A stretch of 64,000 nt of DNA. Source: Nitrospirota bacterium. Lineage in GTDB: Bacteria > Nitrospirota > UBA9217. Positions within the stretch are counted from its first letter, which is position 1; each line of letters starts with the position of its first letter. The notes below the pieces were generated by a model. It was not told the origin of the DNA. It worked only from the letters and a program-made list of their open reading frames with translations, and did not search any database. A program made the position numbers and the translations under genes. The DNA lies in assembly GCA_963796285.1 (NCBI GenBank), contig CAWCKW010000012.1, positions 224,001 to 288,000 on the forward strand, written 5' to 3'. Of this stretch, positions 1 to 64,000 are shown piece after piece.

Positions 1-177
1 ATGGCCGCCGAGATCGAACCGGTATCCGAGATGCTCGATCGTTCTCGAAATACCGCCTACGGCGCGATCGGCTTCGAATACGGAAACCGGAATACCCGCC
101 TCGGCAAGGACATATCCCGCGGAGAGGCCCGTAAGACCGCCGCCGAGGATAAGAACTTCGTTTTTCGCTTGAGTCAA
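1..177 (-). CDS. FAD-dependent oxidoreductase, N-terminal part (runs off window); paralog of 3474-4873
   Basis: My minus-strand translation from TTG at 177 (GGAGG RBS upstream) gives TQAKNEVLILGGGLTGLSAGYVLAEAG...HLGYRFDLGGH, with a GxGxxG motif. Not in the ORF track. Confidence 0.85.
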   Translation of the reverse strand, partial: MTQAKNEVLILGGGLTGLSAGYVLAEAGIPVSVFEADRAVGGISRTIEHLGYRFDLGGH

Positions 178-221
178 GACATCCTCCAAACCTGTTGCAG
201 CGCTGCTTAGTATAGGACCCG

Positions 222-1932
222 TTACCAGAAGATCGTGACGAGCGTTTGATATTCATAGAACGGGCACGCGACTGAAAATTCTTTCGACCTGGTGTACTTT
301 CTAGTTCTTTCCTTAATTGACTGCGGCACGATATCCCTCGTGCGGCCGGAAATCACCGCAATCGCTTTCTTCTCCACGGCGGCCGCGACGTCAGGGAGAT
401 AATAAGAAGGGTTCTTATATTCCCAACTGAACCGAAAGGTGGACAGATTAACATCCATATCGGCAGAAGATGCCCCGGGTTCATAGTTGAAGATAATTTT
501 TTTCTTCGTGAACAGATGCAGGATCGGAACGGCAATCGCCGGATTGATAGGGTATTCCCGTTCCGGAACAGGAAAGACCTCGACGACATCTATCCCCAGT
601 GTATCAAGAAATGCGCCTGCCTCCTGAATATTTACCGAGCTCAATTGTTTCATATAGGGGATATAGGCGAAGAAACACAGCGCAAGGGCCGCGGCAACTG
701 AGCACGAACGGCTGCTTTTACAACACGCCGGTCCTTGAGAACAGTAAGGGCGTATGCAGCCATAAGCGCCAGCATCGGGAAAGCGGGAAGCATATAGCGG
801 ATACGTTTTATCTGAAAAATGACGACCAGGAGGGGCAGCCAGGCAATTATCAGGTATTTCAGGTCCCGCCTCACGCCGGCCACGAAAAGAGAAGCGAACG
901 CCGCTATCGAGATTATCGGGCTGATCTGAAATAAAAAGGTGGAAACAAAGCTCTCAGACCACCGGTCGAGCCCCGGTTTCTGATAAGAAAGCAGAAGTCG
1001 TATCTGTTCCGCAACGACGTCATGTGTGAGGATCACAGCAATGCCGACCAGGAGACAAGAAAAAAGAAATACCAAGAAAGTATTTTTGAGTATCAGCCTG
1101 CGTTGCTTCGGATGCATCAGATAATAGCTGAGCGATATAAGCGGTAAAACCGAGAGCAGAAAGAGCGCTGAATACTTGCAAAAAACGGTAAAAACAACGG
1201 CGATTGAAGCCCCGACGGCAGATCCTGACCGCCTGATACGATTGCTTTCAAAAAGAGAGAGATGGAGAGCATCAGAAAAAACATAGTCGGAACGTCAACA
1301 AGCATAAGCGGCGTCATCATGATGAGATACGGCATCCCGAGCAGTAAGACGCCTCCGATAAACCCCGTGTCTTCATCCCAAAGCATTTTGCCGATAAGCC
1401 AGGTGAGGACCGTCGTATTCCGAAGAGAAGCACGGTGAATATTTGGGTAAAAATCCGCGTTTCGCCGAAGAGCCTGAAGATTAATCCATAAAAAAAGGGG
1501 ACCGCGGGGAGGTGGTAAGGCTGGTATCTCTCTTCCCCATTCCTTCAAGAAAAAGGCGACGCCGTACTGTTCGAGATATTTCGCCTGTTGGAAATACCGC
1601 GAAGCATCTATATTCACCTGCGGTATCGACCAACAGAGCGCGGCCACGGCTGTCGCGGCGGCAAAAAGAAAGAGCGGGCGGACGCGGGCGGGCAGGGAAA
1701 TACGGGAAATGGAAATCAGGGACGCGAAGAGCAACGCCGCCGATAAAAAAATAAAAAATCGGGCAGGTTTGGCCCCGGACAGAAAAATGATATTCCAACT
1801 GGCAAGACTGTTGTCATCATACCGCCGAAGAAAAAACAGCGCCGTGGTCATGAGTATGGTGAAAAGCGCGGGAATCCAGGCTGTTAATTTTGCCGTTGGT
1901 TCGTGTCGGTCGATGAAATCATTATAGTCCAA
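222..1932 (-). CDS. ArnT/PMT-like (GT-C fold, GT39/GT83) membrane glycosyltransferase, frameshifted
   Basis: Joined from the C-terminal part of ORF 1117..3423 (NIDASRYFQQAKYL, TPLMLVDVPTMFF) plus 650..1117 and 222..653. Multi-TM; ends VTIFW. Confidence 0.7.
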
Positions 1933-1984
1933 TGTCCATTGTCTTTTTTTGCTTCGTGGCTTTGTAAGAGAGAGACGTGAGTAG

Positions 1985-3423
1985 TTACCTTCTTTTTTTG
2001 AAGAGATCTTTTGCCACCCAGAGCCAGAACAAACTCGTGCCGCCTTAACGAGGGACGCGAAGTCATCCCAGTTCCGGACCGAGAGAATTCTCTTGACGAT
2101 GAACGATGGGCGGGAGTAGAACTTTCTGAACGCCTTTTGCCTGAGGTCGATGATCTGGTCCTTGGTCATGGTGCGGGGAACAAATGCGGCGCCCTGATAG
2201 GTGAAGTCCGTGAGTTCCTCGGAAATCTCGCCGTACTTGTCCAGGTTGTCGTAGAGCTCGGTCCCGGGAAAGGGCGTTATGGCATGGAAACTTACCGTGT
2301 CGGGATCCAGTTCAATGGCGAACCGGATTGTCTCCAGTCCCTCTTCGTAGGTTTCTCCGGGGATGCCGAACATGAAGGGCGTGTGAACTTTGAGCCCGAC
2401 TTGCTGCGCGTCTTTCACCGCCGTTCTTATCTGGTCGAGGGTTGTTCCTTTTCTGATGGTATTGAGATTTTTCTGCACACCGCTCTCCGCGCCGAACAGG
2501 ATCGCCCAGCAGCCCGCGTCCTTGAAGGCTTGCAGCAGGGGTTTGTCCACCTGGTTGACGCAGGCCGAGACGAACCAGGTGAAATCCAGTTTCCGCGCCC
2601 TGATCTCCTCGGTAAATCGCATTGCCCTATCGTAGTCCGCGGCAAGCGTATCATCGAGAAATTTGATCTCCCGGTACCCCTGGGCAAGGCATTGCTCGAT
2701 CTCCTGCATCACGTTTTCGATGCTGCGGTAGCGGATCCCGCTTTTTCTGTCCTTGTCGATCTGAAAACAGTAGATGCACCGCCTGTTGCACCCCCGGGAC
2801 GTCATCATCACCGTCACGGGCGTTCGTTTGTACGTGGCCGGCGTGGGCAAGTATCGGTTCGGGTCCCCGAGGAGTTCCCGTGCAGGGAAGGGGAGCGCGT
2901 CGAGGTCTGCAATCAACGGCCGTGGCGGATTTTTGATGATCCGTTCCCGCTCGCGCCAGATGATCCCCTCTACGCCTTCAAGCGTGCGTCCTGCCTGGAG
3001 TCTCTCTACCGTTTCGAGCACCGTGAACTCCCCCTCTCCGGTCACGATGGCGTCGATGCTTTCCCCGGCATCGATAAGACAGCGCTCCTGCACGGCGATC
3101 GGATAGGGGCCTCCTGCGCAGATGAATGCCCGGTCTCCATACATTGCTCTGAGATCAACAGCCGTCTGTTTTGCTTTTTTCCATCCAAAGGTTGTTGAAT
3201 AAATTCCGATGAATCGGGGCGCGAATTTCTCCGTTTCCCGGAGCAGTTCTTCATGGGTGAGGAACGCGCCGTTCTGGAACATTACTTCATGGCCTGCGTT
3301 TTGGAGAACTGCGGCCACATACAGCGTTCCCAGGGGCTGCCAATAATTGATCTGGGATGCGGCGGTTTTAGAAGAAAAAATATCCCGCGGCACCCAGGAG
3401 GGTATGATAAGGGCGCATTTCAT
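1985..3423 (-). CDS. Cobalamin-binding radical SAM enzyme
   Basis: QPLGTLYVAAVL and GGPYP (B12-binding domain), SRGCNRRCIYC. The likely true end LFWLWVAKDLFKKRR* is at 1985 in another frame, so the 768-aa ORF is a frameshift fusion. Confidence 0.85.
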
Positions 3424-3473
3424 TACGTTCTAACCTCGTTTTAAAATAATATGTCCAGGTCTCGGGTCTCGGG

Positions 3474-4873
3474 TCAGGTCTTGCAGCTAACATGAGACTT
3501 GAAACTTGCAGACTGACGTATGATCTTATCCGCGGTTTTCATTCCCGAGTCTATCGCATGGTCCATGTTATAGTACTTGAACATTCCCGCTCTTCCGGCG
3601 ATATGGAGGTTCGTGAATTGAGCAAGATAATCATACATGACGTCGAGATGTTTCTCATATCCTATCTCGAACAGCGGGTAGGCCTGCGGCACCCTCAGCA
3701 CGACGCTCTCCAGAACCTCGTGGCCTTTGATATACCCAAGGCGCTCAAGACTTTCGACGGCAAGTGCGGGTAAGGTCGTCATCACTCGAATTCCATATGG
3801 CATCGCCCTGAAAACTGAAGAATTCCGTTACCAGGAGCGTCTTGCCTTCGGGCGCCATTTCCTTGCTCCAGTTCGTGGGTTCGTGGAGCCTGCCGATGGG
3901 AATATTTTTCTCCGGGATATAGATCCAGGTCAGATCGGTAACGCGTGGCCTGTCGATCATGACGGTAACGGTCACGAGGTCCCGGAATTTGAGGCTTGAG
4001 GCGGCTGCCAGAATTTCCGCAGGCGGCGGCGGATCAAGCATGGTGATCAGCTTCGTGATCGGGATGCTCGATATAAATTCCGCTCCCCCATAGATCCTTG
4101 AACCGTCCCGGTCCCTCACCGTGATGCTGTCCACGGTAAAGCCGGTGCGGCTGATCCGTTCCACCCCACGATTGGTGTATACCTCGCCTGAGCGCTGAAT
4201 CCCCTCAGCGAGTTTATCGGATAACCGTCCGATGCCCAGTCCGGGGATAGAGAAACTCATCCACAAGAGAGGGGATGTCCCTTCCCTTTATTTTGAAAAA
4301 AGCGTTCGCAACGGCTGATGACAGCGACAGCCCTTTGATTCGCCGGGCCACCCATTCGGCGCTGATGGCACTGCAGGGGATGCCCCAGACTTTTTCACTG
4401 TATTCCTTGAAGTAGATGTCAAACAAGGTGCGCCCGAAATTGGCGACAACCCAGTCCTCGAGTGAAACAGGTTCGGGATTCCGGAACAGCCGTTTGATCC
4501 GCTCAAGCCCATAGTCCCCCAGGATCCTGAGCGTGGTAAACAGGCCCATGCCGAAAACCGCATTGACCGGCTCCAGCGGATAGTCGAAGTATTTTCCGCG
4601 AATGAATATCTTCGTTTTGCGCGGCACCGTGATCAGTTCATCTCCCATCAGGTCTTTCACAAAGGCCTCAAGCCGCGGGTCCTTTGTGAAGAACCGGTGG
4701 GGGCCGATGTCGAACCTGAAGCCGTTATGCTCGATGGTCTTCGAAATGCCGCCGACCGTGGAATCATGTTCGAAGACCGTGACGCTGAGACCGGCCTTGG
4801 ACAGGACATATCCGGCGGAAAGCCCGGTAAGACCTCCGCCCAGAATGAGTATTTCGTTGTTCGGTTCAGTCAC
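3474..4873 (-). CDS. FAD-dependent oxidoreductase (HemY/UDP-galactopyranose-mutase-like), frameshifted
   Basis: ILILGGGLTGLSAG, FRFDIGPHRFF, GRAGMFKYYNMDHAI across three ORF pieces; GTG start at 4873. Confidence 0.8.
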
Positions 4874-4887
4874 GGTTCCTCTCAAGG

Positions 4888-6652
4888 TTACCAGTAAATC
4901 CGCACAATGGTGTGATTGGCTAAAAAGGGGAAATAGGTAGTAAACGATTTCGTATGATGCAATCTTCCGATTGTATCCGTTAATTCGGGAGGAATCTTTG
5001 TCATTGACGTCCGCCAAAATCACGGCGACAGCCTTTTTCCCTGCAGACTGACCGGCGCCGCTTTCGTAGTAAGGAGGATTCTGGTATTCCCAACTATCGC
5101 GGAAACGGGAGGTGTGGTAATCTTCATCGGGCGTTGAAGCGCCTGGAACATAATGATACAAGATCCTCTTATGGGTAGAGAGGTCGAGCAGAGGCACGGC
5201 AACGGCAGGGTTGACAGGATAATTTTGCTGAGGAACGGCAATGACCTCAACGGCATCGACATCGAGCGTGTCCAAAAATTGGCCGGCTTCCTTTAAATTG
5301 ACGGCGCTCCATTGCTTGAGGAAGGGGCGATAGAGAAAGAAACAGGTCGCGAGGGACGTTGCTATAACCGAAGCCACAATGATTTTTCTCAGATCGCGGT
5401 TTCGCAGACTGAGGAGACCCCGGGCCGCCATGAGGGTCAACATCGGAAACGCGGGGACTATGTAGCGGACCCTCTTTATTTCAAAAAAAACGGCGAGAAA
5501 TGGCAACCAAGCTACGATCAGATATTTGAGGTCCCGATTCCATGCTGCAAGGAAGATGGATAAGATTGCCGCGATGGTGATAGCAGGGTTGATCTGAAAG
5601 AGGATAGATCGAGGCACAGGTCTCGGTCCACCGGCCGAGACTCGGTGTCAGAAATTCCGATCATGAGTTTGATCTGGCTGACAACGACGTCGAGTTTGAG
5701 CAACAGGGGAACGCCGATAAGAAGGAGGGAAAGCAGGAGCACCCGGAGAGTCGTTTGCAGCACCTGCCGGGATGCGGCATTGCCGAATTTTCTCCCTCTG
5801 CCCTCGTTGGAGAGGGCTGGGGTGAGGGGGAAATCTGAAAGAATAGGCCCGTGGTTCCTGAAATAATAGACGGCCGATATAACCGGCAAAACAGACAGCA
5901 TGGGCCATACGGAATATTCCAAAAAAAAGCGATGAAAATCGGCAAGCCACCGCTATCGCGCGGCCGATGCCACCTGCATCAACTGCCAGGATAAAAAGAT
6001 AGATGGACAGCGTAAGGAAAAACATCGTGTGAATGTCAAGAAGCATAAGCGGCGTCCTGGATGATGAGAGTAGGGTATCCCGAGGAGCAGTATGCCTCCA
6101 TAAAAACCGGTATCTTCGTCCCAAAGCTTTTTCCGATCAAGAGACGTGAACCACAGCGGTCATCCCGAAAGGAAGGCGGTGAAAAGCTGAATAGAAACTC
6201 TGTACTCCCCGAATAGTTTGAAGATCAGTCCGTCGAAGAACGGTACGGCAGGCAGGTCCATCCAGGCCTGGATTCCATGCCCCATTCTTTTAAAAAATAG
6301 GTGTGCCGTAGAGTTCAAGATGTTTCGCCTGCGTGACGTAGCGCGCGGCGACAGTGTTTATTTCGGGCACGCTCCAAAAAAAGCGGCAGCGAAAAAGCAT
6401 GCAAGAAAAAGGCAGAGTGCACGAGGAAAGGGGGAGGAAATCCTGAACGCGGCCCATGCGAATAGCACGCGGTAGAGGAAAACAAATAATAAAGTGAGGT
6501 GAGGCGTGGTAAGGAAAATCAGATGCCAACCGGTAAAGGGGTTGTCGTCGAATCGGCGAAAAAGAATTCCGCAAGAGGCACAACAAGGCAGATTAGGCAT
6601 GCTAGAACCAAGGTGACGGGACGATTCCATCCGTATCGGGGCATCCAATTCA
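4888..6652 (-). CDS. ArnT/PMT-like membrane glycosyltransferase, second copy, multiply frameshifted
   Basis: Pieces match 222-1932 (INTVAARYVTQAKHLE, TPLMLLDIHTMFF, RDLKYLIVAWLP, YPVNPAVAVP); ends IYW* at 4888. Start approximate. Confidence 0.65.
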
Positions 6653-6919
6653 TTATTTCATACCTTAATACAGTACACCTGAAAAAGCAAGAAAAAGGAG
6701 AGATGAAAAAGTAGAGATGACTTGCGCCGGCCAATATCACCGCTAACAGACCGATATGCGAATGCTTGGCAGGGAGGGAAGCGCTCGGCCTCACTTTTTT
6801 CGCACCCCTCGTAATATACTAGTTAAGAAGTTCATAACAATTGCGTTAAAAACGTGAAAAATGAAACGAAGATAATCTAAAGCGTGAACTTTAGAAAATC
6901 GCATGTTTGGATATTTATG

Positions 6920-6947
6920 TTGACTTTAGATAACCATTTTATATAAT
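6920..6947 (+). promoter_or_regulatory. sigma70-like promoter for porin operon
   Basis: TTGACT-16 nt-TATAAT. Confidence 0.55.
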
Positions 6948-7097
6948 GCACACGTTGCATTCTTGAGCGCTATTTGAAAAGGAAATACCTTTCTATTGAC
7001 AGCAAAACTTGGAGATAAACTGGATATAAAGCCGACTGTTGATAATAAATGTTCTGACGATTCCGAAGGGGCGAGACTATTTCTTAAAGGAGGACTG

Positions 7098-8303
7098 ATG
7101 ATGCGCGTTGTAAAGGAGTTGATGATGGGGATGTTGATCAGCGGTTTTGTCCTAATCGGACTGGGGAGTGAAAATGCCGCGGCCTATAACGTTATTGACA
7201 ACGGCAATGGCGGATTCCTGGACATCGATTACCAAGTTCAGGCGCGAGAGGCATTCAGCAACATCGGCGGCGGACCGACCGGAGCGGCAGCTCTAACAAT
7301 TTCTATTTACGGAGAAACCGCCTCAGCTTTCTCGGCAACGTAATCAGACCTACGGCTTTGCGCTGGAATATGAATACAACGGCGGAACCAGGATCGGCGA
7401 TTTCACAGTACAGCAGCAGGCCACCGACTATACCGTTATCATCCTGGATGCCTATCTGACCGCGGACTATGGCGACTTCCTGAAATTCCGCGTCGGCAGA
7501 ACAAAGCAGTTGCTCACCCGCGAGGTGTCGGAAGGCTGCTTTGACCCCCTCTCGATGGATCGTTCCATCTTTATCGGAGGCCCCTTCACCACGGACAATT
7601 ACAATGGCGGGGACAAAACGACACGTGATGTCGGCGTCGCGGCCATGGGGAATTTATTTTCCGATGTCTTCCAGTATCGCCTGGCCATCATGCAGGGCAA
7701 TAAATATTCCTCAACCGACAAACCCGACAACGTCGGGTACCGGTATACCGGCCGCGTGCATCTGTCCCTCCTCGATCCCGAGACCGACTGGGGTACAAGG
7801 GCACCTACCTGGGGAAGAAAAAAGTGCTCACTCTCGGGGCGGGGTATGAAATGGAGCCGAATGCGGTCTATTCCGTCGGAACCACAGGCGCCGAAAAATA
7901 TACTGCATATACCTATGACCTCTTCTTCGAATATCCCACTCAGATGGGCACCTTCACGCTTTCGAGCGCCTATCTGAAGCAGGATTTCAACGAGGCGGGC
8001 ATGCGCGGCGTTCAAGACGCTACGGGCGTCAACGGAGAGAAGAACGGCTATTACGGCAAGGTGGCCTACATGCTGGGCAAATACCAGGTGTACGGCCGCT
8101 CGGAAAAGTGGTCCTTTGCAAACCTCAGCGGCGTCTCCGATCAGCATGTAGACTGGAATGCTGCAGGAATCAACTATTATATAAATGGACAAAACCTGAG
8201 GCTCACCCTCGAAATGCAAAAAATAGCCTTTAGCAAATCGTCGGCGTCGGCCAGGGATTTCAAACAACACTATTCCAGTTTCAGGCAAGATTTTAACTTA
8301 TAG
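7098..8303 (+). CDS. Outer-membrane porin (OprO/P superfamily, ExtI-like), frameshifted
   Basis: Signal peptide, LDIDYQVQ, NNFYLRRNRLSF after frame correction, RDVGVAAMGN, RYTGRVHLS, AGINYYINGQNLRLT; GGAGG RBS. Confidence 0.65.
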
Positions 8304-8321
8304 CGATTGGAGAATTCCAAA

Positions 8322-9251
8322 ATGAAAAAAGGTAAAGACAAGAAAGTTTTTGCGGTTATTCTTGCACTTTCGGCATTGATAGTAACCATAATCGCGGTTC
8401 ATGGTTGCGCTATTTCATCTTATGAAGGGCTTAAAATAACCTCTATTTCGATAGAACCCGTCAACAACACTGCAGCAGCAGGTACTGTTACGATCGTGGC
8501 GCAGACCGTGCAGCAGTTCAAAGCAACCGGTCTTTACTCCGATTCGACGACGACCGAACTCTCTCCGTCGAGTACCTGGAGTACGTCGGATGCAAATGTC
8601 GCTACCGTATCCGCTACAGGACTCGCCGCTGCCGTAGCGCCGTCAGGAACCTGCACGATTACAGCGACAGCTCAAGGGGTGAGCGCATCTATACGGCTGA
8701 CCATCAAAAACCTGGCGATCCAATCGATCACGGTATCTCCGGGTACGGCGACCACGAACAAGGGGTTCACTCAGCAGTTCACGGCTATGGGACTTTTCAG
8801 TGACGGAACCGATACAATGAACCAGGACATCACAACCCTGGCAACATGGAGTTCCACAACAACGTCGGTCGCCACTATTGACGCTCAGGGAAAGGCCACA
8901 GCAGTTACTGCGGGTACAACCGATATTACCGCACAATGGAACGGCGTAACCTCCAATGCGGTTACCTTGACCGTTTCGAGTGGGACATTGACGGCGATCG
9001 CAATTACGGCATCTTCTTCTACGTCCGTACAGACGGGAAATACAATCCAATTGACGGCAACCGGCACCTTTGAGGACGCTACCACTCAAGATATAACCTC
9101 CCAAGTTGTGTGGAGTTCGGAGCGCCCTGATATCTACCGTAGACAATTCCGGCTGGTTACGACGATCTCTGCGGGCCGTGCAACAATCACGGCCACGGCG
9201 GAAGGGATAACGGGCAGTATTCAGATAACCGCACTCCATATCGGGCACTAG
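8322..9251 (+). CDS. Lipoprotein with three Ig-like (Big_2) domains
   Basis: Lipobox-like VHGC; three repeats of QFxATG..D....TWSSS...VATV. Confidence 0.8.
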   Translation: MKKGKDKKVFAVILALSALIVTIIAVHGCAISSYEGLKITSISIEPVNNTAAAGTVTIVAQTVQQFKATGLYSDSTTTELSPSSTWSTSDANVATVSATGLAAAVAPSGTCTITATAQGVSASIRLTIKNLAIQSITVSPGTATTNKGFTQQFTAMGLFSDGTDTMNQDITTLATWSSTTTSVATIDAQGKATAVTAGTTDITAQWNGVTSNAVTLTVSSGTLTAIAITASSSTSVQTGNTIQLTATGTFEDATTQDITSQVVWSSERPDIYRRQFRLVTTISAGRATITATAEGITGSIQITALHIGH

Positions 9252-9443
9252 GGCTTAAGGTCAGCCCCATCATGACTCGTATGGTTTTTTTACAAATCAT
9301 AGTGAATGGAAGCATGATCGATACTGTTTAAACTGTATAAAAGGAGGTGAAGATATAAATTCAATAGGCGCTCTCATCGCCCGGCAAGGAGTCAATAATA
9401 TTTTCAAGAGATCTAATAACTCTAACCAAGGGGAGGAATTAAA

Positions 9444-11179
9444 GTGATGAAAAAATCAGTAAAAGCTACCTTTCTCGTTGTTTTATCGGTTGTCGTCGTA
9501 TATAGTATGATGCTGTTCTCTGGTTGCAGCAGCAGTAGTAGTAGTGACAACGGCGGCGGCACCCCGGTGCTCCAGACAATCACAGTGACTCCTGCGGTCA
9601 AATCCATCCAGACCGGCAGCACGGCGCAGTTCACGGCAAGCGCAGTGATGTCCGATGGTACGGCTACGACTCCCGCCATAACGTGGAGTTCATCGGCTAC
9701 TAGCGTTGCGACGATCAACGCAGCGGGCCTTGCCACTGCTGTTGCGGCCGGCACGACGACCATCACGGCAACATCGGGCAGCGTCAGCGGCACGGCCGTT
9801 TTGACGGTGACGACGACGACTCTCACGTATAGTGGCACGCTCTATCAGGCCTCCCAGAATGGCGGTCATATCGGTGTGTTTTCGGTGACGATCAATCCGT
9901 CGAATACCACCTCGCCTATTACGGTGGACACAGCGAGTGCATCAAAGATCCAGCTCAACGGATCGCCAAGCGACACTGCTAATCATACTGTTTTCCACGA
10001 TATAAAATTTGATGACGAGACTAACCCCACTAAGATTTACTATTCCGCGATCATGTCCAGGCCCGGAACTACCGGGGTTGCCGACATCGGCTACGTGGAT
10101 TTGACCCAAACCAGTTATGCTACGACCAACAACGGCATAAACTCGGTAATCGATATTGACTATGCGGGCACCCAAAATATTGCGTGGGCCTTATCTCTGA
10201 TGGCGCCTGAGGAGTTCGGCACCACATCGGCCATTGAATACTGCGCATCGGGAATGGACAAGACGAATGGTTATTTTCTGCCGATGTCGATGAGCTTCCC
10301 CGCGTACGTTGATGCTGTTCCGCTGGCGAAACTCGCTACCGGCGCAAAGGGCAGCGTTAGCAACGAACTTATGAGCGGAAGCGCGGACTTTACCAGAACG
10401 TATGTCTGGCAGATCGACCACGCCATGGATAATCTCAATCCACCCAGCAACTTCGGTCAGCCCCGCTGGCATTTATTCACGGCACTTCCAATCCTGCCGG
10501 CGACAAGGTTTATATGGCGATGAACGTCGTAAGCGGCCTCTCCACTACGACCAACTTGGCGGGTATTGTCAGAACTTACCTTGTCAATGCAAGCGATCTT
10601 GAATCAGCCAGCTCCACGACGCTCGGCATCAGCACCATGACGCCTGAGAAAGTTCTTTCGAGCGCTTCCTACACCGTGGCACCGTCCGATTCAACCACGA
10701 GCGGCGACGGATCGCTCCAGGGGACGATTGTGTATCGCGCCTCCTATACGCCTGATGACAAATATATCCTGCAATCAGGATCCGACCGCTTGCTGATCTT
10801 CAAAGCCAATGACCTGAGCATCTATGCCGACACCGGTACCACCAGTAACGCTAACTCCGTAACAAAACCGGGAGCCATCACTGCTGGATTGGGAGCGGGC
10901 ACGGACGGCGGCATTGAAGTACACGATGTCATTTCGACTCCGGATAGCAAATATGCTATCCTGTCGGTTCGGTACTATGCAGACTCAACCCAGGCTGCTA
11001 TTGGGGGAGCTGGGGTACCGGGGATCAAGACCAGCGGTGTTCAGCTTTACGATATTGCCAACAAGCAGTTCATCGGCGGCGTTGTACCGACCTGCGGTTC
11101 GAGTGCTAGTTCTTGCCATGCCGCGACCGGCGACTTTACGACCCGCGCGACGTGCGGCATTCTTTTCAAGAAAAACTAG
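9444..11179 (+). CDS. Lipoprotein: one Big_2 domain plus beta-rich domain with C-terminal CX6CH; frameshift near 10460
   Basis: LFSGC lipobox and poly-Ser linker. ORFs 9444..10523 and 10514..11179 join through PLAFIHGTSNPAGDKVYMAMN. Confidence 0.7.
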
Positions 11180-11203
11180 TCTCGATACAATTCTTGATCT
11201 TTC

Positions 11204-11235
11204 AAGGGGGGGCGGGATAACCGCTCCTCCTTTTT
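11204..11235 (+). terminator. Rho-independent terminator
   Basis: GGGGGGGCGG-gataa-CCGCTCCTCC followed by TTTTT. Confidence 0.6.
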
Positions 11236-11501
11236 ATTGTGTGGGGAACTCCTGGGTACTTCTATAATGCTCCTGTCCAGATACCGGGCAAATCAGGAAA
11301 GAGGCATCGTCCGTGAGCGATAGACGCGCCTTTCAGTGCCCTGCAGATTTTCACGATAAGAAAGCACCGGGAACCTTATGCCGCCGCTGCGCGAACCGCA
11401 CGCTTGCGCTGCAGAGCGAAAGAATTGCTGCCCAGATAACTGAGGCATTATCCGCGCGTGCACAAACATACAAAAAAGCAAATTAAAAAGCTAATTAAAA
11501 C

Positions 11502-11530
11502 TTGACAATTTGCTCAAGCGAAAGTAACAT
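11502..11530 (+). promoter_or_regulatory. sigma70-like promoter
   Basis: TTGACA-17 nt-TAACAT. Confidence 0.5.
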
Positions 11531-11586
11531 CGAGTGCTAACGTACTCCGCAGTGATGCCGTATTGTTCGTAAAAAAGGAGAGAATC

Positions 11587-12042
11587 ATGGTGCTTCATAG
11601 AAAGATCACTTTCATTGTTACTGTTTTTCTGTTGGCACTCCTTTTCGGTCCGTCTCTTCATGCAGGCAGCCTTGAAACGTCAGGAATACAACAATCGCCG
11701 ATATTCGTTTCTATGCCCGGACCTGGAAAAATACCGATCAATAGCGACTATTATATAATCCTTGGTTTCGACAAGGAACCGAAAATAGGTACCGTGATCC
11801 TGAGGGTCAGTGTTTACACCAAAGACGGGAATAAGGACACCTCACTCGAAATTGCCGCTGATTCCGGCATGCCTTCCATGCGAGGGGCCCATGACACAGG
11901 TGACCTCCCCATGCAACTTTCACGAAAGAAAGAATATCTTCTCCCTATCAATATCGTGATGCCCGGAGAATGGGAAATCCGGCTAACGGTCAGAAAAGCC
12001 GGGAAGGTTATTTACCGTGGCAGTTATCGGTTCGATGTATAA
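11587..12042 (+). CDS. Exported YtkA/FixH-like protein
   Basis: Signal peptide; GMPSMRGAH and MPGEWEIRLTV motifs; AAGGAG RBS. Confidence 0.55.
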   Translation: MVLHRKITFIVTVFLLALLFGPSLHAGSLETSGIQQSPIFVSMPGPGKIPINSDYYIILGFDKEPKIGTVILRVSVYTKDGNKDTSLEIAADSGMPSMRGAHDTGDLPMQLSRKKEYLLPINIVMPGEWEIRLTVRKAGKVIYRGSYRFDV

Positions 12043-13082
12043 GACCTTATCTTGTGTTCGTATTTTCTGCTTTTTGCGGCAGAGCGCTCGGGCTTCGGAT
12101 CACCTTCTTTATTTTGAGGCACAGGAAATGTTCGGCTACTCATCATCGCTAGGGAAGACGGTGCCATACTCGATCAATCCCCGATCTGAAATGCAGCAGC
12201 CCAGTCTGGGGTTCGATTATCTGCAGCGGATTTCAGGTGAACCAGGGGATGTGGCTATATTTGCTCTCCAGTGTCGTCTTGCTGTGACTCCGGGTTGACC
12301 AGGTTCCGGGCTACAGATCCATCCGCGCTGAGCTTTAAAGGGAGCAAGATGGCTTTAAATGCAATTGCAGATATACAATGCTTATTTAAAAGTGAAGACG
12401 CCGTGGACGTACGTATGGATCGGACACAATCGTCCCGCGTTCGGGCTTTCATCAAATCTCGACAGCCATGGACTGTTGCTTGCGACCCTTGAAATGCGTC
12501 GGTATTTATGACCGGGACTGGGGGGTGGGGGGCATACAAGGATTTTTCCTGGGGCGATATTGCGGCCAGCGTCACCTGCGGGTCGGGGATGCCGATCTAT
12601 CAAAGCGTTCCGGGAACGCCGTTCGATAGCCATTATATGACTGCTGCGCGGGTCTCCTACGGTGTGTTGGAACGGGACAATTTCAATGCCGGATTTTCAC
12701 TGGGCTAAGGCCGGACCCTTCAGACCGTAGGATACACGCTTATGGACATCGAAGCCGCGTTCGATGCGGCTGGCGGGTGCGGACTTGACCATGCTCCCGG
12801 ACAACCTTGAGCACCGATTTGAACTGCTCAGGGAGAGTGGCTGGGGGAGGATGTTCGCGCCGTTCTACCGGTTTGGCGTGAATCTTGACCAGGAAGGACG
12901 GTCCAAGATCGAGACCCAGACGATATACTGGAAATACGCCGGAGAAGAGGATCACCAGACTGCATTGTGTTTTTTCGTTCTGGCTGACTCCGGATCTCAC
13001 GGTGCGGACCGAGTATATTTACGATCACCAAATGAACGACAACAGGTTCCTGCTGCAGATCTATTACTATAGCCCGATATGA
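12035..13082 (+). pseudogene. Degraded putative outer-membrane beta-barrel protein
   Basis: Fragments (LLYFEAQ, PSLGFDYLQR, AARVSYG, RFLLQIYYY) broken by frameshifts and an in-frame TAA at 12706. Confidence 0.45.
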
Positions 13083-13140
13083 ATCGTCATCAGGAAAGGG
13101 AAAAAACTACCGATGAAGACGGATAAACACACTGACGAAA

Positions 13141-13864
13141 ATGCCCGGTCCCGGACGGGCCACTCAATGTTCTTCTGTTGTTCACGGCGGAATATTCGGG
13201 GAGGCGCGGCGCCGGTATCAGAGTGCCGTTACCGCGGGCCTCATCGTCATGCTGTTGAGTTCCGGCCCGGCATTTGGCGCGGTCGGGTGCGATCTCAATG
13301 ATCCCGACCGCGATGTGGCGAGGATCTTCCCGGAATCAACGGGGTATAAGGCGGTTTACCTGTCCGTGCAGCAGCAGGGAGGCGAAAAACTCCTCGCGAC
13401 GATTGAGGCGGAGCTGGGCGACAAGTTTCACGGTCTGTACGAGACGATCGACAATCCCTTATACGATTTACGAAATATATGCGAAAAAAAAGAAGGTCGG
13501 TTATATCCACGGCGTCAACCAGAAAGGACAGTTCGGCGGCATCCAGGTTTTTCTTGCCCTCGACCTCGACGGGGGGATCAAGGCATTCTACATCCAGAAA
13601 ATGACCAGCCAATATGCCGGGAAACTGCGCGCTGCTGAATTCGGGAAGCAATTCATCGGCTTTACGCTCAAAGATTTTGAACAGTATGACGTCGTTTCGG
13701 GAAAGGCGGCAGGCAAGGTCGGGGAGATCAGGAACCCGGCGCCTAAGGCGGAGGCGGATTTCCGGGCGATCCTGCGGGCCACGAAGAAAAACCTCATCCT
13801 GATGAAGGAACTTGTGTATGCGCCGCAATCCCCGTCGTCGAAGAACGGAGCAGCTTCGCAATGA
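13141..13864 (+). CDS. Exported protein, FMN-binding (RnfG/NosR-like) fold candidate, frameshifted
   Basis: AVGCDLNDPDRDV joined to YIHGVNQKGQFGGIQVFLALD. Confidence 0.5.
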
Positions 13865-15053
13865 TCACGAAATTCCAGGTAGCCTATAAAAATCTTCTGC
13901 GGAAAAAGATCCGAAGTCTCCTGACCCTCGTCGGCATCGCTCTTTCCGCCTGGGTGCTGGTGAGCCTTCTCGGGTTCAATCACGGCTTTGAAACCGCGCT
14001 GAACAAGGACATCGACAACATGGGTTTTCAGATGATGGTCATGGCCAAGGGCTGTCCCTACGAGGCCGCGACCATGATGCTGAAGGGCGGCACCGGGCTG
14101 AAATATATGGATCAATCGATCAGGCGATACCATCAGGAAAGAGCCGGGGGTGGAGAAGATCACGCCGATGCTGATGGCGGCCGTATTTGATCCGAACAAG
14201 GGTGAAAGCGGCGGCATCGCCGCATACTTCGGCGTGGAGCCGAAAAGTTTCAGCGAGATGAAGACCTTTCTCAAATTCAGGCAGGGAGGATGGTTTAGCA
14301 AGCTGAACTCCTACGAGGCGGTAATGGGATATGAAGCCGCCGAGCTTGAACAGCGGGAGGTCGGCGACCTGATCCTCATCCCCGAAAAGAACGTCCAGTT
14401 CAAGGTCGTCGGCATCCTGAACGGAACGGGAACCCAGGACGACGGAACGATTTTTGTGCCCCTCGGGACGCTCCAGAAAATATTCGATAGAAGTCGATGA
14501 ATTGACAACGATCGGGGTCAAAGTCAGAAAGGACGCCGACATCGCCCGCATCGAGGAGAAGCTCTATGCGCTGCCGGACGTCCAGGTGGTGAGCCTGTCC
14601 CAGGTGAAGGAGACGATCATGTCGCTTGTTTCCACGGCGAAAGTGCTGGTACTCTCCATTGCGATCATCGCGATCCTGATTGCCATGGTCGGGGTCGTCA
14701 ACACGATCCTGATGTCGGTCCATGAACGGTTCCAGGAGATCGGCATTTTAAAGACCATCGGCGCCATGCCGCTGGGACATATTCCAAATCATCTGGATCG
14801 AGACACTGCTCCTCTGCACACTTGGAGGCATACTCGGCGTATCATGGCGCTGCTCCTCTCGGATAACGGAGCTGGTGATCGCGCACCATCCTGTCTTATT
14901 CGCCTTACGGAGGTCTGGTAATGATGACCATGAAGCTGGTCCTGTTCACGCTGGTGCGATCTGGGTATAGGGATCCTCAGCGGACTCTATCCGGCCTGGA
15001 AAGCGGGCAGAATCAGGCCACTCGAGGCGATACGGAGCGATGTCAACGGATGA
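13861..15053 (+). CDS. MacB/FtsX-family ABC permease, frameshifted
   Basis: NLLRKKIRSLLTLVGI, NTILMSVHERFQEIGILKTIGA, YPAWKAGRIRPLEAIR. Confidence 0.8.
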
Positions 15054-15814
15054 AACAGGATGATATTTCCATGGAAGCAAATAATTTGACCAAGGTCTAT
15101 ACCATCGCGGAAGCGAGGAGATAACCGCGGTCCATGATGTTTCGCTGAAGATCAACAGGGGGGAATTCGTATCGATCATCGGACCGTCAGGGTCCGGCAA
15201 GACCACTCTGGTCAATTTGCTGGGTTGTCTCGACAACCCGACTCGGGCGAATTGCCCCTCGACGGCAGGAGGATCTTCAGCAGGGAGGCAATAAGCTTTC
15301 GGAGACGCAAGCTGACGGAGATCAGGCGGGAGACGTTTGGATATATTTTCCAGAATTTCTACCTCATTCCGACACTGACCGTGATGGAGAACGTGATGCT
15401 GCCGCTGACCTTTTATCGCAAAGCAGGGCGCCGGGAACGATGTGATGGGACTCTTAAAACTCTTGGGCATCGACCACCGGAAGGACCATCTGCCGGGCCA
15501 GATTTCCGGCGGCGAAATGCAGCGGGTGGCGATTGCGCAGGGCATTGGTGAACAAGCCGGAAATACTGCTGGCCGATGAACCCACGGGAAATCTTGACAC
15601 AAAACGGTCTGCGGAGATCGTATGGATCTTGAGGGAGCTCAGCACAAACGACGGATTGACCATAATCATGGTCACCCATAACCTGAAATTGGCCGGTCAG
15701 GCCGACCGCTTGTTTGAGATGAGAGACGGGTTGATAATTCACGCCCCGACCAACGACGCGGCGACATCCGCGGTCCGCGGCATTGCTTCAAACGATCGAT
15801 CCGGTATATTATGA
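15050..15814 (+). CDS. ABC ATP-binding protein (LolD/MacB type), frameshifted
   Basis: [31 protein letters not shown]. Confidence 0.85.
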
Positions 15815-16755
15815 AAGCACCACAAAAAAGAAAAGTCCGTGCGATCGTTCTCACGCTCGCGGCGACGGCCGTATTTGCGGGATTGGCATCGCTCAACGCC
15901 TGCCGGGTATCTCAATTCGGCTTCTTCAATAAGCTTAACTCCATAACGATCACGCCTGCCAATCCGGTCGTGGCGGGAGGTACCCAATTGCAGTTAAGGG
16001 CCACCGGAGTCTATTTGGATGCCTCCACTCAGGACATGACCACGCTCGTAAGCTGGGCCGCATCGGGACCGATAGTGACTGTCTCCGCAACAGGCCTCGC
16101 AACGGTGGCTCAGGTGACCGCTCCCGATACGTGCACCATCACGGCAACGGAGCCGGGAGGCATTTCTGGCAGCGTGTCTCTGACCATAAAGAACGCACAG
16201 TTGACCGCCATCGACGTATCTCCCGCGAGCGCTGATCTCGACGGCGGGATCATGACCGCTCTCACGGCTATGGGGACGTTCGCAAGCGATGGAGAGACTT
16301 TTCTCCAGGATATAACCGCAATGGCGACCTGGAGCAGCTCCGATGAAGCTGTTGCAACCGTTGATGCAGGCATCGTCACGGGTGTAAACGGCGGGATAAC
16401 CGCTATTACTGCGTCATGGGGGAATATAACATCGAACAATGCCGAAATTACCGTATCGGGCAAATCGCTCGTGTCACTGGATATCAATCCAAAGGATGCC
16501 GTTGTCCAGAGAATGACAGGGATTTTCTTTACGGCCACCGGAACATTCAATGACGGCTCTGTGGTGGATCTTACCCAGTCGGTGACCTGGAGCACCTCGG
16601 ACCCAACGATTGCGAGGATCGGATCGTATAATGCAAATGTGCCGGGGATGACCATAATCACGCTACACATCCCCGGGACGGTAACGATCACAGCAAAGCT
16701 GGGTAATATAACAGCGAGTACAACGTTGACCGCGTCAGCTACGGCACCATATTAG
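15811..16755 (+). CDS. Lipoprotein with three Big_2 domains, paralog of 8322-9251
   Basis: LNAC lipobox-like site; shares TVSATGLA, TCTITAT, LTIKN and QDIT..ATWSS with the first copy. Confidence 0.8.
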   Translation: MKAPQKRKVRAIVLTLAATAVFAGLASLNACRVSQFGFFNKLNSITITPANPVVAGGTQLQLRATGVYLDASTQDMTTLVSWAASGPIVTVSATGLATVAQVTAPDTCTITATEPGGISGSVSLTIKNAQLTAIDVSPASADLDGGIMTALTAMGTFASDGETFLQDITAMATWSSSDEAVATVDAGIVTGVNGGITAITASWGNITSNNAEITVSGKSLVSLDINPKDAVVQRMTGIFFTATGTFNDGSVVDLTQSVTWSTSDPTIARIGSYNANVPGMTIITLHIPGTVTITAKLGNITASTTLTASATAPY

Positions 16756-17515
16756 TCAGCAACACTGCCCCTATGGGGCTATACCAAACCACCGTACGCC
16801 GGTGGTCATGACATGAAGAATATCCATACCCCTATTTTGCCGGCGCCGCTGAAATCGATCCAGGGTATTACGTGCATGTCGTTTATCGAGAGATGTCCCA
16901 GAAGAGCCATCAGGACGGCAATCCCCCTCAGGCCATCGAGCGCATCTATCTGTAATAACGGGTCAGAAATCCTAAGTTGGAAGCGATCTGGCTATGTCAT
17001 TTCTGTTTCGAGATGGATTTATTGTCTCCTGACGAGAAGAAAGCGCTGATCTCTGTGAGGCGAAATCGGAATGATCGTTGATATTAACGGTGCATTGGGT
17101 ATAAAACCCATCGGCATGGTCATAGTATACGCCGACATCGACATCGCTAATCAAGAGCTTTTCTCTGATGTGTCAACCCAAAATAGAAATGTCCGCTTTT
17201 AGGAAGCAACGGAAAGTTGTTCCTTTGTTCTTCGGTTTGGTTTAAAAGATCTCTTCCAGGGGTGATCTGGTAGTTGTTTCCGTCCTTTCTTTTTCCGAAT
17301 ACATATCGGTGTTTTAGGGTTTTCTTTGGCTGGGCGTGTCGAGATCTCCCGGTATCTTGAGTCCAGGCCCTTGTTGGTTATGTGCAATGAGACAACGATT
17401 CGTTCTTCCACGGCGACCTTTTGGGCTTTTCTCTGATGACGGTAAACGCAAAAACGTCTATCGGCCTTGAGACTTGGTCATGACCGGATAGGCAAACCGT
17501 TTATTCTGTTTATCC

Positions 17516-17543
17516 TTGACGATTATCGCAGAATCAGTATAAT
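17516..17543 (+). promoter_or_regulatory. sigma70-like promoter of lysS
   Basis: TTGACG-16 nt-TATAAT. Confidence 0.6.
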
Positions 17544-17579
17544 CCGCTGTAGATTATCAATTTATTGAAGGGGATTTTC

Positions 17580-19118
17580 ATGGAAGATTACAACGAACTG
17601 ATCCAGCAGCGGTTTAAGAAGCTTGCCGAGATCAGCGCGATGGGCCATAAACCGTACGCCGGCAGGTTCGATGTTTCGACGTCGTCGCAGGCCCTCCTGG
17701 ATACCTATGGACAATCGACAAAGGAAGAGCTTGAACAAAAAAAGGTCGAAGTTACCGTAGCCGGACGGATCGTGGCCATGCGGAGCTTCGGCAAGGCCGG
17801 TTTCGGCCACATCCAGGACGGCTCGGGAAGGATCCAGGTCTATTTCCAGAAGAACACGCTCGGCGATGACCAATATGCCTTGTTCAAAAAGCTGGACATC
17901 GGTGACTTCATCGGCATGAAGGGTTTTCTGTTCCGTACCAAAACGAATGAGCTCACGATCGACATGGAGGGGTTCACCCTCCTCTCGAAATCACTGCGGC
18001 CCTTGCCCGAGAAATGGCATGGCCTGACGGATGTCGAGATCCGCTACCGTCAGCGGTACGTGGACCTGATCGTCAATCCCGAGGTCAAGAACGTTTTTTT
18101 GCTCCGCACGAAGATCGTCCAGGCAATCAGGGGATTTCTGAACACGCGCGGGTATATCGAAGTCGAGACGCCGATGATGCAGTCCGTTCCCGGAGGCGCC
18201 ACGGCCCGGCCGTTCAAGACGCACCACAACGCCCTGGACATGGACCTTTTCCTCCGCATCGCGCCCGAGCTGTACCTCAAGCGGCTGCTGGTGGGCGGTT
18301 TTGAAAAGGTCTACGAGATCAACCGCAATTTCAGAAATGAAGGCATCTCGACCCGGCATAACCCCGAGTTCACCATGCTCGAGTTCTATACAGCCTACGC
18401 CGATTACCGCGACCTCATGACCATGACCGAGCTGATGATCAGCTCCGTGGCAATGGAGGTCCTCGGCAGGACCGAGGTGGATTACGAGGGACACCGGATC
18501 AATCTTTCGCCGCCGTGGAAGCGTATCACCTACCTCGATTCTCTTCGTGAAGCGGGCGTGCCGGAGGAGGTCCTTGCCGATAGTGTGCAAGCCCGGGAGT
18601 ATGCGAAAAAACTCGGAGCGAACCTGACGGGCGGAGAACCTGTGGGAAAGGTCCTGAATGAGATATTCGAGGCGCTTGTAGAGCCCAAGCTCATTCAACC
18701 CACCTTTATCACCGACTATCCAACGGACATATCTCCGCTCTCAAAGAAATGTGATGACAATCCTGATTACGTGGAGCGGTTCGAGCTGTTCGTTGTGGGA
18801 AGGGAGCTGGCGAATGCCTTCTCCGAGTTGAACGACCCGGTGGACCAGAAAGAGCGGTTCCTTAAGCAGGTTTCGGAGGGCGAGGCAGGGGACGAAGAGG
18901 CCCACAAGATGGACGAAGACTTCATCCGCGCCCTGGAGTACGGGATGCCTCCGGCTGCCGGGGAGGGGATCGGCATCGACCGCCTGGTGATGCTTCTTAC
19001 CGGTTCAAACTCCATCCGGGATGTGATCCTGTTCCCTCAGATGAAAAAGGAAAAATCGAAAAATGCGGTTTCAACCACAGAGGACGCAGAGGTTCAGGTA
19101 TCAGATAGCTCGAATTGA
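17580..19118 (+). CDS. lysS: Lysine--tRNA ligase (class II)
   Basis: RYRQRYVDL, RIAPELYLKRL, FRNEG..HNPEF, GIGIDRLVM. Confidence 0.98.
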   Translation: MEDYNELIQQRFKKLAEISAMGHKPYAGRFDVSTSSQALLDTYGQSTKEELEQKKVEVTVAGRIVAMRSFGKAGFGHIQDGSGRIQVYFQKNTLGDDQYALFKKLDIGDFIGMKGFLFRTKTNELTIDMEGFTLLSKSLRPLPEKWHGLTDVEIRYRQRYVDLIVNPEVKNVFLLRTKIVQAIRGFLNTRGYIEVETPMMQSVPGGATARPFKTHHNALDMDLFLRIAPELYLKRLLVGGFEKVYEINRNFRNEGISTRHNPEFTMLEFYTAYADYRDLMTMTELMISSVAMEVLGRTEVDYEGHRINLSPPWKRITYLDSLREAGVPEEVLADSVQAREYAKKLGANLTGGEPVGKVLNEIFEALVEPKLIQPTFITDYPTDISPLSKKCDDNPDYVERFELFVVGRELANAFSELNDPVDQKERFLKQVSEGEAGDEEAHKMDEDFIRALEYGMPPAAGEGIGIDRLVMLLTGSNSIRDVILFPQMKKEKSKNAVSTTEDAEVQVSDSSN

Positions 19119-19153
19119 TTATTACTCAGTACTTCTAACTTGATCTCTGTGGT
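19074..19153. repeat. Inverted-repeat element at lysS/lolC junction
   Basis: ACCACAGAG(GACGCAGAG)...CTCTGTGGT. Confidence 0.6.
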
Positions 19154-19167
19154 GAACGATTTAACTC

Positions 19168-20403
19168 ATGAAAATCCCCTACGAAATATTCATCAGTCTC
19201 CGCTACCTGAGGACCAAGAAGCGCTATGGTACTATCTCACTCAACACGTTCATCTCCATCGCCGGGGTGGTGATCGGGGTGGCCACCTCCTTGATCACCC
19301 TTGCGGTCATGACCGGTTTTCAGGGTTATTTCCGCGACAAGATCCTTTCCGCCATGCCGCACATTGTGGTGATGGAGTTCACCGGCACCGGCGTTACAGA
19401 CCAGAAAACCCTTCAGGAAAAGGTCGAACGGGTCAAGCACGTCACGGCCACAACCCCTTTTATCTATGCCCAATCGATGCTGACGACCAAAGATCGCATG
19501 CAGGGGGTGGTTGTGCGGGGTATCGACCCGAAAACCGAGGGAAAGGTGACCGATCTGGCGAAGAACATGACCGTCGGTTCGCTCACGGACCTTGACGATG
19601 CGGAGGGGAAACCGCCCCGGATCATCATCGGCGAAGACCTTGCCAGAAAGCTCGGAGTTTCGGTCGGAGAGACAATTACGATGGTGAACCCGCTCGGCGA
19701 GGAAACGTCCATGGGCGTCATCCCGAAAATGAAAAAATTCGTGGTGGCCGGCCTGTTCGATGCCGGGATGTACGATTATAATACCAGCTTCGTCTACATA
19801 ACGATTCCCGCCGCCCAGAAGTTTTTTGAGATGCCGGGCCGCGTAAGCGGAGTCCAGGTGAGGGTCGATGATATCTATCAGGCCGATACAATCGCTTCGG
19901 CGATCCAGGCGTCCGCAGGATATCCCTTCTACACGCGCAATTGGATGGAGATGAACAAGAACTTCTTTTCAGCCCTGCTGCTCGAAAAGATCGGCATGTC
20001 GCTTATCCTTGTCGTCATCATCATTGTGGCATCGTTCAATATCGTCGGGACCCTCACGATGATCGTCATGGAGAAAAACAGGGAGATCGCCATCCTGAAA
20101 TCCATGGGTTCGCCCGCGCAGAGCATTATGAAGATATTCATGTTCGCGGGCCTTGCCATCGGCTGCGTGGGAACGATCATCGGGGTGGTCATCGGTTACG
20201 GAGCGGTTACGATCATCACCAGGACCAACATCATAACGCTGCCGAAAGACGTGTACCAGGTAAGCCATCTGCCGCTCTCCATTACCGGACTCGATGTGCT
20301 CACGATAGCGCTCACCGCGCTCGGGATCAGTTTTCTCGCCACGCTCTACCCGTCATGGCAGGCGGCAAAACAGGACCCCGTGGAAGTGCTGAGATACGAA
20401 TAA
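19168..20403 (+). CDS. lolE: Lipoprotein-releasing ABC permease LolC/E
   Basis: ISIAGVVIGV, AVMTGF, EKNREIAILKSMG, LATLYPSWQAAKQDPVEVLRYE. Confidence 0.9.
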   Translation: MKIPYEIFISLRYLRTKKRYGTISLNTFISIAGVVIGVATSLITLAVMTGFQGYFRDKILSAMPHIVVMEFTGTGVTDQKTLQEKVERVKHVTATTPFIYAQSMLTTKDRMQGVVVRGIDPKTEGKVTDLAKNMTVGSLTDLDDAEGKPPRIIIGEDLARKLGVSVGETITMVNPLGEETSMGVIPKMKKFVVAGLFDAGMYDYNTSFVYITIPAAQKFFEMPGRVSGVQVRVDDIYQADTIASAIQASAGYPFYTRNWMEMNKNFFSALLLEKIGMSLILVVIIIVASFNIVGTLTMIVMEKNREIAILKSMGSPAQSIMKIFMFAGLAIGCVGTIIGVVIGYGAVTIITRTNIITLPKDVYQVSHLPLSITGLDVLTIALTALGISFLATLYPSWQAAKQDPVEVLRYE

Positions 20404-20519
20404 ATACGAAGAGGGAAGAAGGACGAGAGACGGAAAGGCATTGAAGATCGCGTCCATCGTCCCAGTGAGCGACGCAAACGGACATCCCTCGTCTCTCGCG
20501 TAATCACAAGGAGGTCATC

Positions 20520-20759
20520 ATGGCACAAAAGGGAGGAAAAATGAAAAGGTTCATTCTCATCGTGATCTTTCTGGCAGTGTTTTCCGCGGCTTTTATCCTC
20601 TTGGGAGGCGGAAACTTTCTTAAATCCGCCGGTATTTGGATCGGCAGTCTGGGCAGCAAGGCGGAAAACATGAAAGGGAAAATCGAGGAAGGCGCAACGT
20701 CGGTCGAAAAGAAGGCGGGAAAGGTGAAGGAAGCGGTAACGTCGGGAGAAAAGAAATAA
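20520..20759 (+). CDS. Small membrane-anchored hypothetical protein
   Basis: AGGAGG RBS, one TM helix, Lys/Glu-rich tail. Confidence 0.65.
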   Translation: MAQKGGKMKRFILIVIFLAVFSAAFILLGGGNFLKSAGIWIGSLGSKAENMKGKIEEGATSVEKKAGKVKEAVTSGEKK

Positions 20760-21442
20760 CGCATACACTTATCCATATTGAGCAGCTCCGAAAAACGTTC
20801 ATGAGCGGTCCCGTGGAACTCCCCGTTCTTGACGGCATCGATCTCGACATCCAGGCAGGAGAGATGCTCGCAATTGTCGGAGCATCGGGTGTCGGGAAAA
20901 GCACGTTGCTCCACATCGTGGGCGGTCTCGACCGGCCGACGTCCGGCAAAGTCTATTACGGGGATATCGACGTTTTCGGTCTTGACAACGGCCAGCTGTC
21001 TCGATTTCGCAACGCCCGGGTGGGGTTCGTGTTCCAGTTCCACCATCTGCTCCCTGAGTTTACAGCGCTCGAAAACGTCATGTTGCCCGCGCTCATCCGG
21101 AGGATGGCCCGCGAAGAAGCGGCCGATGCTGCCAGGAGAATATTGACCGATGTCGGGCTCGGAGCGCGGGTCCTTCACCGTCCCGGTGAGCTCTCGGGCG
21201 GAGAACAGCAGCGCGTTGCTGTCGCCCGGGCCCTGATGCTGAAACCGGATGTCGTGCTTGCCGATGAACCGACCGGCAATCTCGATATGCATACCGGCGA
21301 GTCTGTCCATGACCTCCTTCTCGGGATCAATAAACAGCAAGGCATAACCTTCGTGATCGTGACGCATAACGACAAACTTGCGCTCCGTGCGGACCGCGTG
21401 CTCAAGATGACTGAGGGCAAACTCATCCTTGATCATTCATAG
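20756..21442 (+). CDS. lolD: Lipoprotein-releasing ABC ATPase
   Basis: [36 protein letters not shown]; start uncertain (ATA 20756 or ATG 20801). Confidence 0.9.
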   Translation: MTHTLIHIEQLRKTFMSGPVELPVLDGIDLDIQAGEMLAIVGASGVGKSTLLHIVGGLDRPTSGKVYYGDIDVFGLDNGQLSRFRNARVGFVFQFHHLLPEFTALENVMLPALIRRMAREEAADAARRILTDVGLGARVLHRPGELSGGEQQRVAVARALMLKPDVVLADEPTGNLDMHTGESVHDLLLGINKQQGITFVIVTHNDKLALRADRVLKMTEGKLILDHS

Positions 21443-21526
21443 AAGGGTAGTCAGCATTGCCTGCCGGTTGCCCCGATTCCATGACTCTGTGGTACGTTTG
21501 GCTCGTGATCGGACCCAGTTTTTCCC

Positions 21527-21556
21527 TTGACTTTAAGCAGCGGTAAAAAGTATTAT
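21527..21556 (+). promoter_or_regulatory. sigma70-like promoter of ccsA-hem operon
   Basis: TTGACT-18 nt-TATTAT. Confidence 0.45.
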
Positions 21557-21594
21557 AAAAAAATATCCATCAGACCATCATTGGGAATGACCTT

Positions 21595-22407
21595 ATGAAT
21601 CTCTTGTTTTTTCAACTAGCATTCGGCTCTTATCTGCTCGCAACAGCAGGGTACATTGCTTACTTCATCAAGCCTGAACAGAAGTGGACGGCTACCGCTT
21701 CGCTCTGGGTGACGGTCCTTGGCTTCCTGCTCCATATTGCTTATTTTCTCCTCCGGTGGACCGAATCAGGACGCATCCCGATCACCAGCTTCTTCGAGGC
21801 GGCGAATTTCCTCGGCATGGGCATCGTGCTCGTGTTTCTTATCATGGAGTTCCGCTTCAAGATCGCAACGCTCGGATCGTTCATGCTTCCTCTCGTTATA
21901 GTTCTCATGGCCCCGGCACTCATCCTGTCAGGCGACATCAAAGAAATAAATCCCGTGCTCAAGAGCGGATGGCTCGGCGTGCACACGAGTCTGGCAGTCC
22001 TCGGAGACGCAGCCTTCGCATTCGCCTTTATCGTTTCGATCATGTATTTGATCCAGGAGCGCCAGCTCAAGTCCAAACACCTGGGCGCGATCTTTCACCG
22101 GCTGCCGTCCCTCGATATCATGGATACCCTCGGCTACAAGGCACTGACGTTCGGCTGGCCCCTCTACACACTTGGTATGCTTACCGGCTCTATCTGGGCG
22201 AACAGTGCCTGGGGTTCGTACTGGAGCTGGGACCCGAAGGAAACCTGGTCGCTCATTACGTGGGTCATTTATCTCGCGCTTCTGCATCTTCGTACCATCG
22301 GATGGCGCGGAAGAAAAATGGCCTTTCTTTCGATCATCGGCTTTGTCTTTGTACTGGTCAGTTTTTTTGTGGTAAGCCGCTTAGAGATGGGGAAACACAG
22401 TTTTTAA
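21595..22407 (+). CDS. ccsA: Cytochrome c biogenesis protein CcsA/ResC (system II)
   Basis: WWD motif WANSAWGSYWSWDPKETW; multi-TM. Confidence 0.92.
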   Translation: MNLLFFQLAFGSYLLATAGYIAYFIKPEQKWTATASLWVTVLGFLLHIAYFLLRWTESGRIPITSFFEAANFLGMGIVLVFLIMEFRFKIATLGSFMLPLVIVLMAPALILSGDIKEINPVLKSGWLGVHTSLAVLGDAAFAFAFIVSIMYLIQERQLKSKHLGAIFHRLPSLDIMDTLGYKALTFGWPLYTLGMLTGSIWANSAWGSYWSWDPKETWSLITWVIYLALLHLRTIGWRGRKMAFLSIIGFVFVLVSFFVVSRLEMGKHSF

Positions 22408-22419
22408 GGTGATGGCAGA

Positions 22420-23787
22420 ATGAGTATCCTGGTAGTCGGTCTCAGTCATAAAACAGCGCCTATTGAGGTGCGTGAGAAGCTCAATTTTCCTGAAGCTACT
22501 GTTTCGGAGGCGCTCAGGAAACTGGTGAGCTACGAGGGGATCCGGGAGGGCCTTATTCTGTCAACCTGCAACCGAGTGGAAATCTACGCGTCAGTGCAGG
22601 ACAGCGCCAACGGCATCGAACGGATCAAGCAGTTCATCTCCGAGTACCATGGGCTCTCCCGGGAGGCCCTGGACCAGTCGCTCTACGTGTATCCCGATGC
22701 ACAAGGAGTGCGTCACACGTTTCGCGTGGCATCAAGTCTCGATTCCATGGTGCTGGGAGAGGCGCAGATCCTGGGGCAGCTCAAGGATGCCTTTGATATC
22801 GCCCTCAAGGCAAAGACCACGAGCACCATTCTTAACAAGCTGACCAAGAAGGCTATATCCGTCGCAAAACGCGTGCGTACCGAAACCAGGCTTGCAGAAG
22901 GAGCTGTTTCGATCAGCACGGCCGCCGTGGAACTGGCAAAAAAGATCTTCGGCGAACTGACGGGAAAGTACGTCATGCTCCTGGGCGCGGGCGAGATGGC
23001 GGAACTGGCGGCCCAGCACCTCCTGGGCAATGGCGTGAAGAACATCATGGTCGCGAACCGCACCTTTGAACGCGCCGAAGAACTCGCCAAGGAGTTCAAA
23101 GGCGACGCCATCCGTTTCGAAAATTTCCCCGATGCCCTGGTCATGGTGGACATTCTTATCTGCGCTACCGGCGCATCGCACTACGTCGTCGATCGAGATA
23201 TGGTCGGCCGGGTGCTCAAAGAACGCCGCAACAAGCCGATCTTCATGATCGACATCTCAAATCCGAGGAACATCGACCCCGAGGTCGACAAGGCCGACAA
23301 TGTCTATCTTTATGACATCGATGACCTTCAAAGCAAGGTTGACGTGAACACCGGTGGAAGGGCAAAAGAAGCTGAGAAGGCCGAAGAGCTCATCACACAG
23401 GAGGTTGAGACATACCTCCAGTGGGAGCGTGCCCTTGATGCCGTGCCGACCATCGTGGATCTTCGCGAAAAAGTGGAAGATATCCGCAAGCGGGAACTTG
23501 ACAAGACAGTCGGCTCGTTGAGCGGCATTACCGAAGACCAAATACGGGCCATGGAGGCCATGTCCCAGGCAATTGTGAACAAGCTGCTCCATGCGCCCCT
23601 GGTGGTCCTGAAGCAGGCTGCTTCCACCCCCGGTGAAGGCGATACTACGATCGCTATCGCTCGCAGGCTGTTTAACCTGGACAAGGAATTGAAACGGCCG
23701 GTACGTGAGATAGGGGCAGAATCACCTGGTAAAGAAGGATCTGATCAGAGTTTGGAACACCAGACAGCAAAGAATAGTTGCCACTGA
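22420..23787 (+). CDS. hemA: Glutamyl-tRNA reductase
   Basis: STCNRVE, GEAQILGQ, GAGEMA. Confidence 0.97.
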   Translation: MSILVVGLSHKTAPIEVREKLNFPEATVSEALRKLVSYEGIREGLILSTCNRVEIYASVQDSANGIERIKQFISEYHGLSREALDQSLYVYPDAQGVRHTFRVASSLDSMVLGEAQILGQLKDAFDIALKAKTTSTILNKLTKKAISVAKRVRTETRLAEGAVSISTAAVELAKKIFGELTGKYVMLLGAGEMAELAAQHLLGNGVKNIMVANRTFERAEELAKEFKGDAIRFENFPDALVMVDILICATGASHYVVDRDMVGRVLKERRNKPIFMIDISNPRNIDPEVDKADNVYLYDIDDLQSKVDVNTGGRAKEAEKAEELITQEVETYLQWERALDAVPTIVDLREKVEDIRKRELDKTVGSLSGITEDQIRAMEAMSQAIVNKLLHAPLVVLKQAASTPGEGDTTIAIARRLFNLDKELKRPVREIGAESPGKEGSDQSLEHQTAKNSCH

Positions 23788-23846
23788 TACACACGGAAAG
23801 AATCGAATTTTATTTTTGGTTTTGTAATCCGTGTTCACGTACGGTT
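23780..23846. repeat. Degenerate inverted-repeat element at hemA/hemC junction
   Basis: CCACTGATACACACGGA...ATCCGTGTTCACGTACGG; same type as the pheS/pheT element. Confidence 0.5.
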
Positions 23847-23870
23847 AAAATGTCCTGAAGGAGTATTTCA

Positions 23871-24835
23871 TTGAGAAAACAGATCAGAATCGGTACACGC
23901 GCGAGCGCGCTCGCGCTTTGGCAGGCGGAGTGGGTGAAGTCGGAGCTCGAGAAGGAATATCCGGGCATGACCGTGTCGCTCACGAAGATCAAGACCACGG
24001 GCGACAAGATCCTCGATGTGCCGCTCGCCAAGGTCGGCGGCAAGGGGCTCTTCGTGAAGGAGATCGAAGAGGCCATGCTGGCGAATGAGATCGACATCGC
24101 CGTGCACAGCATGAAGGACGTGCCGACCTTTTTCCCCGACGGTCTGCATCTTTCGTGCATCACGAAACGCGAGGACGCGAGGGACGCGTTGCTTTCACGG
24201 AACAACATTAAATTCAATGACCTTCCCCGGGGCGCGAACATCGGCACGAGCAGCCTCAGGCGCCAGGCCCAGATCATGAGCATCCGTCCGGATTTTGTGA
24301 TCCACCAGCTGCGCGGCAACGTGGGCACGCAGGCTGCAGAAATTGAAAGAAGGAAAGTTCGACGCAATCATTCTTGCCGCGGCAGGTGTGAAGCGGCTCG
24401 GGCTTGAGGCAAACGTCGCGGAATACCTTTCAACTGAGATCAGCCTGCCCGCCATCGGCCAGGGCGCCCTCGGCATCGAATGCCGGGTGGATGATCGGGA
24501 CCTCAATGACATGATCGCGTTCTTCAATCATGCAGACAGCCGCACCTGCGTTACCGGGAGAACGTGCGCTCCTGCGCAGGCTCGAAGGAGGCTGCCAAGT
24601 CCCGATCGCCTGCTATGGACAGATGAAGGACGGGAAGCTGAAACTCAGCGGTCTCGTGGGAAGCGTTGACGGAAAGCGGATCGTCAAGGACTCAATCGAA
24701 GGAGAGCCGGAAAAGGCCGAGAAGCTCGGTGTCACGCTGGCGGAGAGACTCCTGTCCCAGGGTGCGGACGTGATCCTTCGGGAAGTATACGGGAATACGA
24801 CCGATTTCAGCGGAAATAATCTTTTAGAAAATTAA
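23871..24835 (+). CDS. hemC: Hydroxymethylbilane synthase, two frameshifts
   Basis: [43 protein letters not shown]. Confidence 0.95.
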
Positions 24836-24843
24836 TCAAACTT

Positions 24844-25015
24844 TAACCACAGAGATCGCAGAGAAAAAATTCAAATATCACATCAATACACAAGGAACAA
24901 GAAACTAAAAGGATTTTCCCGCCGTGTTGGATAACAAATCATAGATATTCGTATTAACCTTGAGCATCGATTTTTGTCATTCATTTACACTGCGATCTCT
25001 GCGTTTCTGCGGTAA
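24844..25015. repeat. Inverted-repeat element at hemC/cobA junction
   Basis: Perfect 12-bp IR CAGAGATCGCAG (24850-24861) / CTGCGATCTCTG (24990-25001) around an AT-rich core. Confidence 0.7.
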
Positions 25016-25026
25016 TAATATAAAAC

Positions 25027-26556
25027 ATGACTCCTTCAATCGGAAAAGTATATTTAATCGGAGCAGGACCGGGTGACCCAGGATTGATCACGGTCAAAGG
25101 CCTGGAGTGCGTGAAAAAAGCCGATGTGATCATCTACGACTATCTTGCGAACGAGCGGCTGCTCGACCAGCGGCGGCCTGACGCGGAACTCATCTACGTG
25201 GGCAAGCAGGGTGGCAGGCACACGCTCCCCCAGGACGAGATCAACAGCTTGATCGTTAGGAAGGCCAAAGAGGGAAAGATAATAGCGCGCTTAAAGGGAG
25301 GCGATCCGTTCATTTTTGGCAGGGGCGGCGAAGAGGCCGAGGACCTGGCTGACAACGGCATCCTTTTCGAGATCGTGCCCGGGGTTACCGCTGCCACCGC
25401 GGTGCCGACCTACGCGGGCATCCCGCTTACCCACCGCGATTACACCGCAAGCGTGGCCTTCGTGACCGGCCATGAAGACCCCACAAAACCGGAATCAAAG
25501 GTGCACTGGGACAAGCTATCGACCGGCATCGGTACGCTGGTGTTCTTTATGGGCATGAAGAACCTCCAGAATATTGTGGACAATCTCATCTCCCACGGCA
25601 GAAATGCCGAGACGCCGGTGGCCCTGATCCAATGGGGCACCCGCACGGACCAGCGGGTCGTGACGGGGACCCTGAGGGATATCGTCCCGAAGGTAAAAGA
25701 GGCCGGACTCGGCCCCCCCGCCATTATTGTCGTCGGCGAGGTTGTGAAACTCAGGCAGAAACTGAACTGGTACGAGTCCAAACCGCTTTTCGGAAAACGG
25801 GTCATGGTCACGCGTTCGCGCGACCAGGCAAGCGTATTCGCTGAAATGCTGATCGACCGCGGCGCAACGACCATTGAGTTCCCCACTATCGATGTCGTTC
25901 CTCCCGCGAGCTGGGCCGAGCTGGACAGCGCTATCCAGATGATAGAAACATACAACTGGATAATCTTCACGAGCGCGAACGCGGTCAAATATTTCATGGA
26001 GCGGCTTCGCGGGCTCGGCAAGGACCTGCGCATCCTCAAAGGCGTGAACATCTGCACGGTTGGACCAAAGACAGCGGAGCTGCTCGAACAGTACGGCCTG
26101 AGGGCAGATCTGATACCCGCGGAGTTCAAAGCCGAAGGCGTGATCGCCGCTCTCGGCGGTGCAGCCGTGAAGGGCCGGAAATTCCTGATCCCCCGGGCGA
26201 AAGTGGCCCGTGAGATCATTCCGGACAAGCTCAGGGGACAGGGCGCCGATGTGACTGTCGCTGTTGCCTACGAGAATGTGCGGCCGACAGCAGACGTGGA
26301 CCGGGTTAAAAAGCTATTTGAGGAGAAAAAGATCGCCGTAGTGACCTTCACCAGCTCATCTACGGTTCATAATTTTGTTGAAATACTCGGCCAAAAAGGG
26401 TATATAAAACTTATCGAGGGTGTGTCCGTGGCCTGCATCGGCCCGGTAACGGCAAAGACCGCGGAAGAATACGGCATGAGGACGGACATTATGCCGAAAG
26501 ACTATACCATTCCGGCCCTCGTCGATGCGATGGTAGATTTTTTCAAGAAGTCATGA
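25027..26556 (+). CDS. cobA: Uroporphyrinogen-III C-methyltransferase / synthase fusion (CobA-HemD)
   Basis: GAGPGDPGLIT, RLKGGDPFIFGRGGEE, IIFTSANAV, FTSSSTV. Confidence 0.95.
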   Translation: MTPSIGKVYLIGAGPGDPGLITVKGLECVKKADVIIYDYLANERLLDQRRPDAELIYVGKQGGRHTLPQDEINSLIVRKAKEGKIIARLKGGDPFIFGRGGEEAEDLADNGILFEIVPGVTAATAVPTYAGIPLTHRDYTASVAFVTGHEDPTKPESKVHWDKLSTGIGTLVFFMGMKNLQNIVDNLISHGRNAETPVALIQWGTRTDQRVVTGTLRDIVPKVKEAGLGPPAIIVVGEVVKLRQKLNWYESKPLFGKRVMVTRSRDQASVFAEMLIDRGATTIEFPTIDVVPPASWAELDSAIQMIETYNWIIFTSANAVKYFMERLRGLGKDLRILKGVNICTVGPKTAELLEQYGLRADLIPAEFKAEGVIAALGGAAVKGRKFLIPRAKVAREIIPDKLRGQGADVTVAVAYENVRPTADVDRVKKLFEEKKIAVVTFTSSSTVHNFVEILGQKGYIKLIEGVSVACIGPVTAKTAEEYGMRTDIMPKDYTIPALVDAMVDFFKKS

Positions 26557-26653
26557 TTGTCAAGAGGATAAACAGGATGTACTGGATACAGTAAGATCAC
26601 GAAGTCTTACTCCTGTTGAATACTTTGATCCAGCCTATACAAAGGAGAATAGC

Positions 26654-27031
26654 ATGATTACCATTTCAGAAGTTGCAGCGGACAAGATCAAGGAGATACT
26701 TAAAGCGGAAGGCGTACCCAACCATGCCCTGCGTGTAACAACAGCCGGCGGCGGCTGTGGTTGCGGCCCATCCTATGAAATCATGATCGACGACAAGACC
26801 GGCGACGGCGACACGGTGGTCGAGAAAAATGGGGCCAGGCTTTTTGTCGATGCCTCAACTGCCAAGTCGCTGGCTGGGGCTGAGCTCGGCTTCATTAGCG
26901 ATGAGCGCGGCGAAGGTTTTGCCATCGGTTTCCCGAACGGCGCACCGTCAGGTGGGAGCTGTGGCTGCGGCGGTGAAGAACCCAAGTCGAGCGGAGGCGG
27001 ATGCGGCTCCGGAGGCTGCGGGTGCAGCTGA
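26654..27031 (+). CDS. HesB/IscA-family Fe-S assembly accessory protein with Cys/Gly-rich tail
   Basis: ITISEVAADKIKEIL, GGGCGCG, GSCGCG. Confidence 0.85.
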   Translation: MITISEVAADKIKEILKAEGVPNHALRVTTAGGGCGCGPSYEIMIDDKTGDGDTVVEKNGARLFVDASTAKSLAGAELGFISDERGEGFAIGFPNGAPSGGSCGCGGEEPKSSGGGCGSGGCGCS

Positions 27032-27037
27032 TCCCAT

Positions 27038-27065
27038 TGCGGATTGCGGAGTGCGGATTGCGGAG
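27038..27065 (+). repeat. Heptamer tandem repeat (TGCGGA[T/G]) x4
   Basis: tgcggat tgcggag tgcggat tgcggag. Confidence 0.85.
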
Positions 27066-27118
27066 TGAAACCCTGATTCGCATTCATCGATGGTCAGATG
27101 AGGTGATGAGGAGATTGC

Positions 27119-28093
27119 ATGTTTGAGCCTTTATACCGGCCGAGAAGGCTGAGGTCCAACGAGAACATACGGCGCATGGTACGGGAGACAACGCTTTCTC
27201 CTGATGATTTCATCTATCCGCTCTTTGTCATGCACGGCAAGGGTGTCAAGAAAGAGATCAGTTCCATGCCCGGGAACTATCAGCAGTCCATCGACAACAT
27301 CGTGAAGGACTGTGAAGAGGTGAAGGACCTCGGTATTCCAGCCGTTCTCCTCTTCGGGATTCCCGAGCACAAGGATGAGGTCGGCAGCGAGGCCTACTCC
27401 GATGAGGGCATTGTCCAGCATGCGATCAAGGCGATCAAAAACAAGTTTCCTGAACTTGTCGTGATCACCGACGTCTGTCTCTGCGAATACACGAGCCACG
27501 GCCACTGCGGCTTGATCAAGAACGGCGTGGTCCAGAACGATGCCACGCTCGAACTGCTTGCCAGGGAAGCGCTTTCCCATGCCAGGGCCGGCGCGGACAT
27601 GGTTGCACCATCGGATATGATGGATGGCAGGGTCGGCGCCATCCGGGAGACACTCGACAGCGATGGTTTTTACGATATACCCATCATGTCCTATGCAGCG
27701 AAATATGCGTCAAGCTTCTACGGCCCGTTCCGCGAGGCAGCTGAGTCGACGCCGCAGTTCGGTGATCGCCGTTCGTACCAGATGGATGCTCCGAACAGCC
27801 GCGAGGCCTTGCGCGAGGTCGCTCTGGACATCGACGAGGGCGCCGACATCGTTATGGTAAAGCCCGCACTCGCCTATCTCGACATCATTTACCAGGTCAA
27901 GCAGCAATTCAATCTGCCTGTTGCGGCCTATAATGTGAGCGGAGAATACTCCATGATAAAAGCCGCGGCAAAGCTCGGCTGGATCGATGGAGAACGCGCC
28001 ATGATGGAGTCGCTCATTGCGATCAAACGGGCAGGCGCAGACATCATCCTTACGTATTTCGCCAAAGAGGCCGCAGCGCTGTTGAATAAATAG
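27119..28093 (+). CDS. hemB: Porphobilinogen synthase
   Basis: [29 protein letters not shown]. Confidence 0.97.
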
Positions 28094-28415
28094 CTCATGA
28101 GCTCGCTGGGTCGGTGAAGTACGAACAATTTCCCGTTCGATGTGTGAAAGCTCTCGGACGGGATTGTTTTATCCCCCTCGATCATCTTTTCGTCACTACC
28201 TCTCACAATTCCCCGTAATTAGACATAGCTGCCATGTACCGCCAAATTAAAGTCCCCTTTCAGGTTTCTTGAGGTGCTTGATTTCAGGGATCGAGTCCGC
28301 TGAAAAGATTTATTCAGCTGACGTGCCGGAGAAGGACCTCGAGTGTTTTGTTGATTAAAACCTTGTTCTGTTGAAAAAATCCAATGTTACGACATCATAT
28401 CGTAACTAACGGGGC

Positions 28416-29213
28416 CTAGACGTTCTTTTCAGTACTCTGTTTGTGTTCATGGCTGAATATATGGTCCTTGCAGTATCCCAGCCCGCCGCAGTCTGAGCAG
28501 TAACGAAATTCCATCTGGGGATGGGATACATCAGTGATACCGCAGGTCGCGCAGGTATGGAATGCTTCCTTCTTTCCGGAGTACTGTCTGACCTGAGTAG
28601 CCATAATACGTTTACCGCTCTTCATCCTCCACAAAATATCGTTTCCGAAGAACAAAAGGAAGTTGCTGATCGATGCAAGCACGAGCAGCCGCGTCGACCA
28701 TGAGCCGAACAGGACCTCATAGGCATAGCCGATCCACGTGAGCAAAGCCAGCCACTTGATCTTTACCGGGAGGATAAAGAAGATCAAGAGCTGAAAATCC
28801 GGATACAGGAAGGCGAATGCCAAAAACACAGACCCGCCGATAAACATGTTCGTTGCCGGATAAAGGGGCAGAATGAACGATACGGCTACGGTGACGACGT
28901 AGCCGACAAGGAGAAAAAAATCATAACGGAACGCCCCCCAGTGGTCTTCAAGTGCGGTGCCCATGAGGTAGAACATGTACCAGGCAAAAAATGCGAATAT
29001 CGGGTTGGTCACGGGAGGGATGAACAGGAATGTGATGAGCCGCCACCACTCGCCGGCCATGACGAGGTCGGGAATGAGTACGACGCGTTGGAGGATGAAT
29101 CTGCCGGACAGGGCGAAGACGAAGAAGAGCACCTGGCCGAGGATGAGGTAGAGGGTCACATTATGGACGGCATAGCGCCGCAATTTTCGTTCGAGGTTTT
29201 CAAGCAGGTTCAT
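28416..29213 (-). CDS. Rhomboid-like membrane protein with C-terminal Cys/His zinc-finger-like tail
   Basis: GEWWRLITFLF; HTCATCG..FRYCSDC..YCKDH. Confidence 0.6.
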   Translation of the reverse strand: MNLLENLERKLRRYAVHNVTLYLILGQVLFFVFALSGRFILQRVVLIPDLVMAGEWWRLITFLFIPPVTNPIFAFFAWYMFYLMGTALEDHWGAFRYDFFLLVGYVVTVAVSFILPLYPATNMFIGGSVFLAFAFLYPDFQLLIFFILPVKIKWLALLTWIGYAYEVLFGSWSTRLLVLASISNFLLFFGNDILWRMKSGKRIMATQVRQYSGKKEAFHTCATCGITDVSHPQMEFRYCSDCGGLGYCKDHIFSHEHKQSTEKNV

Positions 29214-29249
29214 GTAACACTCCATGCAGGATGGACACCCATCCCGATA

Positions 29250-29921
29250 TCAGACGGAGATTGTTGCTCCGTTTAGTTGCATTAGCTTGCCGGCATCGTC
29301 AAATTCAGCGCTCAACCGTTCTCCGGAGTCAAGTTCGCAGGTGATCGCGGGGCCGGTTTCTGCAAACAGCAGTTTTTTTATCCGGAGATAGGAGAGGAGC
29401 GTCTTCCGGTGATTGAGCTCGTACCGGGAGATCAGGTCCAGGAACCTGCGTGATAAGCGCGACAGGTCAAAGGAAGGTTGCGCGTCTATCCTTTTATCGA
29501 AGAAGAGCAGATATGCCGATCCGCCTTCGTATGCATCCCGGAAATAGCAGCTCGCATTGCAGAGCTCGCTGGCGATCATCGAAAGAACATGACCATCAGC
29601 CTTGTGAAGATCAACGGAGGGGAGCGTAAATTCCCGGACACCCTTTCGCGATCCCCAGTCCCTGAGCTCGCGGGATGCCAGGTGCAGGTCCGCGGGGAGC
29701 TCCTCTGTCTGCTCCTCAGCCCATGCCCAGAGCCAGATCAGCGTGTTGTCTGATTCCGTTCCGAGTACCTGAAAGGAGATTTCGAGGCCGTCGTTGAACC
29801 TGATCTTCCCGGTGTCGAGGTCAAGATCATACGCGTAGTCGCCGAGAAGGAGCGCCAGCTTGTCCTGCTTTTCGAGGGATCGGAGGGCAAATTGTTCGAG
29901 ATATTCAGTAATTGAATTCAT
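29250..29921 (-). CDS. Conserved hypothetical protein (DUF6882-like)
   Basis: FQVLGTES...WLWAWA motif. Confidence 0.55.
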   Translation of the reverse strand: MNSITEYLEQFALRSLEKQDKLALLLGDYAYDLDLDTGKIRFNDGLEISFQVLGTESDNTLIWLWAWAEEQTEELPADLHLASRELRDWGSRKGVREFTLPSVDLHKADGHVLSMIASELCNASCYFRDAYEGGSAYLLFFDKRIDAQPSFDLSRLSRRFLDLISRYELNHRKTLLSYLRIKKLLFAETGPAITCELDSGERLSAEFDDAGKLMQLNGATISV

Positions 29922-30159
29922 GGTCAGCCGGATGTCTCTGTAAGAATACCGTTACTATACTGTTATTCATTCTTTTTTGCAAGACTGGTAAGAATGGCTA
30001 CATTGAGGAAGAAGATTTAGCTCCCTTTTATGCCAGGAAGGATGCGTTCGAAGAGGCTCATATTCAGACGTTCGCTCGTCGGGCCTTTAACGCCGAAATG
30101 CCGTCTTCCGCCGGCTTAACCTCGTACCCGTACATCCCTAGATTCCCTCGGGTCAACTT

Positions 30160-30549
30160 CTATCCGTAATGATGTCCCGAAATCTGCCAGTGCAGGAACT
30201 GATGGATCTCGTCAGACGCTGATTTTGCGCTGATGCGCACATACCCGTCCGCATCCTGCAGCGCGGCCTCGATGATGGGCTTCACTGCCTGCTCTTCGAG
30301 ATGCCGATAGCGTCTTGCCAGGTGGCCGAGGCTTACGAGCGCGTTGCCGCGGACCATGCTGTTCTCGCTGGAGCAAAGCCGGATGCAGACGGCCTGAGTA
30401 AAGTTGAAATCGAGATCGGACAGCGCGAGCGTAATGGATGCGAGCTGGAGTTCCCCGGGGTCGTTTCGCGAGAGCGCGGCGTTTACATCTTTCTCGGTAA
30501 TACTATTGAGGTCCTGAAGTTTATCTATCATGGTCGAGGTGACATTATG
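30160..30549 (-). CDS. HEAT-repeat-like hypothetical protein
   Basis: VRGNALVSLGHLAR, DADGYVRISA. Confidence 0.55.
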   Translation of the reverse strand, partial: HNVTSTMIDKLQDLNSITEKDVNAALSRNDPGELQLASITLALSDLDFNFTQAVCIRLCSSENSMVRGNALVSLGHLARRYRHLEEQAVKPIIEAALQDADGYVRISAKSASDEIHQFLHWQISGHHYG

Positions 30550-30799
30550 CATCTTTATTCAGGAATACTACATCGGTGAATGTATAGTGTCACTAATAAA
30601 ATAGCTTCGGTCGGCTCCAGTCTTTCGTAAAATAGGTTGATACCGTGATCCGTAATATCTGCTCCGCAATATTTCGAGACGGGAGGGAGCATGAGCTTGT
30701 TACACGTGTGTCCCGGCGATTCCCTGCTACAACTCCGCAGAGTCCTCATTTTGCACAAAATATTTGCATTTGCCGGCCTCATGGTGTAATATTCGACGC

Positions 30800-32245
30800 A
30801 TGAATAAGAAAACATACCGGTTCCTCTATGCGGCATTTCTCCTATCCTTCTTCCTTGTCGGTTGTGCTGTGCCGACCACATCGCAGACAGCGGCCACTAA
30901 CACCGATATCAACCAGGTCCCGACCTCTAATGATCATGCAGGCAACGCACTGCTTTCGCATGCAGACCCTTCATCCGATCTGATCGCCGCCGACGCGGAT
31001 GATGGGGAAGATTCCACCCTTGAAGAGACAAAGAACGGCATCGCCTCGCCCGGTGAGGAAAGCAGCCTCGACGCGGCACTTGAGCTTACCGCGACCTCCC
31101 AGGAGCTCTGGGCATCGGGAGATGCCGGAAAGGCCATTGAAGTTCTGGATCAAGCATACGCGCTCATCTTGAAAGCGCCTGCGGACGCTGATGGAAAGAA
31201 CAGCCAGCAGAAAGACGATCTTCGCTTCCTGATCTCCAAGAGGCTCATGGAGATATATACGTCGCGTCTCACCGCGGTGCGGGGCAAGCATAATGAGATC
31301 CCTCTTGTCATGAACGAGCATGTGGCGGGCGAGATCAAACTTTTCCAGACAATGGAGCGTGATTTCTTTATAGAATCATATAAGCGATCGGGCAAATACC
31401 GGGAGGAAATGGTCAAGGCATTCCGCGAAGCCGGCATTCCCGAGGAGATCACCTGGCTTCCGTTGATCGAGAGCGGATTCAAGGCGCGCGCCATGTCCCG
31501 TGCGCGGGCACTGGGTCTGTGGCAGTTCATCCCCTCAACAGGGTATAAGTACGGCCTCAAGCGCGATGCATGGATCGATGAGCGACTGGATCCGGGAAAG
31601 GCCACAGCGGCGTCCATTGCCTATTTAAAGGAATTGCATCAGATGTTCGGCGACTGGGCCACGGTGCTTGCGGCGTACAACTGCGGGGAAGGGAACGTGC
31701 TGCGCGCAATCCGGGGACAAAAAATCGATTACCTCGATAATTTCTGGGACCTCTATCAACGCCTGCCGCGAGAGACCGCCCGGTATTACCCGCGGTTCCT
31801 GGCGGTCCTTACGATCATGAAGGACCCCGCAAAATACGGATTCACCCTTGATGAGCTTGAGAAGCCGGCCGCGTACGAAGTGGTCACCATAGAAAAGCCG
31901 GTCCATTTGAAAAAGATCGCGGAAAAGACCGGGTGTTCCGCTGAAGAACTTGCGAACCTGAACCCCGAACTTCGAAATCAAGCCACACCTCCCGAGCCGT
32001 ACGCGCTCAAAGTACCGGTTGGCAAAAAGGACGCTGTTCTCGCTTGCGTGGATGCTCTGCCGAAATGGTCGCCGCCCAAGTTGGATTACGTGGTCCACCG
32101 GGTGCGGAGAGGGGAGACCCTGTCCAGAATCGCCATGCACTATCGCACGAGCGTTCAGCGGATCATGGAAGCGAACAACCTGAGGCGGGGAAAGCTGATC
32201 AGCGTCGGCCAGCGCCTGAAGATACCAGTTCGAACCACCAGCTAG
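30800..32245 (+). CDS. MltD-like lytic murein transglycosylase lipoprotein with LysM
   Basis: LVGC lipobox, LIESGF, GLWQF, LAAYNCGEG, HRVRRGETLSRIA. Confidence 0.9.
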   Translation: MNKKTYRFLYAAFLLSFFLVGCAVPTTSQTAATNTDINQVPTSNDHAGNALLSHADPSSDLIAADADDGEDSTLEETKNGIASPGEESSLDAALELTATSQELWASGDAGKAIEVLDQAYALILKAPADADGKNSQQKDDLRFLISKRLMEIYTSRLTAVRGKHNEIPLVMNEHVAGEIKLFQTMERDFFIESYKRSGKYREEMVKAFREAGIPEEITWLPLIESGFKARAMSRARALGLWQFIPSTGYKYGLKRDAWIDERLDPGKATAASIAYLKELHQMFGDWATVLAAYNCGEGNVLRAIRGQKIDYLDNFWDLYQRLPRETARYYPRFLAVLTIMKDPAKYGFTLDELEKPAAYEVVTIEKPVHLKKIAEKTGCSAEELANLNPELRNQATPPEPYALKVPVGKKDAVLACVDALPKWSPPKLDYVVHRVRRGETLSRIAMHYRTSVQRIMEANNLRRGKLISVGQRLKIPVRTTS

Positions 32246-32446
32246 ATTTTCTTCTGTTCCGCGATCCGCCTCCTGATCCCTTCGGGGATCGAGATCTCCT
32301 TTTCTTTCGCGATAATGATGCATCACCATGGCGCCCTCGCTATTCGCTGGGATCTCCCTGTGGCGATGGCCCACCACCTTGTACCTTATCGAGAAACGGT
32401 CCTCCTCAATGCAAACGATCTTTGCTTCTAACGAGAACGTATCGGG
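32242..32446 (-). pseudogene. C-terminal remnant of acyl-CoA thioesterase (YbgC/FadM-like)
   Basis: My translation: PDTFSLEAKIVCIEEDRFSIRYKVVGHRH..EGAMVMHHYRE / IPEGIRRRIAEQKKI*. N-terminal half absent. Confidence 0.5.
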
Positions 32447-32842
32447 ATTGCAAGGAGAAATTTATCCGTCAGATAAATATAGATCGTCTTTCCCGGATAC
32501 GATACATCAGGCCGCTATTTCAACATCTTATACATCTTTCATGCTGATTTTCCTCTCGCAATACCGTAGGACAAATAACCCCGGCAAATAGGGACTTCAT
32601 CCAATTGTCAAAACCCCGTGTACCCTCTATGTTTAAATCAACAAAATGCGGTAGGGAGGGAAGCTGAAAAGCCAGAGGGCAGAAAAAAGTGCCGGGATAG
32701 TCACCTGCCGGATCCGGCAAGCAAAAGGAGACTTTAGAAATCAATCTAGTTCACCTTGACGCTCTATTAACGTTCTGATTGTAAAGTAATAAATATAAGA
32801 GTAAGAGAATGCCAAAAGCAGTTTATTCTTAAGGACACTGAA

Positions 32843-34355
32843 GTGACGAATAAAGAAAAAATAAAAGAACCATTCGATAAGAAAAAGCAAAAAGCAGAGG
32901 ATAAACTCCGCGAAACGGAACTCCTCTATCAGGCCTTATTCAAGCAATCTCCTGACGGCATTTTAGTCATTGACACGAATGGGAATTTCGTTGAATTCAA
33001 TGAAGCCGCCCATCGCCAGCTTGGCTACACAAGAGAAGAATTTAAGGGACTTCGGATCTCCGACATAGACCCATTTCAAGGGCCTGAAGAAATACAAACC
33101 ACTATCAAGGACGTTTTAGAAAAAGGGAGCGCTGAATTTGAAGTCAAGCATAGAACGAAAGAAGGAGAGATAAGGAATGTTTACGTCATAACTCAATTGG
33201 TGGTTCTGTCCGGCCGCACATTATTCCATACCATATGGAGAGATGTCACCGAGCGCCAACGCGCGGAAGAGGAACGCGCTCGTCTTGTTTTGGCAATTGA
33301 GTCGGCCGCTGATGCTATTGTCATGACCGACGCCATAGGAAGCATAAAGTATGTCAACCCGGCGTTCGAGAGAATCACGGGCTACACCAAAGACGAAGCC
33401 CTGGGGCGCGATCTGCACATCGTGGAAAGCGGAAAACATGACGAAGCGTTTTACCGTGAGCTCCGGGAGACACTGACACGCCACGGCGTGTGGACGGGCC
33501 GTCTCGTGAACAAAAAGAAAGACGGCACCCTGTATCAGGAGGACTGTACCTATGCGCTGGTGAAAAATCAGTCGGGTGAGGTCATCAACTACGTCTCCAT
33601 CAAACGCGACGTGACCGAGAAAATCAAGCTTGAGTCCGTGGCCCAAGCCGTGGACATGATGAACAACATCGGCAGCATTTTTTCCGGGGTCAGGCACGAA
33701 ATCAGCAATCCCGTCAACAACATTGCCATGATCTTAGGCATTCTCAAGGAAAAGTATGAGAAGCTTGAGAGGTCCGCCATCAGAGATTATATCGATCGTT
33801 CCTTGAATGAGGTATCCAAGGTAGAATATCTTCTCGAAGGTTTAAGAAACTTCAATATGTACGAAAAACTCGAACTTCAGTACATCCGGTTGCCGGATTT
33901 CCTGGAGATTTTTCTTGCAGTGGTGAGATGAATATCTCAAAGACAGAGGCATCGAGATCACGACATCGGTCGAACCGGAAGCGGAGCTATGTTATACCGA
34001 TCCGCGCGCTTTGCATCAGGTTTTATTGAACATCCTTACGAATGCAGTCGATGCCTTGGATGGTCGGAAAAATCCAAGCGTGGCTCTCAGCGTCTCAAAA
34101 AAATATAATATGATCCACATACGGGTGGCGGACAACGGCTGCGGTATCGAAGAGGAAATGCGGAAAGACCTCTTCAAACCCTTCTACACTACCAAGGCCC
34201 GAGGGACGGGCCTCGGCCTCATGATCGCCAGGAAGATGCTCACCATGATCAACGGTGATATAGAGATAACAAGTCATAAAGATATCGGGACAACCGTGGA
34301 CATTGCCATCCCGGAGGGAAGAACAGAGGAACAAACCGACAAAACATGGGATTAA
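32843..34355 (+). CDS. Cytoplasmic PAS-PAS histidine kinase, frameshift near 33930
   Basis: Two PAS domains, RHEISNP H-box, NAVDA, DNGCG, GTGLGL. Confidence 0.88.
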
Positions 34356-34578
34356 GGACGTAGAAGGGGGAAATGCACAGGGTCGCTTCCGCTTTTGCAC
34401 TATGGCCCCATGATGGGAATCATGTTTGGTTGAAACCTAGACCTTTATACGGGTATCCAATGTGTGTGTGACAGGGAGTATCTGTTGACTGAAAACGATG
34501 TCATAAAGGGCATGATATAAAGAGTAATAGGTGTTCATCTGATGAGGCGATTCTCCCTGGAAGGTTTTATTGAAAGGA

Positions 34579-34647
34579 CTGGCAGATTTGCCGGATTGGG
34601 TGGAAGCGTTCCGTTGGAACGGCGGTCGAATTCAATCGGAACGTATA
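34579..34647. mobile_element. Possible IS21-type terminal remnant
   Basis: Three degenerate ~22-nt units (TGGCAGATTTGCCGGATTGGG / TGGAAGCGTTCCGTTGGAACGG / CGGTCGAATTCAATCGGAAC); no transposase. Confidence 0.3.
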
Positions 34648-34688
34648 TTAGCCAATCACCAGAACCTGCAAGCCGGGTTTTCGCTTTT

Positions 34689-38204
<3,516 letters not shown>

Positions 38205-38218
38205 AGTGGTAAGGAAAG

Positions 38219-38291
38219 CTCCAAATTCCAATGAGTTCAAAATTTAAATATTTGGATTTGGCCAGTATTTGGAATTTCGGATTTCGAATTT
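38219..38291. repeat. Heptamer-like inverted-repeat element between tRNA-Cys and dnaE
   Basis: TCCAAATTCCAA...ATTTGGATTTGG...ATTTGGAATTTCGGATTTCGAATTT. Confidence 0.55.
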
Positions 38292-38312
38292 ATTCCCGCA
38301 AGGCGGGAAAAC

Positions 38313-38388
38313 TGGAGGCGGCGATCGGATTTGAACCGATGAATGAAGGTTTTGCAGACCTCTGCCTTAGCCACTTGGCTACGCCGCC
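38313..38388 (-). tRNA. tRNA-Cys (GCA)
   Basis: GGCGGCGTAGCCAAGTGGCTAAGGCAGAGGTCTGCAAAACCTTCATTCATCGGTTCAAATCCGATCGCCGCCTCCA: 76 nt, cloverleaf, encoded CCA. Confidence 0.97.
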
Positions 38389-38647
38389 ACTTGTATGTAA
38401 TGAGATGAAAAAAGATGAAGGAGTGAGTCGGGAGTTACAAGATATTCGATGAACTATAACTCAAAACTCAGAACTTCAAGCGCTGTACTCTGAACAAGGG
38501 CTGTATGGCACGAACATGCGGGATATTAAGGTAAAACAGACATGAAGTCAAGTTCAAAAAAAGAGGTTATTTTTTTTCGTTCATATGTAGAACGAATGAA
38601 CCTTTGTGGTTGCACTTCTGACCTGTTACGTCGTACACATATCGGGA

Positions 38648-39058
38648 TCAATGCACGTTCTTATCGTTTATATGCTGGAGGGTGAGGGGAATGATGCCTG
38701 CCCGCTCCCCATCGATGAGCGTCTCGACCCAGTACGTACCGGGGACAGTGAACTGTGTGTTGAACCGGACCGATATGTCGCGGTGACGCTGGCTTTCGTT
38801 GAAAAGGCTTATTTTTGTTTCCGATTCCGAGAGGACCTGCTTCTGGTCAGGGGCGAGAAGCCTGATCCTGGACAGAAAATCTCCTTTGCCGCTGGTCCAT
38901 TCGTTCACGATGGCAAAACGATAGTGCAGGGCGGGAAAGGTATTCGCGAAAATGCTCTCGAACAGTCCCATGAAGCTGAATTTACCGCCCATCTCCTGAC
39001 GTACGTCGTCGCAAAGGAGTGTATAGTTTAATCTGGGCTTGATCTTCTTGTCCGCCAT
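38648..39058 (-). CDS. Conserved hypothetical protein (DUF6941-like)
   Basis: LLCDDVRQEMGGKFSFMGLF, FTVPGTYWVE. Confidence 0.65.
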   Translation of the reverse strand: MADKKIKPRLNYTLLCDDVRQEMGGKFSFMGLFESIFANTFPALHYRFAIVNEWTSGKGDFLSRIRLLAPDQKQVLSESETKISLFNESQRHRDISVRFNTQFTVPGTYWVETLIDGERAGIIPLTLQHINDKNVH

Positions 39059-39336
39059 GCGGACACCTTAACATACAATAACGAGGAACGTCAATCTGTT
39101 TTTCACCAGTGATTATCAGCAACCCTATGCGTGAAATATTACAGACCCTCCAATCAAAAGAAAGTGCGATTTTTTTGAATTGATAATCTGGGTGAGCGTT
39201 GTTTAAGGTAAATACCATTAAGTATGATAAATCATCATATTAGACTCGTTTTTTCGAGAGAGGTGATTATTATTTATTTTTGTTGTCAAAAGGTGGTTTT
39301 TATTGATATATTCATAACCGACGCGTTCAAGAAAGG

Positions 39337-41262
39337 GTGGCAGGAATCATGGTGGAACAAAAGCTTACGACAAGAAAAAAATACCTCATAAAGATTGCCG
39401 CGTTTTTGATCTTCCTGTTGCAACTCCTTTCGAAGTTTACTCCTGCTTCAGCGCAAACCGCTGAAGAAAAGAATTTCCTGCTGATGTATTTCAAGGAGGA
39501 GGAACTTGTGGTGGAATCACCCACCAGGAGCCCGAAGCCCGTTTCCCAGGTCGCGGAGAACGTCACGGTCGTTACGGCCGCGGACATTGAGCTCATGAAC
39601 GCGCATACGCTCGCGGACGTGCTGAATACCGTCACCGGGGTCCAGGTATTCATGAACGGAGGACCCGGCCAAGCAGCATATGGGTATATCCAGGGCTCCG
39701 AGCAGAGACACGTTGCGGTCTTCATCGATGGTGTTTCCTTAAACAATCTCGGATCAGAGAACGTGGAACTCGGGATGGTCCCGGTCCAGAACATCGAGAA
39801 GATCGAGATCATCAAAGGACCTGCATCCTCAGCGTGGGGCTCGGCCCTCGGGGGCGTGGTGAACATCATCACCAAGTCGGGAAGCATGGACAATCAGGGC
39901 GGGACGCTCTCCGCATCTTACGGGACAAAAAATACAGACGATTTCCGGGCCGAGGCACGGGGCAAACAGGACAAGGTTGGTTATTATATCACTGCCGGGA
40001 GGCTCCAGTCGGATGGCCTGACAACGCACATGGGCGTCGGCGAAAATAACGGCTATGCGAAACTGACTTATGATTTTACCGAGAAGACCAACATTCTTTT
40101 CACCTTTGGGTATGAGAAAACTTCCCGAGACACGGGGGAATACGCGCCATACGATTTGTCCTTTCACAATACCTGGGAAAGCATTTTTTCATCTCTTGCG
40201 ATCAATTCCGCGATCAGCAAGGACATGGAGCTGGATGTTTCCGTCCGGACGATTCGCCAGGACTATATTAATGATACTTCCACGCTGAGTTCCGGCCTCT
40301 TACTATCGCCGTCGGAGCACGATGCTGATAAGGGATATGGCGCGAGTGCAAAACTCACCTATAAAAACACGTTCCAGACGATCGTGCTCGGCGCGGACTA
40401 TGATGATCAGAAGCTGACATCAAACCTCATAGCGGAGGGCGAACAGGGGATGAAAAAATGGGCCGTGTTCCTGAACGATACCCTGCTATTCAACAAGCTC
40501 GCAATAACGCCCGGCCTCCGGTATGAAAAAACAGATACGAGCGGAGATTCGGCTAGCCCGAGCCTGGGCATGACCTACAGCCTTGCGAACAGCACCATTC
40601 TCAGGGCATACGCGGCAAAAGGCTTCAACATCCCGTCTTTGGGAGATAGATTTGGAGACATCGCGTCATTTTATGTCGCAAATCCCGATTTGAAGGCTGA
40701 GACGGTCTGGTCGTATCAGGCGGGTGTTGAGACCGCTGCCCTGAAATACCTCTGGCTAAAGATGTCGGCATTCAGAAACGAAATACGTGATGCCCTCACT
40801 ACTGAACCTACCTCAACCGCGGGCACCCAGTTTACCTATGTAAATAAAGGGAGGCAGAGGCGCCAGGGCTTCGAGGTCGAGGCGAAGACTGTCCCTGTTT
40901 ACCATTTTTCTCTTTCCGCTGGCGCGGAAATCATCGACGCGAAAGACCTTGACACAGGCGAGAGAGTAACGGACATTCCGACCCGTGTATATGACCTGGG
41001 CCTTCATTACAATGACGAACATACGTTCAAGGCCCTTCTCCAGGGCCGCTATATTGACTGGAATGATCAGACACAGCTTAAGGGGGAATATGGTTCCTTT
41101 GTGTTCGATCTTAGTATGATCAAAAAGATCCTGGAGCGCAAGGACGCCTCTTTGGAGGCCTTTGCGAATGTTCATAACATATTTAACGGAAAACAGTATA
41201 TATTATCGGTCTACAAAAACCCAGAACGGTGGTTCGAAGGGGGAATACGATATAAGTTTTAA
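39337..41262 (+). CDS. TonB-dependent receptor
   Basis: Plug motifs VTVVTAADIE and IEKIEIIKGPASSAWGSALGGVVNIIT; NPDLKAE; C-terminal GIRYKF. Confidence 0.93.
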   Translation: MAGIMVEQKLTTRKKYLIKIAAFLIFLLQLLSKFTPASAQTAEEKNFLLMYFKEEELVVESPTRSPKPVSQVAENVTVVTAADIELMNAHTLADVLNTVTGVQVFMNGGPGQAAYGYIQGSEQRHVAVFIDGVSLNNLGSENVELGMVPVQNIEKIEIIKGPASSAWGSALGGVVNIITKSGSMDNQGGTLSASYGTKNTDDFRAEARGKQDKVGYYITAGRLQSDGLTTHMGVGENNGYAKLTYDFTEKTNILFTFGYEKTSRDTGEYAPYDLSFHNTWESIFSSLAINSAISKDMELDVSVRTIRQDYINDTSTLSSGLLLSPSEHDADKGYGASAKLTYKNTFQTIVLGADYDDQKLTSNLIAEGEQGMKKWAVFLNDTLLFNKLAITPGLRYEKTDTSGDSASPSLGMTYSLANSTILRAYAAKGFNIPSLGDRFGDIASFYVANPDLKAETVWSYQAGVETAALKYLWLKMSAFRNEIRDALTTEPTSTAGTQFTYVNKGRQRRQGFEVEAKTVPVYHFSLSAGAEIIDAKDLDTGERVTDIPTRVYDLGLHYNDEHTFKALLQGRYIDWNDQTQLKGEYGSFVFDLSMIKKILERKDASLEAFANVHNIFNGKQYILSVYKNPERWFEGGIRYKF

Positions 41263-41413
41263 CCTGTAGACAAACACCCGCATCGGCGGACGCCCCTTTC
41301 ACTTTTTTAGATGTCATTCTTGAAATATTTTATCAGGAACTCGGTTTATTAAAACCATAGCCCCGATAGAAGCGCTCGGGGAAGATGAAAAGAGAGGAAA
41401 GGGGGTGAGGTGA

Positions 41414-41569
41414 ATGGCGGTCAAGAAAAAAGCAACTAAGAAAAAAGCTACCAAGAAGAAGGCGACGAAGAAGAAGGCAACAAAAAAGAAAGCTGCAAAG
41501 AAGAAAGTTACAAAAAAAGTAGCCCCAAAAGCTTTGTGCTGCAGCTTCGGGCCGACAAGGTTTATCTAA
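41414..41569 (+). CDS. 51-aa Lys-rich Cys-Cys peptide, putative RiPP precursor (geopeptide-like)
   Basis: MAVKKKATKKKATKKKATKKKATKKKAAKKKVTKKVAPKALCCSFGPTRFI*; GGGGGTGAGGTG RBS region; directly upstream of rSAM/SPASM; absent from the ORF track. Confidence 0.85.
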   Translation: MAVKKKATKKKATKKKATKKKATKKKAAKKKVTKKVAPKALCCSFGPTRFI

Positions 41570-41588
41570 CAGCAACTCCAACCTTAAA

Positions 41589-41614
41589 TGAGGGAGGGCA
41601 AGCGCCCTCCCTCA
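41589..41614 (+). terminator. Strong hairpin between precursor and maturase
   Basis: TGAGGGAGGGC-aagc-GCCCTCCCTCA: perfect 11-bp stem, then GAATTTT. Confidence 0.65.
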
Positions 41615-41634
41615 GAATTTTCATTGAGACGTTC

Positions 41635-42935
41635 ATGACCCTTTCCCGATACTGCAAAATATATCGACATCCCGAAGACAAGGGACTCAGAAAACTTTTT
41701 TCAACCAGTACCATGGCCGCGGTGGACGTTACGCCCGAAGTGCTTCGGGACATTAAAAAGGGTGCACTCTCTGCGAAAAGTGAAAAGAAAACCCTCAAAG
41801 AACTCGGGTTCCTCGTAAAGAATGCTGAGTCTGAGCAACGAGAGCTGCTCGGTTTCATCGATGATTTCAATGCACAGACTACGTCATTCAGCGCCGTCGT
41901 GGTTCTGAATCTTGACTGCAACCTCGCGTGCAGGTATTGCTTCGAAGGCAAAAGAAAGGGCAAATTCATAACATGTCCGCTGAAACGGCGGACGATTTCG
42001 TGGATTTTGTAAGGATCCCGTGATCTCAAGGGCAAGGATGAGATCAATGTCGTCTTTTACGGCGGCGAACCGCTCCTCAGCATGGACACGATTCTCCGCA
42101 TCTCCGAAGAAGATGACGCGTTGTTGCCGATAAAAAGAAGCTGAAATATTAGTTTTGCCTTAATAACCAACGGCACGCTTCTTACCAGGCGCACTGTGGA
42201 AGAAATTGTTGCCCCTCGGCCTTACGACCGCCGGAATGACCCTCGACGGTCCCCGTGAGGTGCACGACCTCTTCAGACCCTTCAAGACCGGCAAAGGCTC
42301 CTTCGATGTTATCGTAAAAAATATTCAGGACGTATGTTCTTTGATCGACGTGCAGGTAGGTGGAAATTATACCAAGGACCATTACTAGGGAATTTCCTCT
42401 GCTGCTCGATCATTTTGCCGAGAAAGGCATAAGTCCCGACAAGATTTCCTCAGTTGATTTCAATCCCGTAATCAATGAACACAATGAATTCGCTCCGCCC
42501 GATTTTCATGACGGTTGCATGTCGACAAATGAGCCGTGGCTGTCCGAGGCGACCGTTTTCCTGAGGGAAGAAACATTGAAACGAGGCTTTCACACGCGTG
42601 CACTCATGCCCTCGGTTTGCGCCATAGAGCGGCCCAACAGCATCATTGTCAATTACGACGGCACGTTGTATAAGTGCCCGGGGCTGCTCGGGAGAAAGGA
42701 CTTCTGTGTCGGCGATCTGACGAATGGAATCATTGATTACAGCGCGTCACACTCGCTCGACAACTGGAAAAATGAAAAATGCCTCTCATGCAGTTATCTG
42801 CCGCTCTGTTTCGGCGGATGCAGATATATGAAACTCGTGCGCGACGGTCATATGCAGGGCGTCGATTGCAAAAAACAATATCTCGACGTGATTCTCGAGG
42901 AACTTGTCCTGCAGGACATTACCTACGATCTTTAA
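41635..42935 (+). CDS. Radical SAM/SPASM peptide maturase (geopeptide-maturase-like), multiple frameshifts
   Basis: MTLSRYCKIY, CNLACRYC, FYGGEPLL, ITNGTLL, TLDGP; SPASM C..GTLYKC..CLSCSYLPLCFGGC..C. Confidence 0.88.
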
Positions 42936-43072
42936 GAAATCCCAAATATGAAGCGATATTTTCATCCCATAGTTCAAGAGCAAATGTCTTACGCAGGTTA
43001 AGAAGATTTAAATTTAGCTCCTGGGTATTATTTGTAAATCGGGCCTTGAGAGTTGGTTTATAATTATCCTCC

Positions 43073-43993
43073 GTGTATACCCTATTCCGACATATTCGAG
43101 CACGATCCCGAAATCTATTCCTTGCCACAGCCGCGTTCGCGGCGTTCGCAGCCAGCTGTCCTGTACCCGCTGAATCGTTCGAGTTAGTCGTCGTTAAAAA
43201 TGCCGATTTGAAACCGTATCAGGATGTGCTCCGTGGCATCAAGGATTCCTGCAGCTGCACTGTGAGGGAATTAAAACTTCCTGAAGATGAAGGTGTGGAG
43301 AAGATACTGAAAGCTTCCCCGAACGCGGTCCTCGCAATCGGGACGAGCGTGTTCAAAAAGGTCAAGGAGATTAAAGGCCTTCCGGTGATTTACACCATGG
43401 TGATGCCGTCGGAGACCGCCGGTCCGCTGCGCCCGAACATCTCCGGCGTGAGCATGGACAGTGACCCCGCAGAATCCATCGCCGCCATAATGGGGGTGTT
43501 TTCCAAGGCTAAGAGTATCGGGATCGTATATGATCCGCACTACACTGCGGCGCTCGTGGAAGAGGCGGTAAAAGCCGCAGCATCCGCGGGAATCGATCTG
43601 GTGGTAAAGCAGGCGCATGACCAGCGTGAAATACCTCGTCTTTTGGATGAGTTGCGCGGCAGGATCGATGTCCTCTGGATGCTGCCTGACCCGACCGTGA
43701 TCAATACCGCAATGGTCGATTATCTGCTCAATTTTTCCTTTCAGTACAATGTGCCGATCTTCTCCTTTTCCAATAAATATGTCGAGATGGGGGCCGTGGC
43801 GGCCCTGGTTGCGGACCCCTATAATATGGGGGTGCAGGCGGGCGAAATCGTCAACAGGCTGTCAGCCGGCCGGTCGAACGCAACGAGAGCATATGCGAGA
43901 ACATCTCACCTCACGATAAACACAAAGGTGGCAGCAAAGATGGGTCTTAAGATCAAGGACGAAATACTCAGGAGGGCGAATATCTTTGAGTAG
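43073..43993 (+). CDS. Periplasmic ABC-type substrate-binding protein with no transporter nearby
   Basis: Signal peptide; IGIVYDP, DVLWMLPDPTV, YVEMGA, LTINTKVAAKMG. Confidence 0.82.
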   Translation: MYTLFRHIRARSRNLFLATAAFAAFAASCPVPAESFELVVVKNADLKPYQDVLRGIKDSCSCTVRELKLPEDEGVEKILKASPNAVLAIGTSVFKKVKEIKGLPVIYTMVMPSETAGPLRPNISGVSMDSDPAESIAAIMGVFSKAKSIGIVYDPHYTAALVEEAVKAAASAGIDLVVKQAHDQREIPRLLDELRGRIDVLWMLPDPTVINTAMVDYLLNFSFQYNVPIFSFSNKYVEMGAVAALVADPYNMGVQAGEIVNRLSAGRSNATRAYARTSHLTINTKVAAKMGLKIKDEILRRANIFE

Positions 43994-45452
43994 ATTAAAA
44001 GAACGCTTCGGCCTCAAGGTGATTTTCTCTTTCGTAGTGGTCATCATCGTCGTGCTGTCGATATTCACCGTGTTCTCAGTTGTCCGTGAAGGAAATAAGG
44101 CGAAAGAAGACCTGAGGGAACAGGGGAACATGCTGGCAGTCCTTCTTTCGCGCAGCCTTATCGTGGGTGTTTTTGCGGAAAACGATAAATTACTGACGGA
44201 TGCGGCGGAGGGCATCATGGGCCTCAAGAATGTCGATTCGGTGACGATTTACAACGCAGATTTAAAAATGCTCAGCGCCGGCGGCAAGACTTCATCCGAA
44301 AAGAATTCGCTTACGGTCCGGAAAACCGGGGTACCTGACGTAAGACGCGTTCAATCGTTGACCATCGTGGAAACGCCGAATGCCTTTGAGTTTATGGAGC
44401 CCATCTTGATCAAATCCGGTTTGAACGAGGACGAGTCGCTGTATTTCGGCCACGGAAACGAGGACAAGACGGAAAAAGTGATAGGATATGTGAGAATCGT
44501 TTTGAGCAAGGACGCCTATCATAAAGAGATTTTGTCCGTAGTTCTCCGAAATGCCGCAATCATGTTGATCTTCATCTCTTCAAGCATCGTCATCATCTAT
44601 TTTGCGGTAAAAAAGGTCACCCGGCCGCTCGATACGTTGACCAGGAGCGTGAAGGCCCTCGAAAAGGGGATGCGCGTCGAACAGATGCCGGTTGAGACCG
44701 AGGATGAGATAGGAAACCTTGCTTCGGCCTTTAATGCCATGATCATCGCGCGAGGCCTGGCCGAGGAATCGCTGCGCTCCATGGTTTCGGAAATGTCGTT
44801 GATGGAATCGCGGATCGAGGAACGGGAACGACATCTTATCGCAGCGGATCTTCACGATTTTGTCGGGCAAAACCTCGCGGTGCTGTTGTTCAAGTTGGCT
44901 GCGTTGCGGAAAATGCTCTCTTCTCCGGAGGTTATCCATCAAGTGGAGGAACTACGTGAACTCATCGGGAAAACCATCCAGTATACGAGGTCGCTGACGG
45001 TTGAACTCAGCCCTCCCATTTTGTCCGAAATCGGATTTTTGGCCGCTGTAGAGTCTCTTGCCGAGGGAATCCAAAAAACGCACGGGATACGGATCAGTAT
45101 CTCGGATGACGGTCAACTCAAACAGGCCGATGACGAAACTCGATATCTCCTCTTCAGGATCGTCCGTGAACTCCTGATGAATATCGTAAAACACGCGCAG
45201 GCGAGTTCAGTAAAAATAAGTCTCGCCAGAAACGAAGACATCATGCATATTGCCGTTGAAGACAACGGCATCGGATTCGACACGGAAAAGGGTGCCGGAA
45301 GGAACAGTGGATTTGGACTGTTTACGATCCGCGAGCGGTTGAAACGATTGGGAGGATATTTCGCGGTTGATTCCAGGCCTGGTTTTGGAACGAAGGTGAT
45401 CCTGTCTGTTCCGCTCAAATCAAAACCGGGTGATCAGAAAGGGATAGTATGA
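43986..45452 (+). CDS. Membrane HAMP histidine kinase (HisKA_3 / NarX-like)
   Basis: Two TMs, HAMP DEIGNLASAFNAM, ERHLIAADLHDFVGQ, EDNGIGF, GFGLFTIRER. Confidence 0.92.
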   Translation: MSRLKERFGLKVIFSFVVVIIVVLSIFTVFSVVREGNKAKEDLREQGNMLAVLLSRSLIVGVFAENDKLLTDAAEGIMGLKNVDSVTIYNADLKMLSAGGKTSSEKNSLTVRKTGVPDVRRVQSLTIVETPNAFEFMEPILIKSGLNEDESLYFGHGNEDKTEKVIGYVRIVLSKDAYHKEILSVVLRNAAIMLIFISSSIVIIYFAVKKVTRPLDTLTRSVKALEKGMRVEQMPVETEDEIGNLASAFNAMIIARGLAEESLRSMVSEMSLMESRIEERERHLIAADLHDFVGQNLAVLLFKLAALRKMLSSPEVIHQVEELRELIGKTIQYTRSLTVELSPPILSEIGFLAAVESLAEGIQKTHGIRISISDDGQLKQADDETRYLLFRIVRELLMNIVKHAQASSVKISLARNEDIMHIAVEDNGIGFDTEKGAGRNSGFGLFTIRERLKRLGGYFAVDSRPGFGTKVILSVPLKSKPGDQKGIV

Positions 45453-46093
45453 GCATAAGAATTCTTCTTACCGATGATCACAAACTTCTGCGCGAGGGTC
45501 TGCATGCATTGATCGAAGAACAGCCGGACATGACCGTTATTGCGGAGGCAGAAGACGGAAGATCCACTGTGCAGCTTGCCGCAAAGCTGAAGCCCGATAT
45601 CATTGTGATGGACATCTCCATGCCTGGCATGAATGGAATGGAAGCCACCCGCCAAATCCTGTCCAAAAACCCCGGCATCAAGGTGCTTGCACTTTCAATG
45701 CATACTGACAGGCGGTTCATTGTAGAGATGCTCAGTGCGGGTGCCTCCGGTTATCTCTTGAAAGATTGCGCTTTTGAGGAATTGATCTGCGCCCTGCACG
45801 CCCTGGCCGATCAGAGAACGTATCTCAGCCCGAAGATCTGCGATCTGGTGGTCAAAGATTATGCTTGCCGCAACTCAAAATCGACGTTATCGTCCTCTGT
45901 TCTGTCGGCAAGAGAGCGTGAAGTGCTGCAGCTTCTGGCCGAGGGCAAATCCACCCGGAAAATTGCATCCATCCTCCATGTAGGCATGAAGACCGTTGAA
46001 ACCTACCGCCAACAAATCATGGAGAAGCTCGACATCCACACCATCGCAGAACTTACCAAGTTTGCCATCCGCGAAGGTCTCACCTCCCTGTAA
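45449..46093 (+). CDS. NarL/FixJ-family response regulator
   Basis: REC (DDH, MDISMP) plus LuxR HTH (LSAREREVLQLLAEG). Confidence 0.95.
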   Translation: MSIRILLTDDHKLLREGLHALIEEQPDMTVIAEAEDGRSTVQLAAKLKPDIIVMDISMPGMNGMEATRQILSKNPGIKVLALSMHTDRRFIVEMLSAGASGYLLKDCAFEELICALHALADQRTYLSPKICDLVVKDYACRNSKSTLSSSVLSAREREVLQLLAEGKSTRKIASILHVGMKTVETYRQQIMEKLDIHTIAELTKFAIREGLTSL

Positions 46094-46171
46094 AGAAGGG
46101 GCGTATCGGCATACGGTCCCTGCACCCCCGGCATCCATTATCCATCGGCTATCAGGAAAAACGAGGCTGAA

Positions 46172-46190
46172 AATCAGGGAATCCCTGATT
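46172..46190. promoter_or_regulatory. Palindromic operator candidate
   Basis: AATCAGGGA-A-TCCCTGATT, perfect 9-1-9; extra ATCAGG half-site at 46151. Confidence 0.55.
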
Positions 46191-46355
46191 GTTATTTTCC
46201 GTATTCTCTGCTATTAAACTTAAAAGGCAGTTGGCTGAAAATTTGCCCCATGAGAGATGATTACGCTCTAACGGGGTAAACGCAGATAACCGTCGATAAA
46301 GCATAGTGAATAGCTCATTTCAGAGAGTAATCCTTTTAAATGGAGCGAGGAGAAT

Positions 46356-47375
46356 ATGGCAGCGGAAAATGCGGATAATAAGGACATGATGCGCGGAGAC
46401 CCATGGCTGTTCACAACGCTTAGCGAAACTGTGGGCGAAGGTGTGACCCTGAGCGACAGGACAGGCCGGTTCGCTTTGTATAACTCGAATATGAGAAAAA
46501 TAACCGGATATACCGATGCAGAGACCGGCACGTTGAATGAGTATTTGGTGCTGTTGTTTCAAGATTCTGCCGGAAGTGAGAGAGCGATGTCGGAAGTCCA
46601 TGAAATATTTCACAGAGAATGCCGCGACAGAGAGACCGTGATCCGTGCTAAAGACGGAAATTCAAAAACCGTACTTGTATCCACATCGCCTGTGGAGTAT
46701 CAGGGCGTGCATTTTCTGTTACATTCCTACCGTGACATTACCTGCAGCAAGACTGTGGAGGAAAAGCTCCTTATGGCCGAAAAACGGTATCGCGTGCTTT
46801 GTGAACAATCATTTGACGCCCTTGTGATCATCGATCCGGTAACGTTTCTTCCGATCGATTTCAACGACAAGGCACCGGGCCTTTTTGGGTATACAAAAGA
46901 AGAGTTCACCCGCATAAAATTTGATACGTTAGAAGTTCGCGGAATTTTTAGAAATAAAAGATCTCTCAATAAGCCGAAGCCTGCTGAAGAAGGGGACAAT
47001 TTTGAAACCGAAGTTCGTACGAAAAACGCGGGATTAAAGAATGTCAAAGTAAGCATGCGGATCGTCGAACTATCGGGAAAACGTTCATTCCAGTGCATCT
47101 TTCATGAGATTAGTGATAGTAAGAGTGAAGTGATCAAGAAGGACAAGGGAACTGTTGAATTGCACAACACACGTGCGAAAACCGTGATGTTGAAAGGCAC
47201 GATTCCCATCTGCTATGTTTGTAGAAAAATTTATGACGAAAAGGGCTTCTGGCGCCCGATGGAATCATCCACCAGCGAACGCTCGGATGTTTTGTTCAGT
47301 CACGAATTATGCCCGGTTTGCGAGGAAAGATTTTACCCGAAACACTTAAGTAAGCGTACACGCGAAGAAACGTAA
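46356..47375 (+). CDS. PAS-PAS protein with C-terminal CxxC...CxxC module
   Basis: Two PAS domains; IPICYVCRKI...FSHELCPVC. Confidence 0.75.
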   Translation: MAAENADNKDMMRGDPWLFTTLSETVGEGVTLSDRTGRFALYNSNMRKITGYTDAETGTLNEYLVLLFQDSAGSERAMSEVHEIFHRECRDRETVIRAKDGNSKTVLVSTSPVEYQGVHFLLHSYRDITCSKTVEEKLLMAEKRYRVLCEQSFDALVIIDPVTFLPIDFNDKAPGLFGYTKEEFTRIKFDTLEVRGIFRNKRSLNKPKPAEEGDNFETEVRTKNAGLKNVKVSMRIVELSGKRSFQCIFHEISDSKSEVIKKDKGTVELHNTRAKTVMLKGTIPICYVCRKIYDEKGFWRPMESSTSERSDVLFSHELCPVCEERFYPKHLSKRTREET

Positions 47376-47459
47376 GCGAGAATCGACACGGTTGATCAAC
47401 AATGAAGCAATACAGTCGGAGTCACTCAACGCGTGATGAGACAACAAAAAGGTGATGGC

Positions 47460-47903
47460 ATGAGTATCAGAGTTCTTCTTGCTGATGATCACAAGCTGTT
47501 ACGGGAGGGGCTTCGCGCTTTGATCGAAGATCAGCCGCAAATGGAAGTGATCGCGGAGGCGGAAGACGGGCTGACTGCGCTGCAGCTTGTTGGTGAATTA
47601 TCGCCCGACGTCGTCGTCATGGACATTTCCATGCCTCGAATGAACGGCATGGAAGCCACCCGTCAAATCATTTCCACGGCCCCCGGCGTTAAAGTCCTTG
47701 CACTGTCAATGCATGACGATGATCGATTTGTGGAGGAGATGCGTAACGCGGGCGCATCCGGCTATTTGTTGAAAGATTGTGCTTTTGATGAATTGATTCA
47801 TGCCATTCATGCTGTGGTCGAACAGGGAACGTACTTAAGTCCGAAGATAAACGTTCCGAGAGATTGTCAACGAGCCGCCGTCGGCAGAGATATTGTGAGG
47901 TGA
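47460..47903 (+). CDS. Stand-alone receiver, paralog of 45449 lacking the HTH
   Basis: MSIRVLLADDHKLLREGL...YLSPKI, then stop. Confidence 0.85.
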   Translation: MSIRVLLADDHKLLREGLRALIEDQPQMEVIAEAEDGLTALQLVGELSPDVVVMDISMPRMNGMEATRQIISTAPGVKVLALSMHDDDRFVEEMRNAGASGYLLKDCAFDELIHAIHAVVEQGTYLSPKINVPRDCQRAAVGRDIVR

Positions 47904-47907
47904 ACAC

Positions 47908-49221
47908 ATGAAACACCCGTTGCATATACTTCACCTGGAAGAGAATGCCAAGGATGCCGAGCGTATTCGGAGAAACCTCGCAGAAGCGGAAATGGCGTGT
48001 GAGGTAACGAGGGTCGAGACGCTTAGGGATTTCGAAGCGGCCCTGGGACAGGGCGGGTTTGATCTCATCCTGACTAATTATTCCCCTCCTGCATTTGACG
48101 GACTTTCCGCGTTGAACATCGTAAAAGAGCGGCGACCGGAGATGCCCTTTATATTCGTAACGGGGTGGTTTGAAGAAGAAGCGGCCATTGAGGCCGTCAA
48201 ACAGGGGGCAACGGATTATGTGTATAAGCATCGGCTGTCCCCACGGCTCGTGTCCGCGGTTAAACGCGCGCTGGCGGAGGCGGATGAAAAAAAAGCGCGC
48301 AGAATTGCGGAAGAGGAGATGACGGAAACCGTAACGCGGTATCGGGCGCTATACGAAAAGGCCCTTCATTGCATATACGTCCATGATCTTGACGGAAACT
48401 TCCTGGACGCGAATGAAGCGGCTCTAAACCTACTGGGCTACACCAAGAACGAAGTCCTGTCCCTCAACATAATGTCCCTCATTGATAAGAACCAATTGCC
48501 CATGGTATTCAAGACGATCAATGAGATCAGGGAGCGAGGGTCGCAAAAATCCCCCAGACAGTTCAAGTTAAGAAAGAAAAACGGAGAAGATGTCTGGCTG
48601 GAAACGGATGCATGCCTTATATGCCGGAACGAAAAGCCTTACGCCATTCAGGGGATCGCCCTCGACATCACCGTACGGAAACGGTTGGAGTGGGAATTGC
48701 GTAAACTGTCGCTCATCGACAGCCTTACCGGGCTGTATAACCGGCGGGGTTTTTTCACGCATGCCGAACATCAAATGAAGATTGTCAATCGGACAAAAAA
48801 CAGGTTGACCCTGGTGTTTGCGGACGTGGATGACCTGAAGTCCATTAATGATACGCGGGGACATGGTGAGGGAGACAATGTCCTCGTGGAAACGGCAACA
48901 TTTCTGAAGACGGTATTTCGGGAATCGGACATTATCGCCCGCGTCGGCGGCGATGAATTCGTTGTTCTGGCGCTTGAGAACACCGGCACGGACGCGGCAT
49001 CGGGCTTGGTTCGCCTGACGGCAAATCTCGAAGCATTCAACTCCTCGCGGAACAGCGTCGAGCCGTTGTCGATCAGCGTGGGCTTCGCCTGCTATCAGCC
49101 AGATCAACCCTGTTCCATCGATGAGCTGCTCGCCCAGGCGGACAGGCTGATGTATAAGCAGAAGGGTGAAAAACGTCGGTACATCGTGGAGAACGGCGGA
49201 ACCGTTTACTCCGACTCATGA
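47908..49221 (+). CDS. Diguanylate cyclase REC-PAS-GGDEF
   Basis: DSLTGLYNRR, RESD I-site, GGDEF. Confidence 0.92.
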   Translation: MKHPLHILHLEENAKDAERIRRNLAEAEMACEVTRVETLRDFEAALGQGGFDLILTNYSPPAFDGLSALNIVKERRPEMPFIFVTGWFEEEAAIEAVKQGATDYVYKHRLSPRLVSAVKRALAEADEKKARRIAEEEMTETVTRYRALYEKALHCIYVHDLDGNFLDANEAALNLLGYTKNEVLSLNIMSLIDKNQLPMVFKTINEIRERGSQKSPRQFKLRKKNGEDVWLETDACLICRNEKPYAIQGIALDITVRKRLEWELRKLSLIDSLTGLYNRRGFFTHAEHQMKIVNRTKNRLTLVFADVDDLKSINDTRGHGEGDNVLVETATFLKTVFRESDIIARVGGDEFVVLALENTGTDAASGLVRLTANLEAFNSSRNSVEPLSISVGFACYQPDQPCSIDELLAQADRLMYKQKGEKRRYIVENGGTVYSDS

Positions 49222-49397
49222 GACTGGTGATTATCATGACCTCACAATTTACAGATTGCATGCCGACAGAACGAAACTGTCGGAGGATCGGGACAAGATG
49301 ACCGGCCGGCGGATGAGGTGGATTTGCCATAATATATTTGGCGTAACTGCGGATAATCGTCGTAAATAATAATATCGCCAGGGGGGGACAGAACATC

Positions 49398-50924
49398 ATG
49401 ACGTCGGGCCCGAGAATTCTCTGCGTTGATGATAGCAAAACGATCCGCAATATCCTTGAGGAGTTTCTTGTCTCGAATGGATATGAAGTCATCCTTTCGG
49501 AGAACGGCGAGCAAGCCCTGGAAATCATCAATGCACAGAAGATCGACCTTGTGCTCCTTGATGTGATACTGCCGAAATTGAACGGTTACGAGGTATGCAA
49601 GAGGATCAAGAACGACGAGCGGCAGCGGAACATCCCTGTCGCGATAGTGACCCGTCTGACGTCGAAGGAGGAACGCATCAGGGGCATTGAAGCAGGGGCG
49701 GAGGATTTCATCAACAAACCCTTCGATCAGACGGAAATTCTCTCCCGGATCAGAATGCTTCTCAAGATGAAGAATCTCCATGACAGCCTTGATTCTGCCT
49801 ATGACACAATAACGGCCCTGACCGGGTTCGGCAAAAAGATGGTACTGTCGTTCGACCCGCTGAATTACAATATCATTTCCTCGTTCGACGTAATCGTCAA
49901 TAATATCATGCTGAAAACGCACAATTCAGCGAACAAACCGAAAATGGTCATTGTCGGTTATATCGACGAAAACAACGCATGGCAATGGCACCTGTTTGAA
50001 TCTTTTTATAAGAGCATCAACAGGATTTGGATAAAACTCGATATCCATAACTGCTTGAATCTTTCCGGAAATTCCGATACAGGCCGGTTGAAGACATTTT
50101 ATAATACGGACGATCTTAATGATGTCGACATACGTTCCCTGGTTGCAAAAATGGAACAAATTTCCGTCATGGTGTCGAATGTGGTTTGTTTCGTGGAAAA
50201 TGCGTTCTGTGTATTCGCACTCAACTATGATAAACAAGTGTCCCGCTATGAAGCCGAGGTACTGAACAGCATCGCCATGCAGAGCCTGTTTATGAAATCC
50301 CTTGCTTCCCAGGTGAAGGAAACGGAGGATTCCTTTGATTATCTCGTTCGCGCCCTCGCACGGGCGTCTGAAACAAATGATGAGGGCACGGGGAACCATG
50401 TCATGCGGGTCGGCGAATACTGTGCGGTTATTGCAAAGGAACTTAACCTCTCCGATAAATTCATCAAGAATATCCGTATTCAGGCCACTTTACACGATGT
50501 GGGTAACCTCCACGTTCGCCCTGATATCCTCAAAAAGGCCGGGAAGCTGACACCGAAGGAATATGAGGAGATGAAGAACCATACCATTTCCGGGGCAACA
50601 ATACTGGGTGACCATGTGAGGTTGTCTCTGGCAAAAAAGGTGGTGCTGTCACACCACGAGCGTTGGGACGGGAGCGGGTACCCATATGGATTGAAAGGGG
50701 AACAGATACCGATCGAGGCAAGGATAATGAACATCGCGGACCAGTATGATGCCCTGCGGAATGCACGGGTGTACAAACCCAGTTTTGATCATTCGAGGAC
50801 ATATGCCATCCTCACCGAGGGCGACGGAAGAACCATGCCCAATCACTTCGACCCGCAGGTGCTCCACGCATTCAAGAATACGGCCTCTCAATTCGAAGAT
50901 ATTTATGAGAAAATGAGAGGGTAA
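49398..50924 (+). CDS. REC-HD-GYP phosphodiesterase
   Basis: LLDVILP, LHDVG, HHERWDGSGYP. Confidence 0.92.
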   Translation: MTSGPRILCVDDSKTIRNILEEFLVSNGYEVILSENGEQALEIINAQKIDLVLLDVILPKLNGYEVCKRIKNDERQRNIPVAIVTRLTSKEERIRGIEAGAEDFINKPFDQTEILSRIRMLLKMKNLHDSLDSAYDTITALTGFGKKMVLSFDPLNYNIISSFDVIVNNIMLKTHNSANKPKMVIVGYIDENNAWQWHLFESFYKSINRIWIKLDIHNCLNLSGNSDTGRLKTFYNTDDLNDVDIRSLVAKMEQISVMVSNVVCFVENAFCVFALNYDKQVSRYEAEVLNSIAMQSLFMKSLASQVKETEDSFDYLVRALARASETNDEGTGNHVMRVGEYCAVIAKELNLSDKFIKNIRIQATLHDVGNLHVRPDILKKAGKLTPKEYEEMKNHTISGATILGDHVRLSLAKKVVLSHHERWDGSGYPYGLKGEQIPIEARIMNIADQYDALRNARVYKPSFDHSRTYAILTEGDGRTMPNHFDPQVLHAFKNTASQFEDIYEKMRG

Positions 50925-51035
50925 AACGACCCCTTTATTCATCCCACGCTGAAGCGAAATACGACTGTCCTCCGCAGGGCGCTCTCTACCGCTGGTTTTT
51001 TTCTGAAAAGCAAATTCCTTCCACTCTATTTTTTC

Positions 51036-51064
51036 TTGACAATTATTTTCAATCAACGTAATCT
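51036..51064 (+). promoter_or_regulatory. sigma70-like promoter of pheST
   Basis: TTGACA-17 nt-TAATCT. Confidence 0.5.
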
Positions 51065-51076
51065 TATCCGCATCTT

Positions 51077-52645
51077 ATGGCAATACCAGACCTCATAAAA
51101 CTGCTCGAAAGTCTCCACCCGCTCGAACACAAGGTACTCCTCTCGTTTCAGCAGGGAGGGACCTTGTCTGCACCTGAACTCCTGAAAGCATCGGGCCTCG
51201 ACGAGTCCCGCCTTGACATGGCCTCAGGCTGGCTCCAGCCCAAGGGGCTTGCTCGAGGTAAAGGACGAATCCATCACCTCGCTTGTTTCACTTACCGAAA
51301 CAGGAAGGGAATACCTGGAAAAAGGCACTCCCGAGATGAGGATCATCAGCGCCCTCCGTGAAGGAAAACAGTTTACGGTCAAAGACATCATCCAGACCTG
51401 GGGTATGGACCCGTCCGAAGTGAGTTCTGCTGTTGGAGCGCTCAAAGAGGCGAAGGTCGTGCAGATCGCCCAGGGCGGCATCCTCGCTCTTGATCGCTGG
51501 GGCCGACATCTCGGTCATATGAGTTTCTGCCGGCTCTTATCAAGACCGTGGCCGGGAAGGATCAGAGTGATCTGACCTCGTTCTCCGAAGCCCAGCAGGC
51601 TGCGATCAATGCAAACTTCCACAAGCGCGGAAAGTCCAAAGGTCTCTTCCGCATCAGTGAAAAGAAAAATCGCATATACACGCTTACCAGTGACGGGCAG
51701 GCATTGCTCCATCTGATCGAGGAACGCGGTGTTGTTGCCGAAGAGGCTTCAATGCTCACTCCTGAGATGCTGAAGCAGGGTACCTGGAAGAACAAAAAGT
51801 TCCGCGCTTACAATATCGCGCTCAACCCCCCGCGCCAGAGCATCGGCAGGAAGCATCCCTACAAAGAGTTCCTCGATTTCGTGAAATACAAGTTCGTCGG
51901 CATGGGGTTCGAGGAGATGCGCGGGCCGCTCGTGGAGAACGAGTTCTGGGACATGGACGCATTGTACATGCCGCAGTTCCATCCGGCACGGAACATTCAC
52001 GATGTATATTTCGTAAAAGAACCCGCGGTGTGCAGGGAGATCGAGTCCCCGTTTGGAAAGAACGTGGCCGCGGCACACAAGGACGGCGGCAAGACCGGGT
52101 CGACCGGCTGGCGTTATCCGTTTGATATCGAACGCGCAAAGCGGCTGATCCTCCGCAGCCAGGGGACGGCCGTATCGGCGCGCACGCTTGCATCGGGACC
52201 GAAGGTCCCGGGGAAATACTTTTCCATCGCGCGCTGTTTCCGGTATGACTCGGTTGATGCCACTCATGCGCCTGACTTCTACCAGGTGGAGGGCATTGTG
52301 CTCGGCGAGGACATCAATTTCAGGGCGCTGCTCGGGCTCCTGCAGCTCTTTGGGCAGGAGATCGCCAAGGCGGGGGAGTTCCAGTTCAGGCCGGCCTATT
52401 TCCCGTTCACCGAGCCTTCGGTGGAACTGCACGTGAAGCACCCCGAACTCGGCTGGATGGAACTCGGCGGGGCGGGCATCTTCAGACCCGAGGTCACCAA
52501 GCCGCTTGGCGTGGATGTACCGGTGATCGCCTGGGGCCTCGGCCTCGACCGCATGGCCATGGTGGCGCTCGGGATCAGGGATATCCGCGATCTGTTCTCG
52601 AGGGACCTGGATTTCATAAGAACGAAAAAAATACAATTGGGATGA
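51077..52645 (+). CDS. pheS: Phenylalanine--tRNA ligase alpha, long archaeal type, frameshifted
   Basis: PQFHPAR, FRYDSVDATH, YFPFTEPS, WGLGLDR; long N-terminal extension. Confidence 0.93.
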
Positions 52646-52648
52646 TAT

Positions 52649-52744
52649 ACCACGGATACACACGGATAAGCACGGATACAGGAATCAGAAAATATGGTGT
52701 TAAGAATCCTTCTGATCCATGACCATCCGTGATCATCCGTGGTT
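52649..52744. repeat. Periodic inverted-repeat element at pheS/pheT junction
   Basis: (CACGGATAnn)x3 ... (ATCC[A/G]TGnnn)x3 with a 10-nt period. Confidence 0.85.
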
Positions 52745-52761
52745 AACAATGTATTTAAACT

Positions 52762-54466
52762 ATGCCTACAATCGACATAAAAAAACGCGACCTCGACACC
52801 CTCATCGGGAAAAAGCTCTCTATTGCCGTCCTTGAGAAGAAGCTGATGCTCGCCAAGGCTGAACTGAAGGAGTACAACGCGGAGACCGACGAACTCAAGG
52901 TCGAGCTGTCGGACAGCAACCGGCCGGACCTCTGGTCCGCAGAAGGTATTGCGCGCCAGATCCGCATCGCATTGTCCGGCAAGCCTGAAACCTATCCCTT
53001 TTTCAAGCATGGCGGAAAGGCCAACGAGGGAGATCAGGGTCGCGAAGGGAATGAGATCCGTGAGGCCGTTCATCGCGGCCTGCACCGCGAGCGGCATCCG
53101 TATGAACGACGACGTGCTGGCGCAGATGATCCAGAGCCAGGACAAACTCTCGGAGATCTTCGGCAGGAAGCGGACCACGGTATCGATCGGCATCTATGAG
53201 CTCGACCGCATCGCATTTCCGGTGGACTACCGGCTCGCGGAGCCGTCCTCTCTGTCGTTCATCCCCCTCGGCATGGATGAGAGGCTTACGCTCGCCGGTA
53301 TCCTCGAACGCCATCCCAAGGGCATTGCCTACGGTGGTATCGTCAAGCCCTTCCCGCAGTATCCGGTGCTGACAGACAGCATGGGCCGCGTTCTCTCATT
53401 TCCTCCGATCATCAACAGCAGGGAGATCGGCGAGGTGAAGCCGAATACAAAAAATGTTCTGATCGAGGTGACGGGCACAGACCTGCGGATGACGGTGCTC
53501 ACGCTCAATATCCTTGCAACGAGCTTTTACGACCGGGGCGCGGACATCGAGCCGGTGCTGGTGACCTATCCGTATGAAACCGGGACTCGGGAAGCGCGTT
53601 ACCTTCCCCTCTGACACGTCCGGAACGTTCACGGTCCCCCTTGCTAAATTCTCAGCCGGCCTCGGTGAGGATGTTTCGTCCGCGGACGTGAAAAAACGGC
53701 TCAGTTCCTACGGCCACATCGTGAGCGCCGGACGCGGAACGCTTTCCGTACATGTGCCGCCGTATCGCGACGACATCATGCACCCCATGGACCTGGTTGA
53801 AGACTATGCCATCAGTCAGGGGTTACGATTCCTTCGAGCCGGTCATGCCGCGGCAATCGACGGTCGGATCTATTTCCCGGATCGAATTATTGTCCGATAT
53901 TGTGCGCGGCCACATGGTCGGCTCGGGTTTTCAGGAGATCATGTCGAATATTCTTTGTTCGCGGGAAGAGCTTGAATACGCCATGCCGGAGGGAGAGAAA
54001 CTGGTCGAGGTGGACAACGTGATGTCGCTTGCCTACTCCGTACTCAGGAACCGGGTTATCCCGTCACTCATGAACGTTGAAGCGGCCAGCTCAAAGGCCT
54101 TCTATCCCGCACCGGACGTTCGAGGTTGGCGAAGTCGCTGTGTTCGATAAGAAGGAGAACATGGGCTCACGCACTGACCTGAACCTGGGTGCGATCATTT
54201 CTCACCCGGCCGCCAATTTCTCGGAAATGCATTCAACGCTCGATATTTTGCTGTACTACCTCGGACTGGAATATAAACTGGAGCCATCGGAACATCCGCT
54301 CTTCATACCGGGCCGCTGCGGACGGGTGGTCACAGATGGTATTGAATTGGGTCTTATCGGGGAAGTTCGGCCCGACGTCCTCGAACTCACACAGATCACC
54401 ATGCCTTGCGCGGCCTTCGAGATCAGCCTGAACAGGGTATTGAATGCTGTGCCTGCCGGCCGCTGA
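52762..54466 (+). CDS. pheT: Phenylalanine--tRNA ligase beta, short archaeal type, frameshifted
   Basis: MPTI, NRPDLWSAEGIAR, LSFPPIINS, PPYRDDIMHPMDLVED. Confidence 0.92.
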
Positions 54467-54503
54467 CACGGTCAGCCCCATACCATCCGCAGGAGGGATC
54501 ACC

Positions 54504-54941
54504 ATGCTGAAAAAAACGGGTTTCATTTCTGTCACGGTAATGGTCACATCATTGTGCCTGTCCTCAGCTCTTCTTGCGGAGCCGAACATGCAAGAAGGCA
54601 TGTGGGAGATCAAAGGAGAAATGAAGATCGAAGGAATGCCGTTTCCCATGCCACCGGTCCCCATGGCCTACACGCAATGTCTTACCAAAAAGGACATGGT
54701 CCCTCAGAAGAAGGAGAAGGACCAGGAATGCAAGACCATCAAGAATGAGATCGCTGGTAATACAGTGACCTGGGACATGCAGTGCAAGGACAAGAACGGT
54801 ATTACGGACAGTACGGGGAAGATAACATATAAAGGCAACAGTTTCGTCGGCACAGTCCATACGGTAATGAAGGACACGGAGGGGTCAAAATCGGAATCTA
54901 CCCTGGAAATGTCCGGAAAACGTACCGGCGACTGCAAGTAG
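54504..54941 (+). CDS. Exported DUF3617-like protein
   Basis: Signal peptide; GMWEI, four Cys, C-terminal GKRTGDC. Confidence 0.75.
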   Translation: MLKKTGFISVTVMVTSLCLSSALLAEPNMQEGMWEIKGEMKIEGMPFPMPPVPMAYTQCLTKKDMVPQKKEKDQECKTIKNEIAGNTVTWDMQCKDKNGITDSTGKITYKGNSFVGTVHTVMKDTEGSKSESTLEMSGKRTGDCK

Positions 54942-54982
54942 AATTAGTTTCAATGATTGCACATGATGATTAGGATACGCAT

Positions 54983-55017
54983 AATGCTTCCCCGCGCGAG
55001 GGTGGGGCATTTTTTTT
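54983..55017 (+). terminator. Possible intrinsic terminator
   Basis: ATGCTTCCC...GGTGGGGCAT followed by a T run. Confidence 0.45.
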
Positions 55018-55062
55018 GTTGTAAAGCCGGGAGAATGAGGACAATCGCTGCCGGGAAAAGGC

Positions 55063-55091
55063 TTGACAGTGCAGGTAGGTTGGTGTAATAT
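55063..55091 (+). promoter_or_regulatory. sigma70-like promoter of lipid cluster
   Basis: TTGACA-17 nt-TAATAT. Confidence 0.55.
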
Positions 55092-55245
55092 TTCTAACTT
55101 TCTGTGATTACCTGAAAATACCTGAAATATTAAATGGTTATAGTGTTTGTTTTCAGCGGTTAAGCGAGGCTTTCGGGATTATTTTTGGTCATTGATAATC
55201 AATAATCATCAAGGACTTTCGGCTACCGGAATACGGTTGAATATC

Positions 55246-55980
55246 ATGAATAATGCGACTAAAAAGACAGCGCTGGTAGTCGGTGGAAGCCGCGGGATAG
55301 GACGCGCCATTTCGCTCAAGCTGGCGAAGTCCGGTTTCAGCATCTGGCTGACGTATAAGGGCAACCACGAGGCTGCGCAAAAAGTAAAGGCCGAGATAGT
55401 CGCATCGGGAGGCTCCTGCGAGCTTATCCCGTTCGATGTCTCGAGTTTTGAAGAGACCGAAGCCGCTTTAAGCGCGCGCCTGGAAAACCTCTCACCCGAT
55501 GTGCTCGTGTACAACTCAGGTATCTCCCGGGACAACCTCCTGATGTGGATGACCAAGGACGAGTGGGGCTCGGTCCTCGCCACGAACCTGAACGGTTTCT
55601 TCAATGTGGCACGCGCGGTGGTCTTCTCGATGCTCAAGGCGAAGCGCGGGCGCATCGTTGTCATTTCGTCCGCGTCCGGGCAGATCGGGCAGGCCGGCCA
55701 GGTAAACTATTCCGCTTCGAAGGCGGGCTTGATCGGCGCGGCCAAGGCCCTCGCGCGCGAGGTGGGGAGGAAGAACATCTTCGTAAATGTGGTGGCGCCC
55801 GGCTTTATTGATACCGAGATGACCGAGAAGATCCCGAAGGAACAGGTCCTGCCCCTGATCCCGTTAAATCGCGTGGGCACGGTCGACGATGTGGCTTCGG
55901 TCGTGAATTTTCTGTGCACGGAACAGCATATGTATATTCATGGTCAGGTGATCGGCATCAATGGCGGACTGGCGATGTAG
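55246..55980 (+). CDS. fabG: 3-oxoacyl-ACP reductase
   Basis: GGSRGIG, GQVNYSASKAG. Confidence 0.9.
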   Translation: MNNATKKTALVVGGSRGIGRAISLKLAKSGFSIWLTYKGNHEAAQKVKAEIVASGGSCELIPFDVSSFEETEAALSARLENLSPDVLVYNSGISRDNLLMWMTKDEWGSVLATNLNGFFNVARAVVFSMLKAKRGRIVVISSASGQIGQAGQVNYSASKAGLIGAAKALAREVGRKNIFVNVVAPGFIDTEMTEKIPKEQVLPLIPLNRVGTVDDVASVVNFLCTEQHMYIHGQVIGINGGLAM

Positions 55981-56041
55981 TGCTGTTCCATGGATCTTTT
56001 AATTGATAGCGCGTGCTATTTCCCGGAAATAATCGACGACA

Positions 56042-57546
56042 ATGAAAAAATATGACGATATTGTAGTTGGGAGCGGCATCAGCGGTCTGACCATGACGCT
56101 TCTGCTCGCAATGAGCGGCCATCGCGTGCTGCTGCTTGAAAAAGCCCCCCATATCGGGGGCTCCCTTGCGCGGTTCTCTAAAAAAGGGGTCGCGTTCGAC
56201 ACCGGGTTCCATTTCACGGGCGGGCTTCATGAGGGCGGCATACTCTCCAACATCCTGTCGTTCCTCGGCATACGAGAATCCATTGAGCCGATCTTTCTTT
56301 CCGAGTCGTTCAGAAATCAGTTCTTTTTTGAATCAGCAGGCAAGCGATTCGAGCTCGCCAGTGGAATTGAAAACGGCAAGAAGCATCTCACCGGGTATTT
56401 TCCGGGAGAAGCGGGCGCCATCAGCAGGTATTTTGAAAAGGTGTCGTCGGTCTGCAGCCGGACCCCGTCGCTCAATATCTTTCAGAATGAAATCGCGCAC
56501 CCGAACCTGGACGAGGATTTCATTTCTCTCGATGCCGTCCTGAACGATCTGACCGCAAATGCGGTCTTACGGGGGCTGTTGTCCGGCTATGCAATGTGCT
56601 ATGGTGTGAGACCAACTGAAATCTCCTTTGCGAACCACAGCAGGATGGTCCTGAACTTCCATGAATCCATCTCCCGCGTGAAAGACGGCGGCGATGCCTT
56701 TATTAGGGCGTTTCAGGAAAAATTCAAAGAATACGACGTGGATGTCCGCTGCGGGACCACGATCGAGGAACTGGCGGATATCCAGGGCAGCAAGGTCGGC
56801 CGCTTTGTCCTGAATACCGGTGACGAGGTTTCTGCTGATTCCTGCGTGTTCACGATACATCCGAAAGAGATATTGAACCTGCTGCCTAAGGATCATTTCA
56901 GCAAGGCGTTTGCGGGCCGCATTACCTCATTCGAATCATCAGCCGGCTTTTTTTCGGTCTTTGCAACGCTCAAGCCGGGGAGCAGGGACCCAAATCCGGA
57001 GGCATCTATCATATCGCTCTTCCCGGATGCGGACGTCAACAAACTTTTAGACCCGGCATACAAAGGAATGCCTGCGCTTGGTCATCATGAAATTGCCGGA
57101 CTCGACCCAGGGCAAGGGAGATCAGGGCATATGCATCCTTGAACCCTCATTCTTCGAGCAAGTCTCTGCCTGGAAGGATTCCCGCAGGGGAAAGAGGCCC
57201 CAGTCGTATCTCGAATATAAGCAGGCGCGCGTTGAAGCGATCAAAGAACACATTTTCAGGGTGATTCCGGGATACCGGGAAAGTCTCGATATCATTGATG
57301 CCGGATCCATGCTGACCTTCAAGGAATATCTGAACAGTCCGGATGGGAGCGCCTACGGCGTGAAACAAAAGATGGGTCAGTTTAATCTCATCGGGAAGAC
57401 TTCCGCTCCATAATCTGTATGCGGCCGGCCAGAGTTCCGTGCTGCCGGGGATTATCGGCGCGATGATGTCTTCCTTGATCGTCGGCCGGGCTGTCGTGGG
57501 AAAGGAGCAGTACGGCAAACTGCTGAGCCAGGCGTCATGTCATTGA
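56042..57546 (+). CDS. Phytoene-desaturase-like FAD oxidoreductase, frameshifted
   Basis: VVGSGISG, FDTGFHFTGG, GSAYG, NLYAAGQS..PGIIGAMMS. Confidence 0.85.
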
Positions 57547-58763
57547 AGCGGGTCGTGATAACCGGGCTTGGCGTGGTTTCTCCCTTCGGGAATGGAATGC
57601 CGGCCCTCATGAAGGGGATCGAGGAAGGCCGGAGCGCGGTGCGGCGCATGGAAGGCTGGGAGCAGTATATCGGCCTGCGCAGTCTTGTTGGGGCGCCGGT
57701 CGAGATGCGGGATGAGAAGCGCATTCCGCGGCAGAAGCGTCGTTCCATGGGTCGTATGAGCATCTTCGCGGCACAGGCCGCTGACGAGGCCCTCGCCGAT
57801 GCGGGCATCTCCCTTGCCGGCGAAGACCTGTGGCGGGTCGGCTGCGTCATCGGCTCGACCATGGGGAGCGCTAAGAGCATCAACGATGCCTTTGAGACCA
57901 TGCTGCCGAACAAGGACCTGAGCCGGCTGAACTCTACCATGTTCTTCCAGTGCATGTCCCACACTGCGGCTGTGAACGTGGCCCAATATCTGGGACTGAA
58001 CGGTACGATCATGGCGCCGGCCGCTGCCTGTGCGTCAGCCCTTCACGCCATCGGCATGGGGTACGATCTGATCAGACTCGGGAGGCAGAATGTCCTCCTG
58101 TGCGGCGGGGCTGAGGAACTGCACCCCACGGTGACCGGATCCTTTGATATTCTTTTCGCCACCTCGACGAAATACAACGATAGGCCGCAGAAGACTCCGC
58201 GGCCCTTTGACAAGGACCGGGACGGACTGGTCTGCGGCGAGGGGAGCGGTCTGGTGGTCCTCGAGGACTACGAACGGGCGATCAAGCGGAACGCAAAGAT
58301 CTACGCCGAGATCAAGGGCTTCAGCACCACGGCGAATGGGCAACACGTGAGCCAGTCGAACAAGGAGTCCATGGTGGTCTGTATGCGGCAGGCGCTCCTC
58401 GATGCCGGGACGAAGTCCGGAGAGATCGATTATATCAATGCCCACGCCACAGCGACCATCCAGGGGGACCAGGAGGAGGCAGAGGCCATCGGGGAGGTCT
58501 TCGGTCCCACGGTGCCCGTCAGCAGCCTGAAGGGGTATATCGGCCATACACTCGGCGCTTCGGGCGCCATCGAGCTGGCTGCATCGCTCTTGATGATGGA
58601 ACAGGGCGTGATTTACCCGACGCTGAACCTGGACACGGTCAGTCCGGAGTGTGAAGGGATTCATCACGTAATTCAGCCGCTAAAAAAACAGATCAAGACT
58701 GTGCTGAAGAATGGGTTTGCCTTCGGCGGCATCAACGCGGCGCTGGTGTGCAGGAAAATATAG
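57537..58763 (+). CDS. Beta-ketoacyl-ACP synthase (FabF/FabB-like)
   Basis: Cys-His-His triad: AACAS, NAHAT, GHTLGA. Confidence 0.92.
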   Translation: MSLKRVVITGLGVVSPFGNGMPALMKGIEEGRSAVRRMEGWEQYIGLRSLVGAPVEMRDEKRIPRQKRRSMGRMSIFAAQAADEALADAGISLAGEDLWRVGCVIGSTMGSAKSINDAFETMLPNKDLSRLNSTMFFQCMSHTAAVNVAQYLGLNGTIMAPAAACASALHAIGMGYDLIRLGRQNVLLCGGAEELHPTVTGSFDILFATSTKYNDRPQKTPRPFDKDRDGLVCGEGSGLVVLEDYERAIKRNAKIYAEIKGFSTTANGQHVSQSNKESMVVCMRQALLDAGTKSGEIDYINAHATATIQGDQEEAEAIGEVFGPTVPVSSLKGYIGHTLGASGAIELAASLLMMEQGVIYPTLNLDTVSPECEGIHHVIQPLKKQIKTVLKNGFAFGGINAALVCRKI

Positions 58764-58798
58764 GGACCAAAAGCGGAATTCATACAGGAAAAAACCTC

Positions 58799-58883
58799 AT
58801 CCACAGATTTCGCAGATTGCGCAGATTGTAAAACTAATAAATCAGGTTCGGTTTAATCTGTGAAATCTGCGTAATCTGCGGAT
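58799..58883. repeat. Periodic inverted-repeat element at KS/ACP junction
   Basis: ATCCACAGATTTCGCAGATTGCGCAGATT ... AATCTGTGAAATCTGCGTAATCTGCGGAT with a 9-nt period. Confidence 0.85.
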
Positions 58884-58932
58884 TATATCTGTTTGAGTAG
58901 TTACTATTTTTTGAAATTCCACCGGAGGACTC

Positions 58933-59199
58933 ATGATCGATCAGGAGATTATCAACAAGATCAATAAGGTGTTCGAGGAATCCTTTGAGATCGAGAAGGA
59001 GCGTCTTGTTCCGGAGGCGCATATCTTTACGGACCTTGGGCTGGACAGCCTGGATATCGTTGACCTGGTGGTCGCGCTCCAAAACTCTTTTGGTGTCAAG
59101 ATCAGGAACGAGGAAAAGGTCAGGGACATCCGCACCCTGCAGGACATCTATCAGTTCATTTCCTCGCTGAAACATGAGGAAAACAAGACGGTCTCGTGA
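58933..59199 (+). CDS. Acyl carrier protein
   Basis: DLGLDSLDIVDL. Confidence 0.93.
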   Translation: MIDQEIINKINKVFEESFEIEKERLVPEAHIFTDLGLDSLDIVDLVVALQNSFGVKIRNEEKVRDIRTLQDIYQFISSLKHEENKTVS

Positions 59200-59954
59200 A
59201 CATGCCGGATCGACTGAAACTGTATCTCCTGAACGTGTATTTTTACACGTTCTTCATACTGTTGTCCTCGATCGTAATCCCCGCACTGACGCTCGTCGTT
59301 GCGATATCGCGGCTCTTCACGTCGCACCGCAGGACCATGCAGCGCTTTCGCCGCGCTATCAGTTGGTACGGCAAGATCATTACGGCCATACCGTATCCGT
59401 TCATCCGGCTGCGGTATGAGGACCACGCGAAGGACGGACCCGGCGGTCCGTACATCTTCGTGAGCAACCACCGTGCGGCATCTGACGCGTTCCTCATGTG
59501 CGTTCTGCCGCAGGTGTGCGTGCAGATAGTAAATGTCTGGCCCTTCAGGATTCCCGTACTCGGGCTCTATGCCAAGTTTTCCGGATACCTGAACATCAGA
59601 ATGATGTCGCACGAACAGTTTTTGGAAAAAGCGACGAAGTTGCTGTCCGACGGGGTGTCGATCATTTTTTTTCCCGAGGGCACGAGATCGGCGAGCAGGA
59701 CGATGGGAAGCTTTCACAGCGCGGCATTTCGTCTGGCACTCGAGACGAAGACGCCCGTGGTCCCGCTCTGCATCACCGGGAACGAGAACATTCCTCTGAA
59801 AGGATCCCTGCTGCTGCGTCCAGGAACCATCCGGGTAAGGCGGCTGCCTGCCATCACCTGGGACGAGTATAAGGACCTGAATGCATTCGCCTTCAAGAAC
59901 AGGGTGTGGCATATTATCGATAGGGAACTGTCCATCATGGAGAGCGGCGCATGA
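59196..59954 (+). CDS. Lysophospholipid acyltransferase (PlsC-like)
   Basis: NHRAASD, FFPEGTRS. Confidence 0.9.
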   Translation: MNMPDRLKLYLLNVYFYTFFILLSSIVIPALTLVVAISRLFTSHRRTMQRFRRAISWYGKIITAIPYPFIRLRYEDHAKDGPGGPYIFVSNHRAASDAFLMCVLPQVCVQIVNVWPFRIPVLGLYAKFSGYLNIRMMSHEQFLEKATKLLSDGVSIIFFPEGTRSASRTMGSFHSAAFRLALETKTPVVPLCITGNENIPLKGSLLLRPGTIRVRRLPAITWDEYKDLNAFAFKNRVWHIIDRELSIMESGA

Positions 59955-61263
59955 ACGTGATGGAATTCCATCGGAACAGAATGCTGGAGTTCTCCAAACC
60001 GGAGGAGATCAGGAACGTACAGGAAGGGTTACTGAAAAAGCATATCCAATATTGCTCAGCCCATTCGCCCTTTTACCGGAAGCTGTTCCGCGAGCAGAGG
60101 ATAGACAGCGGAGCAGTGAACCTCGACACCCTGCGCGAGTTCCCACTCACGGACAAAGCCGCACTCAGCCAAGCAAATGACGATTTTCTTGCTGCGCCGA
60201 TGTCGCAGATAGTGGACATCGTTCTGTCATCAGGGACCACCGGCAAATCGACGACGATGATGTATACCGAGAACGATCTCAGGCGGCTGGCTTACAACGA
60301 GGAAATCTCCTTCACGAGCTGCGGACTGACACGAGACGATATCGTACTGTTGACCTGCACCATGGACCGCTGTTTCATCGCCGGTCTGGCGTACTTTTCC
60401 GGGATCCGGAGCCTGGGCGCAGCGGCGATCAGGAACGGCTTGAGCAGCGTCGATAGCCATCTCGAGATCATCCAGCGGCTGAAGCCAACGGCCATCGTGG
60501 GCGTACCGACGTTCCTGCTCAAACTGGGACACTATCATGAAATCCCAGGACATCGATCCGCGCGGGTCCGGCATAAGCAAACTGATCTGCATCGGAGAAC
60601 CAATCAGGGAACGCAGCCTCGCGTTCCTGCGGGTAGCGGAAAGCCTGGAAGAGGTTTGGGGGGCGAAGATCTATTCGACCTACGCGTCCTCGGAAACCAT
60701 CACATCGTTCTGCGAGTGCATTGCCCAGCAAGGCGGACACCTTCATCCTGACCTTGCAGTGGTGGAGATCGTGAATGACCAGGGTGAGGTGCTCCCACCC
60801 GGCGAACCGGGTGAGGTGGTGATAACGCCCCTGGCGATCGAAGGTATGCCGCTTGCTCCGGTTTAAGACCGGTGACATCAGTTTTGTCATTGATGAACCC
60901 TGTGCCTGCGGGCGGCATTCGCCGCGCCTGGGTCCCATCCTCGGGAGAAAGAAGCAGATGATCAAGTTTCGCGGGACGACGCTGTATCCCAATTCGCTCT
61001 ACACGGTCCTCGATTCGTTCCACGGGATCAGCGAATACTACGTGACCGCAACAAGCGATTACGACCTCTCCGATGTGATCAAGGTCACTGTTGCCGTGAA
61101 AGATACCTCCTGCTCCGCCGACATGATCATGGATAAGCTCCAGGCACACCTGCGGGTGAGACCCGAAGTGGTCATCGTGAGCGAAGAAAGCGTGAAGCGT
61201 GAGGTGTACCCCGGGAATTCCCGGAAACCAATTCGATTTGTGGATAAGAGAAAAAACATATGA
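59951..61263 (+). CDS. Phenylacetate-CoA-ligase-like adenylating enzyme, frameshifted
   Basis: SSGTTGK, TYASSE, RFKTGD, LGRKKQMIK. Confidence 0.85.
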
Positions 61264-62748
61264 AAACCTGTCAAAGTAGCATCTATGGCGCAGAATTCTC
61301 CCGGGAGGAAATCGCCGCTGCCGTCCGGGACAACAAGCTGCTCTCGATGGAAATCGAGTTCAACAAGAGCTGTAATTTCCGGTGCCTCTACTGCTATGCG
61401 TCGGATCATACTGTTCATCGGAACGAACTGAGCAAACATGAGTTTCTTGATCTCATCAAGCAGGCCAGGGAACTGGGCGCGAGGAAAATCATCGTCCTTG
61501 GCGGTGAGCCCATGCTCTATCCTCCTATCATCGAGATGATCCAATACATCAGGGGTCTCGATATGGACGTCGAGCTTTTCACGAACGGGACGAACATCAC
61601 ACGAGAGATGGCTCAGACGCTGTATGACCTCGGCGTCCGCGTGGTCCTCAAGATGAACACGTTCGAGGAAAAGATCCAGGACATGCTTTCGGGAAGGAAA
61701 GGCGCGTATGCCCAGATCCATGAAGCGTTCAACAACCTGAAACTGGCCGGCTATCCATCGGCGGACCGTTTCATGGGGATCAGCACGGTCATTTGTCAGC
61801 AGAACATCGATGAGCTCCCGAAGATGTGGGAGTGGCTGCGGGACCAGAACATCGCTCCCTATTTCGAGATGATCACCCCGCAGGGCGGCGCTAAGGAACA
61901 CAATATGCTTGAAGTCGATTCCCGGCAGGTCGAGGAGCTGTTTCACCGGATCTCCCGGATCGACCGGAAAAAATACGGACACACCTGGGACCCCAAGCCT
62001 CCGCTCGTCGGTGGAGAGTGTCTTCGTCACCAGTTTTCCTGCGCAGTCAACTCCGAAGGCTTTGTGCAGCCGTGCGTCGGCGTTACGATCCCGATCGGCA
62101 ATGTGCGCAAGCAGCGGCTCAAGGACATTCTGCAGGAGAGTGAGGTGGTCCAGGACCTCAAGAACTATACCGAGACCATCAAGGGACCGTGCAGCGAATG
62201 CGAACGGCTGAACGAATGTTACGGCTGCCGGGGAGCGGCATACCAGATGACCGGCGACTACCTTGCTTCCGACCCCCTGTGCTGGAAGAACCTGGATAAA
62301 CGGGATGATATCATGTTCCTGCCGGTGGATGCCAGCCAGCTCGTTCCGCACAAACAGCCCATGCTTCTCATCGACCGGCTCCTCGAGATCCAGGAGCGGG
62401 CGTCGCTGTCCGAGATGATCGTGCGTGCCGGACATGGTCTTCGTGGGGAAAGACGGGAAGCTCGATGACGCCTCATATCCTGAGATCATATCCCAGGCCA
62501 TCGCCGCACAGGAGGGGTTTCGAAAGATCGGGAGCCGCAATCCTCAGCAGGAAGGCTTCCTGCTCGGCATCAAGAACCTTGAGATCATCGGCAGCGCACG
62601 CGTCGGCGACACCCTGCGCATATCAGTGTTCAAGGTCGCGAAGTACGGCGACTTCGGCATTATCCAGGGAGAGGTCAGGAATGGCGATGCCCTGATCGCC
62701 AGCGGAGAAGTAAAGGTCTGGCAGGGCGACGGCAAGGCAGCGGCATGA
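61260..62748 (+). CDS. Radical SAM/SPASM enzyme fused to a hotdog (FabA/ApeP-like) dehydratase, frameshift near 62430
   Basis: CNFRCLYC, SPASM CSEC..CYGCRG..DPLC, then in frame LVPHKQPMLLIDRL, continuing as EIISQAIAAQEG..GFLLGI. Confidence 0.82.
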
Positions 62749-62777
62749 TGATGAACGGGAATAACTGAGAATGAGCG

Positions 62778-63422
62778 TTGTCCTTCGCTGGTCCTGTGCA
62801 TCCTGTGCGCACGCCGGACACGGTTTTTGCGGACGACGCTGAACAAAGGAGGACGCTGCCGGAACAAGCCGACCTGTCCGCGTTGCTGAACCGCATCGGG
62901 AAAAAGGTCTCGGACTTCAAGACCCTCAAAACGGATTTCACCCAGGAAAAAGAGATGGCCATGTTCAAGGAGAAGCTCGTGCTCAAGGGCAGGATCTATC
63001 TCCAGAAGCCGAACAAGGTCGCCTGGCATGTCGATAAGCCCCTCCGGTATTCCGTCCTGATCACCGATAAATTTATCCGTCAGTGGGACGAGGACACGAA
63101 CCAGGTCCAGGAAATATCGTTGACAAAGAACCCGATGTTTCAGAACGTGATCAGGCAGCTGACCGTATGGTTCTCCGGCGAGTACGGCTCGCTCCTCGAG
63201 ACCAATGACGTGCGGCTGGTGAAACGCAGCCCCCTGGTGCTTGAGTTCTCGCCCCGCGCCAATAATGACGCCAGGAAGGTCCTGAAGAACATTACGATCA
63301 CGTTCCGCGAAGATGAAACCTATTTACAGCAGATTCGCATGCAGGAACTGAGCGGAGATGTCACGACGATCACGTTCCTGAACACGATCCTGAATGCCCC
63401 TCTCGACAGCGACAAGCTTTGA
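62778..63422 (+). CDS. LolA-like outer-membrane lipoprotein carrier protein
   Basis: DFTQEK, GRIYLQKPNKVAW, GDVTTITF; both ends probably affected by frameshifts. Confidence 0.75.
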   Translation: MSFAGPVHPVRTPDTVFADDAEQRRTLPEQADLSALLNRIGKKVSDFKTLKTDFTQEKEMAMFKEKLVLKGRIYLQKPNKVAWHVDKPLRYSVLITDKFIRQWDEDTNQVQEISLTKNPMFQNVIRQLTVWFSGEYGSLLETNDVRLVKRSPLVLEFSPRANNDARKVLKNITITFREDETYLQQIRMQELSGDVTTITFLNTILNAPLDSDKL

Positions 63423-63433
63423 GGTAAAAGGGC

Positions 63434-64000
63434 ATGTTTGATCAGGTATTTCTCCCTGCTGTACCAGTTTGTATTCCGGCATAAAAAATGGGTCCTCGCT
63501 TGCGTCCTTGCTGATAACCGTTGCTGCCGGTGCAGGGTTGTTCCTTGTCCGCTACGAAGGCAATATCGACATCATGCTTCCGCCGGACAAGGAGGTCATG
63601 CCGGAGCATGAACTTCCTGCGGGATTCGAGCCTGTCGGACAAGATCATCGTCTCCCTGCAGCTGACCGATCCCGCAAAAAACAAGAAAGACCTCTTCCTT
63701 GCTGTTGACCAGCTCGCAGCAACGCTCACAGCCGCCTTACTTTACCAAGGTCATTTCCGGCTTCTCGGTCGTGGATGTCATGGAGGAGTTCTCGCATCCT
63801 CCGCTATGCCCCCCAGATCCTGGGAGAGCAGGACCTTGCCTGCCATCGACGGCCAGATCAACAAAACGACGGTAGACCAGAAGATGCGGGCGATCTACCG
63901 GCAGTCGCTCAGGCCCGAAAGCATCTTCATGACATCGTTGTCACGCACGGATCCGCTCGGGATCAAAGTGCTCCTGCTGGATAAGCTGCGGGCGCTCCCC
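63434..64000 (+). CDS. Probable MMPL/RND-family lipid exporter, N-terminal part, frameshifted
   Basis: TM followed by RYEGNIDIMLP and later DPLG; position after the LolA-like gene. Confidence 0.55.

Follow-up and report, generated by a model that had tools for sequence, protein, structure and literature searches.

A candidate geopeptide-type RiPP cassette joined to a proposed import-and-sense module in a Nitrospirota bacterium

The window discussed here is a stretch of 64,000 nucleotides from a Nitrospirota bacterium, and the part considered, positions 39337-50924, holds ten genes that all lie on the plus strand, at the coordinates given in an earlier note on this DNA (Table 1). That these ten co-oriented genes encode the domains then assigned to them is confirmed by Pfam and NCBIfam matches, and the reported lack of a protease or exporter holds as well, as the same scans find no ABC permease, ATPase, protease or exporter among the genes and no family matches for the locus proteins beyond those listed in this article (NCBIfam only in the case of the HD-GYP-type protein). 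The promoter candidate has 10 of 12 hexamer matches together with a TG extension and is the best match in the region; since the total of sigma-70-like matches there is no higher than in shuffles, it is a candidate only.

Table 1. Genes and candidate signals of the locus (positions in the window)
Feature	Position	Strand	Basis or remark
Sigma-70-like promoter candidate	39283..39312	+	upstream of receptor gene
TonB-dependent outer-membrane receptor, 641 aa	39337..41262	+	Plug 82.8 bits, barrel 133.6 bits
Precursor peptide, 51 aa, Lys-rich KKKAT repeats, CC and 8-residue tail	41414..41569	+	sequence, loci comparison
GC-rich hairpin and T-rich run	41589..41614	+	between peptide and maturase genes
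Radical SAM/SPASM maturase, TIGR04280, seven frame pieces	41635..42935	+	NCBIfam profile matches
Periplasmic solute-binding protein, PF04392	43073..43993	+	93.5 bits; signal/lipoprotein-like N-terminus
Sensor histidine kinase (TM, periplasmic domain, TM, HAMP, HisKA_3, HATPase)	43986..45452	+	domain matches
NarL/FixJ-type response regulator, REC and GerE HTH	45449..46093	+	domain matches
PAS protein	46356-47375	+	domain matches
REC-only protein	47433-47903	+	domain matches
REC-PAS-GGDEF protein	47908-49221	+	domain matches
REC and HD-GYP-type protein	49398-50924	+	HD..GYP motif seen in translation

Apart from the receptor gene, the genome has just one other gene with a Plug domain. The earlier note had considered B12 as a possible cargo; the receptor's top NCBIfam match is BtuB-like, but at 165.8 bits it falls short of the cut-off of 599.7, so that the receptor is no BtuB equivalog, and no riboswitch, cobalamin or other, was found upstream of its gene. 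The peptide gene that follows contains a 15-bp tandem repeat (6.1 copies, 41423-41514), and its product matches no NCBIfam or Pfam family, just as the CC peptides of related loci match no NCBIfam model. The hairpin after it, a candidate attenuator- or terminator-like element, has a stem of 11 pairs, 8 of them GC, and folds at -27.1 kcal/mol (z -4.64, with none of 200 shuffles folding equally well); a similar G/C-rich stretch after the peptide stop was seen, from the translation only, in all 11 relatives' loci inspected.

The maturase belongs to what NCBIfam calls the "geopeptide radical SAM maturase" (TIGR04280, a hypothetical equivalog with a cut-off of 400 bits), a family that is already catalogued as a database model only, no paper having been found for "geopeptide" or "TIGR04280" in the literature searched. 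Its pieces match profile positions 1-189, 180-248 and 248-427 at 160.2, 85.7 and 268.6 bits, respectively (scores of 107.4 and 271 bits are also given for pieces), and the SPASM model TIGR04085 at 53.9 bits, while intact homologues in relatives reach 512-582 bits, and the CxxxCxxC and SPASM motifs are invariant among the maturases. Among solved structures, 5wgg comes closest in sequence (E 2.2e-29), followed by the anaerobic sulfatase maturase and SkfB, and the weaker NCBIfam matches (CefB, SCIFF maturase, PapB and QhpD) are all Cys-directed peptide maturases.

Downstream, the kinase gene overlaps the binding-protein gene by 8 nt and the regulator gene overlaps the kinase gene by 4 nt, overlaps that would couple the three translationally, and the binding protein and kinase form a pair with no cognate ABC permease. 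Three solved members of the PF04392 family are given as binding Trp, Tyr or Phe (in Table 1 of PMC10443332). A complex predicted between binding-protein residues 30-306 and the kinase periplasmic domain (34-186) scored 0.50, the best of three controls scoring 0.21. In the calibration, 58 of 80 solved complexes attained this mark, as did 2 of 110 mismatched pairs, and among those that passed only 7 of the solved complexes, but both mismatched pairs, had scores of 0.60 or below; runs agreed in at least 88% of contacts with a partner pLDDT of at least 71, and this lends weak support to the idea that the binding protein may dock on the kinase. As for the output, loci closely allied to the window's (cluster 4, 20 loci) have a NarL-type regulator after the kinase, and an NtrC-type sigma-54 activator takes its place in other clades (cluster 5, 16 loci); a sigma-54 promoter upstream of the receptor or peptide genes was found in none of 14 loci with an NtrC-type regulator, so that autoregulation is unsupported.

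What lifts this collection of genes above coincidence is its recurrence. The comparison covers the 80 best of 501 related loci, and all synteny counts refer to these 80. Of these, 76 carry a receptor-like gene directly upstream of the maturase and 77 have a CC peptide at the position it takes in the window; among 77 peptides compared (76 loci and the window) the two cysteines are invariant, and in 73 the tail is 7-10 residues long. The binding protein is present in 63 of the 80, in two arrangements that span Nitrospirota and Geobacteraceae (45 downstream and co-oriented, 18 divergent and upstream of the receptor), and in 50 of these 63 its gene adjoins the N-terminal sensor part of the kinase (residues 1-264) while the output part varies; it is missing from only 5 full-flank loci, and at least 5 loci keep receptor, peptide and maturase with neither binding protein nor kinase. 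A survey of 61 relatives' genomes places binding-protein orthologues (46-58% identity) in exactly 11 besides the window's own, all of which possess the maturase, always adjacent, and the next matches are at most 31% identical; receptor orthologues (at least 41% identity) occur only in maturase-bearing genomes, plus one in G002, a member of the same genus, where the gene sits at a contig end and is cut by it. The receptor is dedicated to the peptide/maturase cassette, and the core unit of TonB receptor, CC peptide, maturase, PF04392 binding protein and HAMP sensor is strongly conserved, its arrangement recurring in the same order in dozens of other genomes, far in excess of chance.

The earlier note had drawn all ten genes into one peptide circuit ending in transcription and c-di-GMP, and its parts fared differently. 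The synteny it proposed to look for is there for the five-gene core, in Nitrospirota and in Geobacteraceae/Desulfobacterota and in two gene orders, and the c-di-GMP part falls away: the PAS, REC, GGDEF and HD-GYP genes lie outside the conserved unit, and no recurring cluster of them was seen in the 80 best of 501 loci. Since these genes are not conserved, a c-di-GMP read-out is at best particular to this organism. The top NCBIfam match of the last protein is a c-di-GMP phosphodiesterase response regulator, and the REC-only protein is a paralogue of the NarL regulator, 74% identical to its receiver over 130 aa.

The best reading of the core, drawn from gene content and order, is that its product would be a RiPP of the thioether type, which would return to the periplasm and be sensed there. 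The maturase would bind a Lys-rich or "RIxVLKKG"-type leader and install at least one thioether-type cross-link at the two cysteines; the modified peptide would leave the cell, and the receptor would bring it back in through the outer membrane; the binding protein would capture it in the periplasm and dock on the kinase periplasmic domain; and the NarL-type regulator would then alter transcription, the cell thereby sensing the external level or loaded state of its own peptide. The anatomy suggests that the cell recovers and senses a peptide of its own making, which may amount to the quorum-like signalling proposed in the earlier note, and it is with modest confidence that I describe the locus as a RiPP cassette of the geopeptide kind that forms part of a module for import and sensing. 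As the peptide lacks a signal sequence, its secretion is an assumption; a 6-TM MFS-like gene that is coupled to the maturase, and is a candidate for the exporter, is seen in 11 of the 80 best of 501 loci, the window locus not being among them, and it has no close homologue in genome G000.

The same gene anatomy fits a peptide that serves chiefly as a signal as well as one that serves chiefly as a carrier, for instance of a metal, with the cell monitoring its return. One version of the latter is a peptide metallophore, a secreted and modified CC peptide that would capture metal in sulfidic, anoxic habitats where it is scarce and return, metal-loaded, via the TonB receptor, with the binding protein and kinase reporting the loaded form; it shares the import-and-sense steps with the explanation preferred here, the peptide's primary role being the sole difference. 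Metal chelates are the classic cargo of TonB receptors, of which the window receptor is one of so few in its genome, the two adjacent cysteines never vary, and the hosts, judged from the names of sequence records, are anaerobic metal- and sulfur-cycling lineages. Methanobactin operons, as outlined in PMC3621798, combine comparable parts: a RiPP precursor, a TonB-dependent transporter, receptor-linked signalling and sometimes periplasmic binding proteins. However, domain scans and a riboswitch search reveal no metal-related gene or riboswitch in the locus, whose proteins match only the families already listed (NCBIfam only for the HD-GYP-type protein), nor do the domain scans find an inner-membrane importer that could carry a metal complex into the cytoplasm; and thioether links of the kind made by the nearest enzyme relatives would, if they use up the cysteines, leave none to serve as thiolate ligands. 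The metallophore is a possible but rather unlikely account.

A lower probability still attaches to the idea of an independent sensor, in which receptor, binding protein and kinase would respond to some outside ligand that has nothing to do with the peptide, as paralogous triads have to, and would merely regulate production of the peptide, whose own role would be a different one (antimicrobial, cofactor precursor or intracellular product, for instance). Receptor/binding-protein/sensor triads with neither peptide nor maturase were found in all eight loci examined (L148-L155) in the same phylum, where such triads are common, the same genus included. They resemble the window in having the same three-protein order and a related sensor N-terminal domain (20-25% identity), with proteins 21-31% identical to the window's and outputs that vary between kinase and GGDEF, and differ in having nothing of the cassette between receptor and binding protein; in 12 of 18 paralogue loci the sensor adjoins. 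No description of a receptor/PF04392/HAMP-sensor triad was found in the literature searched, and two NCBIfam models, NF053590 and NF053592 (weak matches), describe a similar module built on a YfiR-like protein. Because paralogous triads work without peptide or maturase, the window triad could sense something else too, and the absence of exporter and protease and the five loci that dispense with binding protein and kinase speak the same way. The earlier note had feared that the module would usually occur without peptide and maturase, and this is so for the distant paralogues but not for the orthologues: neither receptor nor binding-protein orthologues were found away from the maturase in 61 genomes, the association outlasts rearrangement into a divergent gene order, and the receptor is of all genes the one most tightly tied to peptide and maturase (76/80), always directly upstream, a linkage that makes an unrelated receptor ligand hard to explain.

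About as improbable is a dead cassette, in which the maturase is a true six-frameshift pseudogene, the peptide goes unmodified and the locus is a decaying remnant. The assembly does contain six frame changes, at which the earlier note no more than hints (near 41965, 42016, 42108, 42150, 42205 and 42387), each followed by stop codons, and there is no second maturase copy in the genome; the maturase was not found in any of the eight other genomes of the genus, and the relative G013 holds a second, fragmented copy of the whole cassette (L033). Against this, the essential genes pheS (single-copy) and pheT, together with a PRK07208-like gene, are likewise split within the same 64-kb window, which marks the assembly as prone to indel errors, and a public contig from run X1 that hardly differs from the window (of its 407 letters, 5 are different and 6 are gaps) omits two bases at 41965 and one at 42016, both of the lesions, out of six, that it covers, although this is a single contig at a depth of 3.8, where a difference may itself be an error. 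The peptide gene is identical in X1, the neighbouring cassette genes are all intact, relatives about 90% alike are free of all six maturase lesions, and amino-acid change is not in excess within the broken stretch, which is 74% identical to an intact homologue over residues 186-247 compared with 58.5% and 72.8% in the flanks. The absence of the maturase from the genus is partly an assembly effect, given that a contig of G002 breaks off at the receptor orthologue. In view of the split genes and the X1 contig the six frame changes are most likely assembly errors, and the cassette is therefore probably intact in the organism.

Finally, the notion that the TonB-dependent receptor instead exports the peptide, with binding protein and kinase sensing the periplasmic pool before release, can appeal to the absence of any other outer-membrane component from the locus, to the receptor being the gene most tightly coupled to the peptide and to a TonB-dependent transporter in Myxococcus that is reportedly needed for secretion of a protein, yet it is highly improbable, as export via such receptors is exceptional, the sequence offers nothing in its favour and the peptide-free paralogous triads are more simply explained by import.

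Returning to the favoured reading, a RiPP that is made, taken back up and sensed, each of its parts can be set beside something familiar. The window enzyme matches the whole length of the TIGR04280 model in three pieces and has a short peptide gene directly upstream, but the family name carries no link to a TonB receptor or to a binding-protein/kinase pair, both of which the window locus has. The structures 5wgg/5why, which I take to be the SCIFF maturase CteB (the database title is "Radical SAM domain protein"), represent thioether-forming SPASM maturases with an N-terminal peptide-recognition domain and, although only distantly related, share with the window maturase some 85 N-terminal residues before CxxxCxxC, a C-terminal SPASM domain and Cys-bearing peptide substrates; the presumed substrate here differs in that its cysteines are just two, side by side, and its tail is 7-10 residues long. 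LuxP-LuxQ and TorT-TorS are binding-protein-dependent sensor kinases, and the locus is similar to them in that the gene for a periplasmic binding protein that lacks a transporter lies beside one for a membrane kinase, with apparent translational coupling and presumed docking, whereas its binding protein comes from another family (PF04392), an outer-membrane import step is genetically attached, and the gene for the presumed ligand lies among the others. A further likeness may be drawn to methanobactin, where, according to the account in PMC3621798, a ribosomal peptide product also lies beside a dedicated TonB-dependent transporter, uptake is coupled to transcription signalling, and some operons include a periplasmic binding protein, as the window locus does. 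The operons described there possess a MATE exporter, in contrast to the window locus, and the maturation enzyme of the latter, a radical SAM/SPASM protein, is unlike the methanobactin enzymes. Furthermore, methanobactin signalling is FecIRA-like in that account, with an N-terminal receptor extension and a sigma/anti-sigma pair (PMC3621798), whereas the window receptor has no such extension, its Plug domain beginning at residue 69, and the cassette would signal instead through a binding protein, a HAMP histidine kinase and a NarL- or NtrC-type regulator.

Five of the ten co-oriented genes at this locus, those encoding a TonB receptor, a small peptide, a radical SAM/SPASM maturase, a PF04392 binding protein and a sensor kinase, form a meaningful neighbourhood, and the synteny comparison that the earlier note had proposed ends in favour of the input half of its circuit. 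The ten genes themselves, within the window (G000:C12:224001-288000, from a genome of 3.58 Mb in 13 contigs), carry the domains originally given to them: Pfam and NCBIfam scans place a TonB receptor (Plug and barrel), a 51-aa peptide, a radical SAM/SPASM enzyme and the PF04392 binding protein in that order, followed by a HAMP/HisKA_3/HATPase kinase, a NarL-type regulator, a PAS protein, and REC-only, REC-PAS-GGDEF and REC-HD-GYP proteins, with nine of the ten compared with both collections and the HD-GYP protein with NCBIfam alone. The binding-protein and kinase genes overlap by 8 nt and the kinase and regulator genes by 4 nt. The locus was also said to contain no protease or exporter, which holds, and an ABC permease and ATPase are likewise absent from the ten genes.

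Coordinates of the features discussed, as positions in the window
Feature	Position	Strand	Remarks
PRK07208-like FAD oxidoreductase	3477-5617	-	Three consecutive ORFs, profile positions 4-211, 204-369 and 366-453
ORFs lying over dnaE	34542-36083 and 36429-37772	+	Long; no family matched; probably antisense artefacts
DNA polymerase III alpha (dnaE)	34692-38240	-	1183 aa, 1563 bits
tRNA gene	38316-38388	-	66.5 bits; between dnaE and the receptor gene
Ten-gene locus	39337-50924	+	
TonB receptor	39337-41262	+	
CC peptide	41414-41569	+	51 aa, directly upstream of the maturase
Hairpin with T-rich tail	41589-41614		3' of the peptide gene; -27.1 kcal/mol, z -4.64
Maturase	41635-42935	+	
Binding protein	43073-43993	+	
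Kinase	43986-45452	+	
NarL-type regulator	45449-46093	+	
PAS, REC-only, REC-PAS-GGDEF and REC-HD-GYP genes	46356-50924	+	
PAS protein	46356-47375	+	Double PAS; C-terminal Cys-rich stretch with two CxxC pairs
REC-only protein	47433-47903	+	
pheS (alpha) and pheT (beta), phenylalanine-tRNA ligase	51077-52642 and 53574-54463	+	Each over several frames

Across collections with one genome for each species, a broader scan returned 501 related loci, and the best 80 of these were examined, which by record label comprise 67 of Nitrospirota type, 8 Geobacteraceae/Geobacter, 1 Desulfobacterium sp. N47 and 4 others. Among these 80, the receptor stands immediately upstream of the maturase in 76, and a binding protein is present in 63, either downstream in the same orientation, like that of the window (45), or divergently upstream of the receptor (18), with the N-terminal sensor part of the kinase adjoining it in 50 of the 63; contig ends limit most of the 17 loci in which no binding protein is seen, and five (L090, L113, L127, L133 and L141) lack it despite full flanks. 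The same pattern is seen in the 61 relatives' genomes, where the maturase scores above its cut-off in 11 and binding-protein orthologues (46-58% identity, the next best being at most 31%) are also found in 11, all of which have a maturase match (10 above cut-off) that is always adjacent. Receptor orthologues of at least 41% identity track the maturase likewise, with one extra in the same-genus genome G002 that is cut by a contig end. Since the association survives rearrangement, it is good evidence for a functional unit. The output varies among clades, as the clade of the window has a NarL-type regulator and others have a sigma-54 activator of NtrC type, so the conserved part is the input side.

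The c-di-GMP genes, which the earlier note had counted as part of the system, fare less well, as the PAS, REC-only, GGDEF and HD-GYP genes are not recurrent among the best 80 of the 501 loci. The REC-only protein shares 74% identity with the NarL receiver over 130 aa and has no DNA-binding domain, and it may serve as a second phosphoryl acceptor of the cassette kinase; given this paralogy and the lack of recurrence, a c-di-GMP branch in this organism is conceivable, though not conserved. The C-terminal CxxC part of the PAS protein looks like a small zinc-ribbon-type module and gave no family match. Other neighbours that recur (ATP synthase subunits, an HflX-like GTPase, a lytic transglycosylase, an amidohydrolase and DUF3108) were set aside as within-clade housekeeping synteny. 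In 11 of the 80 loci, a gene for an MFS-like protein of ~190 aa with 6 TM segments overlaps the maturase stop (e.g., at 9299-9883 of locus L103), mostly in loci with the binding protein and kinase upstream in divergent orientation. This protein is a candidate for an exporter of the inner membrane, and the genome studied here, G000, has no close homologue of it.

A CC peptide lies between receptor and maturase in 77 of the best 80 of the 501 loci (74 recognized by script and 3 by eye), the exceptions being L123 with a single Cys, L076 without upstream sequence, and L086 with none. In L123, a Geobacter-labelled locus, the peptide at ~5330-5735 has the usual leader and one Cys in place of CC. The majority of CC peptides are ~32 aa long with a fixed leader of the type M-x-K-R-I-V-V-L-K-K-G-V, 21 residues ahead of CC; in a minority, Lys/Ala/Thr-rich repeats replace this leader, as in the window, where six 15-bp repeats encode KKKAT-like units followed by the invariant CC and an 8-residue tail. 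Among 77 peptides (those of 76 loci and that of the window), 73 have a tail of 7-10 residues; the tails are aromatic-rich and often read x-G-A/G-F-x-P-L/F/Y-R-x. No known family was found for the peptide, as neither the window peptide nor four relatives' peptides matched NCBIfam or Pfam at E up to 10, where low-complexity chance matches alone appeared. Operons that produce a large amount of precursor and only a little enzyme typically have a hairpin like the one behind the peptide gene.

The maturase matches the NCBIfam model TIGR04280, "geopeptide radical SAM maturase", along its whole length but in pieces: profile positions 1-189 are matched with 160.2 bits, 180-248 with 85.7 bits and 248-427 with 268.6 bits. 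None of these pieces alone reaches the cut-off of 400 bits, although together they tile the entire model; intact orthologues score 512-582 bits. The CxxxCxxC motif lies in the first piece and is invariant in an alignment of maturase homologues (A1), where the motif and the SPASM cysteines are common to ten intact homologues; the SPASM model TIGR04085 gives 53.9 bits (cut-off 27), and Radical_SAM (PF04055) matches the intact homologues. By sequence, the nearest solved structure is 5wgg (E 2.2e-29), followed by an anaerobic sulfatase maturase and SkfB, and the weaker NCBIfam matches are further Cys-directed peptide maturases. Judging from such relatives, the enzyme would install a Cys sulfur-to-carbon cross-link of the sacti- or ranthipeptide-like kind. 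No second maturase copy or paralogous cassette was found in G000. A relative's genome does hold a second whole cassette (L033, G013:C6:163400-183300), in which the genes for receptor, maturase, binding protein and kinase are all broken up over several frames, and this is a duplicate in decay or else a further stretch rich in errors.

The pieces arise from six switches of the reading frame between ~41965 and ~42387, and these are probably assembly errors, because other genes nearby are split too, public contigs are free of the lesions, and protein conservation is not reduced in the broken stretch, which is conserved as well as the remainder of the maturase. At least three other genes in the same 64-kb window are split, namely pheS, pheT and that for the PRK07208-like oxidoreductase; pheS and pheT are essential and pheS is single-copy in G000, which points to indel assembly errors rather than gene loss, and the oxidoreductase gene likely carries another pair of assembly frameshifts. 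A contig from public run X1, near-identical to the window, spans 41676-42088 at a depth of only 3.8, low enough for a difference to be an error, and lacks 2 bases at 41965 and a single base at 42016, which are precisely both lesions that it spans, with the other four of the six lying outside its cover. Contigs from runs X2-X4, of relatives ~90% alike, have 2 bases fewer near 41968-41970, 1 fewer at 42387, and 209 letters in place of 214 (42013-42228), altogether removing all six lesions. The screened runs contained at most 0.34 of the sampled words, and the contigs are uninformative in the parts they leave uncovered, such as 42093-42214 in all four runs.

Turning to the receptor, it has the layout of a Plug (PF07715, 82.8 bits) with a beta-barrel (PF00593, 133.6 bits) and is one of only two in G000, where TonB_C proteins are encoded at other sites. 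It is not a BtuB-type vitamin B12 receptor, as its scores of 165.8 and 145 bits fall far short of the respective cut-offs of 599.7 and 836, and an Rfam search of 38200-43100 returned no cobalamin riboswitch, the one match being the tRNA. A sigma-54 autoregulation link gains no support, as none of the 14 loci with an NtrC-type regulator has sigma-54 promoters before the receptor or the peptide gene. L074, L078 and L089 are the only loci where perfect or near-perfect matches to the sigma-54 consensus TGGCAC-N5-TTGC precede the peptide gene, 190-250 bp before the maturase start.

The downstream pair, a transporter-less binding protein and a kinase with a periplasmic domain, has the features of a binding-protein-dependent two-component sensor. 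The predicted complex of the binding protein with the periplasmic domain scored 0.50 against 0.21 for the best of three controls, a mark that 58 of 80 solved complexes attain, as do 2 of 110 mismatched pairs, and this lends weak support to their contact. Of those that attain it, only 7 of the 80 solved complexes lie at or below 0.60, together with both passing mismatches. At least 88% of contacts are common to the prediction runs, with partner pLDDT of at least 71; the score expresses model confidence and is no measurement. Solved PF04392 proteins, as listed in Table 1 of PMC10443332, bind Trp, Tyr and Phe, and the correspondence with the aromatic-rich peptide tails is only suggestive.

Furthermore, at 12 of 18 loci of more remote PF04392 paralogues (23-32% identity) from the phylum, a related sensor N-terminal domain comes after the paralogue. 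In eight loci of relatives (L148-L155, from G032, G028, G041, G014, G058, G003, G016 and G019), a TonB receptor is directly followed by such a paralogue in every case, peptide and maturase are absent from all eight with longer flanks, and a HAMP sensor with GGDEF or kinase output follows the binding protein in six; one locus is from the same genus. The earlier note had allowed that its idea would fall if the receptor/binding-protein/kinase module usually occurred without peptide and maturase, and it does so for these distant paralogues and not beyond them. A generic triad of receptor, binding protein and sensor thus exists, of which the geopeptide loci appear to be one clade, with peptide and maturase inserted. 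I read this as support for a device that imports, binds and signals, whose ligand in the geopeptide clade would be made by neighbouring genes; the peptide-free module seems general, and no description of it was found in the literature searched.

The best reading of the locus, to which I give slightly better than even chances, is that a cross-linked CC peptide leaves the cell, is re-imported and is presented to the kinase. The maturase, to go by its enzyme relatives, would cross-link the CC motif, the product would then leave the cell in a putative step for which exporter and leader removal are the missing pieces, the dedicated receptor would re-import it, and the binding protein would present it, as a signal or a carrier, to the kinase. 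A more far-reaching proposal, rather less likely than not, is that the radical-SAM-modified CC peptide is a self-made extracellular signal, imported by the TonB receptor and read in the periplasm by the binding-protein/histidine-kinase pair without ever entering the cytoplasm, a route that would be widespread among diderms. Peptide signalling is textbook in Gram-positive bacteria and rare in diderms, whose outer membrane excludes peptides; a peptide of this kind would be too large for porins and hence need active import by a dedicated receptor, and the paralogous triads that lack a peptide would represent the same "import-to-sense" device adapted to foreign ligands. The earlier suggestion of quorum-like peptide signalling would call for density-dependent autoinduction together with an exporter or a processing protease dedicated to the peptide, and the window locus has neither exporter nor protease.

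If re-import and presentation of the modified peptide to the kinase prove true, the system would show how diderms use large peptide ligands, as signals or carriers, give a function to a catalogued, unstudied RiPP family with 501 related loci in one-genome-per-species collections, and point to a general "import-to-sense" triad found also without peptide. Because homologues carry the label Geobacteraceae, a family that includes cultured members, it can be tested directly. The peptide/maturase pair is already catalogued by name in NCBIfam; what appears new, with no description found in the searchable literature, is the joining of a radical-SAM CC peptide and a dedicated TonB receptor to a PF04392/HAMP-kinase reader. 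Searches that left supplementary files and subscription journals outside their reach found nothing on "geopeptide" or TIGR04280, nothing on a receptor/binding-protein/sensor module under PF04392 or ABC_sub_bind, and nothing relevant under combinations of SPASM, TonB, RiPP, kinase and diguanylate cyclase.

Among known systems, the reader part of the locus resembles LuxPQ and TorTS, which are binding-protein-dependent kinases. The genes of a methanobactin-type operon (MbnB/MbnC-type maturation genes with a MATE exporter beside the precursor) were not found, as in the Pfam and NCBIfam scans the locus proteins matched no family beyond those named here. In its logic, methanobactin is nevertheless the closest described system, being a RiPP with its own TonB-dependent transporter and receptor-linked signalling, whose operons in some cases include periplasmic binding proteins (PMC3621798); it differs from the geopeptide locus in its enzymes, its exporter and its signalling route.

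Follow-up and report, generated by a model that had tools for sequence, protein, structure and literature searches.

A lysine-repeat variant of the geopeptide precursor next to an interrupted radical SAM maturase gene in a Nitrospirota genome

Background

The window analyzed in this study, a stretch of 64,000 nucleotides from a Nitrospirota bacterium, contains an ORF of 51 codons, P0001, which is composed largely of lysine-rich repeats and ends in a short tail with two adjacent cysteines. This raises the question of whether such an ORF is a gene at all and, if so, whether it encodes the precursor of a modified peptide, a small histone-like protein, or the remainder of a system that no longer works. 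The initial annotation had noted a resemblance to geopeptide precursors. The geopeptide system consists of a TIGR04229 precursor and a TIGR04280 maturase (NCBIfam/TIGRFAMs), and its definition is one of comparative genomics only. Our literature search found no paper on geopeptide, TIGR04280, or TIGR04229, nor did a search joining radical SAM/SPASM, TonB-dependent receptor, Geobacter, and RiPP. Passages of two reviews on radical SAM/SPASM peptide discovery leave the geopeptide family unnamed.

Results

The lysine-rich ORF

P0001 translates to MAVKKKATKKKATKKKATKKKATKKKAAKKKVTKKVAPKALCCSFGPTRFI and comprises 21 Lys, 1 Arg, and neither Asp nor Glu (Table 1). Since an in-frame TGA is located directly upstream, the ORF is not extendable. 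Its six pentads (four KKKAT, one KKKAA, and one KKKVT) are followed by KKVAPKA-LCCSFGPTRFI, and eight residues lie between Cys42-Cys43 and the C-terminus. The length of 51 aa, the 21 Lys, the lack of acidic residues, the six pentads, and the tail LCCSFGPTRFI had all been described in the initial annotation and were confirmed on the sequence. The ORF had also been called unannotated. This agrees with the absence of the exact P0001 sequence from a collection of 15 billion proteins, which is an indirect check only; together with five related polycationic precursors, 0 of 6 exact sequences were present in this collection.

Table 1. Features of the P0001 locus in the window
Feature	Position	Strand	Basis
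TonB-dependent outer-membrane receptor, 641 aa, first cassette gene	39337..41262	+	Pfam Plug E 2.9e-23, TonB_dep_Rec_b-barrel E 2.4e-38
Intergenic leader with Shine-Dalgarno-like purine-rich GGAAAGGGGGTGAGG (about 41396-41410)	41263..41413	+	sequence, predicted fold
Precursor peptide gene P0001 (51 aa), probable	41414..41569	+	ATG-to-TAA ORF, 51 codons; homologs in other genomes
Residues 1-10, MAVKKKATKK	41414..41443	+	aligned to clade strand (K)RIxVKKKG; putative contact role by alignment from L026
Polycationic tract, six pentad repeats, residues 4-33	41423..41512	+	translation; identical units differ only synonymously
Presumed core LCCSFGPTRFI	41534..41566	+	Cys42 41537-41539, Cys43 41540-41542
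11-bp G+C-rich hairpin followed by T-rich GAATTTTCAT, terminator-/attenuator-like	41589..41614	+	fold, 20 bases past the precursor stop
Geopeptide radical SAM/SPASM maturase, frame interrupted	41635..42935	+	TIGR04280 in three frames
Periplasmic ABC-type substrate-binding-like protein, 306 aa	43073..43993	+	PF04392, E 1.9e-26
Membrane histidine kinase, 488 aa, 8-nt overlap with the binding-protein stop	43986..45452	+	read from translation
Response regulator with C-terminal helix-turn-helix, 214 aa	45449..46093	+	read from translation

The Ala and Thr codons of the four KKKAT units read gca act, gct acc, gcg acg, and gca aca. At least seven substitutions separate these units, all of them in third codon positions. 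As 9 of the 45 single-base changes in a KKKAT unit are synonymous, such a pattern would arise with a probability of 0.2^7 = 1.3e-5 from changes made without regard to the protein sequence. The proposal that the codon differences between the repeats point to selection on the protein level is thus well founded, and the codon pattern indicates that the KKKAT repeats are held under protein-level constraint. Support for expression comes solely from a relative's contig that stems from an RNA library, which may contain DNA. An exact 24-nt pattern derived from the core gave no match in metagenome_contigs.

Family assignment and comparison of precursors

Matches to the model of the geopeptide radical SAM maturase, TIGR04280, begin 65 nt 3' of P0001 (stop at 41569, start at 41635), which places the ORF on the same strand directly 5' of the maturase. 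Scanning one genome per species (genome_contigs) yielded 188 relatives of this maturase, and the best 80 were kept. Most of these 80 out of 188 belong to Nitrospirota (Thermodesulfovibrionia-type MAGs) and Thermodesulfobacteriota. A CC peptide was found upstream of the enzyme in 74 of these best 80 loci, ending 38-513 nt before it. Among the other six loci, one is partly masked, three are located at a contig edge and have no upstream sequence, and in two no CC peptide was found. The search upstream of maturase homologs, which had been suggested as a check, therefore revealed a conserved CC peptide, and the adjoining TIGR04280 enzyme together with these peptides substantiates the likeness to geopeptide precursors.

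Four further genera within the organism's taxonomic family contain intact TIGR04280 genes (565-574 bits, cut-off 400). Each of these genes has a small CC peptide just 5', and two of the peptides carry KKKxx repeats. In the eight other genomes of the genus, neither a maturase at E <= 1e-40 nor DNA of the locus was found. The matches which the locus DNA did produce in these eight genomes were chance ones to lysine-repeat DNA only.

Including that of the window, 73 distinct precursors were compared. The two Cys residues are the only invariant columns, and all 73 peptides have 7-11 residues after the CC, with the loose tail consensus CC-x-G-[AG]-[FL]-x-P-[FL]-R. With the geopeptide model TIGR04229, 18 of the 73 gave a match at E <= 10, the best being 3.8e-5. 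P0001 itself, for which the initial annotation had pointed to this HMM (22 positions, 30-bit cut-off), was not matched even at E <= 10. It shares the context and the architecture of the family, and it is thus a geopeptide precursor by these rather than by the HMM.

The common form of the precursor has about 30 residues and reads M-K-K-R-I-V-V-L-K-K-G-V-D-K-K...CC.... Its leader is basic in Nitrospirota and acidic in Thermodesulfobacteriota, and across the whole family the charge of the leader ranges from strongly acidic up to +33. The repeat tract of P0001 had been described as expanded, and it is indeed longer than the corresponding part of the common form.

Polycationic leaders

Long Lys-rich leaders without acidic residues occur in 16 of the 74 loci, and 58 of the 74 have no such tract. 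An automatic rule flagged 11 of the polycationic loci, and L052, L060, L065, L075, and L081 were added by eye, based on the absence of acidic residues, 8-22 K/R, and the lack of the IVVL motif. On the maturase tree, which the window maturase entered with X at the frame breaks, the window is sister to L026 (SH-aLRT 96) within a clade of seven rows (95). All seven members of this clade, i.e. the window and six loci, have a strict KKKxx pentad leader with 4-7 units. Two further maturase clades carry looser polycationic leaders. In total, polycationic leaders form three groups on the tree and require three changes, at least two of which are forced by well-supported branches.

The peptides of the clade begin with MAKRIxVKKKG. 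P0001 begins with MAVKKKAT and is without the first four residues (MAKR). In a relative's contig from run X20, exactly 15 nt are missing at 41453, corresponding to one unit and preserving the frame. This exact loss indicates that the repeat number changes by whole units. The series of 4-7 units in the clade provides a natural set of leaders for testing stretch limits and the function of the tract.

Predicted leader-enzyme contact

A model of the complex was built for the nearest intact pair, the L026 maturase and its own peptide, with own alignments. The pair scored 0.75 (0.02 for the highest-scoring of three controls). Among solved complexes, 58 of 80 attain this mark, and among mismatched pairs 2 of 110 do. 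At least 34% of the contacts agreed between the model runs, and the partner pLDDT was at least 43. The confident interface comprises residues 4-14 of the peptide (RITVKKKGAKK) on residues 20-36 and 49-57 of the maturase, and the lysine tract past residue 14 was left unplaced. This L026 model supports binding between peptide and maturase. The best PDB match of the maturase is 5wgg (E 8.3e-17, 64 bits over residues 51-247), which we take to be CteB bound to its leader. A similar leader-enzyme complex may thus already have been solved, and the passing score of the model may reflect this likeness. The predicted contact is that of the L026 peptide; the relatives keep (K)RIxVKKKG in the N-terminal strand, where P0001 has MAVKKKAT.

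Complementarity between the charge of the leader and that of the maturase N-domain was considered and rejected (Spearman -0.06, p 0.60). The mean net charge of the N-domain is +0.6 with polycationic, -5.2 with short basic, and -0.8 with acidic leaders. Maturases of polycationic leaders are not more acidic, and we see no reason on this side for selecting a polycation. Since the modeled contact is restricted to the N-terminal strand, the tract is unplaced, and no charge match was found, we read the tract as an expanded linker. In the model, it looks like a linker rather than a recognition element.

Gene neighborhood

In 68 of the 70 maturase loci with at least 1200 nt of upstream sequence, a receptor homolog precedes the maturase on the same strand. 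The receptor of the window matched the PqqU model in a weak and generic manner (E 1.5e-15), and only generic models matched, below their cut-offs. In the predicted fold of the intergenic leader, the GGAAAGGGGGTGAGG stretch is paired to CGCCCCUUU, which lies about 100 nt further 5', and the fold of 41263-41640 has a z of -3.35 (100 shuffles). Among the clade members, the spacer before the precursor is between about 40 and 190 nt long, and because its length is not conserved we regard this leader fold as a prediction only. No Rfam family was found between 39000 and 43200 at E <= 1, and hence no riboswitch; across the whole window at gathering scores, Rfam identified one tRNA and nothing else.

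The intergenic region between precursor and maturase has a folding energy of -27.1 kcal/mol (z -5.35). A comparable hairpin after the precursor stop is found in 62 of 67 such intergenic regions (z < -2), often with the arms GAGGGAG...CTCCCTC. Downstream of the maturase, a homolog of the binding protein is encoded on the same strand in 45 of the 73 loci with at least 900 nt of downstream sequence, and in about nine further loci it is located upstream on the opposite strand. A kinase homolog follows in 35 of the 65 loci whose downstream sequence extends to 2200 nt or more, and several loci end with response-regulator homologs. Within the 3-kb flanks of the loci, no conserved exporter, protease, or further tailoring enzyme was found.

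The interrupted maturase gene

The maturase of the window was found in three pieces that cover the TIGR04280 profile positions 1-109, 188-247, and 248-427 with E-values of 3.7e-31, 6.9e-24, and 1.8e-80 (108.5, 84.6, and 271 bits). No single protein in this genome reaches 400 bits for TIGR04280, and the next best match has an E-value of 4.3e-8. The score below the cut-off results from the frame breaks and not from divergence. The first piece contains the CxxxCxxC motif (CNLACRYC, at about 41914-41937), and the last piece is matched by the SPASM model TIGR04085 (E 1.8e-14). As an observation on its own, the interrupted frame as well as the nearly universal TonB-dependent receptor had been overlooked in the initial annotation.

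L106 and L107, two intact homologs from metagenomes, are 83% and 74% identical, respectively, in the C-terminal piece. Compared to them, the window has eight inserted bases of its own, which fall into seven events, and no deletions. The insertions are located at about 41968-9, 42015, 42105, 42116, 42151, 42200, and 42388. They cluster in 421 of 1298 nt, with a P of about 0.006 for the range of seven uniform points. If the extra bases are dropped, a clean and conserved frame results, with a dN/dS of 0.27 against L106 (0.19 for the pair of L106 and L107). The end branch of the window on the maturase tree is 0.21 long, the median being 0.32. Given this dN/dS and a branch that is not long, the load of substitutions to be expected along with seven neutral indels is absent. 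Searching metagenome_contigs on the protein level with the C-terminal piece gave eight loci, the closest at 83%, which sufficed for locating the insertions but are too distant to separate errors from decay.

Further information was derived from contigs of individual sequencing runs. One from run X2 is identical to the window in 422 of 427 positions across 41300-41726 and differs in length by -2 at 41968/41970, by 209 instead of 214 letters at 42013-42228, and by -1 at 42387. The relatives in runs X2, X4, and X20 show length differences at the same places and in the direction that restores the frame. The maturase is uninterrupted in close relatives whose peptide gene is almost identical. These three runs were rejected as representing the strain itself; none of their contigs is 99% alike, they contain relatives only, and they carry no information on where this organism lives. 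A contig of 407 nt from X1, the closest of the runs, is 99-100% like the window and has no deletion at 41968/41970. It has six gap letters compared to the window, three of which were located; the source sample may be X1 itself.

Another gene of the window, at about 11990-13080, is also spread over four frames when compared to a 373-residue homolog; DNA orthologs of this gene were not found in the genus. The 1183-residue DNA polymerase III alpha subunit is intact, and 87% of the window is covered by frames of at least 130 codons. Insertions without any deletion, the lack of a substitution load, the clustering, and the second island of frame breaks fit decay of the gene no better than they fit local consensus errors in a long-read or mixed-strain assembly.

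Discussion

Our results suggest that P0001 probably encodes the precursor in a RiPP cassette of the geopeptide type and that it represents a leader variant with a histone-H1-like lysine tract. Judging from the same architecture upstream of homologous enzymes elsewhere, the ORF is a real gene.

A working model can be proposed for this cassette. The identity, architecture, and conservation on which its first part is built come from the computations described above. The precursor would be transcribed behind the gene of the TonB-dependent receptor, and the strong hairpin after its stop would limit read-through into the maturase, so that more precursor than enzyme is made. The RRE-like peptide-binding domain at the N-terminus of the maturase would grip the short strand at the N-terminus of the peptide, (KR)IxVKKKG in the relatives and MAVKKKAT here. 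The (KKKxx)n tract would then serve as a flexible, positively charged, and expanded linker which replaces the one of about ten residues in the common form and allows the core to reach the active site.

For the second part, we infer that one or both of the invariant Cys are cross-linked, most likely as a thioether to a residue of the eight-residue tail. The NCBIfam models nearest to the maturase, CefB, CcpM, SCIFF, PapB, and QhpD, all describe Cys-directed peptide maturases, and thus, by analogy, a thioether is our best guess as to what the enzyme forms. Among the 73 precursors, no Asp, Glu, Thr, or Asn that may act as an acceptor is conserved in the core; with CC alone invariant, the type of cross-link is a guess. 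The product would be released and taken up again via the co-encoded receptor, and the set of binding protein, kinase, and regulator may sense it as a signal or metal carrier. For the return via the receptor and the sensing by the pair of binding protein and kinase, this is our best guess.

The maturase cannot be translated as one protein from the sequence of the window, and the system may therefore be dead in this genome. It is quite possible, if not what we would expect, that the maturase is a true pseudogene and that the precursor has not yet been hit, the peptide being unmodified or not made in this organism. Such a loss would concern the state of the cassette here and leave the identity of P0001 untouched. 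The seven frame-breaking insertions, the lack of a second maturase copy in the genome, and the failure to find the cassette in the eight other genomes of the genus are consistent with such a decay, as is the X1 contig (99-100%), which shows no deletion at the places where a base is missing in the X2 and X20 relatives. However, X1 may be the source sample itself, and its six gap letters against the window have to be considered. Moreover, all eight extra bases are insertions and not one is a deletion, they are clustered (P about 0.006), and the read-through frame is clean and conserved, with a dN/dS of 0.27 and an end branch that is not long. The second gene in four frames fits local errors of the consensus.

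A further question is whether the lysine tract of the precursor has a function beyond that of a linker. It is possible but unlikely that the polycation stays attached in the final product and has a role there, either by binding DNA, polyphosphate, lipopolysaccharide, or the receptor surface or as a membrane-active cationic peptide with the cross-linked tail as its cap. Leaders of this kind in three maturase clades, repeats whose amino acids are kept against synonymous drift, an enzyme without a matching charge, and a cassette without a leader protease would all be in line with this function. A weak likeness to H1-like models, with E 0.081 for P0001 (NF038053) and E down to 2.8e-6 among 9 of the 73 peptides, would point the same way. 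These matches remain far under the cut-offs and are of the kind that any Lys/Ala repeat gives. In addition, a repeat number of 4-7 in the clade, with a difference of one unit between close strains, resembles a loosely constrained spacer, and 58 of 74 loci do without the tract. It is distinctly unlikely that polycationic geopeptides form a class of their own, in which an H1-like polyanion-binding arm is kept on a cross-linked Cys-Cys cap and which has arisen two to three times in Nitrospirota. If this were true, the arm would dock on the outer membrane, extracellular DNA, or polyphosphate, with the receptor and the pair of binding protein and kinase recognizing the cap. Such a peptide would be a signal or metal shuttle of an undescribed kind.

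That P0001 is a small histone-H1-like nucleoid protein and only by chance a neighbor of the radical SAM gene is highly improbable. Its composition and the weak matches to H1-like models suggest this relationship, and the genome encodes three other proteins with similar Lys-rich tracts; in the tail of one of these, the DNA is 83% identical over 92 nt to that of the peptide's repeats. In contrast, 73 distinct peptides, most of which are not Lys-rich, share the CC tail at a conserved distance from the C-terminus, and the place upstream of the maturase is fixed. The scores amount to 13.2 bits against a cut-off of 80 (NF038053) and 10.6 against 40 (PF07382). A chance ORF in A/G-rich repeat DNA is hardly credible, although P0001 is short, of low complexity, and missed by the pipelines from which the protein collection derives, because its architecture is conserved across genera, its repeats differ only synonymously (P 1.3e-5), a conserved hairpin follows its stop, a Shine-Dalgarno-like stretch precedes it, and a binding model was obtained for the nearest pair.

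With P0001 taken as a geopeptide precursor, the locus draws attention to a predicted radical SAM/SPASM peptide system for which we found no experimental work. It occurs widely among anaerobic Nitrospirota and Thermodesulfobacteriota, and a TonB-dependent receptor accompanies it in nearly all loci. Gene callers miss its precursors, and so, for the most part, does the curated TIGR04229 model. For genome annotation this implies a warning, as short ORFs of low complexity that adjoin radical SAM genes can be real.

Comparison with known systems

Like the geopeptide system, the locus encodes a small peptide bearing a CC motif in its C-terminal part directly 5' of a TIGR04280 enzyme, and it has the same receptor and sensor neighbors and the same hairpin behind the precursor. 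Unlike the common geopeptide, P0001 has a leader with six KKKxx pentads instead of a linker of about ten residues, and the motif IVVLxxG[IV][DE] (full form [IV][IV][IV]L-x-x-G-[IV]-[DE]) is cut to MAV-KKK. Moreover, the precursor HMM does not match, and the enzyme gene is interrupted here.

SCIFF/CteA-CteB, a sacti-/ranthipeptide system, has in common with the cassette an N-terminal peptide-binding domain followed by a radical SAM core and a SPASM domain, as well as a Cys-bearing core behind a strand-bound leader. In contrast, the SCIFF model TIGR03974 scores 15-26 bits only, two adjacent Cys are found here instead of six spread ones, the geopeptide core has no conserved acidic or Thr acceptor, and a TonB-dependent receptor accompanies the maturase in nearly all loci (68 of 70).

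Methanobactin with MbnT and PQQ with PqqU are peptide-derived compounds that are scavenged via TonB-dependent receptors. As in these systems, the genes of a ribosomal peptide, of a modifying enzyme, and of an outer-membrane receptor lie together in the window. The cassette differs from them in that it lacks further tailoring enzymes and an exporter, and from methanobactin also in the family of the modifying enzyme.

With H1-like proteins (PF07382 HC2, NF038053), P0001 shares short Lys-rich repeats and the absence of acidic residues, but it differs in its size of 51 aa, its hydrophobic CC tail, and its context in a RiPP cassette. P0001 is a lysine-repeat variant of the already known, computationally defined geopeptide kind.

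Genomic context of the geopeptide cassette

A nearby tRNA gene, a lowered G+C content and the absence of the cassette from eight other genomes of the genus are hints that it may be an acquired island. Within window positions 38000-47000, G+C amounts to 45-52% in the cassette compared with 57-59% in the preceding DNA polymerase gene.

Comparison of positions 41300-43100 with the contig of a relative assembled from sequencing run X2 revealed a mosaic divergence. In the precursor gene and its flanks 5 differences were found in 427 nt, whereas the maturase showed 24 differences across 211 nt and 49 across 873 nt. Two segments, 41726-41803 and 42013-42228, were unalignable replacements of similar length.

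The maturase is not the only frame-broken gene in the window. A single gene upstream is split across at least four frames (tblastn frames 1, 3, 1, and 2), and its homologues are proteins of 373 residues in genome G021 and 394 residues in genome G013. It represents either another multiply interrupted gene or another island of assembly errors.

Features in the window and on contig C1 of the source genome (G000)
Feature	Position	Strand	Basis or remark
Gene split across frames	11990-13080	+	tblastn
tRNA gene	38316-38388	-	~1 kb upstream of the cassette
Leader of the precursor gene	41263-41413	+	predicted fold
Receiver-only paralog, 156 residues	47433-47903	+	translation
156-residue protein with (KKKAT)n C-terminal tail	G000:C1 ~121946-122416 (locus L025, 1127..1597)	+	tail DNA similar to that of the precursor repeats

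Predicted RNA structures flanking the precursor gene

Among the best 80 of 188 maturase loci of relatives (L026-L105), a hairpin following the precursor stop codon, a candidate terminator, is conserved in structure and often in arm sequence as well (GAGGGAGAGC ... GCTCTCCCTC). Common arms span loci whose maturases share just 45-60% identity. Upstream of the precursor gene, a Shine-Dalgarno-like stretch of the leader is predicted to pair with a C/U-rich stretch located about 100 nt further upstream (z -3.35); a search of Rfam gave no family match for this leader at E <= 1.

Variant cassettes and related genes

At one locus of a relative (L086) the precursor is present in two tandem copies (2618-2740 and 2775-2933), both upstream of a single maturase. 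Genome G013 carries a second geopeptide cassette on contig C6 (L014/L015) with the maturase in two frames (profile positions 79-230 and 231-426), and an intact maturase copy is located on a different contig.

Downstream in the window, a paralog of the response regulator encoded in the cassette has a receiver domain only: it stops at the expected start of the DNA-binding domain and is directly followed by a receiver-PAS-GGDEF protein.

Tracts resembling (KKKAT)n were found in only four ORFs of the whole source genome. For the tailed 156-residue protein, the DNA encoding the tail matches the repeat DNA of the precursor gene with 83% identity across 92 nt. Its N-terminal domain contains a CxxC...CC arrangement reminiscent of a metal site and may resemble desulforedoxin.
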